A stretch of 64,000 bases of DNA from Vermamoeba vermiformis (lineage: Eukaryota). The notes below the pieces were generated by a model, which was given only the letters and a program-made list of their open reading frames with translations, did no database searches and had not been told where the DNA came from. Positions 1-64,000 of this stretch are shown here, one piece after another. The translations under genes were made by a program, and so were the position numbers. The stretch lies in the NCBI GenBank assembly GCA_045837725.1, contig JBEWZL010000227.1:1-64000 (forward strand), read 5' to 3'. Numbering within the stretch: the stretch's first letter is position 1; each line of letters opens with the position of its first letter.

Positions 1-1169
1 AACACTAAGAGCAATGGTCCTTTGCAGGGTTATCAAAGGCAGAGAGAACCTCAGCATTCTGCAATCCAGGACATCAAACATTTTCAACATGGGGGCATAT
101 CAATCCCACAAACTTCAACAAAAACCACCTGCGACCAATGTAGAAAGATATATCCACCAACTATCACTCATACAGACACTAAATTTGTTTGTACAAAAAT
201 GAATATTCAAAATATTTATTTGTATATTCAAAAAATACAGCTTCGACTTGTCTGGATCTGCTTAACCAGCTCTTGCTGCCTTCTGTTGACCTGACAACTA
301 GTATTAGAGCACTGTAGTTAATTATTTGAGTGTGTTTTCAAACTTACCAGTAGTCACTGAAGCTCCACACTGATTGATCCTGGATCGTGCACAAGCCTCT
401 GGATTGGCAAAATCTCGCTTACTATTTATCCTACAAGTATGACATTAATTTTACCATAATACTCATATTATTGTCACTATGAATTGATACTTACTGGCTC
501 GAACTGCTAACAAAAAGTTATAAAGTTTTTGGTAACGGCTAGATTTGATTTTATTAAATATTTATTTTATTATATAGTAGCAGATAATGCCACCAGTTTA
601 ACCACATAGTGTAGTTAATATTTATATTAATATTCTTGGATTACTTACTTTACTGGAAGCCACCAGACTGAAATTGGCAAATCCTGATCTCGATCCAACA
701 TCGGCTGACCATCGGATCCTCACCAATGGGCCCTCTCCTTGACCTCTGACATATTTGAATAGTAGCACACTACTGATGTGCCCCTTGAGAAGTGTATTAG
801 GAGGTTGGCAGTGCGTGCATTGGTCAGATTTTAACGAGCATCGATCACGTGCTTGACCAAAAAAAGATTTTTTTGTTCATTTTCTGTTACATTCAACTTG
901 CCAACAACACCACTATAGAATATATAAGAACACCTGTATCTGCTTGGCTTCCTTTCATTGCAGCAGTAAGTAATCAAATGCGGACCCACAAAAATAAATA
1001 GTTATTATTTTTTTTTAAATATTCAAATTCGATTCTTTATTTTGTCACTCTGATGCTAATCTACCTTACTATAGCATACAAGTAATATCTGATGGCTGTA
1101 TTGGATGGTTTGGACTTATTCTGCACTGTTAGGGTTATGTAAGTCTTCAGGGTTATAGGTGTGAATCTT

Positions 1170-2270
1170 TGACCGTAGTCCTTGGACTACGCTCAGTCAG
1201 GAATTCTGCATTTGACCGTAGTCCTTGGACTACGCTCAGTTGAGAATTCTGAATTTGAGCGTAGTCCTTGGACTACGGTTGTTTCATCATCTTTTCAAAC
1301 TTTTGAATAGACAAATTAGATTAATGTATATGCAAAATAACTTACGTTCCCTTTCTCAGGTCACCTGTTATGCCTTTGGGCAGTTTCCCCCTGTTCAAGT
1401 ATGTCATGAATTCTGTATTTGAGCGTAGTCCTTGGACTACGGTTAGTTGAGAATTCTGCATTTGACCGTAGTCCTTGGACTACACTCAAAGTATATAGTA
1501 TAACCCTGACCAGTTGTCAGGAATTCTGCATTTGAGCGTAGTCCTTGGACTACGGTTAGTCGAGAATTCTTGATTTGACCGTAGTCCTTGGACTACGCTC
1601 AGTTGGGAATTCTGCATTTGACCGTAGTCCTTGGTCTACGGTCACGTTATCTTTACAAACTTTTGAATATACACTTTTAATTAATGAATATTCAAAATTA
1701 CTTATGTACCCTTCTACAGGTCATAGAGACAATTTAAGCTGCTTTGCCTGTTTTCAGGTATGTCAAGAATTCTGTATTTGAGTGTAGTCCTTGGACTACA
1801 GTTAGTTGAGAATTCTGCATTTGACCGTAGTCCTTGGACTACGCTCAGTCAGGAATTCTGCATTTGACTGTAGTCCTTGGACTACGGTTAGTTGAGAATT
1901 CTGTATTTGACTGTAGTCCTTGGACTACACTCGAGGAATTGTTAAAGTCAATGTAGTGCCCTATTACAATGCATAGACACTATTTTTTTTTGCATATTCA
2001 AAATATTGACATTCTTTAAAGATATTCAGTTGGAGTTAGATTCGGTCGCTGCAACCTCCCACCACTCACCGTAGATGACTGGCCCACAGGTATAAATGAA
2101 TATACATTTTACTATTTTGCATATTCAAATATTCTGACCCTTCATGATTAGGCTGGTACACATCAGGTCTTCAAGAATTCTTTGTTTGAGCGTAGTCCTC
2201 GGACTACGGTTAGTCAAGAATTCTGCATTTGACCGTAGTCCTTGGACTACGGTTGATCGAGAATTCTGCA
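1170..2270. repeat. 43-bp tandem repeat with palindromic core GTAGTCC-TT-GGACTAC, 14 copies in 5 clusters
   Basis: Cores start at 1175, 1218, 1261 | 1425, 1468 | 1538, 1581, 1624 | 1784, 1827, 1870, 1913 | 2192, 2235, with 43-bp spacing within clusters. Consensus is approximately GAATTCTGCATTTGA(C/G)CGTAGTCCTTGGACTACG(CTC/GTT)AGTYRR. Confidence 0.95.
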
Positions 2271-2732
2271 CTCTACTGGTTGGACGTGCATACAAATGAA
2301 TAGACATTTTGTAAGTATGCATATTCAAAATAGTTACCGATGAAACTAAGTTCCTTAACTTTAGGCTCAGTCTTCATTGTAAACCTGCCAAGGCAAATGG
2401 ATGGGAAAACAATATTTGTGATTCAAAATTGGGAAAACAAAGATAGTACTGATTTTACACATTATTGTATATTCAAAAATAAATAACGTTTATTCAAAAA
2501 TATGACATTTTCCAGGCTTTAGGCCTATAAGCCTTAAATTAGCTAAGCCTAACTATATATATAATGCCTCAATAGATTAAAAGCATACCATAAGCTAGTA
2601 ATTGGCATTGATTACATTTATCTCATTATCTCATTATCTCCGTGCCGCAGACGATAGTCGCGGAGATGAATGAAAACAGGACGTTCTTCGTGTTTTTATT
2701 CATCGAAAGCATACCTTTGCTGTTAAATAACA

Positions 2733-3468
2733 TTGATTATTGTTGCTGTGTTATTCTCCCTCTCTCGGCATTACGACGCTGGCGCCGCAGCTACTTCGGG
2801 CCTCTGTATCTCTGCATCACTATCACCAAATGTAATGGGACTTGGTGCGATGCGCTCGGGCCTTCGGCCCTCGCTGCATGGAACAACTCCCGGAAATTTC
2901 AGTGAAATTTCATTAGAGATCCAGGGGCCCGAAAAGCGAAGCATAAGCCCCAGCCCTAAATCCTATATAATGCAGTTTTTCGCTGGCCTGGAAAAGCTGA
3001 ATTGCAGCAAAGTACTTCAAGGTAAAAAAACATATTAAGTCTTCTGACATAGTAATCTCATTTTGCTTTAGTACCACAACTTGTGATTGCAGTTGTCGTC
3101 CAGTGGACATGTACAAGTACCTTTTTGTCGAAACTTGTACAGAGCGCGATTGCATTTACGATGTCTCTCCATACAGCTTTGCGAAAGCATTTGCCAGCAT
3201 TAGTCGTGGCTTTGCGTACAGAGCTTTCTTTGAAGACGAGCAAAAATTACTAGTTGTTCGTGATCAACTAGTTCAATACATCTTGAAGAACATTGATGCT
3301 GAACAATCAACTGAAATTGTTGGCAAGCTGGAAGATACAAAATTAGTGCCATATGATGCAAAAGATATCTCTGATGTAGACCGTGGCCGCACTGCCGACT
3401 CTTCATCACGCAAATGCAAGGCCTCTCAAAGTCCAGAAAGGGACATTGAACCTAGACGTCGTCACTAA
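2733..3468 (+). CDS. hypothetical protein (probably 2 exons; start uncertain)
   Basis: ORFs 2733-3038 and 3103-3468 are separated by a plausible intron (gtaaaa ~3022 to ctttag ~3071). No recognisable motif. Confidence 0.3.
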
Positions 3469-3951
3469 GAGTTAATTCTTTTTTTATTTTATTTTCCATG
3501 AACACTATATAGAATTATCCGCATTGTTAACTAAATAAACTTCTTTTTTTTATATCAAAATCACTACCTGATTTCAAATAGCTGCAATTATCGACTTTTA
3601 AGTTATTATCGCACAGTACGATTGCCAATCTATCTTATATCTATTTATTTGTATCCCTGATAATTATCAGCCACTGATTTCAATTTGAAAGCCTCCCAAC
3701 CTTGTTCTCTACGCGGACCAAAAAAAACTGCCCAAATCCACATCTGGTCTCTTTAAATGATATTGCCAGGTCTTCTGCATACACAACCATAAAGTGGAAC
3801 TCAACAACCACTGTGTCAGCTGACACCTTTTGTCCAGGAAACATAGCCTAACTCAGCAAATGAGGGGGAAATTTTTTTTATCTAATACCTCTTTAAGGTA
3901 ATTAAATTGTTAATAATAATGACCATTTACAATTTATTTACCAATTTTTAA

Positions 3952-5688
3952 TTATACATCTTTGTCACACTTTCGTTTGACTGCTTGAATGACTGGGTGC
4001 AAAATACCACCAAAGACGAGAGTACCAGCGGTAATTACAGCTATTTTCCAGTCCAACAGAGGTGTTACAGCAGTGAAGGCACAGAACGCCATGGGAATAA
4101 TGCAAAATAGAATAAGCACAAAGTTGCTCATCGGAATTCGATACGGTCGTAACAAATCTGGTTGCTAATAAAAGATTTTTTGTGAGTGGATCCGCTGCTT
4201 AGTCATGATAGTGACATACCTTATAGCGCAGCACAATGAGTGATAAGTATTCTAATAATAGACCGATCGAGTAGAAGAGCTGGTCTAGCTGAATTAAGAA
4301 CTGAAATGAGAACACGGTGCCTGCAGCCACTAACAACGAGTTGATGACGAGTGCGACCCAAGGAGTGCCGAATCGACTTTGAGCGCTCAAGAATTTCATG
4401 CCCAGCAAGTTCTTGTCACCCCATGCAGCTAACATTTGCGAGCACGTGCAGAGGTACGTGTTCAACACTCCGACTGCCTTCAAACACGCACCGATAACCA
4501 TCAAAATTTTCAGCCATTGACCTCCGACCTGAGCGTTAATTAGCAAGATATTCATCTCTTTATATGCACGTACCATGTAAGCGACATCGGGGAAATAGCC
4601 TTCAGTCCATTGGCTGTAGTCAGTAGCGATGCTTACGCCGACCAAAATAGGCAAAATGTACGTAGCAATCATGGCGACCAACACGATCATCATGGCACGA
4701 GGGTACGCTTTGTTGGGGTTCTTGAGCTCTCCTGCCACTTGAGACATGTTGTCAAATCCACCAGTGTTCCACACAATCGTCGTGATGAACAGGCCCCAAT
4801 CGAGTTCCGAGAAAGGGACCGAAGGACGAGCCAGCCAATCGTGCGGATTAATCTTTGTTATACCGAGCCCAAACATAATCAAAAAAGGCGCCAATAATAT
4901 GACGATGAAAACGCTAGTAAGTTGGAAAAAGTGACATTTAGACACGTGTCAAGTAGACATTTTGTACGTACCCTGATACTTTGCTAACAAAATCGACACC
5001 GAAAAAGTTCATGATGAAGCAGAAGAACAACACGATGAATCTTATGCCGTAGTTCTCGATGGAATCAACCGGCAGTACTTGCAGCAAATAATTCTCGAAC
5101 ATGACTGGATAGATGGCCAAATCGAACAAATTGTTGACGAACGACCAGTACGCCTCTTGAAAGGCCCAGAATGGTCCGAATGCCTCGTTGACCCACCACA
5201 CAAAGCCACCATTGTGTGGTAATGCTGTGCTAAGTTCGGCTGTCAAAAGCGCACTGCACGATCTAGTTAGTGGATTCGAAAGAACGACAAGCAATAGTAC
5301 CTTGGTAGCGACCAGATCCACGGAATTATGACCATGCCTAATAGTGCATAAAAAGGATAGCCTATTCTAACGGCATCTTCAATACCGTACGGTCCACCAG
5401 AAACTAACCGTAAATGTCAGATCGTGTCAGTCGTTGATTTTAAAACAGAATCAAAATTAAATATTCGAATTAATAAAATGTTATAACGGTAGCGATAAAT
5501 GATTTAATTTTAATATTTTAACAATAAATATTACCTGCGAAGAAAGTTAAAAATACCAATCCCCACATTGACAGCCGTTTGTTGTTATTTTGACTCGCAG
5601 GAGTCACTGCCTCTATATCTTCCGGTGCGTCGTTAACTGTGCCATATTTTTGCGACCCTATTGAACGTATTAACGGATCTTTCTCCAT
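3952..5688 (-). CDS. APC-superfamily amino acid/polyamine transporter (plant PUT/LAT-like), multi-exon
   Basis: Spliced motifs GLVFLTFFA/VSGGPYGIEDAV, TAELSTALPHNGGFVWWVNEAFGPFW, WNTGGFDNMSQVAGELKNPNKAYPRAM, SRFGTPWVAL and PDLLRPYRIP, with many hydrophobic helices. ATG at 5688. Confidence 0.9.
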
Positions 5689-6179
5689 CCAGCTCCTTCT
5701 ATTTTGCGCTGGACTGCGCACAATGTTTTTTAAAATGGTTGAGCGCAGTCGATTTGTACTATGACGCTTACGAGAGGAGTCTTGTAAGCTAGCGAAAAAA
5801 ATAAAAACGAAATTGCAAATTCTACCAGTTTGCCGCGCTTTCTGTCACCGATACAATCATAGGCTTTACCTTCAAATAGACGCGCAACTGTGTGATATTC
5901 TTTGCATGACAACGAGGAGCTAGTAAATTGGTACAATGGCCGATCTTTCGGAAACGCAATCCGCGGTATTGAAACATCTCAGCAGAAAACAAAAAAAATA
6001 TTCAAAGGTATGGCCTTTCCATATTATATGAATTTGGGCGGATCTGTGCTCTTATTGTGAATACAGAGAAAAATATCAGAAACAAGATATCATTTATTTC
6101 TAGCCGCCAAGAAACGGCATTCGCTCATTCGAAACACCTATTTTACCACAAGAAGGTGCGATTAAATTAAATTAATTTC

Positions 6180-7579
6180 ATGGAGAAAGACACCGTTGAA
6201 AGCGCTAACAAGAAGCTGACTTTTCGCAAGTACGCTTCGATCGAGAACAGTTATCTTGATAAATTCATAGAATCAATTATTAATCAAGGCCACACGGACA
6301 ATAATGCTCAGTGGGTAGCTCTGGAGAAAGGTATTTATTTTTAATTAAAATTCGCTTAAATATCAATTAATTATTAACCACTTGCCAATTCGGATTGCTA
6401 ACTGTGCAATATTAATATAGTTCACGGAGCCAATTTTTCATTCATTACTGACGGCGTGGAAATTCATTGTGCCAAACGTAGCGGATTTATCGAAGCCGAC
6501 GAAGTGTTTCACAACCACCACCTCGTGTTAGAAAATCACCGCAACAAAATATTGAAAGTTTACGCTGCTCTAAAAGAGAAGTATCCTGATCTGGTCGAAG
6601 TTGCTATTTATGGAGAACTCTTCGGAGGTAACTCTAATTTAAATCGCTTTAAAAATTAACGCAATTAACTTTCGAAAGTTCAACTAAATTATAACGCCCT
6701 TTTACTATGACTGATGGACGTTGTTTAGGAATTTATCCACATAAGGACGTTCCTGGCGGTCAGGGACTGAAGAGCGAGTCAGGAAGGTGCTTGCACGTGC
6801 AAAAAGACATCTATTATTGCCCGAACATCAATTTTTTTGCTTTCGATATTGCTGTGCCCGGAAAAGGTAAGCGAGAGCGTCCACAGCGAGAACGTTGCAT
6901 CCCGTACTCCTTGGGCTTAGAACTAATACTGCTTATCACTAGGCTATTTGCATTATGACATAGTGGAGCCTCTCTTCAGAGAGCACGGATTCTTGTACGC
7001 CGAACCGATCAGGTACGGTACCTTGAAAGAGTTGCTCGAGATCGACGTTGAAACTTTCGAATCCACTCTGCCTGCCAAGTTTGGATTGCCGCCTCTTCCA
7101 AATAACTACGCTGAAGGCATTGTTATCAAGCCAATTATCAACAAATACATGACCACGGGCGAGCGCGTCATCGTTAAAAAGAAGCGATCTACTTTCATGG
7201 AGAAAAAGCCGAGGCTGGCTCCCAAGAAAGAACTCAAAACTACTATGGCGGATAACGTGCGCGAGATGTGCGAAGAGGTCGTTACATATGTAACATTGAT
7301 GCGCTTGAAGGCTGTTATTTCTAAAGAAGGACATATCACTGCTCCCAAGTTTGGAAAGCTGCTTGGACTCTTTGCCAAAGTAATTGATAGATCTGTCTCT
7401 GTAAGCATTTAATTGACACATTTTTATCCTAGGATGCTCTTGACGACTTCAGAAAAGAGGTTGAGGACTTCAATCAACTCGAGAACGAGGATCGCAAGCG
7501 CGTGACAACCAGATTGAACAATGCTTGTTCCAAGATGATTAACGATAATAGACAAGCTATTTTGGATGGAAATTTGTAA
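6180..7579 (+). CDS. ATP-dependent RNA ligase, Rnl2 family (T4 Rnl2 / kinetoplastid REL-like), 5 exons
   Basis: Introns 6331-6420, 6628-6728, 6867-6942 and 7380-7432 give a continuous frame. Motifs: I EKVHGANFS, Ia AKRSG, III IYGELFGG, IIIa FFAFDI, IV EGIVIKP, V IVKKK, plus C-terminal RLKAVISKEG and DALDDF. Confidence 0.92.
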
Positions 7580-8289
7580 CGTTACAATAAATTAAAACGA
7601 AGGAAATAGTAATTATTATTACCTGCAGTTAATTTTTTAACACGATGGATATAACAACAACAACGTGTGTTAACTTCTGCTCGCTATTTATTACGAAAGC
7701 TTTTCCTTAATATATAACGCAGTATCACAGCGAAATTAAAAAGAGAACGGATTTAAAGTATCAGCTTTGTTTAATGTTTTACAAGGTAAGAATTCACAAC
7801 AAAGTTTAATATTAACCACATACATAGAATTATTTTTAATTATTGAAACGATGCTGCACTAGAAACACTAAATCCAAAACATTGATTTTTTAAAAATTAC
7901 GCTTGCTTCAGAAAATTTGGATTTTATTCACGACACAATCGCTTGTATTAAACACAATTATTATTGAATTTTTGTTGCAACAGTTCTGGTTTTCCGCAAG
8001 AAAAATCTAATTCTAAAAATAGCAATGCAGCAACGAGTTAATTTGACGTCTCTGAGTACTTTATATTCACAATCGGATAGAATTGGAAGAAAACTATGCT
8101 TCCGTATGCAACGGATTATTAGCAGAAAACTCGTACGAGAACGCGGAATTTTTCAACGAAACAAAGAGTCTGAAGTTTCATCGCATGACTCGGTAGGCTC
8201 GCTTAAATAGTTGAACAGTTGAAACTTATTTCATACTCTTAAATCAAACGAGTTACTTCACCTCAAAGAAATTCATACTTGCTACGAAA

Positions 8290-11280
8290 ATGAAAGCAAG
8301 TTCATTATTAATAATGATTATAGCGAGCTGTATTGCCGGCCTGACGGTTGGAATAGATATCGAACAGCTTCTCAGTCAAATGACGCTCAAAGAAAAGATT
8401 GGACAAACGACGCAAATTGAAGTACGTAAAGTTCGCTCGATCTACGTGTTCAGGACAAGTTCCTAAGCGATCTTAATTTGTAGGTTACTGTGGTAATCCC
8501 TCAAGGACAATACAACTTAGATTGGGAATTGCTTAGACGTGCAGTCGTCGATTACGGAGTCGGATCGATGTACAACCATCCATTTTTCGGTGCGTAACAA
8601 GAAATTTAAATTAAAATTGGACTCAAGATTAATTTATTATCATTTAATAGTGGGCCCGAAAGCAGGTAGGCTGCAGCACAAGTTTTGCCAACTACGGATA
8701 GAACGCGAGCATATCCGCGAAATTTCTTTCAAAAGTGATTGATGTACCCGGTGAAATCTGATTTAACTTCGTGTAGGTCGCTTTGGTTGGTATCCCGAAG
8801 ACTGGATGAACGCAATTCAGCAGATCCAAGAGACCTACTTGAATTCTACCAACTCGAAGATCCCCGTCTTGTACGGACTTGACGCTGTTATCGGCGCTGG
8901 TCATATCCTCAAAGCAGCTTTATTCCCTCACGTAAGTACAATATCATGCGAGTATAATAGCTTTAGTTAACATTGCGGGTCAGAACATCGCTCTTGCCGC
9001 AACATTCAACGAATCCATCGTCGAGCGAGTTGGTTACACGACTGGCAAAGATTCACGTACTGTTGGCATCAATTACGCATTGGCACCTGTCGCTGACGTT
9101 GGTGTTGAGCCTCGTTGGGGTAGATTTTACGAAACAGTAAGTATCTTAGTAAGCTTGAAGATCTGTGCTAACTTTGCCCAGTACGGAGACAGTCCTTATG
9201 TTGTCACGAAGATGGTTCGTGCAATTTTGCGTGGTCTGCATGGTGTCGACTCTTCTGATCGCTTCTGGCCTGCTGGAAGTTCCCTCGTTGCTTCTGCCAC
9301 CAAGCACTGGGTGGGTTACGGTCAACCCAACGGTGGTCTCGATCGTTCTGATGCTAATGTAAGCGGAGATTTCATCCGGACGACTTGTTCTAATCGAAGT
9401 GCAGATTTTGGACTGGCAACTTGAGCGATATCATTTGCGACCATTCCTTGGCGCCTTCGAAGAAAAGACGCACAGCGTTATGTTGAATTCCGGTTCAGTG
9501 AACGGCATCCCTGGCCATGCAAACAAGAAATTCAACGTAGATTTATTGAAGGGAAAACTCAACTTCACTGGTTTTACTGTTAGCGACTTCCAAGACGTGC
9601 AACGCTTGGTTTGGAAACACAATTATGCTCCCGACATTAACTCGGCTATCAAAATTGCTCTCGACGCTGGTTTAGATCTTGACATGGTTCCTTTGGACTA
9701 CACTTGGGCCGATCTGCTTTATCAAATGGTTACCAACGGCGAAATCCCCGAATCCCGTCTTGACGACAGTGTCCGCAGAATTTTGAAGGTTAAGCAGGAC
9801 ATTGGTCTTTTCGACAATCCTTATCCTTACAAAGATCGATTGTAAGTTTCGAAGCATACTTTGGCTACGATAGTTTATTAATCACTTGTAGGGCAACAAT
9901 CGGTGCTCCCGAAGACTACGCATTTTCGCAGTACGTTGCTGAAGAAGCGATTACCTTGTTGAAGAACCAGGACAACATTTTGCCGTTGGACGCCTCTCAA
10001 CCTAAGAAAGTCCTCATTACTGGACCTGCTGCCAACTCTTTGAAGGTCTTGGCTGGTGCCTGGGCCGTTCATTGGCAAGGTGCTACAGACGACTCTGAAT
10101 TCCTCGGTCAAGGCAGCACTCTCTACGATGCCTTCAACGAGTACGTCAAAGGCAAGAGTGCTGCATGGTCCGTCAACTGGGCTGTCGGAATGAACTACTC
10201 TGGTCCTCTCGCTGACTACGATAACGCCATGCAGATGGCGCGTGACTCCGACTTGATCATTTTGACAAGCGGCGAGCCTCCATACGCAGAGATGTACGAA
10301 GCTATTGATGACTTGTAAGTGTTGAATTTCAAATTGTTACGCTGTGAAATCTAACTTTGATTCCGCAGGACTCTTTACGAAGCACAATTGAACTACATCG
10401 ACCAATTGAGTGCTTTGGGCAAGCCCATTATCTTGGTCCTCGTTCAAGGTCGTCCCAGACTCTTCAACAGCGCTATCGATAAAGTGAACGCTATTCTTTA
10501 CGCTTATGTTCCTGGTGCACACGGAGCTAAAGCAATCACCAACATTATCTTCGGTGAAGTCAATCCGTAAGTTCACTGCGTATTAATCCATTGCACATGC
10601 TAACCTCGCTCGTTAGTTCCGGACGATTGCCTTTTGCCTACCCCACTGCCACCGGTCAGCTTGCTTATCAATATGGATCTTACGCGCACAATGTACAATG
10701 GCCATTTGGCTACGGTTTGTCGTACACCACGTTCTCTTACTCAAATTTGCGTGTGCCCGACGCCGCTTTTGTGAACGGAACTATGGAAGTTGCCGTGGAT
10801 GTAACCAACAACGGAACCGTTGCTGGTAAAGAGACTGTGTTCTTATATGTTTCCGAATTGTTTGCCTATCCCGACAAGCAGTACATTGACATGGTGCACG
10901 GCTTCCAAAAGATTGCCATAAATCCTGGAGAGACAACCACTGTGGTGTTCACCTTGGAGAACGAAGACTTCGCCGACGTTGGTTATGAAGGTCAAGACAT
11001 CGTCGTCAATGTCCGCGTCAACGATCAGAAGGGCTCATTCACTTTGACCCCGCGCAGTGTTGACGGCTCGGTACCTATCGGAGATACCACACCTGTGGTC
11101 ACTAACGGTCCAATCCCAACGCAGGTACCCATCACACAGTCATCACCGAACCCTAACCCTGCCATCATTACCGCACCCACTGACCCGAACCCCATCAGTA
11201 ACCGTAACGACATTTCCTCTGCTTCGCGGCTCGGCTCTGCTGCTGCACTTGGCTTAGGAATTTTGTTGTGTTTAATGTAG
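8290..11280 (+). CDS. GH3 beta-glucosidase, secreted, probably GPI-anchored, multi-exon
   Basis: Signal peptide, then MTLKEKIGQ, IPVLYGLDAV, EPRWGRFYET, KHWVGYG, GFTVSDF (nucleophile Asp), PSGRLPF and PFGYGLSYTTF. These are followed by an Fn3-like domain, a P/T-rich stalk and a hydrophobic C-terminus. Confidence 0.93.
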
Positions 11281-11561
11281 AACACAAAAGTGCGGTACCT
11301 TTTTGTAAATATTATTTGTTATTATAAACTTCAATGGATAACCAAATGTCATGTTTCCGCTTGAATCTTTTGTCGTTATATTTATGAGGTTGTTAATTAT
11401 TAATTGCTGACCTCGTTCGATTTGCCTGATATGGCAATAATTGATTAGTTTTGACAAGTCTACGAACTAATCATGGGACCTATCTACTACTACTTTATTT
11501 TTAGTAATACCAATACAAATTTTATTTTAATAATCGTAGGTCAAAAAATATAGACTGGCAC

Positions 11562-14500
11562 TCACATTATCAAGGCCACGACAAGCGCGAACAACATTAC
11601 ACTAGTTGTTAAACGAGATCCAGAAGCAACAGTGCTGCCAGGTGTAGCTGGCTTAGTACCGTCAGGTGAGGGCAAGATCTGATATGGTGCGGAGGGCTCA
11701 GTGCCAGGAGGTGGCAATTGTGCACGGTGGAACTCTACGGCGCCAAGAATGACTTCAGTGCCTTCATGGAGGATGCGCTGACCTACGGATACTGTCGTCT
11801 GGTCTGCATCGATATAGGCCACAAGCGGACCAATACGAGTATATTCATTGCTATCCAATTTGCCATTTGCAAAGACAACAGCCTCATCGTTGACGTAATT
11901 AACGAGTCCTGAACTGAGAGGCAAGGTCATGGTGTTGTGCAGGAATATCTGATACACGCCATAAGGCAACGATTCCTTTAATGGTAAGACATTAGTAAGC
12001 TTTTAAAGTAAATATAAATTTCTGTGCCTATCGCTCTAAAACGTACAAATTCGATGCGGGATTGACTTCCTGACTGGATGAGTGGTGTGCCGTAACCTTC
12101 TTTCAGCAGTAAAAATAGCACGTCATCAGCATTGTTCACGCTATTAAGATTTGGATTGACAGTCACCAGCGAGTGCTCCCCAGGCAGTGGCGAATCAACC
12201 GTGCCATCGAATGTCTTGCCTTCCCATGTTACCGTAGGACCGTTCAGATTGAACCCCTTCTCAAACGCAAATTCAGTTGAAGGCACACTGTAAAACACGT
12301 GCGTCGGAATGACGATGACCGCGCCGTCGGTGGTCGTGGCTTCTACTTTCAAATCATGAGGTTTCATTGAGAGGGGTGCAGGCAAGTCAATGCTGTGTGG
12401 GTTTGAAGTCGAAGTGCCGACCACTTGCCCGTCAAGTGTGAATTTAACACTAACTACTGCACTCGGATTGCTGAGCTCAACGCGTGCCGTGATGATATCT
12501 CTATTGGGAATGAAATCTCCATAACGAGGCCATGTGATCTCCATTCGTGACGCTGGCTCATCGAGATAGGTCTTGGGTGACGGGTTATTTGGAAGCAAGG
12601 CTTTTGTGGGATCTGCATAGGTAATTTGCACGTCCTCTAAATGCAAGATACTAGGATAAAGATTGGTGCCACCAGCTCGAATGTTGTATAGGGTCTTAAT
12701 GTCTTTAAAAGTCACATTTTCCATTGTCAAAGAAGCAGTGACTTCAGCGCCATAAAAGAAATTGGCAATATAACCGTCTTGCAGGTGAATATGTCTGCCA
12801 TCGTAGTCGGACACAATGCCGTAGTAACCTAAAGTTTCACAATTGTCTGCCCAATAATAATCTCCTTGATACTCTCCCCAACCAACAATAGGTCCATCGT
12901 TTTTGAGCATAAAATCTTTGATACGAATAACACCCGTGTGGCCGTGCACATGGATGCCACCATGATATGAACGCAAGTTAGTAATGACATTATCAGCGGT
13001 GTTGACCACGTCACCAAAACTGGCAGCACGAGGAGTGATTGCGTAGTTAATTTGGCCGTCCCATGTCGTGAACGGTTGCCATAAATAAGCTGGCTCTCCT
13101 GCCAAGGGAAGACCCTCAATATATGGATAGATGTCGTATTGGTGCGCAATCGGTTCAAAGTTAGCGCGGCCGTACCAGGCAAGGTACATCGAAAAAGCAC
13201 TTCCAGCAAAGAATCCATCGGCCAAATTGTTCGTGAACACAATCGAAACTCCGGCGATCCAATAACCCATGCCTCCGTGACCGAAATCATATTTTGCACC
13301 AACACGACCACCAGTAGGGTCAATCAAACCAGTGCCACCACCCACACCAAAAACAATATTGTTTGTAATGGTACCATATTCTGTCGATAGCTCGGTGGCA
13401 ATACCAGCACCGCCGTGGAACACGACAATATTCTTTTCAATTGTGCCCATGCAGTCATGCATAGTCATGCCCCAGCGCAAGTTGCCCGAAGGTGTGTAGA
13501 CGACATTGCCTGTCAGCTCGAAGGGAGCGCGCAAGTGATGCATGTGGAGAGCGTATCGACCGCGGTGGTTGGCTCCGACTGTGATAACGTTGCGGTTTGC
13601 ATCACGTGATGTGTCGGCAAGCAGCTCATTGGTAGTACGGCCCATCTCTTCAAAAGCGGCGTATTTGATTGTAGCATTGGTCATCAATTGTAAGGCCAAG
13701 TGACCGCGCTTCATCAATGTGTCGGGCTCCTCAGACTTGAAGACCACGTTGCGTGTTACGTATCCAAGCATGCCATTCTCGTAAGGACGGTAGTAAGTGC
13801 CGTCGAATCCTTCGTTGGATGATATCGTCATCTTCATGGTGTTGTAGGTGCCAACCAGATTGGAGGCCAGATTGATCCGTGTACCATCCACCGATGTAAT
13901 AGCAATGCGTTGATGGCGTGGTGTCATGAATAGGCCGTCATTTTTGTTCGCAAACTCCGCATCCACAGAAACCAGGAACACTTCGTCTCTGTGCACAGTA
14001 AGCGATCTGGCGAAATAAATTTGAAATATTGATTACCCTGCTCTCCAGCCACTAGGGGCCTGTTCCACGAGAATGTAATTGTCGCCGTCGTTAGCTTGGG
14101 CTATCTTGACGAAAGGTGTGTTGATCTGGCGACCAACAATGGTAACGGTACCTCCGATGGTTACAAGACCAAGACCCCACTTAAAATAATTGTTGTCATT
14201 CATTAGACCAATTTAATATTTCGTACCTGGTTAGGGTCTTCAGTGGTATCAATCGAGCCTGAAAAGATGACGGTGTGCGTAACCGAATCCGAGGGCATGA
14301 TCTCGAGTATACCAGTTTCATAAACAAATATGGTATCCAACTTCAATGTGATGCTGATAGAAGGCGAAAATATCAAAGACCCTTTGACACCAATACGGCT
14401 CACTGTGATGGTATTTTGATCGAGTACAAGCGTGGAGCCTAATTTACGAATTAATTAATCATTCCAGACTACGTTGCCGACCTAAAGAAGGCAAGGGACT

Positions 14501-14780
14501 TTTTAAATATTACGAACAACTATATTATGTTAAATTTACCTTCTGGAACTAGAATCACATCCGACGAGATGGCACCAAGAGAAGAAAAGTTAACTTTTCC
14601 TCCACTAACGGTCTTTGTTGGCGAGTTTGTCAAATCTGCAACGTAGAAACTACTGTCGCTGAAATTAAGCGGATTCACTTTGAAATGCGGAAGTTGTCCG
14701 CCTGGCATGGTGGTCGGATCAATTGCCGAAACGAGCACAGCAAAGGCACAAAACGCGATGCATACAAGACGCGTGTTCAT
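11562..14780 (-). CDS. G8-domain / parallel beta-helix surface protein with Ig-like domain, probable GPI anchor
   Basis: Signal peptide, G8-like beta strands, WGLGLVTIGG, TRNVVFKSE and GRYALHMHH. Also an Ig-like VVSVKFTLDGQVVGT segment and a hydrophobic C-terminus after a P/T/S stalk. Confidence 0.8.
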
Positions 14781-15362
14781 CTTCTAATCTTGTGGATAAA
14801 GTGGCGTTACGCGTATTAAATGCAGAATAAAGCGGGCTTTCTTGCTTTTTCAAGATTTTTGCTAAATAAAGCTTGTCTATTTTACTTTTTTGTACTCAAG
14901 CGAATTTGCTATTTTTGGTACCGAGTTGGTATCGGCGGAACGGCGATTAAACGCCATTTATCAAGGCATTGAATGCATATACGTTAATATACCTACTTAC
15001 CTAATTACCGCAAAAGAATTATTCCATTCGCGAATCCGCTCATTGCACCAAATTCGTGAACAATAGGACAGCTAAACATTAAAATCATAATATCAGTACG
15101 TTTTTAATGATGCATTAAATAAGGTCTACTTACCCTTAATGCAATCGATGCGCTTTATTAACTACCACGACTTTGGATCGCTCGATCTAACTTAACGAGG
15201 AACTTCACTTCGCTTTGATCTGACCAAAGTACGCTATAATGAGTAAAATTAAACAACAATAATACTTAGAGGAAGCAATTACCTTATCAAGCAACTAACC
15301 GTGGATCTGCGATGTAAACGCGGATCTGATTCTTTAGCTCCTAAATGATAGACAATGTTGGT

Positions 15363-16166
15363 TTATTTGCGCGCAGGTATAGTCAACAGCTCTTCAGTCA
15401 TTTTGATGCCGAGTTCATTTTGATATTTGAACAGCTGTTTCATAAAGCCAAGGTTCGGCGAAACACATTTCCGGATCTCGTGGCAGTGTAACAGTGCTTT
15501 TTCAGCTGTCCAGCCATACTCGCGCATTAAATAGGCACAGACTAAATATGTTATTATCAGAAAGTCATAATTTTAAAGTCAAATACGAAACTTACTAACA
15601 GTTGGAGATCTGCTCACGCCAGCTTGACAGTGCACTAACACCCTCTCGTTATTGTCTTTGGCTCTTTTAATAAATTCATATACTTTTTCGAATACTGGGC
15701 GAATATTAAACCCGTCTAGATCGTGACAACCTAAAATTTAATTTCAGAGCGTTAGATCAAGTTCTTTGGCTGAAGCGATCTTTTGTTACTTACGCAAGCC
15801 CAAGTAATTAACTTTAATACGATGCGCATGCGGGAGATAAACGACTTCGCCTAATGGAAATTTGCATTAACATCCAAAATAAATTTTGATTTAGATTTGC
15901 CATAAATAATTTAAATAATTTTAAAAATATATCAATAATTATCCTAACCATAGCAACCTACCTTCTTGGCTTGGATCCGCAACGTTGATAACATTTGTAA
16001 TATTTTTCTCCACTAATTTGTCAATATTATACGCATCACCCATATTTCCTAAATATAAATATGGTGCTATTATTTGATGCGGCTTTTCCTCTTCCGGATC
16101 AAGCAGGCCAGAGAACATGTGATAGTAGAGCTGATCTACCTTGGCTTTAATCTGTTCGTCGTTCAT
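15363..16166 (-). CDS. dual-specificity protein phosphatase
   Basis: IAPYLYLGN, NITNVINV, catalytic VHCQAGVSRS (~15610-15640), AYLM and SPNLGFMKQL. Confidence 0.92.
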
Positions 16167-16441
16167 ATTATTAAATAGCTCTACTCGCTGTTGCTGTTGC
16201 TTTTGAAATTCAAATTGAAAAATCGGTTGATAAGGATTAAATTAGGCTAATTATGGTTAATTCTGGGAAGTTATCACTAAGACCTTCGTCGGTGATTATA
16301 GTGGTACTAACGAATGCCATAACATTCTCAACCTCATGGTTCGTTCACCTTTTTATAATACTTTATTCCACCGCAAACAACATGTCTTTCTTCCTGGATC
16401 CCGGAGCAGCTATTGGTGCAGGGATAAATGATTATGCGCGT

Positions 16442-19106
16442 CTACTGCCAGTCCAAAACACATAACTGAGACGAGTCGGCAGTCGGAAATACAGCGTAAC
16501 GTGAGTTACACACTGGAGTGTCCCGCACATCATCGGGCAATACAATCATCTTCTCCCAAAGTCTATTACTAAGGTCCCATACCGTCGCAAAACTGCGTTT
16601 AGAATTTGCAGCGAGTGCGAGAGAACTGCCGTAGAATGGACAGATCTGCGTAAAAAAATCAGCACCAACAACCTATCTTCATTTTAGTTACGTACCGGCT
16701 CCTTTTCCAAATGCTGTTCTATAGCGTACGGCTGCGCTGTCATTCTCAAATCAATGAACAACGAACTTTTCTCAGCAACATGCACAAATTGATGCTCGCT
16801 GATCCAATGCAATCGATGAAAAAACGATGAGAAGGATTGGTGAGGAGCTTCCATGACTATTTGACAGTTCTTATCGATGAACGAATACTCCATCTTCAGA
16901 CTAGTGTGACTCAGCACTGTCATGCCCGTGAGTGGATTGTACTTGGCCCCTGTTACCGCGGTACAGCCCACAGAGCCAATAATTCGCTCTAGCTCCACAC
17001 TCCATATCACCGGCATATCTTAACAGACGTTAGGTCAATAATTAAAAGGATTATCGTATCTTTTTGTATTCAACACAGCCAGTAATAACTTTGTCTCGTC
17101 CGATTGGGCTGTGATAATAATGTGATTTTGGTTCTATTCCTAACACATCTTTGTGACTGTATTGCTTCCGATTCCCATCAATGAATAATGTCATGAAATA
17201 AAACGACCCTTGAACAAGTGTGGGAAGTCGATCTGGTTGCGAATCCAGAATCTCGACTGTCGAGTAGGTTGCAGAGCTGCGATTGTGAATGAGACGTCGT
17301 TGCAGATCATGACAATTCCATAATAATAGATGAAAATCGGTGCACGCCACGGCCCAATTGTCGTCCATAGCTTTCATCTTGGTTGGCAGTGATTCATCCA
17401 ATCCGTAATTCCATTTATGGTAATTCACCGCAAACTTGCCATTCCTCCAATTAACTCGACACCTAATAGCGAATTAGAAATAAATGTTACCCAAAATAAT
17501 AGCGCTAGTACCTATTTAACGAAGTGTAACGGTCCAAAAGAATTGGCTGGCCGTGCGAGACTAAATCTTGATGAATGACTGGAAATTCCGCTTTGAATAC
17601 GAATCGATAGAGCATGTCTTCTCCGAGTCTTAGAAACGACTTTGATACTCGACACAACGAAGTAGTGTCGCTCGAAGTCAACTCTTCACAGATGAGGAAC
17701 AACAGTTCAACCGGCAATTGATCGATCGGAAAAATTGATTTAAGCACGAATCCTATTGGCACTGGAACTACAACTGGACTCCTAGCCTTCGACACTTCTA
17801 ACAAAAAAAGTCAGTGAGATTTTTGCGTTGTTGTGACATTGTTACAAGCACTTACTCTTCGCGTACTTTGGTAGATTAATTAAAGATGTGCGTGCCATAG
17901 GATCGAATTGATGAATGAATCTGTCCGTTGACTCGCCCAAGATCGGGCTCAGTGCATCCGACAAATTGCTTTTGGTCAATTCTTTTTTTATAATGAGCTC
18001 TTTGAATACTTCCAAAACCACTATATTGAGTGTTAGATAATAATAAATGCGAATCTATTGTCCTCCAATGCATACCCGACGACACTCTCAGTAATTTTCT
18101 CCATCCAAATCCTAGATCAAGTTCTGACGCACTGAAAAAATGTTAGCATTGGAAAGTGTTATTTTGCATATTTTTGGCTCACTCTAATATCATACGCCGA
18201 ATATCTGCTTTAGAGAAATATTTAAACCACCAACTTCGGAAATGAAAGCGAGCGTACGCCAACAAATTTTGTCCGTTTCGCTTATCTGCATAATAACGAT
18301 TAGAAATAAAATAATAATCTAATCGTTTACCGCTTACATTTAGCTAGTCCAGGTACACCTAACAAGTATTTCAACAAATGTATCTGTCGGGTTTCGATGC
18401 ACGTAAACGCGGCTGAATATGTCGATTCGCAAGGAGTAATTAACTTCTTTTGCTGCAAATATTGCATCTCGTTGATTTTAGTGGTCATTTTGGCACGTTT
18501 TGACGCGACAATTTCCGCAACAAGAGTCGTTTCAAGTTTGAAGTTGCCAACGAGCGTTGAGAGTTGCGGCTCCTTTGCGATGCGAACAAGTACTTTAAAT
18601 ATTTTGCAATATGGAATAGTTTCAATTATTGAAATTGCTTTGCCGTTCATTAGTGAAATAAGGATTGGATCGAAGCAAGTTCGAGATCTAGTTAGCCCAA
18701 ATTCAAACTCTGAAAGGTTAATTAGCCACATACACAATAACGAAACTAAGTAATAGTACCGAAGTATTTTGGCCAGGAGAAATCTAGCAAAATTGGAAAT
18801 ACGCCGCCAAAACACGGATCCAGCTTTTGCCATCGAGCTATCGCTATAAAAACTGCTTCCTCGCCGTGATTCTTTACGTCTGTCTTTAATACGAATATTA
18901 GTTTAAATAAGAACAGACTCAAGCGTTGAAAAATAAATAATGGCATTAACATAGAGAGTTACTACTTAAAAGTACTTTTAAATTTGGCTTACTTGCTTAT
19001 TCAAAATATCTAGCAGTTCCTCTGCAGAATTTTCATTATATTTAACGAGAAAACTGCAGATTTCTTGAAGTGATAATTGGCGGACCGCTTCAATCGCGTT
19101 AGCCAT
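16442..19106 (-). CDS. protein with internal F-box and C-terminal beta-propeller-like region (multi-exon; 5' part may be a separate gene)
   Basis: F-box-like IDQLPVELLFLICEELTSSDTTSLCRVSKSF (~17635-17730). Downstream exons carry WD-like strand ends (LLWN, VWDL, VLDW). Upstream exons are linked by GT-AG introns back to an ATG at 19106. Confidence 0.6.
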
Positions 19107-19384
19107 TTTGACAGTTGTGTGCGCACACTTCTGAGAGTAGGTTAGGATAAATATATTAATTTTTTACAATTTAATTGCTTCCTTGATTTTTGTTTCTAGA
19201 GAATAGAAAGTGTCGTAGATGGAGCCACCTACCTTTGTCAGCGCTCCTAGCCACAAGTAGAGAAAATATTAATCCATAATAAAATTTAAGTATTATGTCT
19301 AATGCCGTGCTGTGTTAATAAGATAGAAGATTCTTTCAAACCAACTTCTTTCAGCAACACAAACACGACCAATTCAATATAGAT

Positions 19385-22274
19385 ATGAGCGATAAAAAGG
19401 AATTACACAGCGTTGGTAAGTTCTTTTTATAGCAGTATTACGATTAGTAACGTTTAATGGAAGTTGATCACTAATTATTGAAATTGAAATAACGGAAACT
19501 TAATAAAAATGATTATCATTGGTGCCCAAGACTATTTTTATGATATCATAATTTATTAAATAATTTGTGGCCAGTTTCATTGATTTGTTAGAATAAAAAT
19601 CTATTTAACCAAAAGTCACATCCAACACAAATAATATTCCTCGATCGTGCAAAATATTAATTACAATATACCATAGAATCGGCTTTGGCCCTCATTCCCG
19701 AACCTCAACAAACCGAAGTCAAGAAGATCCTTTATGGCATTAACAACGGTCAATTAGTAGCTCCGATGCCCATCGCTGAAAAAGCTAAAGTTCTTGCTGA
19801 CGAGCACAAATTTGAAGTTGCTGCTTATCAATTTAGCGCTGCGAAGGAGCAATTGCGCCTTCCAAGGCAAGTAAATTACATTAATTTCTAATTTTATCCA
19901 ATTATATCCGCCGTTAGTATTCGTCTGAATTATGCGCCGTTCAATATTTACGCTTTCTGCTCCTAACACCTATTATTAGACTCGTTCGCATTGGTCTGAT
20001 TCAAAACACTATTGCTGCACCCACCACCGCGCCAATTAGAGAGCAAGTAAGTTTCATCAAATACTACCTCATTATTCCATATATCTGAATACGACGAGCA
20101 AGAAGTAAAAGCAGCAGTCCAACTAACGTTCGTTGTCTGCAGTATTTGGGCATTCAAGAGAAAGTTGGACGAATGATCGATGCAGCAGGTGCTATGGGCG
20201 TCAATGTTATTTGCTTGCAAGAGGCGTGGAGTAAGTGCTTTTGATTTGATCGTCAAATTTGTCAGTTTTGAGCGTCAAAATTTATTTGTCTGGCGTGGTG
20301 TCTAGACTTTTCAATCGAATCTTTTCAGTCTAGTTCAACTACCGACCACTGATCTTCGATGAAATTATCTTCTTTTAGCTTAAAGCGTTATGGCCAAGTA
20401 ATTATCGTTCGAAAGTTGCAAGATCTAATAACCGCTGCATTAGATAATTTTTCTTATGCTTCCCCAAATCATAATCTGCTTATTTGACGTGGGGATGTAT
20501 ATTTTAATTGCTTTTAAAGATCGTAGGATTTTTTTGCTAATTTTTATTTTTCGATCAGCTATGCCATTCGCTTTCTGCACTCGAGAGAAGTACCCGTGGT
20601 TAGAATTTGCAGAATCTGCTGAAGATGGTCCCTCAACTCAGTTCTTGAAGGCCAAGGCTCGTGAACACAACATGGTTATTGTTTCTCCGATCTTGGAACG
20701 AGATGCGGCTCATGGTGGCACGATTTGGAACACCGCTGGTATGTGCACACGTTTATAGGCAATATATGGTCCGAAAGCAATGCGGATCACTTTTCTTCAA
20801 AGATGATTTGAGCAATGCTGATCTTGCTTACTTAGTAATTATTGGTAATAATGGCAACGTCATTGGCAAGTCGCGCAAGAATCATATTCCTCGTGTTGGC
20901 GACTTCAACGAGTCTACATACTACATGGAGAGTCAGATGGGACACCCTGTCTTCGAGACCACTTTTGGCAAAATCGCCGTGAACATTTGCTACGGCAGAC
21001 ATCACCCACTGAACTGGATGGTAAGTACACTGTACTATAATCACATCATCCACCATAGGAGCAATTTCAACACTGTGTTGAAACATGTTTCGACGTGGAG
21101 TGCTTTGCTACCCAACCACGTACGATAGTGACTAATCGTTGACTCGACAGGCCTACGGTTTGAACGGAGCTGAGATCGTGTTCAACCCCAGCGCTACAGT
21201 AGGAGGTTTGAGCGAGCCCATGTGGTCCATCGAAGCACGCAATGCCGCCATCGCCAACTCGTAAGTACATCTGTTCTTATTAGCTCTCGAAAGTAGCTAT
21301 CAGCACTACTCTCTTGCAAGTTTAAGAAGTCCATCGCCTTTGATCTCTTGATACGGTTCACAGATTGACTGATATTTCGTTTGAATTCAGATACTTTGTC
21401 GGATGCATCAATCGCGTGGGTACCGAGAGCTTCCCTAATGCCTTTACCTCCGGTAAGTCCTTATTCCTGTAATGAACATGCCGAGTAGATATAATCCATA
21501 TCAATATCATATTACTCGTACTCAAGACAAGTTATCCTAGAGGAGTGAAAGGACGGTGCTCAATCCACCGCTTCGATGTAGCATTCTCATTTACACTTGT
21601 TATATTCATATTTTCGTTGATATCTTCATTTAATCTACCTGGCTGGCACCAGTCAACTAATTATTTATTGCCTCCGTACGAATCAAAATAACATGACTAG
21701 ATTTCGTTAAAATTTTTGAGATCGCGATCCACTTTCCTTCATTTCAATGAATTAACAAGTTTAAAGGTGATGGAAAGCCCGCTCATACTGACTTTGGTCA
21801 TTTCTACGGCTCGAGTTATTTTGCCGCTCCGGATGCAAGCAGATGCCCCGTAAGAAGAATTGATATTTCTATGACGGAATGCATGGCATTAATTTGATTA
21901 ATTTTGTAGGGCTTGTCTCGTGTCTCGGACGGTTTAATTGTCGCTGAAGTCGATTTGAATCTCGCTCAACAAGTCAAGGACAAGTGGGGCTTCCAGGTAC
22001 GTTCTTATAACACGCTGCTTGTTCTCATAAACATTACCTCGCATATTAAATGCTTCGAGAACATATTACTTAATTGCGTTCTGTATCCCACGTTCACACG
22101 GTGAAACATCGGAACTGCATCCGCTTTCTAAATCATTTGTTTACCTCCAATAACTAATCATCTGTCTATTAATAGATGACTGGTCGCCATGAGATATATG
22201 CCGACTTTTTAACCAACTATATCGACCCTGACTTCTACCCGCAAGTCGTAACAGATCCTTCCGTTGGCAAATAA
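19385..22274 (+). CDS. UPB1: beta-ureidopropionase (beta-alanine synthase, nitrilase superfamily), many exons
   Basis: [82 protein letters not shown] and [10 protein letters not shown]. Confidence 0.96.
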
Positions 22275-22643
22275 TCGAAATCAAACAGACGCACCGTGTA
22301 GTTCATCGCTTGGAAGCTACATGACATATGTTATTATTAGTAACGCTATTGCGAATAAATATTAAATTGTAATCTTGCGTAATATCTCGGCCATTTCTGG
22401 ATCGGGCTTCCGCGTATTCCCCAATCTAATGGCCTTACTATTCAATCAATGGCATAATTAATTTGCTATAACCCATGATAAGCACGTGTTTATGCAGTCT
22501 TGGTTCGCAAAAAATTAGTGCCAAAATATTGATCAACGTTCTTCGTTAACCACAAGCCAGTTTATTAAAACGAACTGCATTATTTATTTGGTATTTATTT
22601 GACATTATTATAATAACCTCGTACACCCGAATCACTAGCAACG

Positions 22644-24607
22644 ATGTCCGCATCCCAACCAACGATCGAACATAACCACCATAACCATGGGCACCACCAT
22701 CATCACCATCATCACGATAGATCAAACCGTCAGTATCTGGACAAGTAAGTTGTTGGGTTGCCAAGCAATTTTAAACGAATTTCGTGAATAATTTTAACAC
22801 GGTTACTGATCGAGTAATAATTCGTGTTTACGTACAAATATCATTATTTAAAGACATAATAATTTTTCAATACTATTTGGTGGTGAAATGGGGCAGTTGT
22901 ATGGTTCTTAAGTACTATTAAATTTTTTTTTCAAGAACTTTCAAAAATTATTCCAAATCCACGAAGCCAGCTTAATGCTTTCTTTTGCTACAATTATTAT
23001 TCCATATCAAACTCTCGGAACTAGAAATGAAATACCGCAAAGATATGAAATTTCTGCCTAACATTACAATGCGGGCAAAACCACGTGATTCCAAACATAA
23101 ACGGAAAATTTCTTTTGAGTTCCATTTCAATTTTCTGCAACAAGCAAATACCACATAAGGGCTTTGTTTTATATTTGTATTATATACCCCCTTTAAAAAC
23201 TGTATTTATATTTGTAAATGAGTACCCTGGTTATGAACGTTGAGACATTTCCCTTCGCTCTCGGCGCGGGCAAATGCAAACACCCTCATGTTGTTAAAAG
23301 GTAAGCTGGCTTCGAATAATATACTCTATGACGTGCATAGACGTTATACTTTTTATACGAGAGGTTTTTTTTAACTTTAGGCCTTATAAAACGCGTCTCT
23401 GCGGCAGGAGAATCTAAGTTCTTTTGATCCCAGGGATTATCCCAAAGCGTTGTAATAATGATACCTCTAATAAAACAGAGTTCGATATGCGTCCTTGCTT
23501 TCGATGCATTACTTTTGTAACCTACTAACCGCCCCACCACCCAAACTAACCTCAGATTTCCCGAAAATTAAACTCAATTTGTTCAGTGAACTTAACTAAC
23601 CTTGCAATTTTATTAACTATAGAATACAACAACTTACCGAAGACATCCCCGTTGTTATTGACGCCACCAAACTAAAGCCTTTTGGACATCAGGTTTCGGG
23701 TCACGCGGTTTTATACAAACTCGACGGCGGCAAGATTATAAAGCCTTCAAATTCGCATGAAGTTGAGGTCTACAAAGCTCTTCAAAAGCACCACTCTCTT
23801 TTGCCGTTCGTAGCCGGTTTTTACGGGACTACCACTCCGCCACCCGATCTTTCACTGAAAACAACCACCCGTTCCCATGCCAAAATGCAAGAAGACAACC
23901 GCCGCGAGAACATTTTTATTATCATGGAGGACCTGACCCATAAATACAAGAACCCTTGCCTCATGGATATTAAACTTGGCCAAATCTTGTATGAACCCGA
24001 TGCGCCTTTGGAAAAGAAACTTCGAGAAGACAGGAAAGCCCACGAGACGACAACTCATGAATTTGGTGTCCGCGTTGATGGTATTCGTGTGTACAAACCT
24101 CGTACAGCTGAATTTACCGTGCGCAAGCAAGATTATGGCTGGAAACACTCTGTCGAAGACAATCTCCGAGTATTTTTAGACAACGGAGAAGTCCTTCGCA
24201 CAGATCTGATACCTCACTTCGTTGCCAAGCTCGAGAAGCTGTTTAAAGTCCTGTTCAAGCATTCGAAGTCCTTCAACTTCTTGCAAAGCTCGCTCCTGCT
24301 CATCTACGAAGGAGACGTCTCCCGGTCGCCGCCTAGCTCTCCTCAAATCAACAGTGCCGCTCGTGTATCCGAAGGTGCTGTTGCCGGCGAGGAGGACGCG
24401 GCTGCTGCTGTTGAGAGTGTCGAGTTTGACGATGACTGGTGCCCCGTGGATGTGCGTCTTATTGACTTTGACCACACTCACACCAAGTGCTGCAAGTTCG
24501 GCGACCACGAAGAAGAAGATGTTGGTGACTGCGGTTGCACGGTCGGTATTAAGTCGCTGCTGAATAGCTTTAATACCTTGGCCCAAGACAAGTCGCACAA
24601 TATCTAA
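22644..24607 (+). CDS. inositol polyphosphate kinase (IPMK/IP6K family) with His-rich N-terminus, 2 exons
   Basis: Exon 1 (22644-22744) and a phase-2 intron (22745-23622) join in frame. Motifs HQVSGH, MEDLT, PCLMDIKLG (PxxxDxKxG), SSLLLIYEG and VRLIDFDH. Confidence 0.92.
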
Positions 24608-24922
24608 GATCCGCAATCTCCCTGCAGTATCCAAAATATCTCGTTCCAATTTTGGCAAGATCAAGTTAGGAGCAGATACTAATACCAATTACCAACCCTC
24701 CCTTTGTATAAACGACCCTCAATACAAAGCGCATTGATAGCGCTTATTGTACATAGTAACGAACAAAATAAAATGAAATATTCTACTTAGATCTGCGTGC
24801 AGTAATCTTGATTCTTAAAACCCCTATCAGTAAACAGCAATTTGTTTTATTATTTCACATAGTAATGCTACATCAGTATTAAATCGAGTTTGAGCAGGTA
24901 AAAATAAATAAATTTTGAATCT

Positions 24923-25910
24923 TTAATAGAAATCACCGCCCTTGGATTGTTTCAACATAATTCTCCAGCGAGTAAATCCACCGAAAGCAGCGGCACAAAG
25001 CTATATAGGATAGTTAGTTAATAAATGGCGAATTGATAGTAAAAATAGCTGAAGAAATTTGCAATCTTGATTCAATTTGCTTAAATACTTACGTTAATGT
25101 ACAAGTTGATGAGCAAGGGCACCCAGTACCAGAAGTCATCGGATTGTGTGCAAATGAATTCGAAGGGACTGTTGGGCAAGCGATCGCCACCTAAAGTTTG
25201 TATTAAGTAAGCATTCAGGGATAGCAAACGTCTATATAATTCATGTCCGTAATGTTATTGCAACGAGGCTACCGCTTGTTGAAGTAAACAACGTCTGCTA
25301 AAATAAAGAATTGTTCGATCTCGATCGCGAGTACTTACTGGCTAAAGGCTCTGAGCAGTCCAAAAAGGTAACATACGAAAGGATGATTTGAAGCATAACG
25401 AAAATGAACATAGAGACGTTGACCAAAACGAACTAAAAGAATATAAAGTAAGATCTCTGTGTGGAAATAATAGTCGATTTTTGAGTGGTATAGGCTACTT
25501 ACGATGAGCAATAATTTAACGTGTCTCAGCGATGCTCCCAAAACACCGCAAATACAAACTGCGATCAAGATGGCAGCGCTGACAATGTAAATTGCCAAAG
25601 CAGCTTGATTAGCGGTTGTGTCCAAAGCACCAGGTGTAGTCGCTATTTGGTTGACATAATACCAATAGGGAATGGTCAATACCTAGCAATATCTCGTGGA
25701 TTAGGATTTTATGATTATTTCGGTTGGAATTTTAAAATATTGACAAACTTATATTTGCTCCAAAAATCATAAACGAGCATCTGTATTATTTATATGAGCT
25801 AAGAATAATATTATTCGAATTCTTACCGCAACAAAAACGGCAAAAATAATTGTTAGGATGGCGAATATCTTTCCGCAAGCTCCTAAATCTTTGCACGACA
25901 CTCTACCCAT
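24923..25910 (-). CDS. small multi-pass (about 4 TM, tetraspanin-like topology) membrane protein
   Basis: Spliced hydrophobic segments KIFAILTIIFAVFVA, ALAIYIVSAAILIAVCICGVLGA, FIFVMLQIILSYV and YWVPLLINLYI. A Cys-containing loop lies before the last helix. Confidence 0.65.
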
Positions 25911-26068
25911 GTTTGATATTTAATATTATACACGATGGTACCACTAGTGGTCGTAGAGTTTCTGAATTGAAAAAATAATGCGACGGAGATTTTGTGCAGA
26001 TCACAAAAGTTCGTTACGAAGATGACCAGACACTGCAAATAATAATTCGATAATAATAGGATACTTAT

Positions 26069-28462
26069 ATGGAGGAGATAATTGTACCAGAGCTTGGACC
26101 AAAATTGGTTGAGGTGGTGCTTATTGCCGGTATGGACGCTTTTGAATCTGCTAAGAGCCCCGATAATAGCGAATTATCATTATAATAACTCATTTTATTA
26201 GAATTTGATAACGACAAAGGCACTGTGATTAGGCATCAATACGATCCCAAAAAGATACTAGAGCAATTAGGGTATTTCATTATTCAAGCTCAAAGCATCA
26301 TAAAATATTATAAATATTATTCTTTTGATTTATGGGTGATTAATATCGTATTTAGTGAAGATGAACATTCGATCGGCGATCTGCTTTTGCCAGAAGGCGC
26401 GCAAAATCATGAATGGGTACGTTTTAGAGCTAATAGCAATACATTTTATTAAATACTTATAATTTTAGGATTGGACGTTATTTTTGTTGAATAGAAAGAA
26501 GACGGCCGAGCCATTGACGCTGTCAACTGATGGCTGGGAAGTTATGGACAAGTCTAAAAAAGGAAATACCGCCAGTAGCGAGAAATCGAAGACTTCAATC
26601 CATTACATTACAGGTACTAATTTTAATTAATATTTTCATATTTTCGAAATGGCTGAAGATATTTCCTTTCACAACCTCCTTACCGAACGGGCTCGTGCGC
26701 ATTCAAATATTATCAAATTAGCATAGTAACGTAATTATTATAGAAAAAGAAGAAACGAATGCCACAACTTCCGACCGTCCGTTTTATTGCTTCAACTTGA
26801 TCCATACTAAAAAAGGCGAGCATCTTAAACGAGGAGCAGTAATAGCTTCACTATGCATTGTATGCAGGCACCAGTTTTTCCATTTATACAAGGTAGTTGG
26901 CATCACCAAATGTAACCTAGATCCACTAATGCCTGCGACAGCCCTTCATGCGCGGTGCACTCGAATATTATTTTGCACAAAACACACCGAAGATAGTCGA
27001 GTCTTTGCACCATCAATTGAACGGCATAAACTTTTTGCACGCGCTCAGTGAGTGGCAACAGAGACCCGATTTTTGGGCTGATACTTATCAAGAGTATTTG
27101 CATCCTGTTAAGACCGCTAAAGAATTCAATATCAACTTGCCTATCCACTTTCCGATGCACTATCAGACTGATGAGCTCGCTGAAGTACGAACATTGTCTT
27201 ACGCAATAACTCTTTTCTGACGTATGCGTTTAGGCCTCATTGCTGCTATTAGTGAAGACTTTCAAAGATCAAACTATGACACTATACAATGCATTATTAC
27301 AAGAGAAGAAAGTCATGTTTTTAGGTCACAATTTGCCTTCGTGGACAATTTGCCGTTACGTCATTTCATCGTGCTTGTTGCTAGCACCCATTCACAACGT
27401 GCTTATTGAACGAGCATATCCACTGACTTATCTAGGTGGTTTTGGATTCCAAAATTCGTAAGTACCATTCAATTGCCTTAAATAAGAAATATTCATTGAA
27501 TAATGTGCCAGATCTGGCTACATTGTTGGAGTCAGCAACCCATTCTTCGTTGAAAAGGAGATCTACTGGGACGTTTTATGTGACATTAACTCGGGTACTA
27601 TCAAAACACATAACTCCGGATTCGCAGCGAATATAACTAAGAGCTTATTGTAAGTCAAATTCTCGACTAGATCCGGATCTAATTCGGTGCAGTGGTTGGA
27701 CTAAGCAAAAACTGCAAGGCGAGGCCGATAGAAAAAAGAGCAATCCTGATCAGTGGTTCATGAACGCGGTAAGCTACTGCTTGTATTATTTTCTCAAACG
27801 AGCTAATAGGATCTGGCCAGATCAACCGTGGATTGAAGCAAAATTGTACAGAAAACTGGTTACGAGATCAATTTAGGGTAATGAACGATATCCTCTCTAT
27901 CATATTAATAATTCTATTGCTAGAAATACACGCAAGAACTAATCGACGCGTCATTGGGACTGCCAAGCGATTTTGTTGATGTAAATAGGCACGACGCACC
28001 GTTGAACTTGAAAATTAGAGACTGGAAATTAACACAATCGTATTTGAATTACATGAAGGTAATATTGGTGGTTTATGCTAACTGTGGCTAACGAAGTACG
28101 CGAATAGGATGTGCACGAAAAAATGAAGAACTTAAAGCTTAAAAAGGAAATATTACTTAATGTTCGCAAGCTAAAATCGAAGTTATATGAATCAGACATT
28201 ATGGAGATTATAACCGAATTCGTCGAAGCTGTGAAGACGGAGGAGCAGATAATTGAGGTAAGCGCATCTAGTCCGTTTTAGTTGCAGGAAGACTAAAGAT
28301 ACTAATTATCTTATTTAGTTCTTTATTGAGCTCAAGAAGTATCGCGTTAACTTGCTTGAATTGATTGCACAAATGCCGTTATTCCCTGAAGTTCTAAAAG
28401 AATCAGTCGAGGCTTTGTATGCCCGAATGAACGAGATTAAAGTTAATAAACTTAATATTTGA
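26069..28462 (+). CDS. Afi1/MesA-like DENN-family protein, many exons
   Basis: VVLIA-EFDNDKGTVIRHQY, LLLPEGAQ, DWTLFLLNR, KRGAVIASLCI, ALLQEKKVMFLGH, RAYP and GYIVGVSNPFF. Stop at 28460-28462. Confidence 0.82.
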
Positions 28463-28545
28463 GGCCTCAAAGACTTAGAATTTTATGCTGCGTTAATGAC
28501 ATCCTTTCAAAAACCAATTTTTGGGCAGTGGTAAATCCTTCACCG

Positions 28546-31500
28546 ATGGAGAACGAGGAAGCGCCGAATTTCTTTAATTTTTCGGATGACTTAGTCTTAG
28601 TCAACAATAGCGAAAAGAAAGAGAAGAAGGATTTCACTACGGAAGACTGGATTTGTCGTAAACCACAGTCTTTCCTTTACAATTGCATAGCTAGCCGTCG
28701 TACAGGCCCCGAGAACATTAAAAAATATTTATCCTATGACTGGAGCAATGCTAGCGAAGCAGCTAAGAAAGCCCTTGCGGAGCAACTGGATGTAGAAAAT
28801 CCTTTTCATCCTATCGAAGCCATAGCGAAGTATAAAGACCCTACAGGGGGTACATTACTTCAGTTCCTCTTAGACAACTCCAAGATATCGATAAAAGGTG
28901 CGTTGTAGATTTTTAATTTAAATAATTGATATTTTCTAGACTAATTCGCTAACGAGTCATTTGAAGATTTTGTTTGTAAACAAAATAGAGGCAGTCTATT
29001 AAACGTAACGGCGCCTCTGGGGCATTTATTTGAGAATCCGAAGTATTTTTACAGCACGGGGCTGATCCACTCGAATCCACCACATTAGAAGGAGTTGTTA
29101 GAGCATCACAAATTGAAATATTGAAAATATTCAAAAAATACGTGACCGTAAGTGACCTCAAACTGACCTATTAACCTAACACCAATTTGTGACAGGAGGT
29201 AGATCGTTTTTTCAACTTGGTAATGGGAGCAGCCGCGAAGCTTTCTTTCCCTGTGCTCAAATATTTGATCGAAGAAGAGAAGCAATCGATTGAAGGAAGA
29301 TATCCTGATAGAACGGTGCTTCAACATCTGATCGTTCGAATGAACGGTGATTGGGGGCGTGATAATCTTAGGGACGCTATATCTTATACTCTTCCGCTGG
29401 TATCTGATATCGATGAATCCGATTCTGATGGAAATACGGGTAAGTTAAATAATTAATCTTTGTGGATTAGTCACTTCTTCGAATTTTTTTTGAGCTGAAG
29501 CGTTATTTTTGAATATTGTACTTGCAAATAGGTGATATTCATGTTACTAATATTGTATTGTAGTGCTGTTTTACGCTGTTTACTACGGCTCAAGACAAGA
29601 CTGGCTGATAAAATTGGTGTTATCGAGAAATCCGAATATGAGCGCCAAGGCCAAAAAATTACGAACAAAAGACGATCTATAAGAAAATATTTTATTTTTT
29701 GTCGTGCGCGGCGGAGTTACTGATGAGGAGATTTGGAAACTACTGGTTGAGCGGTACGACGAAATATCCATGTAACAATTGTGACACTAATATTAACTTG
29801 CAGGTGTTCCATTGATATTTTCAAGTGGAAAAATTCAAATCAAGAAAATTTATTGCATTACACTTGCAGATCTGATCCCGAATACAACTTCTTCATTATG
29901 ATTCTGGCGACTTTAAAAGAGGTATATATGGTCATAATTAGTTGTATTGTATTAATGAATCTTCTTAGAAAGGTCTGCTGCGCGAGATGATGTTGGAAAA
30001 GGATATTAACGGCGATCTTCCGATTTTTGTGGCGCTAGCGGAGTTAGCTAGACTTGAAGCTAGTATCTTAAAAGGAGAACAATATATTACCGATAGCAAA
30101 GCAGCAGCACGAGCGATGGTTAGAAAGCTAATTGACACTGCCAAAGAACTCGATATTGATACCACCGAATTTCGCAGCGGAAGAAATGAGTCATTTGATG
30201 GGCTATTGGCCAAATATGATTTGTTACCGAAGGTTGATTTTTGCATAGTTACACTTATGTCTGATTGTTGACATTTCCATTTTAGGAAAGAAGAGTTTCG
30301 CCTCGGATTTTCAGTGAACAAGTCGATCTCAATCTCGGGGAATTGACAATTCTTCCGAGAGACGTGCTCGTGAATATTTTTCAATGGTTGGACCTGAGTG
30401 AAGCCGTAATGTTGTTGACGGTTAGCAAAAAGTTCTTTCAAGTTCTGACCTCGAAGCAAATCTGGGCCAAAGAATTGCCCATTGGAAATTTCGGAACCAA
30501 AGGTACTAATAACGATGGCGCTTCTTTCGTGAAGTTAAGAGAAAAAAATCTCATCGGTACTAACGGAATTTATGATAAAGAAACTTTTGAGCCGTTTTCA
30601 AGGCTGTGTGCCATTGAACGATCAAAAAAGCTGATGGCTGTGCCGACCAACACGGATTGGTTTGCTGAAGTCATCGAAGTCACGAACGGCGAGGGAAATT
30701 TGAGTTTTGAACACGAGTTTATTTATGGATTGAAACTGCACGGTAAAGTACGCGTGAATGACATTAATTGAATTTATTTCCCGAACATAGTACTAATATA
30801 ATTTATTATTCAGCCCATTATTGCGAGTTTTCCTGATAACGGTGGCTCAATCGTCCGTTGCATTTTGCGTTGTGGCTCATTGACGGAAGAAAAGAAGCAG
30901 TATGTTGCCAAATTAGGTAATTTTCAGATAATTATAATAATACCTGACCAGTACTACAGAATCTTAGTAGAGCTATCTAACTAACTTAAAAACAGAAAAT
31001 ATTTTAAACAATGGCATCGAAGCATTGGATTTGTCTACGCTCCTTGAAGACATGACACCGTTCATGAACGTGTTAAACAATGGTCGTTACCTTGTCTCGC
31101 TAAAGCACAAGCAAAGGTTCTTGATCTACGAGTACAATACTCAAACTATCTTGCCGCAGTTCTTCAGTAAGACAAAATAATATTCATTTACACGATCTAA
31201 CGCATCTTTCAGGTGAGTATCCGAGTGAAACGCTATTACTGTTTACGCAACCGTCAGATCAACTCGATCGGTCAAGGATCGAGTATTACAAAAGTGAAAT
31301 TGAAAGAGGAAAGCGACCTATAATACTGCTACTGCAGGGCTGTTGGGAGGCTTACTTGATAGACGGTCATCATAAGGTAATTTATTCCGCTGAACTCCTC
31401 GTTGGAATCCACTTGTTGGATGCCGCTTGAACTTACCTGCCTTTGTAGATGAAGGCATATATGGAGACCAATAGAACAGGCGATGCAATTTTTATATCAA

Positions 31501-31646
31501 TCGATATACTCAGCTTACAGAAACGCTTGTCGCGTGCAGAAGAGTTGCAATACATCAGCGTCAATCACGAGGCACTGCAGGCACACAAGAGGGCAATGCG
31601 ATATCATACTTATCCCGAGGATCCGAAGAAAGAGGGAAGATATTAA
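28546..31646 (+). CDS. ankyrin-like repeat + F-box + ParB/Srx-like domain protein, multi-exon
   Basis: Ankyrin-like GGTLLQF, VLKYLIEE, DSDGNT, ENLLHYTC and DINGDLPIFVA. F-box LTILPRDVLVNIFQWLDLSEAVMLLTVSKKF at 30343. C-terminal RPIILL...AYLIDGHHK-MKAY. Confidence 0.65.
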
Positions 31647-31930
31647 TATGCATCTGTTAATAGTTTATTTTGGCTGCAATTCTTTGTTACAAGATCCTGA
31701 TCCGCGCTTGTCTATAAATAGACGAACACTAATTGGCGCATTAATCCTGTAAAAACTTCAGCAAAGTAAGAACGAACTAGTATTGGCCTAGTGAGGCAGA
31801 GTCTGATGGCCCAGTGAAAAAGGTGACGGGACCCGGTGACAAGTGCATCCCAGAAAATTCCAATTTGTCTCCGCGAAGCTTTGAGAGCACCACGAATAGC
31901 TACCAAACCTTCTTATTTTATTATACAATT

Positions 31931-34183
31931 ATGACTGGCGCTAAATTAGTGGCCTTCTTATTGTTCCTGACGTGCGTTCAGTTGATCGCCGCGTAAGTTT
32001 CCTTTAAACACGAATTATAATATTGATATAATTATGAATACGATTAAAATCGTTCATAGACCTTAATATTATGGAGAAAATTCTTACTCAACGCCTAGAA
32101 TTATTTTCGAAGTTAATGTTGACTGTGTGATCCAGACAAAATAATCTCGTGGTGAAGACACAAAATGGATACGTACAAGGATATGAATCAGACAACACTA
32201 GATATTTTTATGGTAATTATTTATGTATTTTGAATCGGATCACAAGTTCCTGACACTTTTCAGGCATTCCATTCGCACAACCGCCATTGAATGACCTTCG
32301 CTTCAAACCTCCACAACCAGTAATTAATTGGAGCGGTACTATTGATGCTACTAAGCCTGTAAGCTAATATTTAAAGTATTTTCTTTTTTTCTGATCTCAA
32401 TCGCAGAGTCCAGCTTGCATGCAAACACCTGTACAAATGGGCATTCATATCAATACTAGCGAGGACTGTTTATACTTGAATGTTTACGCTCCTGTTAATG
32501 CCCAAGCGGGAGCTGATCTGCCTGTCATGGTGTGGATTTACGGAGGCAGTTTTAAGTATGGCTGGGGCAGTTTGTACGACGGATCATGGCTCGTAAATGC
32601 AGGCAACGTTGTCGTAGTTACATTCAACTACAGACTTGGTGCTTTTGGTAAGTACCCGCACATCGTTCGGATCAAATCCACGGCTTGAACTGTCAAAAAA
32701 TCGTGGCAACGAAATTTCTTTATTACTAAATCTCACGATTACAGGCATGATGGCATTACCCGAGTTGCAAAAAGAGAACTCTTCGTTCCCAACAACAGGC
32801 CTGTACTTCTTGCAAGATCAACGTGCTGCGTTGCAATGGGTGCAGAACAACATTAGGAACTTTGGCGGCAATCCCAACGATATGTAAGTACTGACCATAG
32901 TTAATTCGCACTAGCCAGCAGCGGACATTGTATAAAAATCAATGACACGCGTCAAATCGGGGTTCGTGTCATCGCGTGTCCATGTCTCTAACCCTTTGTA
33001 ATTACAAATTACGGTGGTCTTTAAGACGTTCAAATGTCAATTCAAGACGTTAAGTCGCATATGAACCAATAATGCTAATGTATCTTTTTGCGTCTAGTAC
33101 GTTGTTCGGCGAGTCAGCAGGAGCGATCAGCACGTGCATTCATTACACAGACAAGTACAGCGAGAATTTGTTTCATGCTGCGATCATGGAGAGTGGATTC
33201 TGCGGCCTCCAGTCATTGCAGAAGGGCATTGATATGAGCAACAGTGCGGTGGACAAATCTGGCTGCAAAAACGCAGCGGATCGCGTGGCTTGTTTGAGAA
33301 AACTTTCGGCTGAAGAATTGTTCAAAGCCACGAATTCTTTTAGCTGGTAATGAGACCATTGATTCACTACTCTATGGACTATATTACTATCGTTGTCCTT
33401 TAGGGAACCTTCGGTTGATGGAGTTGAACTGGATGCAGATCCAGTAGTCAAAATCAAATCCGGCAAAATTCAACACAAGCCATTGCTCATTGGTGCTAAT
33501 AGAGATGAGGCAAGCTATTTTATTTGCGGTGACAAAAGAGCGTCGAATTTATCCGCTTGGGAGTACGTTGCGTTTGTCGTCGGAGAATTTGGTTACAGCG
33601 AAGGAATTCAAGCCCTGGGAAAATATCCGATCACTAACGAACAAACTGCCGTGCAAGCCTTGATTAATATGGAAACGGATTATATCTTCAAATGTCCCTC
33701 CACCCTCGTACGTGCCAATCATCTCAGATCACCGCAAAAACTAACTGACTTCTTGCAATGCTTAGTTAGCTAGTGGCTTATCCAATGCTTCCATCCCCGT
33801 GTATTTCTACTCATTCGAGCAAGTAATAGCTGCAAAGATGTGGCCTGGAAGTTGTTGGGGAGTGCCGCACACCACTGAACTCGTGTTTTTGTTCCCGAGC
33901 TTGCGTAAGTATCTCCGACAATCCAAATATAGTAATAGACTAAAATGATCACATAGCGTTCTACACACTCAATGGTGAAGATAAGATATTGTCGCAAGTG
34001 ATGCTGAACTACTGGACAACATTTGCACGCACCAAAAACCCTAACTTCTCATCGAGCCCAGTGCAATGGCCGCTGTTCGGAAACACATCTAACTACATTA
34101 TATTGAAGCACGACATTGCAACCGGAACCAATTTCCGAACTGAATTCTGTCCCACTCTGTGGTGGAACTTCCCGCAACTTTAG
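31931..34183 (+). CDS. type-B carboxylesterase/lipase, secreted
   Basis: Signal peptide, [56 protein letters not shown], catalytic GESAG and AAHTTELVF. Confidence 0.95.
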
Positions 34184-34581
34184 CTCGTTTGAACCTCAAA
34201 ATTGAAACATAAACGAAGTTTTTTACCACCGGTCAATACGTCGCAGTTGATGCAGTGGTTGGAAATCAGCATTACTCGGAGGGAGGTTAAATCGTTCCAT
34301 GAAAATAATATTATTAATCGCTCAGTGTGCAGTTTTCTACGCGGATGGTTGAAGAAGATGAGTCGTGAGATTAATTTTCGTAGGTAAGTTACGTAGATGT
34401 CAAAACACGCCATACAACGTCTTTCTGATGTGTCTCTAAATCTGCTGTCGATAGGATTACCTACATATCTTGTGAGTCTTGTGTGATTTTGTATGCATTT
34501 GTGAGGTCATACAAAAGTCGACATAACGTGAAATATTTATTGTTGTTGATTCATATAAAGGGAAACAACAAATCAACAACA

Positions 34582-36029
34582 ATGTTACACAATCACAATA
34601 ATAACTCAACTGTATTGGACACAGTTTGTTCGATGGTCAGCGATAAAGAGGCTAAAAGACTGGCGGGTAAATATGGCTTAGACATCCAGCTCGTAGCTTG
34701 GGAAGATAATGCTCGATCGAAGAACAGTGTATGGGGTCCTTGCATTTCAGACAGTAAGCAAAGAACTCAAAATTAAAATCATTTACTTTCCGGATTAGTT
34801 AAAAAAAATGTTACTAACCGTTCAAATTAGTGACTTTGCAAGTCAATACTCGTGCCTTACCAGTAATTCGAGCACCAAACTACACCGACTTGACTTGGGA
34901 CATCCCAATCGAAAAAATTCCTCTCGTTGTCGGCAATGAGAAAGGCACCAATTTGCGGGTGGTGACGTTGAAGGAGTATTTGAATAACTTCCGAAACTAC
35001 TTGCACAGGCCCAACAGCTGGAAGGGCAATAGAGTCTCACTGCTCGCTCCTCGCGACTCACACGTGGTGACGTCAGCGCAAGCTTGCTTCTTGCCGATCC
35101 CGAGCTCTGAAGACGCCAAGTTCAACGTTGCTATTTACAACTACCAAACGACCGCGAACAACCCTGCTGTGCTGGCCATTGTGGCCTCGAGCAAAGGCAC
35201 TTCAGCACAAGTCTTGGGCCAAAACAGTGCCATGCGCAAATTGTTCTTCAACAACAACGGTGAAAAATGCTCGTTCTTGGGTCAGCGATTGAGCGACTAC
35301 CGCATCGACCAGGGCCAGACTGAAGACCTGTCAGCACCCATGTCGCAAGAAGAGACGCAGCAGAACATGTTACTCATCATTCAAGTGCCGCTCAAACAAA
35401 AGTCGATACTTAATTACGACAAAATCACTATCAAGAGGAAGACGAACTTTGGCGCTCATATCTCTTCATCTTTAACCTACCAACAACAGAAAGAGTCCAA
35501 CGTGGAAGATGCGATTATTAGCATTGGTGAGAGTGAGGGCGAGTTCAACGAGATCAACGACTTGGAGATTGAACGCGATGAGAAGTATCCAGTGCGCGTC
35601 ACAGTGCAGTTCTACAAGGCCACGGACAATGGCGTGGTGAATGAGCAGGACATCAAGCAAATCTCCGAGCAGATCCACGGTGCACGAACGAATGCAGATT
35701 TCATTGGCTCGCTCGTGGTGGCTGGCACAACGAACAGACCCACCGAGCCCAACTTGTCCAGCAGCACTACAACAAATGACATTGCGCCGCCTTGGTGGAC
35801 CGAATTTTGGCTCGTGCACGGTCCCAACTACCCGCAGTACACAGAACAGCGTGCCAAGGACAAAGTGTTCTCTGACGGCAGATACCGAAACAGCTCGATG
35901 AACGATGTGCACGAACAAATCATCGACTTGTTGGACGAAAGTGAATCGAACGAGAACGAGCCCGCTCAGCCTTTGCTGGGCTGGTTGAAAAGTAAATTGG
36001 CCTCTATATTAGGTATTTTTGGATATTGA
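34582..36029 (+). CDS. conserved-looking protein of unknown function, 2 exons
   Basis: Intron 34754-34830 joins VAWEDNARSKNSVWGPCISD-MTL to a 399-codon open frame containing AQACFLP and FNVAIYNYQT. Confidence 0.8.
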
Positions 36030-36334
36030 TTAAATAAATGGAAATTAACGTCAACTATTTTAGTCTGACCGCGCTTGCTCTTCTCAATACGTTATCTGTA
36101 TTAGACTCAATTATGATTGACAGATCTAATCGTCACGCTTGTCAAAAGGATTGCACGCGAAGTACATATAGGAACTGTTAAAAGTCACATAATCATCAGA
36201 TTTGGTAAGCATTCTAAAAGTCCAATGTGAATTTGACGTCTCGTCAAACGGGACAACTGAGCACATCCAGTGGACAATTGAGCGTTAACCTCAAAATAAT
36301 CATTTTCATAATATTATTTTAATAGGAACACATC

Positions 36335-37684
36335 ATGTCCAAACTATTTATCATTTATTTAGCCTTCATCGGCTTGGCTGTTGTATCGTGCGATCCACAA
36401 CTCGACGCGTTGCAAGATCTGTATCGTGCAACTAACGGCAAAATATGGCGTAATAGCTTAGGATGGAACACAACAAACTACTGCTCATACTACGGCGTCA
36501 GATGCGACGGAGACAAAGTTGTTTCGTTGAAATTAATTCGAAACAATCTTCAAGGGACGATTCCCAGCTCTATTGCAAGCCTGTATTACTTGCGCAATAT
36601 TAGTTTGGCTGAAAATGTCATTTCCGGTCAGATCCCGCCTTCGATCGGCAAATTGTATTTCCTGCAAGAACTGCGACTTAGCACGAATCGATTGACTGGA
36701 CCTATTCCTATGGATGCGATTAGTGGTCTACAATCATTAGTTGAACTCGATTTGGGCTACAATGAACTTACAGGCACTCTTTCGTCCTTGATCGGCAACC
36801 TCAGCAATTTAACGAGACTGACTCTGGACAGAAACAAATTAACTGGCAAGATTCCATCGACTGTAACCAATCTCAAGAAGTTGCAGATTTTCAGTGTGGT
36901 CTACAATGCTTTTTCTGGTCCAATTCCCGACTTCTTCAGTCAATTGCCGCAGCTTTGGGGTTTATCCTTATTAGGAAATCAATTCGCCGGAACTATCCCC
37001 GACAGCATTGGCAACATGACGCAGCTCACGTGGCTTCAACTTGGCTCGAATAAATTGACTGGCACAATCCCGAACTTCATTGGATCTTTAGTGAATCTGG
37101 ATGCACTTTGGCTGAACAGCAATCAACTCACTGGTACTATACCTGAATCTATTGGCCGCTTGACGAAGATGCAGTGGCTGTATTTGGAAGCGAATCAACT
37201 CACCGGCACCATTCCTGCTTCCATCCGCAACTTGAAGCAACTTAACACCGCTCAATTTTACACCAATCAATTGAGCGGAACAATTCCTGAATGGTTCAGT
37301 GAACTACAACAATTACTGCTGCTCGGTCTCAACGACAACAAGCTCACCGGAACTATTCCAGAATCGTTGAGCAAGTGCGACAGCTTAATGTACCTCTATT
37401 TGGACGACAATAGGCTCACTGGCACACTGCCAGCATCGTTTGGCAATAAGAAGTATATGGGTAGCCTATCATTCAGCCACAATAATTTGACTGGATCCGT
37501 TCCTACTTCGTGGAGCAATCTCCCGATCCAATACCTCAAGCTTGACGGCAACCAATTAGATCACGTGTCAGTGACTGCTCCGCCGCTCTATCCATTGTAC
37601 GTATGCGATTTGAGCGACAATCCATTCAAGTGTCCGATCCCTGACTGGGCAAAGAATGATTGCAGCGCAACGTGTCAACTGTAA
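36335..37684 (+). CDS. secreted plant-type (PGIP-like) leucine-rich-repeat protein, intronless
   Basis: Signal peptide, LRRNT cap (ATNG..W..W..C.YYGVRC), many 24-aa LxxLxLxxNxLTGTIP repeats and a Cys-rich cap (CDLSDNPFKCPIPDW..C.ATC). No TM helix. Confidence 0.95.
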   Translation: MSKLFIIYLAFIGLAVVSCDPQLDALQDLYRATNGKIWRNSLGWNTTNYCSYYGVRCDGDKVVSLKLIRNNLQGTIPSSIASLYYLRNISLAENVISGQIPPSIGKLYFLQELRLSTNRLTGPIPMDAISGLQSLVELDLGYNELTGTLSSLIGNLSNLTRLTLDRNKLTGKIPSTVTNLKKLQIFSVVYNAFSGPIPDFFSQLPQLWGLSLLGNQFAGTIPDSIGNMTQLTWLQLGSNKLTGTIPNFIGSLVNLDALWLNSNQLTGTIPESIGRLTKMQWLYLEANQLTGTIPASIRNLKQLNTAQFYTNQLSGTIPEWFSELQQLLLLGLNDNKLTGTIPESLSKCDSLMYLYLDDNRLTGTLPASFGNKKYMGSLSFSHNNLTGSVPTSWSNLPIQYLKLDGNQLDHVSVTAPPLYPLYVCDLSDNPFKCPIPDWAKNDCSATCQL

Positions 37685-37926
37685 TTTAATTAAGTGTACT
37701 AATTCAAGAATAAAGACGACTACTCACAAAATGAAAAAAATGTTTAAAGTTTTCGCTCGCTAAAAGCAAACCCTTTTTTTTTGCGAATGTAACGACTTAC
37801 GATTACTGGAGTTAATTGTTTTTTAATTACTTTTTCTCCGTGAACCAAGAAATTAATTGCTTTCCGGCCTTGTTTAGTTTCGCTAAAAGCGTCTCGTTTC
37901 CTTTTAAAAAATATTAGTTGAGCCAC

Positions 37927-40300
37927 TAGTTTAGTTTAATTCCTTTTATATATCGATACTTACTTCTTCTGACGCCGATAGTATGGAAGGCCAAGACAAA
38001 GTTAAATACGATAGGCAAGATTCTATTTTCATCTGCAATATCTACATCGAATACATCGCCACCGGAAGGTCCCGTACTCAAATCAGCTGCAGCCATAATA
38101 TCTCCTCGTGCGTCGAAAAATCTAAATCTTAAAGTAAGATCCGGATCTAGATCCAGACGTCGTTGGCAACAATAACGTACCCTATATGCTGCTTAAATAA
38201 GCTTCGTTCCTTGACTACTCTTCCAACAATCCTGTCGTTGCCGTCGTAAATAATATACGTATGTCTGAATATCGTTCGAACGATGTCCAGCGCACTGCTT
38301 TGTTCTTGAGCTTCTTCGATCTTAGCAATTCTAATAAAATAATTAAAATTATGGCATAAATTATATAAATTGTCGTTTTTTTGTCGCATAGTAATTACCT
38401 CTTCGAATTACTATCTTCGATAATTATTTTTTCCGTGTTTGTCTTCGAATCAATAAATCCACGTGCTTTGCCCAACAAGTTGTCTTCATAGAACCACTTT
38501 AATATAGATCCGGACTATAATAATAACAATAAAGCGTTAATTATCTCAAATTTTTGGATCTGCAGATCCAGATCGAAACGTACGGCCGCAGAAAGGTAAC
38601 TTTCTTGCAAAGAGCCCAAAAATGCTTCTGATTCCGAATATACTAGCATGGTGATATTTTTACGTTGCGGCATGATGCTCTCGCGAATAGATATGAACGG
38701 TGGGAATTCATATGGATCGTACTAGAAAAATTAGAAAAAATCGGATCTGGTTAAAAATTCTGTACGTACCGAGTGTCTGACTTTGTTTTGCATTAAGAAT
38801 TGATAAAATTTGCCGTTTGGTCTCATAAAATAACTCGCTAGTCGTTCTTTTTCGTTAAAAAAACCGCCGTAGCCTCCTCGTCCAAAGTATCCATAATCGA
38901 CTGTTCGCACGATACTCGGGAACAAAAACGGATCCGCACTCAATGGATTTCTAAAAACAAAAATTAATACTATAATAAACACCACACAATAATAATCAAA
39001 ATTGTACCTAGCCTCGTCTATTCTAGTTCTTCGTCGCAGTTCGACCAATTGTTCCGAGAATTCTTTCGACAAATTTCCGTATTGTGTGTGGTACCACTTC
39101 ATAAATTCTGGCAGTCCTTTAATGCCATAATATTCCTAAATACAAATATCAAGGGAGTGCACCATAAGATAAATCAACAATTCTAAAAAAAATCTAGACA
39201 CGTTTACGTTGCTAATTTAAGCTCGTATTAATTTCGCTCGGTATCACTTGTAATAAAATTGCGATAAATAAAAATAATAAATTATGAATAAAAAAAACAA
39301 TGGTATGTCTAGCTACGTACAGTGAGATTTCCGTAGACAGCCTGTTGATAAGCGGTGCCGCGTACACTGCCCGAATATTTTGACTTGAAAAACTCTTCTT
39401 GAGCACGTGCGTTTTCTCGCCTGACATGCTCTTGCTGTTTTTTTCGCATGTTGTTCATTAAATCATCAAACTGCCGTTGAAACTGTTGGTACCGCTGTTC
39501 ATAAGACTCCCTTCTCATTTGCTCCTCTTCATTCGCTTGTTGTTGGTATTGTTGCTGATATTCTCGTTGTCTGCGTGCGTCTTCTTCGTCTTGCTTTCGT
39601 TGTCGCTCTCGTTCTGCTCGTCGGTGTTGTTCGTGCTTTTGTTGATCTCGCTTATACTCTTGATAATAATATTGATTCGCTTGGCCTGGACCAGCGCGAG
39701 ATGATTTGGTCGAGGTCTGTGTTTTTTGCCTTAATTGGAAATCGTACGAGGCTCTCTTTTGAGGATCTATCAGCGTCTAATAGATAGCGTTAATTAATAG
39801 TTAAATAATTTCGATAAAATATGACATAAAATTCGTATGCAAATTCGAATTTTGGAATTTCTTTGGGCAGTGAGGTGGTGAGTTTAACATCATGTTAATT
39901 GACACCTACGTGATAGGCTGTATTAATTTCAACAAATCTGTGTTGTGCCTCTGGGCTCTTATTTACATCGGGGTGATATAACTTGGCAAGCTAAACATAT
40001 GACGAGAATTAGTATTTGCATCATACAGATCTGGCTCTTTGTATCTTACTCGAATAAACGACTTCTTTATATCATCCTCTTTCGCGTGTTTAGGCAGACC
40101 CAATACTTCGTAAAAATCTTGGTTGCTAACTGCGTAGGTAAAATGAAGTCAGCTAAAAATTCTAGATGCAAGAGTAACGGCAACAGAAAATAGATTCGAC
40201 CATACCTGTCGCATAAAATATAGTATGTCTTATTTTTGATTGCGTAGAGCTGAATAAATTATGCTTTCGTTTCCATTTTATGACCGATCTTAGGATAGGT
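37927..40300 (-). CDS. J-domain (DnaJ) protein with coiled coil and scramblase/LURP-like C-terminal region (both ends approximate)
   Basis: Missed by the ORF track because the exons are short. Spliced sequence [23 protein letters not shown] / [27 protein letters not shown] / [12 protein letters not shown] (~40125-39740) contains the HPD motif. The C-terminus has alternating beta strands ([29 protein letters not shown]). Confidence 0.78.
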
Positions 40301-40821
40301 CGCCTACAAAATTATTCTCATTAGATTATTGGTTTGAAATATCATTCGTTTACAATATGCTTCTATAAATGAAAATGGTTGATTTTTTCTAATTTTTAGG
40401 GCAAAGTTTTAGCTCGATCTGGAATTTGCTCGCTTTCACCCGAATCAAGGACAAAAAGCCATCGCTCTTACGTTAAACTATTCATCGGTGCTACTTCCAC
40501 AGCATTGATTTTGATCTTGTGCTGTTTGTTTTGACGCTTTCGAAGTTTGAAATTAAGAATATATTGCGATGATTTCACCACACCTACGCTTACAACTTGA
40601 GATTCTTAAGGACTGATAATTACATGTCGCCTTGCTGTTATACGTATGACTTGTAAAAGTAATCGAAGTGGTAAGCCCAAACTTCCCGCCATCCAAAACA
40701 TTTATGATTAATAAATTAATTTGTGATTTATTCAGGCAATTTTTTAAAAGCTACATAATTATTATCCCAAAATAATAATTGACTAAATTTCATATTTCGA
40801 TTCTAATTCAGTTGTTGCGCA

Positions 40822-41525
40822 TTAATTTAGCGGGAAGAATTCAGATTGAGCGTCGACTTTGCGCCAAGTAGGACGTGAGGATATCTCTTGCCACCAGCGC
40901 ATAACATTAGGGAATTTTTTGTATAATTCAGCAATTTGCGTTACTCGAGACATCAAGATCTGAGTATCAGGCAAGTACACAATATCTAGGCTACTGTTAA
41001 ACATATATTAATATTTTTAATATTAGATGGCTTACCGGCAATAGTAAAATGTTCAGCGGCGATGAACTTTGATTTTGCCAATCTCTGATCCAATACTTCG
41101 AGAGCTTGAACTAATCTGACTTCAGCGTCTTTAACTTTATCTTCATTCGTTCCTTGGCCAAACAGCGGATAAAAAACCAATTCAGCAGCCAACTCTTGAG
41201 CAGCACAGTAATAAGATTGCTCGATCGAGATCCATTGATCAACAATTGCGCGTGCTTTCGGGTCAGCAGGATAGAGAGTACCATTACGGTCATATGCATT
41301 CACTAAGTAGCGAATAATAGCACGTGACTCGTAGAGTTGGAAATCAGATCCGTCTTCCAACACTGGCACTTTGCCCCAAGGCTGCTTTGCGAGGTAATCG
41401 GGCTTCTTCATTTGCTCAGCACCAATAGTGATGAACTCGTATGGAAGATTGAGCTCTTCAAGAGTCATCAATACGAATCTGGTTCTGAGCGATGCACGCA
41501 GACCGTAGATCTTGATTGAAGACAT
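40822..41525 (-). CDS. glutathione S-transferase (phi-like), copy 1, 2 exons
   Basis: QPWGKVPVLED, LYESRAIIRYL, VDQWISIE, FTIA-DIVYLP and RWWQEISSRPTW. Confidence 0.95.
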
Positions 41526-41744
41526 TTGAATAGTGGGTAGTACGTTGATTGAACAAATATTCAATTGAATAACGTAATTTTTAGGCTTTTAGCGCGCCGC
41601 GGAAGTGTCAGGAAGATTTCAATTCACACGGAGAAACGGGATAATCCCAGCTGCCCTAAATTCCAAGAATTTGAAATGGATCTGCATTTATTGATAATGA
41701 GACCTGTTTACAAGCGATAATACTCGTGCAGTAACTGGTCAATT

Positions 41745-42450
41745 CTAGAACTCGGATTGAGTATTGACTTTTTGCCACGCAGCACGAACGGAGATTTCTT
41801 TCCACCAACGGATTACATTGCTGTGTTTTTCGTACAGCGCGACGTATTGAGGCAAGCGAGCCAAGATGAACTGAGTGTCAGGCAAGTACACGATATCTAA
41901 AAGTATGCCGTTAGTTAAAGACTAATACAAAGCGTGTGCAATAGGTGAAAAAGTACGTACCAGCAATGGTGAAGCGATCACCGCCCATGAACTTCGACTT
42001 GGCCAAGTGTTTGTCCATTACTTCGAGTACTTTAGCCAATTGCACTTCAAGGTCTTTAACCTTGGCCTCGTTAGCGGTCTTGCCGGACATCGGACCGAAG
42101 AAGAGCTCGCCGATCAGCTCATTGGCAACGACGTAGTATGATTGCTCGATCGATATCCATTGGTCGACAACGGCTCGTGCCTTTGGCTCGGCAGGATAGA
42201 GAGCGCCAGTGCGGTCATATGCGTTGACCAAGTAGCGGATGATAGCACGTGACTCGTAAAGTTGGAAATCAGATCCGTCTTCCAAAACTGGCACTTTGCC
42301 CCAAGGCTGCTTTGCGAGGTACTCTTGCGACTTCATTTTTGCAAAGTCGATGGTGACGAATTCGTAGGGCAAAGCAAGTTCTTCGAGAGTTGCCAGAACA
42401 GCTCGAGTTCGGAGAGATCCGCGCAGACCTAAAACCTTGATGGAAGCCAT
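41745..42450 (-). CDS. glutathione S-transferase (phi-like), copy 2, 2 exons
   Basis: Same motifs and same intron position as copy 1; tandem paralog. Confidence 0.95.
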
Positions 42451-43370
42451 TTCTTTGGGATAAATGTGGTAAGTTGTTATTACTTGTGTTTGTGTTGTTT
42501 TGTTGCTGTTGAGATTGAATTTAAAAGCGGATCTGCTCGCTATTTATACTTTGATTACGGAACTTGGAAGCTTCCAAATAGTAACTTCTCGAAAGCCCTA
42601 AAACTGAAAATAGTAGCATTTAAGTTTTTCGCGCAAAGATTAGAAGCCATTACTAAATTTGGAAGTTTCTAAATCTTCGAATTTCCATAGTAGCTTCCAA
42701 ACGGTTTCTATTTAAAATCTTTGCTTCGAAATACAAATAATCGCCGCGGCGGAGGTGCTTCCGATAGTCGGACTAACATTTCTTTAGGTTCTCAACAATG
42801 TTAGGAAAAGAGTCTGTCTGCGGGTTTGGTCATATTTTCAATATATATCAATCATTCCAGTCGTGGATCAGGTTTTGTAGCCGGATCAGGTTCGGTGATC
42901 AAGGAATTCGTAACTGCACCTCAACAAATATTCCTCCAAAGCGTGTAATTGAAAGAAGACCACGTTGTTCGACTAAGATCCCGAGGATGCGCCAGACCTT
43001 CGCTCCAAAAATCATTCTAGGCACTGCTCGTTACGTACAATGTAGCTCTAGAATGTTAAACACTCGTAAGTTTTCCTACAGCGACTACGGTATTACTGGC
43101 CGGCCTAACCTTCGTGAAATTTGGCAATTAACGAATTTGATTTACAAGATTTAAAATCCAACCACACTCACGTTAAATCCGATATTCAAAAGAATACAAA
43201 GAAATGCGCGAGCATTTTCTATTTTCATTTTTTAGCTCGAAATTATTTTACGAGCACAAGTTTGAACGTCAATCACTGTGACAGCTTTTTTATTTGTTTT
43301 TTCCACGCGTACTTATTTATTGATTTATTTATTTATAGCAACAGCACAAATCTGCTGCTAATTCAGCCAA

Positions 43371-46300
43371 ATGAGAGCTGCTTGGTTGAATATCGCGTGC
43401 TTCGCGGCACTACTCGTACTTGCTAACGCCGAATGCCCACATCTGACCCCTGGCTTATTGCCTTGGAGCAGTGCAAGCTCGTGGACTTCTAACAGTGTAC
43501 CCACAGGTAATTACGCACTAAATTAAATTAATGGCGAATCAAAACAAATTTATTTCGGCTGATCTGAGTAGTCGGCAGTTTAAATGATGTCTAATATAAA
43601 GAACCTGTGATATTGATTACTAAAAAATAATATACAGCCGGTGGTGACGTTATTATTCCTACTGGAAAGAAGATCTTGCTGGATGTGTCCCCGCCCGATC
43701 TTAATACGCTGACTATTGAAGCGGATGCCCAATTGGTTTGGTCTCCTGCTGGCGATTATGAAATACGCTCTAACTACATCCTCGTTAAAGGTAAGCCTGA
43801 TGATTCAATTGGAATATGATTCGATATTGTCCAGGATGAAATTTATCTTGCGAAACTGACACATTTGTCAACCCGAAAAAACTTCGACATTGTTTTTAAT
43901 CTTTTTAACTGTTATATTAATATCTTAGCTAGTGTATCCCTCTAATATTAATGTATTTCAGGCCGCTTTGATATCGGCAGCGAAGATTGCAAGTTCGACC
44001 GCAAGGCCATCATTACCTTATTAGGTAAAGTTGGCACGGGTCCTACTGTCACAGGATTCGGTCGCAAGTTCCTAGGTGTCGCCATGGGCGGAACAATTGA
44101 ATTGCACGGTGCAGATCCTTCACCAGCCTGGACTAAGCTTGCCAAAACAGCTCACAGCGGCGTGTCAATGGGTGGTGCCTCTTTAAGCACCCTTGACCGT
44201 GGCTTTAATATTGCAGGTATTTATCGCGAATCTTAGCAACGGTTAGATTGTGACACAGATTGTGAGCGTAACTTCAATTTGTGCGCCAAGATTTGACACG
44301 TGTCAATTACTCGTCACTACGACAACTTCTTACCAAGCAATTACTAACCGCTATTTACCGCTAGTGTTCAGTCCTGAAGGAGTTAAGCTCGACTACCGCG
44401 CATTCGATTTGCTCGACAATTCGACAGTGCAGAACACGATGACCGAGTTTTTGAACCAACAACCACAAGGCTCGATCATTGCCGCAGGAATCTCCGACGC
44501 AATCTCACCGAACACCGAAATCTCCGATGCTACTTTCCAAGCTTTTGAAGCCTTTGGTGCCAAACAGATCCGTTCACGCAACTTCCGCGACTCTTACGCA
44601 CTGATTGGTGTCAAGGGTGGCGATGCCGTTGAGAACTACGCTGTCAATGGCACCGTTGCTACTATTTCACGTGAATTAAAATCCAGTACGTAACTTCCAG
44701 AGTTAAAAACAAAATTTTTTAATCAATGGCAGATGCAGGTCAGAACTTCAGAGTCGAAGTTCAATCATTGGGCTGGCTTCAAGGCCCGCCATGGCCCTTC
44801 ACTAGCATCTCATTGACCTTCTTCGGTGAAACCATCCTTGAGTTCGTCGATGAAGTGAACTGGAAGGCAGGTGACAAGATCGTTTTAGCTGCCACAGACT
44901 ACGCTCCAGAGCAGTCTGAAGAGGCCACACTCGTCGCTTGTCCCGAGTGCTCTCGTCGCCAAGTCAAAATCTCACAGATGCCCAAGTACATGCACTACGG
45001 AGAGATTACTGACTGCGTTGATGAGCGTGGTGAAGTCGGTCTTTTGACACGCAACATTGTCGTGCGCGGTGAAGTCGAAGACAACTGCTACGGGCTTGCT
45101 GAGTGCGACCTGCTCAAGTATGGTATTGACTTATACGGCGGTACGTAGTTAAGATTTGGTTGTGATGTGATGGCGAGTATTTGACACGTGTCAAACAGGT
45201 CACTTCAAGGTGATGAAGGGTTTCGTCAATGCACACATTGAAGGTGTTGAATTCTACAAGATGGGTCAACAGATCCTCGGCAAGTAAGTGACATGTAATT
45301 ACAATGCTCGAGTTCGTTTATTGACACTTTTGACACCTGTCAGTTACCCCGTTCACTTCCACCTGTGCGGTGATGTTGACGAAATCGGTGGCTACTCACA
45401 ACCAGCTTATGTCAAGAAGAATTCAATTCACCGCTCGCTCTCTCGTTGTGTTACTATTCACGGGTACGTGCTTCATGATTGTTGACATTTTTGCTGACAT
45501 CTTTTCAGTACGAACGGTTTGTTCGTACAAGACAACGTGGCCTATGATCACATTGGCCATTGCATCTTCTTTGAAGACGGCATTGAACGACGTAACGTGA
45601 TTGATCACAACTTGGCTCTTTGGACTCGCTTTGGCACTTTGTTGCCCACTGACCGAAACTGCGACACTTGCAAGGCAATGAAAGCGCCTCTTTCTAACCC
45701 AGATACGGTCTGTAGCGAGTGTTTGGCGCTCTCGACTTATTGGCTCACAAACCCCGACAACGTCCTCACGAACAACGTCGCTGGTGGCTCTGACTTTGTC
45801 GGCATCTGGTACATCTTCCCTGAACGTCCCACTGGCGAGTCCGAAGCCTTGGGTAAGACATTACTGATATCTTATGATTACTCCCTAGCCTAACAATGTG
45901 TAGGTATTCAATTGGGCATCAGACCCGCTTGGACTGCAATGGGTGTGAACGCGAACAACACCGCACATTCGAATAGAAACAACGGCATGTTCATTGATAA
46001 CGGCATTAAGGCTGGTGATCAAACACAAGCGTCCATTGAACAACACTTGGGCATGATTGGTGCACGCTTCAATCCTCGTGTCAACTTCACTGACAGAAAC
46101 AGCGTATGTCTCACTCGCATTAACAATAGTCCTTTCTGACCCTAGTTATCAGGCACGTGCTCCTGCGATCGTGCAAGGCTACAGAGCGTACAAGAATGCC
46201 AATCGCGGCGCTTGGGTCCGTGGTGGTGACATTTGGTTCGAAGATTCGGTCTTCGCTGACAACGCCATTGGCCTCACGCTTGCTAGTGAAGGGTAAGGAC

Positions 46301-48035
46301 AGCGAGTGATGAACTTGTCTTCTGACGTCGGTGCCTTTAGTGCCATGCCAAACGATCCAGGGTCACACCAATCAGTCGTCAGATCGCTGTTCGTCGGTCA
46401 GACTGGCAACAAAGGTCAGAGAGACAGTACGAACAACGTGCAATGGGACGATCTCCAGCAACGAACTAGACCCACGTGGTATACTTTCCCTGTGCGAGGT
46501 ATACGATCCCTTGTTAATATAACGAGTAAGCCTAACGTCATTTTATAGGATTTGAGTTCTATGATGGACCTCTGCGCGTTGAAGGCGTGGGCTTTAAGGG
46601 CTTTTTGGTAGACTCGCGACACAACGGCTCAGCCATTGGTAACTTGCTCAACAACAACTGGCAAATGACTCCTACAAAGTAAGAACCAATCGCGTTAATA
46701 ACACTGCAAAACACCTTTTCTAATAATGATTTATCATAGTTACATTCGTGGTGCTCGATTCTACGATAACAGTCGCAGAGTGTATCACGGCAGTGGCGGT
46801 GAGTGTCACGTGATTATACGAGAATACGAGTGCTTACATATTTCCTAATTAGGGCAAGACTGGTTCGGAGACCTCGACGGTGACCGAAAGCCTGTCATTC
46901 ACGATGTGGACGGCAGTTTGACAGGTGTCACTGACAGCTTCCTCGTGCGCAACTTGCCGTTCTACACGACTCCCAACTGCTACCCTCGTCCGGACTGGGA
47001 AGGTCAAATCTGCAAAGAACGCTACGGACAATTGTTCATTCGCAATGCAAACAGTGCGGGCACGAATTACAACGGCGTGGCGACTGGCCGAAGATTTACC
47101 ATCACTCGCGATGACAATCCTGACGCTCCACATGGCATGCTTGGTATTCCTTCTGGTATGTTAAGAAGTATATTTAAGTAAGACTATATCACTAATGATA
47201 TGAACAGAGGTGCCAACTGTGCAATGGCAGCCACTAGTCATGTTGAGCAAGGGCTACACCGTGAAATTTACTCACCCCACGCCACCTCAACTCACTTTCC
47301 AACTGACCAATTGGAACGCACGTGATTGGGCCAGATTAGGTAAGTGACCTCCGACTTCCAAATCTGGAATGACTGTAACTGATGCGTGTCAAACAGGTGT
47401 TTGCTACCCTCCCGCAACCTTCACCGTGACCAAAGAGATTGGCTATGGCTCCGTAACGACTTTGACGCAAGTCTCCTCGATTCAAGAAGTGGACAATTCA
47501 GTGAACGGCACGGTGTACTTCTACGACTCGGCACGTGGTGTCTTGTTCTTCAAAGGTACGAAATCTAGCGAGTATTATGGTTCATGAATCATTCGCTAAC
47601 ATGTCACGTGATAGCTGTCGCTGAAAATAGTCGCAATGGCTACGAGTTCTGCGCTTCAAAGGGCTGCGAAGTGTATGTCAAGTGACTACTTACGATCGAT
47701 CTGCACTCACCCATTTCCTAATTAGGTATCACATCAAAGCCGAAGGAGTACAAGTCGGCACTGACTATGCATGCACGCCGTACCCCACTTATCAAGTCGC
47801 TCAAGTTGGCTGTGATGGCGGCAATGGTCGTGTTGACCAATGTGGTGTTTGCAACGGCAAAGGTGACACGTGTCAATTGAAGACCTCCGCACTTGAGTGT
47901 CGTGACTACGGCATCTATCCGCCAAGCAATGATAATCCAGATGCCACTAACGGACCTACTCTCGCTGGCGTCAGTGGTGCTGCTCGTGCTGTTCTCGGTG
48001 CTTTTGCTTGGTTGTCGGTCGCTCTTGTACTTTAA
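43371..48035 (+). CDS. CEMIP/TMEM2-like G8 + GG(ILEI) + parallel beta-helix protein, probable GPI anchor, many exons
   Basis: Signal peptide and CPHLTPGLLPW; G8 (FGRKFLGVAMGGTIELHG..PAWTKL); GG (FRDSYALIGVKG). Further blocks: WKAGDKIVLAATDY, DERGEVGLLTRNIVVRG, YPVHFHLCGDVDEIGGY, SRCVTIHGTNGL, GHCIFFEDG and GAWVRGGDIW..FADNAIGLTLAS. Confidence 0.9.
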
Positions 48036-48326
48036 ACACCAAATGACTACCACCAGCTCTGTCTTCCAGAATAAATTTGGCACCTTCCGACAACAGCTCG
48101 GTCTTGCATCTGCCCCCTAAAGGCATAAACTTTAACCAATTCTTTCCCAATGATCTCGGTGAGTAGTTCGTGCGCTGATTTGCATCGGTCTTAAACCCCA
48201 AAGAAAAAAAGGTATATGCTTCATTTCTTTAATCGCATAATACCCTAACTGTTTGTAGTAAGGCTTACATTACTGGATCAAGCGCTACGGTTTGCGATAA
48301 AAATTAGATGTGTTGTTGCGATATTT

Positions 48327-50205
48327 TTAATGGAACGAATATGAATACAAGTGCGGCATCTTCTCTGCAAATTTACGTAGACCTTTCTTTTTCATTCCCT
48401 GGGCACGTGCATACCGCGATGCAAATTTCAACACTTGTAGCGTGGTCAAGTAGTGCAAATAAAGGCCTGATAATCTTTTGGATTCGGTTACTTCCAATCG
48501 CGTCAAGTTGAATAACGCCGTCAACGACGCAATCTTTTTATCGGAATCCACGTGACAAAGTTCCAAACTTTCCAGCGCTGTCAATTTGGTCAACGATTGC
48601 CAAAAAAGGAAATCGTTCATTTCTGTCGGCAGGGCCAAACATTTCAAATTCACCAATGAAGCGAGGCACGTGCTATTTTGGGCTAACTGTTTTTCTGTCA
48701 ATCTCATTTCCAAATTAGTCAATTTTGTCGCGTGACTGAGGTCGTCGAGAATGGTCGTCGGAGCTGATCCGATGCGCAATACTTCCAAATTAGTCAATTT
48801 CGAAAGTGACCAATCGGCAACCAGCCTAAATGTAGAAACGTATCTATAGACTTCTAAATTAGTCAAATTCGTCAAATTGCCGACACTTGTTAACGACGGC
48901 CGCGAAGTGACCACCCTGATATCCAAGCTGACCAAATTAGTCAAGTGACTTAACGCACTATAATCCACGTGACATTGTTGTACGTCCGTCTCTATCATGC
49001 AGAGTGTTTTCAGTGAATGGTGCAAGCTGGTCAAATGCGCAATGCGGACAGCTGGATGCACCGACATTTGCAGTGCAGTTAAGTGCGGCAATGTAACTGC
49101 ATCAAATAGGTCGCGAGTAGTTATAAATTTTTTGCAATATAGTGCTTGCAGTGCTGTCAACGGGGCCAGATCCAGCTCGAACGGATGTGTCACTTGTTGC
49201 CATCTGATCTCCTCGACGGTCAATTTTTTGAGGTTGTATAAGGCGCTTAGTTGTGAAATTTCCGATGTCACGTGACCGATATGAAGTGCAGTTATATTAG
49301 TCATATTGTAACAGCCGTAATAATTGGGGCCGTTAATGACCAGATCTCGAATTGAGGTTAGCTTGCTGAGTCCTATTTGATTTTGGAAATTGTACTGGAC
49401 GTCGGTGAATTGAAGATTTTGGAGGTTGGTGAATCTCATCAGCCTATTCAAATAGAAAATGTCGTGATATAGGACTATTTTTGTTACACGATCCGGATTT
49501 GGCATGAAATCATAGGGCTCTTCCACTCTTTGACCTAGATATCTAGAATATACGAATTCTTCTATATTAGGCATTCGTTGTAGTTCGTCGTTGCTAGACA
49601 TGCTCACGTTAACGGATCGCATGTTGAAAAATTTTCCGAACGGGCAATTCGGAAACACGATCAATTTTGTTAATTGCGTCAATTTCCATAGTCCATCCGT
49701 AACTCTTATATATAGGGGCAAAAAATCGAACGACAAAGCTGTCAAATTCGATAATCTCCAGATGTGGTCTACGTACGGGCTCAACTGCCGTTCAATGCTT
49801 TTCTTGAAATGAACTCCGAGAGGAATATTTCCATAATTGGTAAGCACGTGATCCACGATCGCTGGTAGAGTCGAAGCTTTTGTAAAATAAAAGTTGAAAT
49901 CCGACATCTGGATCTGCTCGCGATAAAAGCTATTTGTGGCTCGCATATTCATTTTAGCATTGTAATTCAATTGCTCCAAAATTAGGCGAATTATCTCCGT
50001 AGGCAACCGCTCGTGAAAATAATCCTAAATTAAAATATTAATTAATAAATAATTAGGCAAGCCTAAATTCCTATATTATAATAAAATCGATATTTGCGTC
50101 ATTTTAAATATTTAATTAGACTGGTAGGTAATTATCTCCGTGGTAAAGAGGTTGGTGTGAGATGCAGTGAGAAAAAACTACGAAATTTGTTTGTGCGCAT
50201 ACCAT
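48327..50205 (-). CDS. F-box + leucine-rich-repeat protein
   Basis: An ATG-only first exon (50203-50205) and an intron precede the F-box-like RLPTEIIRLILEQL. Many LxxLTNLxxL repeats follow. Confidence 0.85.
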
Positions 50206-50414
50206 TTTGTCTATAATCTTATTTCAACGACCTATATAACTAGAGCATGCCTAATAATGTTCTAATAACGCAAGTTGTGCTTGTGCACAAAAAAAAACAT
50301 TGAAGTTTCGGCGGAAAAAAAAAGTGTTCACATTACGCTGTCACATCCCATTAAACTTAAATAACATGTGCGTTTATTTACATATGTTAGATAACAATAG
50401 CTCTTGTATCTACA

Positions 50415-50930
50415 TTAAACTACAACCGGAGTTGTTTGAGCTAGCTGTGCGTAGTTCACTTGTGTCTTTTTGTTTCCGCTATTTTTCAACTCGTGTGCGT
50501 GTATAGCAGCTAATAGGAATAGCACGAGGAATAATATTGCTCTAATAATAGTGTAGACTGCAGATGCAGGGTACCGGTAGTCTTTAAATAAGAAACATAT
50601 TAATACGTCCACAAGGCAGGCCACAAATCCAATGCTACCAAAGATTGCTGCGATGATCAGAGCTTTTCTATCAATATTCCGCGAGCCCTTGATCCCGTGG
50701 TAGGTAGCTGTCAGAAGGACTGCCATAATGAAGATGAACGGCACTATGTAGAGGAGTAATGCCCATGAAAAGCCCACGACTAATATGAAAGTGTTTAAAC
50801 TCTCGAGTATAGGCGTTTTGATTGTAGCTAGCGTTGGAATAATAAGGAGTACAGGAATAATAAAGGATAACAGGGCTGCGATTGACACGCCAAATAACAC
50901 GTTGTATTTTTTGTTCTTGGTTTGCATCAT
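50415..50930 (-). CDS. hypothetical 4-TM membrane protein
   Basis: 171-aa ATG-initiated ORF with four long hydrophobic stretches. Confidence 0.65.
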   Translation of the reverse strand: MMQTKNKKYNVLFGVSIAALLSFIIPVLLIIPTLATIKTPILESLNTFILVVGFSWALLLYIVPFIFIMAVLLTATYHGIKGSRNIDRKALIIAAIFGSIGFVACLVDVLICFLFKDYRYPASAVYTIIRAILFLVLFLLAAIHAHELKNSGNKKTQVNYAQLAQTTPVVV

Positions 50931-51736
50931 GATGCGTTGGGTTCAAACGAATAATATTGAGCAAGAATGAATTTGGCACGATTAGATCTGTATTTTGACA
51001 ATTGTGAACGGAATATTTCGTTTTCGTTTTTGATTTACGCATTTTCGAGTTTTTTTGTAAAGAGAACAGGATCGATGCCGATCGAAAAAAAAGAATTGAA
51101 TTGGGGAATAAACGGAGATCAAAAATTTTGGTACAGCAGAGGCGATTTGATCACCTCAAATTAAATCATGACTGGATTAAGCGTTCGGCCTCTCCGGTGT
51201 AGGTTATCACTATGAATTGTTAGATCGATTGACATAGTAAGGTGAAAGAAAGAATCTTAATCGACAGTCTAATATTCGGCCCGAATTTTGAAATTTTAAT
51301 TTAGGCCGTAATTCCGCCATACCGACACCAATGATTTTAAGAAGGACTTACTTATTAATAATAGATCCGTAAATACTGCGCCAACTAAGTGACGAAACTC
51401 TGACGCGAATGACTGATTTCATGCCAAGGTCAACGTTGGGTTACTATCCAGGTGTAAGTTAGCAGTTACCTGTAGCAATTATCCCTTTGTAGCTTATTTT
51501 TGACGTCAATAGGAGTAAATGATGATAGATTTGTAAACGTCCTACTTAGGTCAGCGGCCCGAAGTACGAAATTTCACTATTTCGACCGTCCGTAATAACT
51601 CCCGCCGCTCGGGCCGACGTGTAAAACTCTTTTTTTTGGCAACGCCTCTGTCAGGTTATAAATTAAAGTGTCGAAAAATAAGTCATTCTAACAAATCTTA
51701 CTGGAGACCAACAACTCCCACACAGTATAATTTGCG

Positions 51737-53575
51737 ATGTCTTTGCTCGTCATTTGTACCGTAGCGATCGCCGGATTAGGCATAGTATTATTAATCACTA
51801 GGCTCCGAGCCACACCATATCCTAAGGAGCAAGTAGAAGTTATCAGAATGTTGGATGTAGTCAAAAATTCAAAAAACTTGCGCGCCTACCTCCATAAACG
51901 AGTGCTCGATAGTAACAAAAGATTCATGCATATTCAAATGCCCGGACGCTCTGCATTCCTCATCAAGGATGCTGAATCCGCGAAGGTAAGGATCAGTCAT
52001 CGACCCGCGATTGGTTATTAACTTCTTAATGCAGGTTATTCTCTCGAAACCTGAAGAATACATCAAGACTAGAGATATAGGAACTACCAAAGCACTGCAA
52101 AATGCTCTAAGACCATCAATCGTCTCAGAAAACGGCCAAGATTGGCGGTACGTTGCTGCGTAAGCTTTAAGATGGCACTAATTAAATTAATATTCTACTT
52201 CAGACGCTTTCGCGATGTTCTGAGCCATCCCTTTCATTTTGACGAGGTCAAGAACTGGATCGGAGATTTCGACGAGATTGGAAACAAGATGATGCAAGCA
52301 TGGGCTAAAGAGTCATCTAAACCAGTCGAAGTTGCTAATTGGATGGGCCGATTCACTATCGACGTCATTGGTAAGCGTCATATCGTCTTTAAGAGTTCGC
52401 GTACTGACCGAATCCAAGGTTTTACCGTCTTTCAAACAAACTTTGGTGCCTTGGAAGGCAAGCAAGATGAAGCTGCCGTGGCAGTAGGCGAGATCTTGAA
52501 CGGAGTTTCGAATCCTTTTGAATTAGTAGCAGGAAAGGTACGACTAGAACCACACGAGCCAAAACGCTAATCTGACCCGCTGTAGGTTGAAAAAATGTCA
52601 GGAATTGACATTTCTAGAAGAACGCGAGCGAACGCTGAGAGACTACGTACTCTGTTCGGCAATCTCGTTGAAGAACGAAGACAAAAGCTCAAAACCGCTG
52701 CTCCGGACGCAAAGAAAAGCATTGTCGATGTCATGTTGCAAAGCGACGCGAATTTGACAACAGACGAGGTACAAAAGTTCTCGTAAACGATCACAATTCG
52801 AGTCTAATCCTGGTTTGTAGATTGTTAGAAACGCCATCATATTGTTCATTGCTGGTTTCGATACTACCTCAACTGCTCTCAGCATCTTAATGTACCACCT
52901 GGGTCTCAACGAAGACATTCAACAAAAAGCACGAGATGAAGTCAAATCTGTCTTGAACGGCAGATCATTTACGTCTAACGATCTAAGAGCTGTAAGTATA
53001 TGCACATATAGATATCACTATAGTGCCTAATAAGTATGTCAGCTTCCATATTTGAGTGCCATTATCAAAGAAGGAATGAGGATCGAACCTCCTGCTGCGC
53101 TAATTCCGACCCGCGAAACAGATGTCGACGTCGAGCTTGAAGACATTAGCTTGAAGAAGGATGTAAGTCCATTGTTACTCTATGCACTAGCCACATTCTT
53201 ACCTCCATTCTTATTAGACCCCAGTTTGGATCAGTGTGTACGGCATTCATCACGATCCTCAGTCGTGGCCAAACCCTGACAAGTTCGACCCTACTCGATT
53301 CATGGACAAGAGCGATACGGCCACCAAGCGTCATCCGTTCTCGTACATGCCTTTCAGCATGAAGTCGCGTGCTTGGTAAGTGGATCTTGGTCACTCGTTA
53401 CTCAAATACTAACGTACGTGACAGCCTTGGCAACCAGTTCTCACTCGTGGAGCAGACCGTGTTCATGTGTAGCTTGTTAACGCGCTTCAAATGGACGACA
53501 CTCGAGTACGAGCCAAGCCTAGATCCGATCATCTCCAAACCCAACAAACTGATGGTACAGCTTACTCCTTTGTAG
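51737..53575 (+). CDS. cytochrome P450, multi-exon
   Basis: N-terminal anchor, I-helix FIAGFDTTS, ExxR (KEGMR), FDPTRF, and heme motif [11 protein letters not shown] spliced across the last intron. Confidence 0.93.
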
Positions 53576-53929
53576 AACTCCGATGTAGTTTCTTTGTACA
53601 TTCAATCCAACCTATTTATAAATTGTTAATCTTTACGCTGGTCAAGCTAGTTGACGTACCAGCTCGGGCTGCGTTTCGCGTTCTCGGCTGATGAAATGTG
53701 AAGCGGTTTACCTCAAAAAATACTATTTATTACTTTACAAATTCAAATCAAGCCAATAAACTACACGCTGTCGTCAACCGCACTCGAAATTATGCTCTTC
53801 GACTCGAGTGCAGATGCGATAAAAGCGCTGCAGTTTATTCGGCCCTATTGAACTCATGGAGTTATTCCACATTAATGAACAAGATTAAATACGGGATATG
53901 TGATTACATAGGCTGGTTTGCAAACCCTT

Positions 53930-55004
<1,075 letters not shown>

Positions 55005-56057
55005 TTTGTATTATATTACTTTGTTTGGTATTGAAATGAGCAAAAGGGATGCCTCTTTTATGCTTTTCAATTCAGCTAATAATGTTTGGGTTATTTTTTG
55101 GTTCGTTAGCCGTGGTTTGCTTTCAGCTAAATTTTTTGAGTTGACCAAGTTTGACCGCTATTTTGGGCAACATTCATGCGGAAAACCCTCCTCTAAATCG
55201 AGATATTTTATTTTCTCTATCCTCGTCATTTCAGCTAGATGTCTGCGTGCTAGTTTCACCTAACTCAGATCTGTTCCGTCAAAATTTCCTTCTCTTGTTG
55301 GATTGCATATTTTTGTAGCTGACAGTTTAAAGAATACAACATTATCGAGTACGATTGCGATGTCAAGAATGAAGCACGAGCTGCAGGTAATTTTTCCTAT
55401 TTTTATTTAATTTTATTTGGATTTTGTGGGTTTGATCTGCGGCGGAGATTTTAATGCTGCAATTCGTTTTTACGTCTCAATGATGCTCATATAATATCAT
55501 TCTGTCATTTACTAGTATAAAAAATTGTTGTATTCCTCCAAGTAAAATTCGCTAGGGTCTCGATCCTCCAAAGAGAAACCTTTTACTGGTTCATTGCACC
55601 ATCATACGAATTACTTCAAATATTTTGCAAATTCATACAACCTTGCCGGTCCGTTGAATATTCACCAAAACAAAATCATCTGGACTTAGCTACACGGACA
55701 GAAAATTGCGATTCAATTTGACGCCAGCACATTAGAATTACCGTTAAAATTGGTTGCGATTGCTTGCGAAGCAGTTTTTACAAAGCAGATTGAAGTACAT
55801 GCACGACTGACTTACTGCGAACTGCTCTCATCAGCGGATGCGATCGGATCACGTGCCATACCGTTGCAGATTGCATTTCAGCTCACTACCAACCGATAAA
55901 TCGGGCATTATTATGATCGTAGCCAATACAATCATGCAATTCCTATCATTTCACTATTTGAGGTCAGTTTTGTGTTTGTGTTGCTTTTCGCTCGCGGACG
56001 AAACAAACCCAACACGGTTATCGTCATTTTCATACGTCAGTTGACACGATTAACACG

Positions 56058-57270
56058 ATGAAGTCGTCACGGATATCAACGTATAACAGAGAAAGGCAAG
56101 CCAGATTCACCGCGCAGTAGCAGAAGAGGATGAGGTATTGTTTCTAACAGCCGCACACTCTTACTGCCCTGCTATTTGCGGGCATTGTATTGGTATACTT
56201 TGCATTCTATCATACCCGCGCTGAAGAGAATTCTGCTTGTAACAATATAAATGTAAGATCCGATCCCTTTTCGAAAATTAGTGTATTGATGATATCTAAC
56301 GTATTATTATAATAGGGGATTTTTTGCCATGATCTTGGTATTTATATTTTTTTCTATGCAACAGATGCGCGACGGACCATTTGTTCGTCCACATCCAGCT
56401 TTCTGGCGTATAGTTATGGGTTGCGCCGTTCTATATTTATTAGGTTGTGTATATATGCTCTTACAAGTAAGTATTCAAGCTTCTTTCTGCATAACTTCAT
56501 GTTCAACGACCAGATCCAGGATTAAAAAATCCAAAAAATATTCAGTAGTACATAAATATCATATAATCAATACCATTTTATTAATTATAACATTATTTGT
56601 ATCGGACTAATATTTTCGATCCGTAGACAGCACATGACGCGACCTCTTTTCAGTTTTATTGCCTCTGCCCGAGCGATCATATGCAGAGGACTGTAGAATA
56701 TTTACTCCTGAGAATCCCGAGTAGTACAATAATGGATATATCGTCCTAGTACGTTTTTTTTTGACCTAATCCAGATCCGTTAATTGTTGAAACTAACGTT
56801 ATGTTTTAGATTATTCTGGACGTCTTAGTCTACAATGGCATTGGTATTTACATCGACCACTTGGTCTTGAAGTACTTGGAAGTTAAGGAATACGATTGGG
56901 GAGGTCGTACAAATGCTGGCAAGAAGCGTGGTCGCAGCGTCACCAATGCCAAGCGCATGGTCTTGCAGTTCACTCCGTACAGCTGGACCAAGTTCAATTG
57001 GAGTATCTTCGAGTCTCCGAAACGATTCTTTGCCGTTATTGGCTTCATCGCTCTCGTAAGTTGAACAAATGGATGGCAAGATGACCACGCGTACTAACAG
57101 ATCCGTTTCCTATTTTAGGAAAGCGCTATCGAGTTGAATTGTTTCTTCTTGAAGTTTGTCTTGTGGCTCCCGCCTCCCCACCACTTAGTCACTGCTCGTT
57201 TGTTCTTGTGGTTCTTGTTTGCTCTTCCCGCTATGCGAGTATTACGAATGGATCTCGACTGCCTAAAAAG
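56058..57270 (+). pseudogene. phosphatidylserine synthase (PSS/PTDSS base-exchange family), disrupted
   Basis: PHTLTAL, DGPFVRPHPAFWRIV, PLPERSYAEDCRIFTPENP, QFTPYSWTKFNW and ELNCFFLKFVLWLPPPH. There is a frameshift at ~56640-56665, no central ECWWD-containing segment, and a frameshift at ~57237 (REYYEWI is out of frame). Confidence 0.75.
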
Positions 57271-58880
57271 GATTATTTTGATTGATATTCCTGCTGGCTT
57301 ATCCCAAGAAGATATGGCGCGAAGATTTAACCTAACAGGCAGTCTTGGTGTGATTACGGCTTTTAGAAACGAAGGTAAGCATACTCGGTTTTCGGAGGAC
57401 TCCGGCAGTACTAATATAATTGCAATTAGTAATACTAGTTCGGTATGCTGGCTTAGGAAGCTTTATTTGGGACGGAAGGTAGATCATGATGACGATATAC
57501 TGTTGTGCAAAACAGTTCATGAACTCAAGATCTATTTTAGCAACTCGAGTCAGGTCTATACGCTATCAGCGGAGTTGAATATGGTCGATTGTGGATTTAT
57601 AGAGCCATTTATTCTTAATGGCACGAGATTACTCATCAATTTTACTTCATATGGTAACAAATACAAACACGCGTGTACTAGCATGTTGCGAACGCAATTC
57701 TCACGAGCAAATTTCCTTTTATAGACGAGAATCTATGGGACCCTGTTATGGGTACCGGTGCCATTGCATTCACATGCGTGTTAATGCCCCTGACTGCTGG
57801 CTCATTGGGCTTCAGCCTCTACAAGTACTACATTTGGCTGCGATATAAGGACTTCAATGGTCATTCGTGCAAGTCGTATTATTGGCAAATATTATCGGTA
57901 ATATAAGTACGAATACAAATCATCGCATTTTATAACATTATCTATGAACTAATAGTGCTTCGAAGTTCGGCTATTCTCAGTGTCGGTAGATCCAATATTC
58001 TCGCGTCGAATTCTGCCTAACGTCGTAAACAACTTGTTTTTGACCGGAAGTTGGCCATTCGCACTGACAGCAACATTATTGATATCGTTCTATTGGTAAG
58101 TCAGAACTTAATCTCGAAACGATCTGGAGCGTCATACTATTAGTGTCTTATATCCGCGATAACTGACGTAATCATCATCAATAAGCAAGAATTAATTACT
58201 AAGAATCGAGTTCAAGTCAGTTTATTTGTCCGCAAGTTGAAAATTCCGTTCTGGATCATCGTAGCGTTAATCTTCTCCATGGAGTTTACGTCGTCGACGG
58301 TGCATGGTCTTTATTACCCACTCGGGGCATTGACTACGCTAACCGGTGTCGTATATATCGTGGCTTCATTGGCTATCTCTTTGTTGTACTTCATCTCAGG
58401 TCGGATGTGGAAAACGTAGGACTTTTTTTGAGCTTACTATCGATTTGTAGCGGAAGTTGATATTAATTTAATTTATTATTGCAGGAGGAAGAATCGTTCA
58501 GGCTCTTAAAAGCAGCGCAGGATCGCGCGTTGGAAAAGTGCCGAAGAAATTAACAAAGGTATTTAGATCGTAACTAAAAAGAATCAACATTTATATTAAT
58601 TTTTTATTAACAAGTTGTGGCATCGGGTAGCTTAATGCTCATATTTACAATTATTGTGCTGTGATCGGCCTGAACGACGTTCTCTACATATCTTAGAGCT
58701 TCTGGTCTGCTTGGCTGGTTCTAACTATAGTCTTGAATATTAATAGCGTGCTTCAAGTAGCCACTTTTAATGTCCCAAGCAAGAAGCATACTGGCAGTTC
58801 GACAGATTTAAGTCGAGTTAGCAATACCAATCAGTCTGCTGGCAGTGCTCACACTCCTGCTGCCGAAGGAAGTATAAGCA
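57270..58880 (+). pseudogene. multi-pass (7TM-like) membrane protein gene, apparently disrupted
   Basis: Hydrophobic exons (AIAFTCVLMPLTAG, VDPIFSRRILP, PFALTATLLISFYW, KIPFWIIVALIF) and a Ser-rich tail. A frameshift plus an in-frame TAG fall in the last exon (~58660-58697). Confidence 0.5.
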
Positions 58881-59146
58881 ATAATTAATAGCACCAACTC
58901 GTTGACATCCAAACGGCAAGGCACAAGACATGTCACAAGAGTATTACAGCACAGGCAGCGCTGGCATGATTACTCCTTATTGACAAGTCAGTACGTATGT
59001 TGGGGTAGTGGGAATGTTATGTAATATGTAAGTAAAAACCCAATATAGATAAAAATAGCGTAAATAAAGCATTCATTAAATAAAGTGGAAGTGAAATTTA
59101 TTCACAGCAACAAACAAATATAACTGGCATGCATAATATAATACCT

Positions 59147-60425
59147 CTAGTTTGATGCACATTGTGCATGACACACACTTGAGATCCAGTTTGGAATTGG
59201 GCACTTAAGCATGTTGTGATCCATCCTACAATCGTACAAGCTAGTTGGTTTATTCATTGTTGGATTGACGCCTGATAGTTGATTATATTGGAGTCTTAAG
59301 GTCGTAAGATTATTGAGTTGTACGAATGATGATGGAATAGTGCCTGATAGTTGATTGTTGTTGAGCCATAATTTCTGAAGATTATTGAGTTGTCCCAACG
59401 ATGATGGAATAGTGCCTGCTAGTTGATTGTTGTTGAGATATAAGTTATAAAGATTGGGTTTTCCCAATGATGATGGAATAGTGCCTGATAATTCATTGTG
59501 GTCAAGATATAAGTTATAAAGATTATTGAGTTGTCCCAAAGATGACGGAATAGTGCCTGATAGTTGATTGCCGTCGAGAAGTAATTCTTCAAGATTATTG
59601 AGTTGTCCCAATGATGGTGGAATAGGACCTGATAGTTGATTGTTGTTAAGCCATAAGTATTGAAGATTATCAAGTTGTCCCAACGATGATGGAATAGTGC
59701 CTGATAATTCATTGTCATTGAGGTTTAAGTCTTTAAGATTATTGAGTTGTCCCAATGATGATGGAATAGTGCCTGATAGTTGATTTTTGGCAAGTGTTAA
59801 GATTGTAATATTATTGAGTTTTCCCAATGATGGTGGAATAGTGCCTGATAGTTCATTGTAGGAGAGAAGTAATTCTTCAAGATTATTGAGTTGTCCCAAT
59901 GATGATGGAATAGTGCCTGATAGTTGATTGCTGTTGAGCCATAATTTTTGAAGATTATTGAGTTGTCCCAACGATGATGGAATAGTGCCTGATAGTTGAT
60001 TGCCGTCGAGCCATAATTTTTTAAGATTATTGAGTTGTCCCAATGATGGTGGAATAGTGCCCCTTAGATAATTTCTGCTGAGAAATAACACAGTAAGATT
60101 AGTGAGTTGTCCCAATGATGATGGAAGCGTGCCCCTTAGAAAATTTCTAGGGAGACCCAAACTGATTATCTAGATTAATGTTAGTATTGTAATTGAGTTT
60201 GGAAAGAAATACTACCTGATTGTTTGAATCACACTCAACGCCGCTCCATTTGCACTCACTCAAATTTGAAAGCCATCCGTCATTGATTTCCCAACCAGTT
60301 CCGTTCGTAGCCTTGAAAAATTCCACCAATATATCTCGCTGATTGAAAGGTTTTGCTTGGCTTGATGAGATCAGAAGCGCTGAAATTACAAAAAGCACAG
60401 CGCCGGAAAACCACAGTTTTACCAT
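59147..60425 (-). CDS. secreted plant-type LRR protein with about 13 highly homogenised repeats, 2 exons
   Basis: ATG at 60425 with signal peptide and LRRNT cap (ATNGTGW..W..CKWSGVEC); intron 60215-60170; 72-bp repeats; Cys cap CRMDHNMLKCPIPNW..C.AQC. Confidence 0.93.
59275..60145. repeat. 72-bp coding tandem repeat (LRR modules)
   Basis: Recurrent + strand block GATTATTGAGTTGTCCCAA(T/C)GATG(A/G)TGGAATAGTGCCTGATAGTTGATT with a 72-bp period and one 69-bp unit. Confidence 0.95.
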
Positions 60426-61952
60426 TGTTACGTATTGTGTTGCGTTATCAGTATTTCGCGACAAGAAAACCAGAACTTTTTTCAACTTATAAAAGTGAAA
60501 AGACCGCAGTACGACCAATCGTGCGTAAAATAAATACGCACTAGCGTAAAAGGAAGGCCATAATAATAGTCTCAGTCGGAAATTCATTCCGTCCCAAGTG
60601 GAAAAAATCTCGTCCCTTGAATATTGTAGGTTAGCTAACGATAAAATACAGATAAATACATCGAATCGATAAAGGGCAACTTACATATAAAAGGCGAGAA
60701 GCTCCAAAAAAGCGCATCTTCTGCCGATCCACGAATCCAAATCAACTTCTCATGCGTCTGCTCAGTGAAAATCTGATTCCCTTCGCATGTACAGCGGTCA
60801 AGATTACAGCCAAATTTAGACCTCACGTGAAGCAAAGTTCATCGGGACATTATCCAAAGTTGGCATTGACCGCCGTACTTTGGAAAAGCTTGGTTACACC
60901 GTTTATCAACGTTTTTCACGAAAATAAGCATTGGAGTATGATGTATTAGCATTTTGCAAAGGCTTGACGCCGCGAAAGCGCTGGATCTGTATATTTCGAT
61001 CGAGATCCGCATCGCTTTTTCGCTCCAAAACTGTTGCACGTGCTGCCGCGTAGTCAAATTTTCCCTGGGTATACTTACAATTAATAGGGCAGACAAAATA
61101 CCGACTATAGCTCAATTGGCTGTTCAGCTGAGGGTGTTAGATGTGACGTCCCTATCGCGTTGGATAATTCATCCGGCTTTGCTGTTTTAAATTACTATGA
61201 ATCTATGACAAGTTGTGGCGAGGGGAGCAATATTATGGCATACGGAGGTACGAAGATCTGGATTTGGTTGAAAAAAATCTAACAGAGATGATGTAGTCAC
61301 GTGTGCCCTTGGCTAATTCTGTATTCTAGAGTTAATATCGACTATATTGAGCTTAGACAACTGGCCTGGAATGGTCCAAAAGAATGAGAGGAGCTGGAGA
61401 CTACTTTTCTCTTATTAGCGACGCAGGCTGTCAATAACGACTCGTTATTAAATGTTGAGGAATAAAACAGAACAATTGCTCGAGTGACTTGACGATAAGA
61501 TCGAGATTTAGGAGATTATTCCAAAGAGAAAAAGCATTGAATTTTTTTCGATGCGTACTGGAAGCCAACACCAATGGACGAAGCCGCCATTACAAATGTA
61601 TTATTAATCGTTATATCTCGATTGAAGCAATCAGAGGACAGTTTTGAAGTCTTTAAATCACTCTTGAATTTGTCAACCGCTTCAAAGTCATGTAAAAAAT
61701 ATTTAAATGACTACAAAAATTAATTGAAACAAGTAATAGATATGTAAGAGGTACGAGTGATTATTGTACTTAATTTTGTAACGTTTCCGAATTTTATATT
61801 CAGATCGAACTCGGTTTGTGGTGAACAAACTGCAGTTCTTCATACGCAATAATGATTTTGAAGGGTTTGAAACATGTAAGTAATTGGAGATAATAGTAAA
61901 AGTTTCTTACTAATGTGAAAATTCTTTCAGTGGCAGATTTGTTCGTTGAGCG

Positions 61953-62801
61953 TTACACAAGACTACTTTCCATCTCGTCTTCATTACTCTCTTCGTCTTC
62001 GTCTTCGTCATCTTCAACCTCGTCTTGTTGACTATTGTCCTTTTGATCCTCGCTATCTTCAGCGTCATCCTCTTCAGGTACATCCAGAGCAAAGAACAGC
62101 GGAGGTAAGTTTTCTAGCTTTCGTGCCTTCATCAATTCCTTCGCTTTTTTAGTATCGTCGAATTGACACGATGCAAATCCGTTCCATTTCTTAGCTTCCC
62201 AAGCCCATCCACGAGATGTGAGTTCTTGTTCACGTAACACGCACCAAAAGTAAGTTTTCTCGACGAGTTTTATCGATGGATCGTCCGCATCAATTCCACC
62301 TGCCATAACTTCGCTCCATAGCTTATAGTCAACGCGCTTTTTTTTCTTCTCTATCTTCACGGAGAACTTTTTGTATTTATGGTAGATCCATCCGGTTACT
62401 GTGTAAGACAGACTCCATTCGCGGTACTCTAAATAGTTGCTGAATATCGAATTTGTGGAACACTTCATTAGGAATAACTCTTCATTGGTTAGAAGATGCT
62501 TGGGTATTGACAATAAATAACGAGATGAATCTGTTTGAATTTGTATGTTGCAAGCCGTCAAGGCGGGAATTCCGTATTTTTCTCTGACGTAAAGAGCTAT
62601 GGCACGGGTTTGAGAGGATATCATAGCAAATAGCGCCACAGTTAGCGTTTGATCTTGAAAAGTGACAGCGGATTTCATGATATGTATCCATAATTCGTTT
62701 GGAAGTGGGTCGATGGCTTTAATATAATTATCTATTTTTTGTTTTTTATTTTCTTTCTCCTCACTAACGTATTCGAGCTTTCTTTTATTGTTTTGGCTCA
62801 T
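61953..62801 (-). CDS. hypothetical nuclear protein with F-box-like motif and acidic tail
   Basis: 282-aa ORF with basic NLS-like KRK..KKQK, DPLPNELWIHIMK and a D/E-rich C-terminus. Confidence 0.7.
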   Translation of the reverse strand: MSQNNKRKLEYVSEEKENKKQKIDNYIKAIDPLPNELWIHIMKSAVTFQDQTLTVALFAMISSQTRAIALYVREKYGIPALTACNIQIQTDSSRYLLSIPKHLLTNEELFLMKCSTNSIFSNYLEYREWSLSYTVTGWIYHKYKKFSVKIEKKKKRVDYKLWSEVMAGGIDADDPSIKLVEKTYFWCVLREQELTSRGWAWEAKKWNGFASCQFDDTKKAKELMKARKLENLPPLFFALDVPEEDDAEDSEDQKDNSQQDEVEDDEDEDEESNEDEMESSLV

Positions 62802-63149
62802 CCTAACACCCGCGTACCTTCGAAGCTAAGCTTGTATTAATAATAAAGTATTTAATAAACATGTTCTAATCGCTGCAAGCTGTTGCACACGACAGAAAGT
62901 TATGAAAAAGAAGTAATTCGAGACACTTTTTCCGTAGCCCCTGGTCCAAAAAAACAAGCAGCTCAACTTCAGAGTTTAATTGGCCAATCGAATCGTATTA
63001 TTTAAGTCGGTTCCTATAATTATCACCGCAGTTGCGTTTTTTCTTGGCCTGACTTTCAAATAAAAGCAAGCAACGTCAGCGTTAAGGCACAACACGCTAA
63101 AAAAAAAATCTGACGCCTTATTAGTATACACTAGCACTATTGAACAATT

Positions 63150-64000
63150 ATGGATGACAACAGCAATTGGAACGACGGTGGGGAGGAAGTGAATTTCCGT
63201 AAGTCCACATCCCAAATTTCAATAGTCCCAATTTATTACTCATGATAGTAATTATTTAGTATAATAATATTTATAATAAAATTTACGAAGGTGTTAATAA
63301 TTTAAACGGTTTTTAATAAAGATAACTATTTTCTAAATTATTTTTATCCTTCGCTTCTAACGATTAACTACTAGAGAGACTTCCTCAAGATGAGCCTAAA
63401 GATGAGGTTCTAGTGTCAGATCAAATAACATTGGATCTGGCTAAATTGTATCATTCACAAAAATGGACCGACGTAACCTTAGCCGTAAGAGATAGACGAT
63501 TTAAAGCTCATCGCTTGGTACTATCTTCAAGAAGCACATATTTTAACAACCTGTTTGAATCGGAGCCAGACAAAGTGCTCTTCGATTTGGATTCAGCATT
63601 CAATCCAGATGCGTTCGAAATTGTCTTGGAATACATTTATAGCGCTAACATTGTTGTTAATCGAAAGTTAGCGGATGATATTGCAGATATTGCGGTGAAA
63701 TTGGACCTCAAACAGGTAAGATCCTTTCTATCTGAAACGCATCCGGAAATTTAAATCAATTTCTGATTCTAACTAAATTGATTTTGATATGTAATGGTAT
63801 AACTAGTTACTAATGACTCTTATTTTAGCTTTCAATTTCGTTGGCAGGCTTTTCGGGAACGAAATTGAGCAAAGAGAACGTGCTGCAAGAAATTCAGCGC
63901 TATTATGGCAAAAACAAAGCGGCGCTCGAGCACTGCTTAAGATTTTTAGACCATAATATCAAGACAATAGGCGTCGATAATCCTCAATTATTGACGATGC
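63150..64000 (+). CDS. BTB/POZ-domain protein (3' truncated by window end)
   Basis: Exon 1 (63150-63198) splices in frame to 63375. WTDVTLAVRDRRFKAHRLVLSSRSTYFNNLF and AFEIVLEYIYS. Confidence 0.92.

Follow-up and report, generated by a model that had tools for sequence, protein, structure and literature searches.

An expressed, intron-bearing gene for a predicted Rnl2-family RNA ligase in Vermamoeba vermiformis

Results

We identified within a 64,000-nucleotide stretch of Vermamoeba vermiformis DNA (contig JBEWZL010000227.1, positions 1 to 64,000, referred to here as the window) a gene of five exons and four introns which probably encodes a functional, free-standing RNA ligase of the Rnl2 family, made from a spliced nuclear transcript, working in the cytosol or nucleus and belonging to a eukaryotic clade that would stem from an old transfer followed by domestication. 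A preliminary description made from the letters of the sequence had proposed an intact, spliced reading frame at 6180–7579 of the forward strand, and this observation was confirmed. The coordinates of the start codon (ATG at 6180) and of the stop codon are exact, and the joined exons (Table 1) amount to 1,080 nt with no internal stops, giving a product of 359 amino acids. All four introns have GT..AG borders, and their GC content (0.23, 0.30, 0.50 and 0.30 for introns 1 to 4) compares with 0.44 for the exons, a value that agrees with the GC of the window. The intron described as lying inside motif I directly after the adenylated Lys is where it was said to be, splitting the codon of Val51 right after Lys50 (E-K / V-H-G-A-N-F).

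Table 1 Features of the predicted ligase gene (positions in the window)
Feature	Position	Strand	Remarks
5′ untranslated leader	6156–6179 (start approximate)	+	spliced X5 contig starts at 6156; zero read depth upstream
In-frame TAA	6168–6170	+	9 nt upstream of the ATG, in the transcribed leader; read from the sequence
Exon 1	6180–6330	+	from Met1 into codon 51 (first base); motif I residues E49-K50 near its end
Lys50 codon AAA	6327–6329	+	exon 1
Exon 1 3′ junction	6330/6331	+	spliced contigs in X5 and X8
Intron 1	6331–6420	+	90 nt, phase 1, inside motif I; absent from X5 and X8 contigs
Exon 2	6421–6627	+	VHGAN (remainder of motif I), motif Ia K69-R70, motif III GE116LFGG
Intron 2	6628–6728	+	101 nt, phase 1; absent from X5 contig
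Exon 3	6729–6866	+	insert loop (YPHKDVPGGQGLKSESGRC...VQKDIYYCP) and motif IIIa F158-D159
Intron 3	6867–6942	+	76 nt, phase 1, GC 0.50; absent from X5 contig
Exon 4	6943–7379	+	motif IV E223, motif V K244/K246, basic linker, first half of C-terminal domain (R286)
Intron 4	7380–7432	+	53 nt, phase 0; absent from X5 and X8 contigs
Exon 5	7433–7579	+	second half of T4_Rnl2_C-type domain (D312); TAA at 7577–7579
Short 3′ UTR	7580–7601	+	X8 contig ends at 7601, then adapter letters
AATAAA	7585–7590	+	motif located within the 3′ UTR

The gene is expressed, spliced and under purifying selection. Two studies supplied contigs that share at least 99 % identity with the window (X5 and X8, runs whose RNA nature is a guess), and in these the four introns are missing exactly where they had been predicted. 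Reads recorded as RNA (X21 and X23), the source of which is a relative or paralogue of 90–95 % identity, are also spliced, with the equivalent of intron 1 removed in 9 and 8 reads and intron 3 in 5 and 1 reads respectively. The preliminary description had held that lack of expression or splicing would speak against its reading; spliced contigs and reads were seen instead. Differences between the contigs from X5 and X8 and the window are all synonymous (4/4). Against the 90–95 % identical transcripts 38 differences were listed, 27 of them synonymous and 27 at third codon positions. Spliced full-length orthologs of 360 amino acids exist; the ortholog transcript P0001 keeps intron 4, which has been spliced out of P0126, P0129, P0133 and P0134. 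A sister species possesses introns 3 and 4, its genomic gene calls P0127–P0130 reading through intron 3, and intron conservation in other species is read entirely from such read-through gene calls (P0127–P0138). Two metagenome scans, with P0134 and P0130 as queries, confirmed no genomic locus of the sister species.

Because the in-frame TAA lies inside the transcribed leader, a longer N-terminus is impossible. The first eight residues carry three acidic side chains (E2, D4 and E7), and bacterial proteins are homologous from residue 14 onwards, leaving only 13 residues ahead of the conserved core. The upstream stop and the acidic N-terminus, both read from the sequence, argue against mitochondrial targeting and bear out the earlier remark that a presequence is missing; as there is no room for one, the enzyme is most likely cytosolic or nuclear.

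To characterise the product we utilized profile searches with single exon translations or with the orthologs P0134 and P0001 (88 % identical), together with a fold model of an ortholog. Three of the five exon translations gave colinear Pfam matches, to RNA_ligase in exon 2 (3.9e-7) and to T4_Rnl2_C in exon 4 (1.8e-7, profile positions 5–47) and exon 5 (1e-6, positions 48–82 of 82), exon 4 also carrying a sub-threshold RNA_ligase tail (0.015); exons 1 and 3 had no match in Pfam. The ortholog matched RNA_ligase at 1.5e-20 and T4_Rnl2_C at 9.8e-20. The NCBIfam family TIGR02307 was matched by exon 2 (4.4e-15, 56 bits) and exon 4 (1.2e-23, 84.2 bits), the window protein being scored as separate exons; the full-length scores are those of the orthologs P0001 (201.7 bits) and P0004 (199.9 bits), both barely above the cut-off of 197.15 bits. 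A phmmer comparison with the ortholog as query matched T4 Rnl2 across both domains (3.9e-29) and TbREL1 (1xdn) over query residues 43–254, including the insert described below (2.1e-26). The AF2 model of the ortholog (pLDDT 91.9) has helices at 270–356, and its Foldseek matches include full-length T4 Rnl2 (2hvr, 1.5e-21), REL1 (3.1e-18) and the T4 nucleotidyltransferase (NTase) domain (1.2e-17). The window gene thus encodes a two-domain protein, with a nucleotidyltransferase domain at approximately residues 44–245 and a T4-Rnl2-type helical C-terminal domain at approximately residues 269–345. The same two domains, with all nucleotidyltransferase motifs, had been read from the sequence at the outset, and the profile searches then proposed for them matched both.

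Motif I (K-x-H-G-x-N) is present as E49-K50-V-H52-G-A-N55 across the junction of exons 1 and 2, and 16 of the 19 T4 Rnl2 residues checked are identical in the window protein, including the adenylated Lys50. Conserved T4 positions are E34, K35, H37, N40, K54, R55, F65, E99, F119, D120, S170, E204, K209, K225, K227, R266 and D292, while T39 is replaced by Ala, F66 by His, and K189 aligns to a gap. Among these, R55, E99, F119/D120, E204 and K225/K227 provide the catalytic side chains of motifs Ia, III, IIIa, IV and V; their counterparts R70, E116, F158/D159, E223 and K244/K246 are kept both here and in all 12 homologs compared, save one Tyr for F119. Arg55 of T4 Rnl2 touches the 5′-PO4 (PMC6379707), and R266 and D292, which correspond to R286 and D312 of the window protein, form a salt bridge (PMC4599027). 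The insert after GELFGG (YPHKDVP ... VQKDIYYCP ... FFAFDI), said earlier to recall REL1/REL2 and bacterial or viral Rnl2 proteins, does align with TbREL1 and is common to bacterial members; Y123, H125, Q145, Y150 and P152 are invariant or nearly so in the family alignment (A2). This loop is poorly modelled (pLDDT 62, ortholog residues 131–140).

Phylogenetic analysis placed the window protein with Arcella, Cochliopodium and Colponema in a clade of 12 eukaryotic or eukaryote-like rows (support 99/93), six of which are short contigs of assumed eukaryotic origin. The tree comprised 57 rows hand-picked from a set of 96 that included alternate bacterial loci and no partial matches, and its bootstrap was not fully settled (correlation 0.980). 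T4-like phage sequences formed the outgroup of our trees, the root of which is not fixed. Members of the clade include several Amoebozoa, Colponema and transcripts. The named relatives are chiefly Amoebozoa; EukProt transcriptomes can carry contaminants. The sister clade is mixed, with protists, giant-virus contigs (L025, L026 and L029) and some Bacteroidota, and both L025 and a further contig, L020, carry an NCLDV capsid gene together with the Rnl2-like gene. In the first, quick tree (96 rows, LG+G4) a long-branch giant-virus row, L038, stood beside Colponema inside the eukaryotic clade. We rejected it as a member, since it moves away under a site-heterogeneous model and the 12-row clade stays eukaryote-only; the 57-row tree was made without L038, and the clade holds when this row is added. 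The family is overwhelmingly bacterial and viral with the eukaryotic clade nested within it; a Mucoromycota cluster was noted as well. The closest bacterial or viral relative is approximately 40 % identical to the window protein. An origin of the eukaryotic clade by transfer appears plausible, as had been suggested with giant viruses or bacteria as the source; the sister clade holds both, and the tree fixes neither donor nor direction.

The gene is flanked by ordinary intron-bearing cellular genes, for an amino-acid permease and a GH3 hydrolase, and a scan of the window ORFs found no viral hallmark near it. The 62 scanned window ORFs of 100 amino acids or more include no Pnkp, RtcB or similar partner; scanning the window for tRNAs and Rfam families gave no match, and an Atlas look-up of the ORF at 34818–36026 (403 amino acids) gave no usable match. 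For the bacterial relatives we scanned 63 same-strand ORFs of the 89 nearest flanking ones, leaving out 26 on the opposite strand. Their functions are varied (including Eco57I methylase, AbiEii-type AAA_21, WYL/WCX, two HIRAN, Schlafen/AlbA_2, PARG, NUDIX and Metallophos), and no recurring partner gene was found among these 63.

Discussion

Homology suggests that the window protein likely carries out ATP-dependent sealing of 3′-OH/5′-PO4 nicks in duplex RNA. Lys50 would attack ATP to form ligase-AMP, the AMP would be transferred to the 5′-PO4 of a nicked RNA duplex, or of a nicked RNA:DNA hybrid with RNA as the 3′-OH strand, in a step for which the C-terminal domain would be needed, and the resulting AppRNA would be attacked by the 3′-OH, sealing the nick. 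For Rnl2, the literature describes the three steps, the part played by the C-terminal domain in the second of them and the specificity for duplex nicks (PMC3884662; PMC4408790), and Rnl2 enzymes require nicks with 3′-OH/5′-PO4 ends (PMC3884662). A cellular role of any Rnl2 ligase, T4's own included, is known only for the trypanosome editosome (PMC3884662; PMC4599027). As a guess, the substrates might be guide- or template-directed 3′-OH/5′-PO4 nicks, for example from RNase H-like or Argonaute-type cleavage. The introns, the expression and the purifying selection would reflect full domestication after an old transfer.

T4 Rnl2 (gp24.1; PDB 2HVQ/2HVR/1S68) has the same combination of NTase and helical C-terminal domain (PF09414 and PF18043) and matches in sequence and fold over its full length, yet is only 30 % identical over 309 aligned positions, lacks the insert of approximately 30 residues after motif III and is encoded by a phage gene without introns. 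Bacterial TIGR02307 proteins, mostly from Bacteroidota, share the length, both domains and the insert at approximately 40 % identity, whereas the window protein groups with eukaryotes outside the main Bacteroidota clade and its gene has introns. The neighbourhoods of these bacterial genes are often defence-like, and we know of no established function for them. Giant-virus (Nucleocytoviricota) Rnl2-like genes have both domains and are 27–37 % identical to the profile query, but are not the nearest relatives; L020/L023 and L032/L047 branch at the base in an unsettled order. Rnl5 enzymes (Naegleria NgrRnl, Deinococcus DraRnl) are likewise nick-sealing RNA ligases, found in amoebae, with an NTase core (Foldseek 5cot, 1.9e-6; matches to NgrRnl span approximately 246 columns of this core). 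Their OB-like domain is N-terminal and a C-terminal domain is missing (PMC4408790), the opposite of the window protein with its 13 residues before the core and its C-terminal domain, which therefore falls outside Rnl5.

Among eukaryotes, nuclear-encoded Rnl2 relatives occur in the free-living protists Naegleria gruberi, with five paralogues (PMC4408790), and Diplonema papillatum (PMC4599027), which are biochemically uncharacterised according to these papers; DpRNL is much shorter, with Y203 as its last residue and a two-helix C region (PMC4599027). Rnl2 also appears among the LGT genes reported for anaerobic ciliates (PMC13198582). The novelty implied by the preliminary description was therefore overstated. 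It had also held that a widespread, already characterised eukaryotic subfamily would tell against it: a eukaryotic subfamily does exist, and we found no biochemical characterisation of the window protein or clade members in the literature.

The window protein also resembles Trypanosoma brucei RNA editing ligase 1 (TbREL1, MP52; PDB 1XDN), whose NTase domain has the same insert loops (Foldseek TM 0.77, rmsd 3.7 Å, 31 % identity with the ortholog model). TbREL1 is, however, a mitochondrial part of the editosome, and its C-terminal domain binds an OB-fold partner, KREPA2, rather than RNA (PMC4599027), whereas that of the window protein is of the T4 type; 1xdn lacks the REL C-terminal domain, and this contrast follows the description in PMC4599027. 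In phmmer comparisons all seven tested members of the eukaryote-centred clade of 22 rows had higher scores with TbREL1 (81.5–112.2 bits) than with the NTase domain of T4 Rnl2 (43.3–81.3 bits), while two of two main-clade Bacteroidota proteins showed the reverse (62.7 and 64.0 bits against 74.0 and 81.2 bits). It is conceivable, and we put it forward tentatively, that the kinetoplastid RNA-editing ligases descend from the eukaryote and giant-virus Rnl2 clade, the window protein having a pre-editosome look. The ancestor would then have been a free-standing enzyme whose catalytic domain and loops resembled those of REL, and a domain that recruits a partner would later have taken the place of its T4-type nick-binding C-terminal domain. 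Since our trees contain no REL, Diplonema (DpRNL) or Naegleria sequence, this is a lead only. We found no broad Rnl2 phylogeny in the literature, the tree in PMC4599027 being limited to Excavata.

A mitochondrial RNA-processing ligase comparable to the editing ligases is a very improbable reading of the window protein itself. The NTase domain of the ortholog does score higher to TbREL1 (96.1 bits) than to that of T4 Rnl2 (81.3 bits), and in P0027, a member of the clade, the N-terminus is extended by a basic stretch of approximately 48 residues. The leader stop, the acidic residues and the early onset of bacterial homology nevertheless oppose it, as does a C-terminal domain of the type that binds the nick itself instead of recruiting an OB-fold partner (KREPA2/KREPA1) in the editosome as in REL (PMC4599027). 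Still less probable is that the gene is not a host gene in use at all, being instead bacterial contamination or a recent giant-virus integrant that happens to be transcribed, even though the family is mainly bacterial and viral, giant-virus contigs sit in the sister clade, and an amoeba genome has been described with a 'viral-type RNA ligase' among virus-derived genes of which about half are silent (PMC5203793). Transcripts with four spliceosomal introns removed, exon GC matching that of the window, intron-bearing cellular neighbours, the sharing of introns 3 and 4 with the sister species, the excess of synonymous changes and the distance to the nearest bacterial or viral relative all contradict it.

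The preliminary description further suggested a role in countering ribotoxins from prey, in which the ligase would be half of an RNA-repair pair and, with a Pnkp-type end-healer, reseal tRNA or rRNA cut by toxins of prey bacteria or competitors. Phagotrophic relatives of the organism are exposed to bacterial toxins, T4 mends a ribotoxin break by Pnk and a ligase (PMC3884662), and in one bacterial locus (L128) the Rnl2-family gene has a second RNA_ligase gene and an HD and AAA_33 kinase gene as its neighbours. In T4, however, this repair is done by Rnl1 and not Rnl2 (PMC3884662), ribotoxin breaks need end-healing first, and Rnl2 favours duplex nicks with 3′-OH/5′-PO4 ends. The 62 window ORFs yielded no kinase, phosphatase or RtcB, and just one of the 63 same-strand bacterial neighbours is Pnkp-like. 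The suggestion was not borne out and we consider it unlikely. There is a similarly small chance of a role in DNA repair or replication, sealing nicks with a ribonucleotide-ended 3′-OH strand such as RNA patches left by repair polymerases in RNA:DNA hybrids. Two 3′ ribonucleotides suffice for T4 Rnl2 on such hybrids, and this role has been raised as speculation for Rnl2 and Rnl5 enzymes (PMC4408790). The basic linker KKKRSTFMEKKPRLAPKK could act as a signal for import into the nucleus, but location is here read from sequence, and as alignments place the linker in bacterial homologs too, it need not be an NLS.

Conclusions

The window contributes a further eukaryotic Rnl2 gene to a family whose protist homologs are already in print, and a gene of this kind is expected in such genomes. 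Our preferred reading, a domesticated free-standing nick-sealing ligase of the cytosol or nucleus, has in this gene a tractable case: intron-bearing, expressed and under purifying selection, in a free-living protist of a culturable type and with relatives in several amoebae. The clade to which it belongs is a record of genes moving between bacteria, giant viruses and phagotrophic protists, and may bear on the origin of the editing ligases.

Gene structure, splicing and selection

Joining five stretches of window 6180-7579 at GT..AG sites yielded a 1,080-nt frame with 0 internal stops encoding 359 amino acids. Introns 1, 2 and 4 are AT-rich (GC 0.23-0.30 versus 0.44 in exons) and intron 3 has a GC content of 0.50. 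The codon for Val51, right behind the motif I lysine, is split by intron 1, in agreement with the preliminary description, which had placed an intron inside motif I directly after the adenylated lysine. Public sequencing runs were ranked on window 5900-7900 and four were aligned to the window. Run X5 (organism code B) supplied two contigs with ≥99 % identity to the window. They extend over 6156-7571 and lack exactly the 90, 101, 76 and 53 bases between the predicted GT..AG sites. In run X8 from a separate study (organism code C) introns 1 and 4 are absent and the contig ends at 7601. This intron-less form suggests that X5 and X8 are cDNA, their RNA nature being a guess only. Runs X21 and X23, recorded as RNA-seq and carrying the species label of the best DNA holder, match the window at only 90-95 %, so their reads must belong to a strain, species or paralogue that has diverged; they are spliced over intron 1 (9 and 8 reads) and intron 3 (5 and 1 reads). 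The uninterrupted frame and the intron-less contigs confirm the intact reading frame with four spliceosomal introns described previously, and intron removal in X5, X8, X21 and X23 answers its caveat that expression or splicing might be lacking. Within 5900-7900 none of the four runs gave read depth beyond ~6156-7601.

Near-identical pieces of the ligase gene were also present in water metagenomes, in runs that carry other organism codes (at least five, B-F) and, as a small share, in a root metatranscriptome. The host organism seems to co-occur frequently with organisms under other labels, and the species label apparently spans lineages that have diverged.

Comparison of X21/X23 with the window listed 38 differences, 27 of them synonymous and 27 at third codon positions, with 14 further differences besides those listed; in the X5/X8 contigs, all four differences are synonymous. 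This pattern of sequence differences points to purifying selection on the ligase gene. Protein databases hold a cluster 88 % identical to the window product, including full-length spliced 360-aa members (P0126, P0129, P0133 and P0134) and a form retaining intron 4 (P0001). The cluster also includes P0127-P0138, gene calls of prokaryote style made on long genomic contigs, whose frames begin in intron 3, run across exon 4 and continue into intron 4; introns 3 and 4 therefore occupy the same positions in the sister species.

Features of the window
Feature	Position	Strand	Remarks
Rnl2-type gene, exons 1-5	6180-6330, 6421-6627, 6729-6866, 6943-7379, 7433-7579	+	GT..AG joins
Rnl2-type gene, introns 1-4			90, 101, 76, 53 nt; phases 1, 1, 1, 0; GT..AG
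AATAAA	7585-7590	+	sequence reading
Amino-acid permease	4202-5366	-	upstream of ligase gene
GH3 hydrolase	8936-11277		multi-exon; downstream of ligase gene
Big_7 ORF	11981-14032	-	684 aa, uninterrupted; bacterial Ig-like domain
Open frame	34818-36026	+	403 aa; no Pfam match, no usable Atlas match
Plant-type LRR protein	36326-37681	+	long; LRR_8, ComC-like LRR matches
Plant-type LRR protein	59150-60169	-	long; LRR_8, ComC-like LRR matches
Glutathione S-transferases	40989-41588, 41914-42543	-	adjacent, similar; tandem duplication
ILEI and CEMIP beta-helix domains	44247-45890	+	adjoining ORFs; GC 0.48-0.49

Domains, catalytic residues and fold

Pfam and NCBIfam scans were run on the window exons translated separately, full-length scores being those of the 88 % identical ortholog (P0134/P0001). 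Three of the five exon translations matched Pfam in colinear order: exon 2 to RNA_ligase (3.9e-7, profile positions 10-74), exon 4 to the first half of T4_Rnl2_C (1.8e-7, profile 5-47) and, under the cut-off, to the end of RNA_ligase (0.015), and exon 5 to the second half of T4_Rnl2_C (1e-6, profile 48-82); exons 1 and 3 singly had no Pfam match. NCBIfam TIGR02307 ("RNA ligase, Rnl2 family") matched exons 2 (4.4e-15) and 4 (1.2e-23). The ortholog carries PF09414 (1.5e-20, residues 45-246) and PF18043 (9.8e-20, residues 270-346) and scores 201.7 bits with TIGR02307, narrowly over the equivalog cut-off of 197.15. The proposed HMM search thus recovered both domains, in the exons and in the ortholog.

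T4 numbering was transferred via phage RB18 RnlB, whose sequence can be aligned with the T4 chain position by position, for a set of T4 Rnl2 residues drawn largely from Shuman-lab mutagenesis. The window protein keeps E34, K35, H37, N40, K54, R55, F65, E99 and F119 (as E49, K50, H52, N55, K69, R70, F80, E116 and F158) and D120, S170, E204, K209, K225, K227, R266 and D292 (as D159, S206, E223, K228, K244, K246, R286 and D312); T39 is replaced by Ala and F66 by His, whereas K189 lies opposite a gap. Together with the Pfam matches this map bears out the nucleotidyltransferase (NTase) motifs and Rnl2-type C domain noted earlier. In T4 Rnl2, Arg55 is described as binding the 5′-PO4 (PMC6379707), and an R266-D292 salt bridge is reported (PMC4599027).

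By sequence, the ortholog matched T4 Rnl2 over its full length (3.9e-29, query residues 16-311) and the T4 NTase fragment (6.9e-22), whereas the match to Trypanosoma brucei RNA editing ligase 1 (REL1; 2.1e-26) covers the NTase domain only. The insert behind GELFGG, said to recall kinetoplastid editing ligases, does lie inside this alignment. An AlphaFold2 model of the ortholog from a 60-row alignment (mean pLDDT 91.9, pTM 0.88) combines an N-terminal domain rich in beta structure with helices over residues 270-356. Its top Foldseek match was T4 Rnl2 with nicked duplex (2hvr, 1.5e-21), followed by REL1 (3.1e-18, TM 0.77 on target, rmsd 3.7 Å) and the T4 NTase domain (1.2e-17, TM 0.81); Rnl3, Rnl5, Rnl1 and Trl1 were far weaker (7e-9 or worse).

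Relatives and descent

An 8-row profile searched against 1.84 billion proteins gave 6,288 cluster representatives at E≤1e-3 and 2,129 at E≤1e-30, the named matches being overwhelmingly Bacteroidota and other bacteria; in a set limited to a single genome for each species, 457 of the 483 pattern matches held up. Matching phage records (1,396) were mostly T4-like and <60 % identical, those among the matches listed being 29-33 % identical except for a short one (41.8 %, 25 % coverage). IMG/VR contained 55 matching loci; an NCLDV major capsid gene over the cut-off was found on the contig of L025 and in the bin of L020, and on the L029 contig below the cut-off only. Outside its own cluster the nearest relatives are only 40-45 % identical to the window protein, and comprise unnamed transcripts (P0003, P0004, P0015) and Bacteroidota alike. 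Eukaryotic members include the amoebozoans Arcella intermedia, Flabellula baltica and Cochliopodium minus, as well as Colponema vietnamica, Paratrimastix pyriformis and one unnamed EukProt entry, and the Atlas holds a 79-member cluster, 70 % eukaryotic and most often Mucoromycota.

Bacterial Rnl2-family genes at loci L056-L135 often adjoin genes of conflict-system type (Eco57I methylase, AbiEii-like AAA_21, WYL/WCX, HIRAN, Schlafen/AlbA_2, microbial PARG and Imm33-like), which may point to a function in conflicts between phage and host. In L128 (Chloroflexaceae MAG, 1798-4967) the Rnl2-family gene lies between a second RNA_ligase upstream (1798-2706) and an HD-phosphohydrolase and AAA_33 kinase gene downstream (3801-4967), and the locus looks like a bacterial RNA-repair cassette.

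A tree of 57 hand-picked rows (LG+C20+F+G4 by PMSF, T4-like phages as outgroup), its bootstrap short of full convergence, joined the window protein and ortholog at 100/100 and placed them in a 12-row clade of eukaryotic or eukaryote-like rows only (99/93), six of which are unnamed 1.1-1.4 kb contigs of assumed eukaryotic origin. Its 10-row sister (96/87; both together 95/91) contains Flabellula, Paratrimastix, an unnamed transcript, the viral L025, L026 and L029 and a Chryseobacterium/Chitinophaga/Reichenbachiella group, the main Bacteroidota clade lying outside the pair. A 96-row quick tree agreed except for the viral row L038 beside Colponema, a long-branch placement that disappeared under the mixture model, leaving the clade eukaryote-only (SH-aLRT 92). 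The ligase gene is a domesticated gene, very probably non-mitochondrial and probably transfer-derived. The earlier proposal of a domesticated gene from viruses or bacteria therefore stands as to domestication and, probably, to transfer as such, whichever the root, donor and direction.

In phmmer comparisons the REL1 NTase outscored the T4 NTase domain in all seven compared members of the 22-row pair of clades, and the order was reversed in both compared proteins nearest the main Bacteroidota clade (REL1 62.7 versus T4 74.0, and 64.0 versus 81.2 bits). This score asymmetry is a hint, and no more, that the editing ligases could group with the eukaryote and giant-virus proteins.

phmmer bit scores against the two NTase domains
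Protein	REL1 NTase	T4 NTase
Window ortholog	96.1	81.3
Arcella	81.5	55.8
Cochliopodium	96.1	52.5
Colponema	112.2	59.0
P0003 (unnamed transcript)	87.1	71.5
Flabellula	88.5	73.7
L025 (giant-virus contig)	82.6	43.3

Genomic surroundings

The 62 ORFs of ≥100 aa scanned across the window represent ordinary cellular genes. Besides the permease and GH3 hydrolase these include F-box proteins, a CN-hydrolase, an inositol polyphosphate kinase, plant-type or ComC-like LRR proteins, two GSTs, ILEI/CEMIP, phosphatidylserine synthase and BTB. Genes for RtcB, a polynucleotide kinase or a phosphoesterase were not found among them, nor was any viral hallmark, and the ligase gene lies outside any viral island. 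No partner gene is visible locally. The suggestion that the enzyme counters ribotoxins from prey gained no support.

GC content around the Big_7 ORF is 0.46-0.48 (profile 10001-14000) against the usual 0.38-0.43 of the window, and this ORF is possibly a transferred gene. Both long LRR proteins have Cys-rich caps and starts resembling signal peptides. The ILEI and CEMIP ORFs, in a GC-richer stretch, are probably one multi-exon CEMIP/TMEM2-like gene.

Proposed activity, location and standing

By analogy with the three-step pathway, C domain role and duplex-nick preference described for Rnl2 (PMC3884662, PMC4408790), the lysine of the window protein would be adenylylated with ATP, the AMP would be moved to the 5′-PO4 of a nick, for which the C domain should be needed, and the nick would be closed by 3′-OH attack. 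The enzyme should prefer 3′-OH/5′-PO4 nicks in duplex RNA or in hybrids that have RNA as the 3′-OH strand. The biological role of T4 Rnl2 is stated as unknown in PMC3884662.

A mitochondrial presequence, already doubted in the preliminary description, appears very unlikely because an in-frame TAA lies in the leader 9 nt 5′ of the ATG, the first residues are acidic and similarity to bacterial proteins extends from residue 14 on; cytosol or nucleus would be the default location. Elsewhere in the eukaryotic clade P0027 has a basic N-terminal extension of ~48 residues before the conserved core, perhaps a signal for organelle targeting in that other lineage; the extension of the Arcella member is acidic, unlike that of P0027.

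Rnl2 ligases have been called "scarce and scattered", with few eukaryotic cases and no known role beyond kinetoplastids (PMC4599027). Five family members are reported from Naegleria gruberi (PMC4408790; repeated in PMC6052137), Rnl2 is listed among LGT genes of anaerobic ciliates in a 2026 paper (PMC13198582), and the genes of A. castellanii that are related to viruses include a "viral-type RNA ligase" (PMC5203793). Our literature search, with thin coverage of subscription journals, brought up no biochemical work on any eukaryotic Rnl2 outside the kinetoplastids. As Rnl2 genes of protists are already in print, the window gene adds to a known group; it is a solid finding, yet an ordinary one for a free-living phagotroph.

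What the first reader, a model, noticed from the sequence alone, without database searches (positions are those of the whole stretch)
59147..60425. Secreted LRR built from shuffled 72-bp modules with hypervariable faces: candidate VLR-like diversified recognition system
Seen: framework codons (NQLSGTIPSSLGQLNNL) are nearly identical between repeats even at synonymous sites, while the concave-face positions vary: KKLWLDG, QKLWLNS, EELLLSY, TILTLAK, KDLNLND, QYLWLNN, EELLLDG, YNLYLDH, YNLYLNN, QKLWLNN, TTLRLQY. Modules are mosaic at the nucleotide level. EELLLDG (~59568-59595) joins the 5' half of the EELLLSY repeat (~59856-59883) to the DG half of the KKLWLDG repeat (~60000-60027). YNLYL and KLWL likewise recur with different 3' halves. 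The repeat region is AT-rich compared with the paralog at 36335-37684, which has the same caps but fully diverged repeats. Established: lamprey VLRs and plant LRR receptors diversify the same positions. Inference: ongoing recombination or conversion generates a repertoire of secreted binders.
Basis: partly seen in the sequence, partly recalled or inferred. Interest (0 to 1): 0.75.

Follow-up and report, generated by a model that had tools for sequence, protein, structure and literature searches.

The report
Secreted LRR protein with diversified repeats
This is an intact gene for a small secreted leucine-rich-repeat protein whose recently amplified repeats keep one scaffold and differ on the likely binding face, a familiar way for recognition proteins to evolve and not a lamprey-style gene-assembly system.

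Summary
A minus-strand, two-exon gene (60425..60216, a 46-nt intron, 60169..59147) encodes a signal peptide, an N-cap, 13 tandem 24-residue plant-type LRRs and a four-Cys C-cap.

- **Diversification pattern.** In the ten core units, framework codons 9-24 are nearly identical (dS 0.14, dN 0.07). The five x positions of LxxLxLxx have dN 0.90. The Leu codon lying between them is TTA in 10 of 10 units.
- **Mosaicism.** Evidence is moderate. The site-level PHI test gives p 0.0006-0.009 and the codon-level test p about 0.05.
- **The VLR-like reading is not supported.** The gene is complete. No orphan cassettes lie in the 64 kb. No deaminase domain was found in 55 of 56 ORFs scanned. No variable module is shared with the paralog or with 24 database relatives.
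- **Family.** A C-cap profile recovered 37 proteins with this cap, carrying 1 to 9 recognisable units against 12-13 here. A subfamily has the same 16-residue framework.

Best reading: recent tandem amplification by unequal exchange, plus diversifying selection on the concave face of a secreted binder. The closest parallels are plant extracellular LRRs and fungal NLR repeats with high internal conservation. The organism and the ligand are unknown.

The parts
60216..60425 (-). Exon 1 (70 aa): a signal-peptide-like leader (MVK plus a 16-residue hydrophobic run, then SSSQA) and a Cys-containing N-cap (RDILVEFFKATNGTGW...CKWSGVECD).
   Evidence: No Pfam hit. It is 62% identical over 65 aa to the N-terminus of relative P0274, which starts at the equivalent Met. 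The signal-peptide assignment is inference from the sequence.
60170..60215 (-). A 46-nt spliceosomal intron, phase 0, running GTAGTA...TACTAAC...TAG.
   Evidence: Sequence read. Removing it joins ...VECDSNNQ to IISLGLPRNFLRGTLPSS. This parallels ...VRCDGDKVVSLKLIRNNLQGTIPSS of the single-exon paralog and ...VRCNSENQVSALHLSDNQLKGTIPSS of P0274.
59147..60169 (-). Exon 2 (340 aa plus a TAG stop): the LRR array and the C-cap.
   Evidence: Pfam LRR_1 7e-48 and LRR_8 4.4e-32. PDB best match is the GSO1 ectodomain at 1.3e-144. AF2 model pLDDT 82, pTM 0.85.
59237..60169 (-). Thirteen tandem plant-type LRR units (U1-U13; 72 bp each, U10 69 bp).
59309..60025 (-). Core array U3-U12. The framework NQLSGTIPSSLGQLNN is nearly invariant, synonymous sites included. 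The five x positions of LxxLxLxx are hypervariable.
   Evidence: mean pairwise nt identity 0.83, aa identity 0.715. The longest exact direct repeat is 51 nt.
59150..59284 (-). C-terminal cap, NQLSGVNPTMNKPTSLYDCRMDHNMLKCPIPNWISSVCHAQCASN, with four Cys. The protein ends 4 residues after the last Cys, so there is no membrane anchor.
   Evidence: No Pfam model covers it. The same cap ends 37 of 149 proteins examined from the profile search.
36335..37684 (+). Single-exon paralog (449 aa): homologous N- and C-caps and 13 recognisable LRR units that have diverged from one another.
   Evidence: unit nt identity 0.46, and Leu codons at L1, L4 and L6 use 7-9 different codons.

Best explanation
The locus is an intact germline gene of an unidentified microbial eukaryote. 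It encodes a small soluble secreted protein made of a signal peptide, an N-cap, 13 plant-type LRRs and a four-Cys C-cap.

The array grew recently by tandem amplification of one or a few 72-bp units. Unequal exchange or slippage between misaligned units is the likely mechanism, and it also produces chimeric units. The scaffold residues are held by purifying selection.

The five solvent-exposed residues of each beta-strand segment (positions 2, 3, 5, 7 and 8 of LxxLxLxx) have been replaced faster than synonymous sites. This points to diversifying selection on a concave ligand-binding surface. The protein most likely acts as an extracellular binder whose specificity evolves quickly on an evolutionary timescale.

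- **Shown:** the gene structure, the repeat statistics, the fold class, the existence of the family, and the absence of donor cassettes in the window.
- **Inferred:** secretion, binding function, selection as the cause, and unequal exchange as the mechanism.
For: - **Gene model:**; supported by relative P0274.
- **Substitution rates in core units:** framework dS 0.141 and dN 0.071. The interleaved L1/L4/L6 codons have dS 0.20 and dN 0.03. The x positions have dN 0.90.
- **Recent common origin of whole units:** the L4 codon lies between hypervariable codons 3 and 5 and is TTA in 10 of 10 core units. N9 is AAT in 10 of 10. In the paralog, L4 uses 9 different codons in 13 units. Synonymous change is therefore free in this genome, and whole units share a recent origin. 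Homogenisation of contiguous tracts does not explain the pattern.
- **Homoplasy and exchange:** 77 of 136 informative site pairs, 26 of 55 codon pairs and 5 of 10 framework site pairs are incompatible with one tree. PHI gives p 0.0006-0.009 at site level and 0.048-0.19 at codon level.
- **Fold:** the variable positions fall on the predicted strands, for example E51-55 in unit 3. The model superposes on MIK2, FLS2 and PXY ectodomains with query TM 0.81-0.84.
- **Family:** 37 of 149 examined hits end in the same cap. Recognisable unit number ranges from 1 to 9 in 24 family members, against 12 in this gene and 13 in the paralog.
- **Scaffold constraint:** the 16-residue framework consensus is 16/16 identical in P0273 and P0274 and 15/16 in P0345 and P0328. 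Their N-caps are only 43-62% identical to this gene's. This indicates constraint on the scaffold.
Against: - Selection is inferred from paralogous repeats within a single gene. No orthologue or population data were available, and recombination between units distorts dN/dS estimates.
- Codon-level PHI is only marginal.
- No single chimera is significant after correction.
- Mean amino-acid identity of the units is 71.5% and the longest exact repeat is 51 nt. The array is therefore not an obviously unstable one today.
- Secretion and binding are untested, and no ligand is known.
- Identical frameworks in separate proteins could also reflect exchange between loci, which this explanation does not need.
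Confidence: 0.68

Rival explanations
1. **Germline exchange among many paralogs.** The variable modules are imported by gene conversion from other cap-bearing family members elsewhere in the genome. This is how WD repeats move within and between nwd loci of Podospora anserina. The family as a whole would then be a shuffled repertoire.
For: - A family exists: 37 of 149 examined hits carry the cap.
- A subfamily has the identical 16-residue framework despite diverged caps, as concerted evolution across loci would give.
- Units within the gene show homoplasy.
- The precedent is described in PMC2873952 (abstract and Background read) and PMC4986451 (passages).
Against: - None of the 12 variable octamers or their first six residues is shared with the in-window paralog or with 24 database family members.
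- The in-window paralog shares no module and has diverged repeats.
- The database sequences are 50%-identity representatives of unknown organisms, so this test is weak.
Confidence: 0.15
2. **An old array with a homogenised framework.** The units are ancient and their binding residues diverged slowly. Short-tract gene conversion keeps only the framework identical.
For: - The framework shows four-gamete incompatibilities at very low divergence: 5 of 10 site pairs.
- Identical tracts of up to 51 nt exist as conversion substrates.
Against: - Leu codons interleaved 3-6 nt from the hypervariable codons are as invariant as the framework: L4 is TTA in 10/10 and L1 is CTT in 9/10. Contiguous conversion tracts cannot skip single codons.
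- The paralog shows what old units look like in this genome, with 9 different codons at L4.
Confidence: 0.08
3. **Neutral tandem duplication with relaxed constraint.** The x positions are simply unconstrained, and no adaptive diversification is involved.
For: Surface residues of LRR strands tolerate substitution. No functional data exist.
Against: - dN at the x positions (0.90) exceeds dS of the framework (0.14) and of the interleaved Leu codons (0.20) about 4- to 6-fold. Neutrality predicts equality.
- The x residues are rich in N, K, Y, D and W.
Confidence: 0.07
4. **VLR-like somatic assembly.** Cells rebuild the array from donor cassettes, or shuffle it somatically, to make a clonal repertoire.
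For: Only the resemblance: LRR modules with variable concave faces and one apparent chimera.
Against: - The gene is complete and in frame, with a canonical intron and no non-coding spacer in place of the repeats.
- No partial cassettes lie in the 64 kb.
- No deaminase domain was found in 55 of 56 ORFs.
- The LRR class and the caps are plant-type, not those of VLRs.
- The defining VLR features are taken from PMC12264053 (passages read).
Confidence: 0.02

Closest known systems
Plant extracellular LRR proteins: LRR receptor-kinase ectodomains (GSO1, FLS2, MIK2, PEPR1) and soluble relatives such as PGIP
   Same: - The 24-residue plant-type repeat LxxLxLxxNxLSGxIPxxLGxLxx.
- PDB sequence matches at 1e-144 to 1e-110.
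- Fold match with query TM 0.81-0.84.
- An N-cap of the LRRNT_2 kind in the family.
- A concave strand face that carries the variable, ligand-contacting residues (PMC3138743 passages).
- A soluble secreted architecture like PGIP. The PGIP architecture is recalled, not tested here.
   Different: - No kinase or transmembrane segment.
- The C-cap (C..NxFKCPIPxW....CxAxC at the very C-terminus) matches no Pfam model.
- The repeats are far more alike than in the plant proteins.
- The host is a microbial eukaryote of unknown lineage, and no ligand is known.
Repeats with high internal conservation in fungal NLRs (Podospora anserina nwd/hnwd WD repeats; also ANK and TPR repeats)
   Same: - Near-identical tandem units.
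- A few surface positions per unit under diversifying selection.
- Chimeric units produced by intragenic rearrangement.
- Repeat number varying among family members.

Sources: PMC2873952 abstract and Background; PMC4986451 passages.
   Different: - Those are intracellular STAND proteins with WD, ANK or TPR repeats. That survey found no LRRs (PMC4986451).
- Their units are about 85% or more identical in amino acids, against 71.5% here.
- Instability and exchange between loci were shown experimentally there and are untested here. No shared modules were seen.
Lamprey and hagfish variable lymphocyte receptors
   Same: LRR modules of about 24 residues between Cys caps. Diversity is concentrated on the concave face, and segments of modules can be joined.
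   Different: - VLR germline genes are incomplete.
- They are completed somatically from hundreds of flanking donor cassettes.
- Completion uses a gene-conversion-like process linked to AID/APOBEC deaminases (PMC12264053 passages).
- None of these features is seen here, and the caps and LRR class are unrelated.
Bacterial consensus-like plant-type LRR proteins (many with T9SS sorting domains)
   Same: These are the best database matches to the repeat region, at 46-61% identity. They have similar frameworks and similar N-cap motifs.
   Different: - They lack the C-cap. None of the 238 hits contains C.IP.W.
- A scan of 185,579 prokaryotic genomes with the cap gave only 4 chance heptapeptide hits.
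- This gene has a spliceosomal intron.

Membership tests
Variable lymphocyte receptor-type somatic assembly system | The germline gene is incomplete: a non-coding intervening sequence lies between the N- and C-terminal coding parts. | tested here: not met
   The complete ORF has 13 LRRs. Its only interruption is a 46-nt GT..AG intron with a TACTAAC branch site between the N-cap and LRR1.
Variable lymphocyte receptor-type somatic assembly system | Arrays of partial LRR donor cassettes flank the gene. | tested here: not met
   - tblastn, blastn (word size 7) and a degenerate framework pattern find LRR sequence only inside the two complete genes, apart from a weak match in the 559-aa LRR ORF at 48.4-49.0 kb.
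- The test covers only this 64-kb window. Lamprey cassettes span hundreds of kb (PMC12264053).
Variable lymphocyte receptor-type somatic assembly system | An AID/APOBEC-family cytidine deaminase is associated with assembly. | tested here: inconclusive
   No deaminase Pfam domain appears in 55 of the 56 stop-to-stop ORFs of at least 110 aa in the window (ORF list). The rest of the genome was not available.
Variable lymphocyte receptor-type somatic assembly system | Different assembled sequences occur in different cells of one individual. | not testable with these tools
   This needs reads or amplicons from a clonal culture.
Plant-specific class of LRR | Tandem 24-residue repeats with the consensus LxxLxLxxNxLSGxIPxxLGxLxx. 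| tested here: met
   Units are shown. Pfam LRR_1 and LRR_8 match. The best PDB matches are plant LRR-RK ectodomains. The consensus string itself is recalled and agrees with the one quoted in PMC3138743.
PGIP-like soluble plant extracellular LRR proteins | Signal peptide, LRRNT_2 N-cap, about 10 plant-type LRRs, a plant-type C-terminal Cys cap and no membrane anchor. | tested here: inconclusive
   - The leader, the LRRs and the lack of an anchor are met.
- LRRNT_2 is just below cut-off in the paralog (19.7 against 20.7 bits) and absent from exon 1. It is above cut-off in 6 of 15 family members.
- The C-cap matches no Pfam model.
- Polygalacturonase inhibition was not tested.
Repeats with high internal conservation (as defined for fungal NLRs) | Over 85% amino-acid identity between units over at least 100 residues (criterion in PMC4986451). 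| tested here: not met
   Core units have mean pairwise aa identity 0.715 and nt identity 0.829, with a maximum of 0.944. The framework alone is 0.81 identical in amino acids.
Repeats with high internal conservation (as defined for fungal NLRs) | Diversifying selection is confined to a few surface positions per unit. | tested here: met
   dN is 0.90 at the five x positions. dS is 0.14 in the framework and 0.20 at the interleaved Leu codons. This is a comparison of paralogous repeats, not a codon model on orthologues.
Repeats with high internal conservation (as defined for fungal NLRs) | Units are shuffled within a locus and exchanged between loci; alleles differ in repeat number. | tested here: inconclusive
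   - Within the locus: PHI p 0.0006-0.009 at site level and about 0.05 at codon level. The best chimera has p 0.008 uncorrected among 254 triplets.
- Between loci: no shared modules with 25 family members.
- Allelic variation was not testable.

The most novel reading that the evidence does not exclude
A lineage of microbial eukaryotes maintains a multigene family of small secreted plant-type LRR proteins built on one fixed 16-residue scaffold. Their concave-face modules would be continually reshuffled by mitotic or meiotic repeat exchange, both within and between loci. This would give populations, and perhaps clonal lineages, a fast-changing extracellular recognition repertoire. It would be an LRR-based, secreted counterpart of the fungal NLR repeats with high internal conservation.
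Probability: 0.12. Interest if true: 0.6.

Novelty: new member of a known kind. Interest (0 to 1): 0.3.

Why it matters
Near-identical repeats whose binding-face residues change fast are a recurring route to new recognition specificities. Plant resistance and PGIP genes and fungal NLRs are examples. This locus shows the same signature very clearly in a small secreted LRR protein of a poorly sampled microbial eukaryote.

It also defines a family with a distinctive C-terminal cap that no Pfam model covers. If these proteins bind prey, microbes or foreign enzymes, they would be a simple entry point to extracellular recognition in protists. They would also be natural consensus-scaffold LRR binders.

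The locus does not indicate a new adaptive-immunity-like mechanism.

Tried and rejected
- **Homologue searches with the repeat region and with the paralog.** They were swamped by bacterial and plant LRR proteins: 5956 and 6796 hits among 8000 scored candidates each. The best hits were 59% and 46% identical. No orthologue appeared, the window's own protein was not listed, and no organism could be inferred.
- **P0001, the best hit.** It is an unrelated leaderless LRR protein.
- **Organism identification failed.**
  - The IPK gene's best relatives (93% and 90% identical) are unnamed environmental sequences.
  - Atlas look-ups gave nothing for the 399-aa ORF and only 'Eukaryota' for IPK.
  - Rfam and tRNA scans of the window found nothing.
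- **Prokaryotic genome scan with the C-cap.** Of 31 pattern matches, 4 loci passed tblastn. All four are chance heptapeptides in ORFs of 24-91 aa without LRRs.
- **Higher-order repeat structure.** Mean divergence by lag is flat, 0.16-0.20 for lags 1-9, so there is no clear block duplication. This is despite the TRF rows at periods 144 and 216.
- **Triplet chimera scan.** Nothing survives Bonferroni correction.
- **P0257, the top hit of the cap profile.** It is a 4900-aa plant-RLP-like protein with no cap motif. Long multi-stretch hits of that search are therefore generic LRR matches.
- **A reverse-transcriptase-based (DGR-like) mechanism.** It was considered and dropped. No such domain was seen in the ORFs scanned, and the gene is eukaryotic.
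- **Not checked.** DNA of the relatives, and hence their synonymous sites, alleles and neighbouring cassettes, stayed unexamined.
Full report
**1. What is there**

The finding sits on a minus-strand gene of a eukaryote. Two overlapping ORFs in different frames (59147..60160 and 60147..60587) are joined by a 46-nt intron at 60215..60170. The intron begins GTAGTA, contains TACTAAC and ends TAG.

Exon 1 (60425..60216, 70 aa) encodes MVK, a 16-residue hydrophobic run, SSSQA, and then a Cys-containing N-cap. Exon 2 (60169..59147) encodes 340 aa. The spliced junction ...VECDSNNQ|IISLGLPRNFLRGTLPSS parallels the uninterrupted paralog and the database relative P0274. P0274 also starts at the equivalent Met, which argues against the upstream in-frame ATG at 60587.

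The window is clearly eukaryotic. It holds split genes for a GH3 glycosidase and an amino-acid permease, plus inositol polyphosphate kinase, GST, F-box, BTB and CEMIP-like domains. GC content is 0.41.

I could not name the organism:
- The IPK gene's best relatives are unnamed environmental sequences at 93% and 90% identity.
- The two Atlas look-ups, the Rfam scan and the tRNA scan gave nothing useful.

**2.

Tandem Repeats Finder gives 12.0 copies of a 72-bp unit at 59270-60133, with 79% matches and score 887. In register there are 13 units; U10 lacks one codon.

Rates in the ten core units U3-U12:

| Codon class | dS | dN |
|---|---|---|
| Framework, codons 9-24 | 0.141 | 0.071 |
| Leu codons L1, L4, L6 | 0.20 | 0.03 |
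| x positions 2, 3, 5, 7, 8 | not reliable (multiple hits) | 0.90 |

Further measures:
- Core units differ at 0-8 of 48 framework nucleotides and at 2-14 of the 24 variable nucleotides.
- Mean pairwise identity is 0.83 for nucleotides and 0.715 for amino acids.
- The array is more AT-rich than the paralog: GC 0.358 against 0.448, and GC3 0.31 against 0.52.
- The paralog at 36335..37684 has homologous caps. The C-cap is 41% identical with four conserved Cys.
- The paralog's units are only 46% identical to one another in nucleotides.

**3. What the pattern means**

The key detail is the interleaving. The Leu codon at position 4 lies between hypervariable codons 3 and 5, yet it is TTA in 10 of 10 core units. 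L1 is CTT in 9 of 10, and N9 is AAT in 10 of 10. In the paralog the same position uses 9 different codons in 13 units, so synonymous change is free in this genome.

Homogenising contiguous tracts cannot keep single codons identical while their neighbours differ at two or three bases. The simplest reading is that whole units share a recent origin. Replacement substitutions then accumulated at the x positions 4 to 6 times faster than synonymous ones. That is the signature of diversifying selection on those residues.

Structural evidence agrees:
- The single-sequence AlphaFold model (pLDDT 82, pTM 0.85) is an LRR solenoid. Its strands cover positions 3-7 of each unit.
- It superposes on the MIK2, FLS2 and PXY ectodomains with query TM 0.81-0.84.
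- The best sequence matches in the PDB are plant LRR receptor-kinase ectodomains (GSO1 1.3e-144, FLS2 3.1e-125).
- In that class the strand face is the concave surface and is the usual ligand site (PMC3138743, passages read).
- The x residues are rich in N, K, Y, D and W.

**4. Mosaicism**

Homoplasy is real. Among informative characters of the core units, the following are incompatible with a single tree:
- 77 of 136 site pairs;
- 26 of 55 codon pairs;
- 5 of 10 framework site pairs.

Neighbouring sites are more compatible than distant ones, with site-level PHI p 0.0006-0.009. Sites within a codon are not independent, however. When codons are treated as single characters the signal is marginal (p 0.048, 0.059 and 0.19). 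With the diverged end units included, the signal disappears.

U9 follows U5 at five sites and then U3 at seven sites, with p 0.008. Bonferroni correction removes it.

No clear block structure exists. Mean divergence by lag is 0.16-0.20 for lags 1-9. The longest exact direct repeat is 51 nt.

Exchange between units is therefore likely but not proven. Chimeric junction units are the expected by-product of ordinary unequal crossing-over or slippage in a tandem array. They need no special machinery.

**5. Test of the VLR-like reading**

According to passages read in PMC12264053, VLR systems have three defining features. The germline gene is incomplete, with a non-coding spacer. Numerous flanking donor cassettes are copied in somatically. 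The process is linked to AID/APOBEC deaminases.

Here:
- The gene is complete.
- tblastn with the caps and repeats finds only this gene, the paralog and a weak match in a different LRR ORF at 48.4-49.0 kb.
- blastn with word size 7 gives 37 HSPs outside the gene. Of the 15 best, 13 lie inside the paralog (best E 2.6e-4) and two are E 1.6 chance hits.
- A degenerate framework pattern matches 19 times, 11 in the gene and 8 in the paralog, against 0.02 expected.
- No deaminase domain appeared in 55 of the 56 ORFs of at least 110 aa.

This covers only 64 kb. Cell-to-cell variation could not be examined.

**6. The family**

Whole-protein searches were swamped by bacterial and plant LRRs. None of those 238 hits has the C-cap.

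A profile of the two C-caps (A1) was run against 1.84 billion representatives. It gave 310 hits at E up to 0.001. Of the 149 new sequences examined, 37 end with C(6-9)C[PA]xPxW(3-6)C(2-4)C at the very C-terminus. The long multi-stretch hits are generic LRR matches.

Among the 37:
- 17 show the N-cap motif.
- 11 start with Met followed by an uncharged run. Many of the others are fragments.

Recognisable 24-residue units number 1 to 9 in 24 family members, against 12 in this gene and 13 in the paralog.

P0274 (211 aa) is the closest relative by N-cap, at 62% identity. In P0274, P0273, P0345 and P0328 the framework consensus is 16/16, 16/16, 15/16 and 15/16 identical to NQLSGTIPSSLGQLNN. Their N-caps are only 43-62% identical to this gene's. 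Their within-protein identity is 0.69-0.96 for the framework and 0.06-0.40 for the x positions.

The fixed-scaffold, variable-face design is thus a property of a subfamily. The scaffold is under protein-level constraint, or is exchanged between loci. I cannot tell which, because the organisms and the DNA of these relatives are unknown.

None of the gene's 12 variable octamers or hexamers recurs in the 25 other members.

The cap was not found in prokaryotes. A scan of 185,579 genomes gave 4 loci, all chance heptapeptides in short ORFs.

**7. Comparison with known systems**

In architecture and fold this is a plant-type extracellular LRR protein. It is most like a soluble PGIP-style protein (architecture recalled), but with an unrelated C-cap that Pfam does not model.

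In evolutionary behaviour it resembles the repeats with high internal conservation of fungal NLRs. Those have near-identical units, four selected surface positions per unit, intragenic rearrangements that create new unit variants, and exchange between loci (PMC2873952 abstract and Background; PMC4986451 passages).

It does not meet that literature's 85% identity criterion (71.5% here). That survey also found no LRRs among such fungal repeats.

My literature searches turned up no description of this cap family. They did not target the cap family, so I make no claim that it is unpublished.

**8. Verdict**

The locus is a clean example of a known evolutionary mode in a new, uncharacterised family of secreted LRR proteins from an unidentified microbial eukaryote. 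It is not a VLR-like system.

Still open:
- whether modules move between loci;
- whether the array is unstable today;
- what the protein binds.

Noticed in passing
Relatives P0314, P0323, P0357, P0343, P0338, P0329, P0275 (no window coordinates): Seven of 15 cap-family members scanned carry the end of a Peptidase_S74 (endosialidase chaperone) domain upstream of the N-cap and LRRs. Some family members are therefore C-terminal modules of larger proteins, possibly autoprocessed.
   Followed up: partly
window 48327-50006 (-): A 559-aa ORF encodes a different LRR protein (Pfam LRR_14, 6.6e-13). It is only weakly similar to the paralog (26% over 213 aa) and lacks the caps.
   Followed up: partly
window 59147-60169 versus 36335-37684: The two paralogs, 21 kb apart, differ strongly in third-position GC: 0.31 against 0.52. 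The amplified unit has fixed an AT-rich codon set.
   Followed up: partly
window 59453-59521 (-): Unit U10 has 23 residues (LGKPN instead of LGQLNN) because of a 3-bp deletion. It is the only length change in the array.
   Followed up: yes
window 34830-36029 (+): A 399-aa ORF immediately upstream of the paralog has no Pfam family and no usable Atlas hit.
   Followed up: partly
window 44247-45890 (+): Exons of a CEMIP-like gene: an ILEI domain at 44247-44690 and a CEMIP beta-helix at 45498-45890 (6e-42).
   Followed up: no
window 40989-42543 (-): Two adjacent glutathione S-transferase genes lie in tandem.
   Followed up: no
window 6927-7409 (+): An ORF matches the T4 RNA ligase 2 C-terminal domain (1.8e-07).
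   Followed up: no
window 23801-24607 (+): The closest relatives of the inositol polyphosphate kinase gene are 93% and 90% identical sequences from unnamed environmental contigs. The next hit is 35%. The organism therefore has close kin in environmental data but no named relative in the word-based search.
   Followed up: partly
window 61953-62801 (-): A 282-aa ORF next to the LRR gene has a strongly acidic tail and no Pfam family.
   Followed up: no
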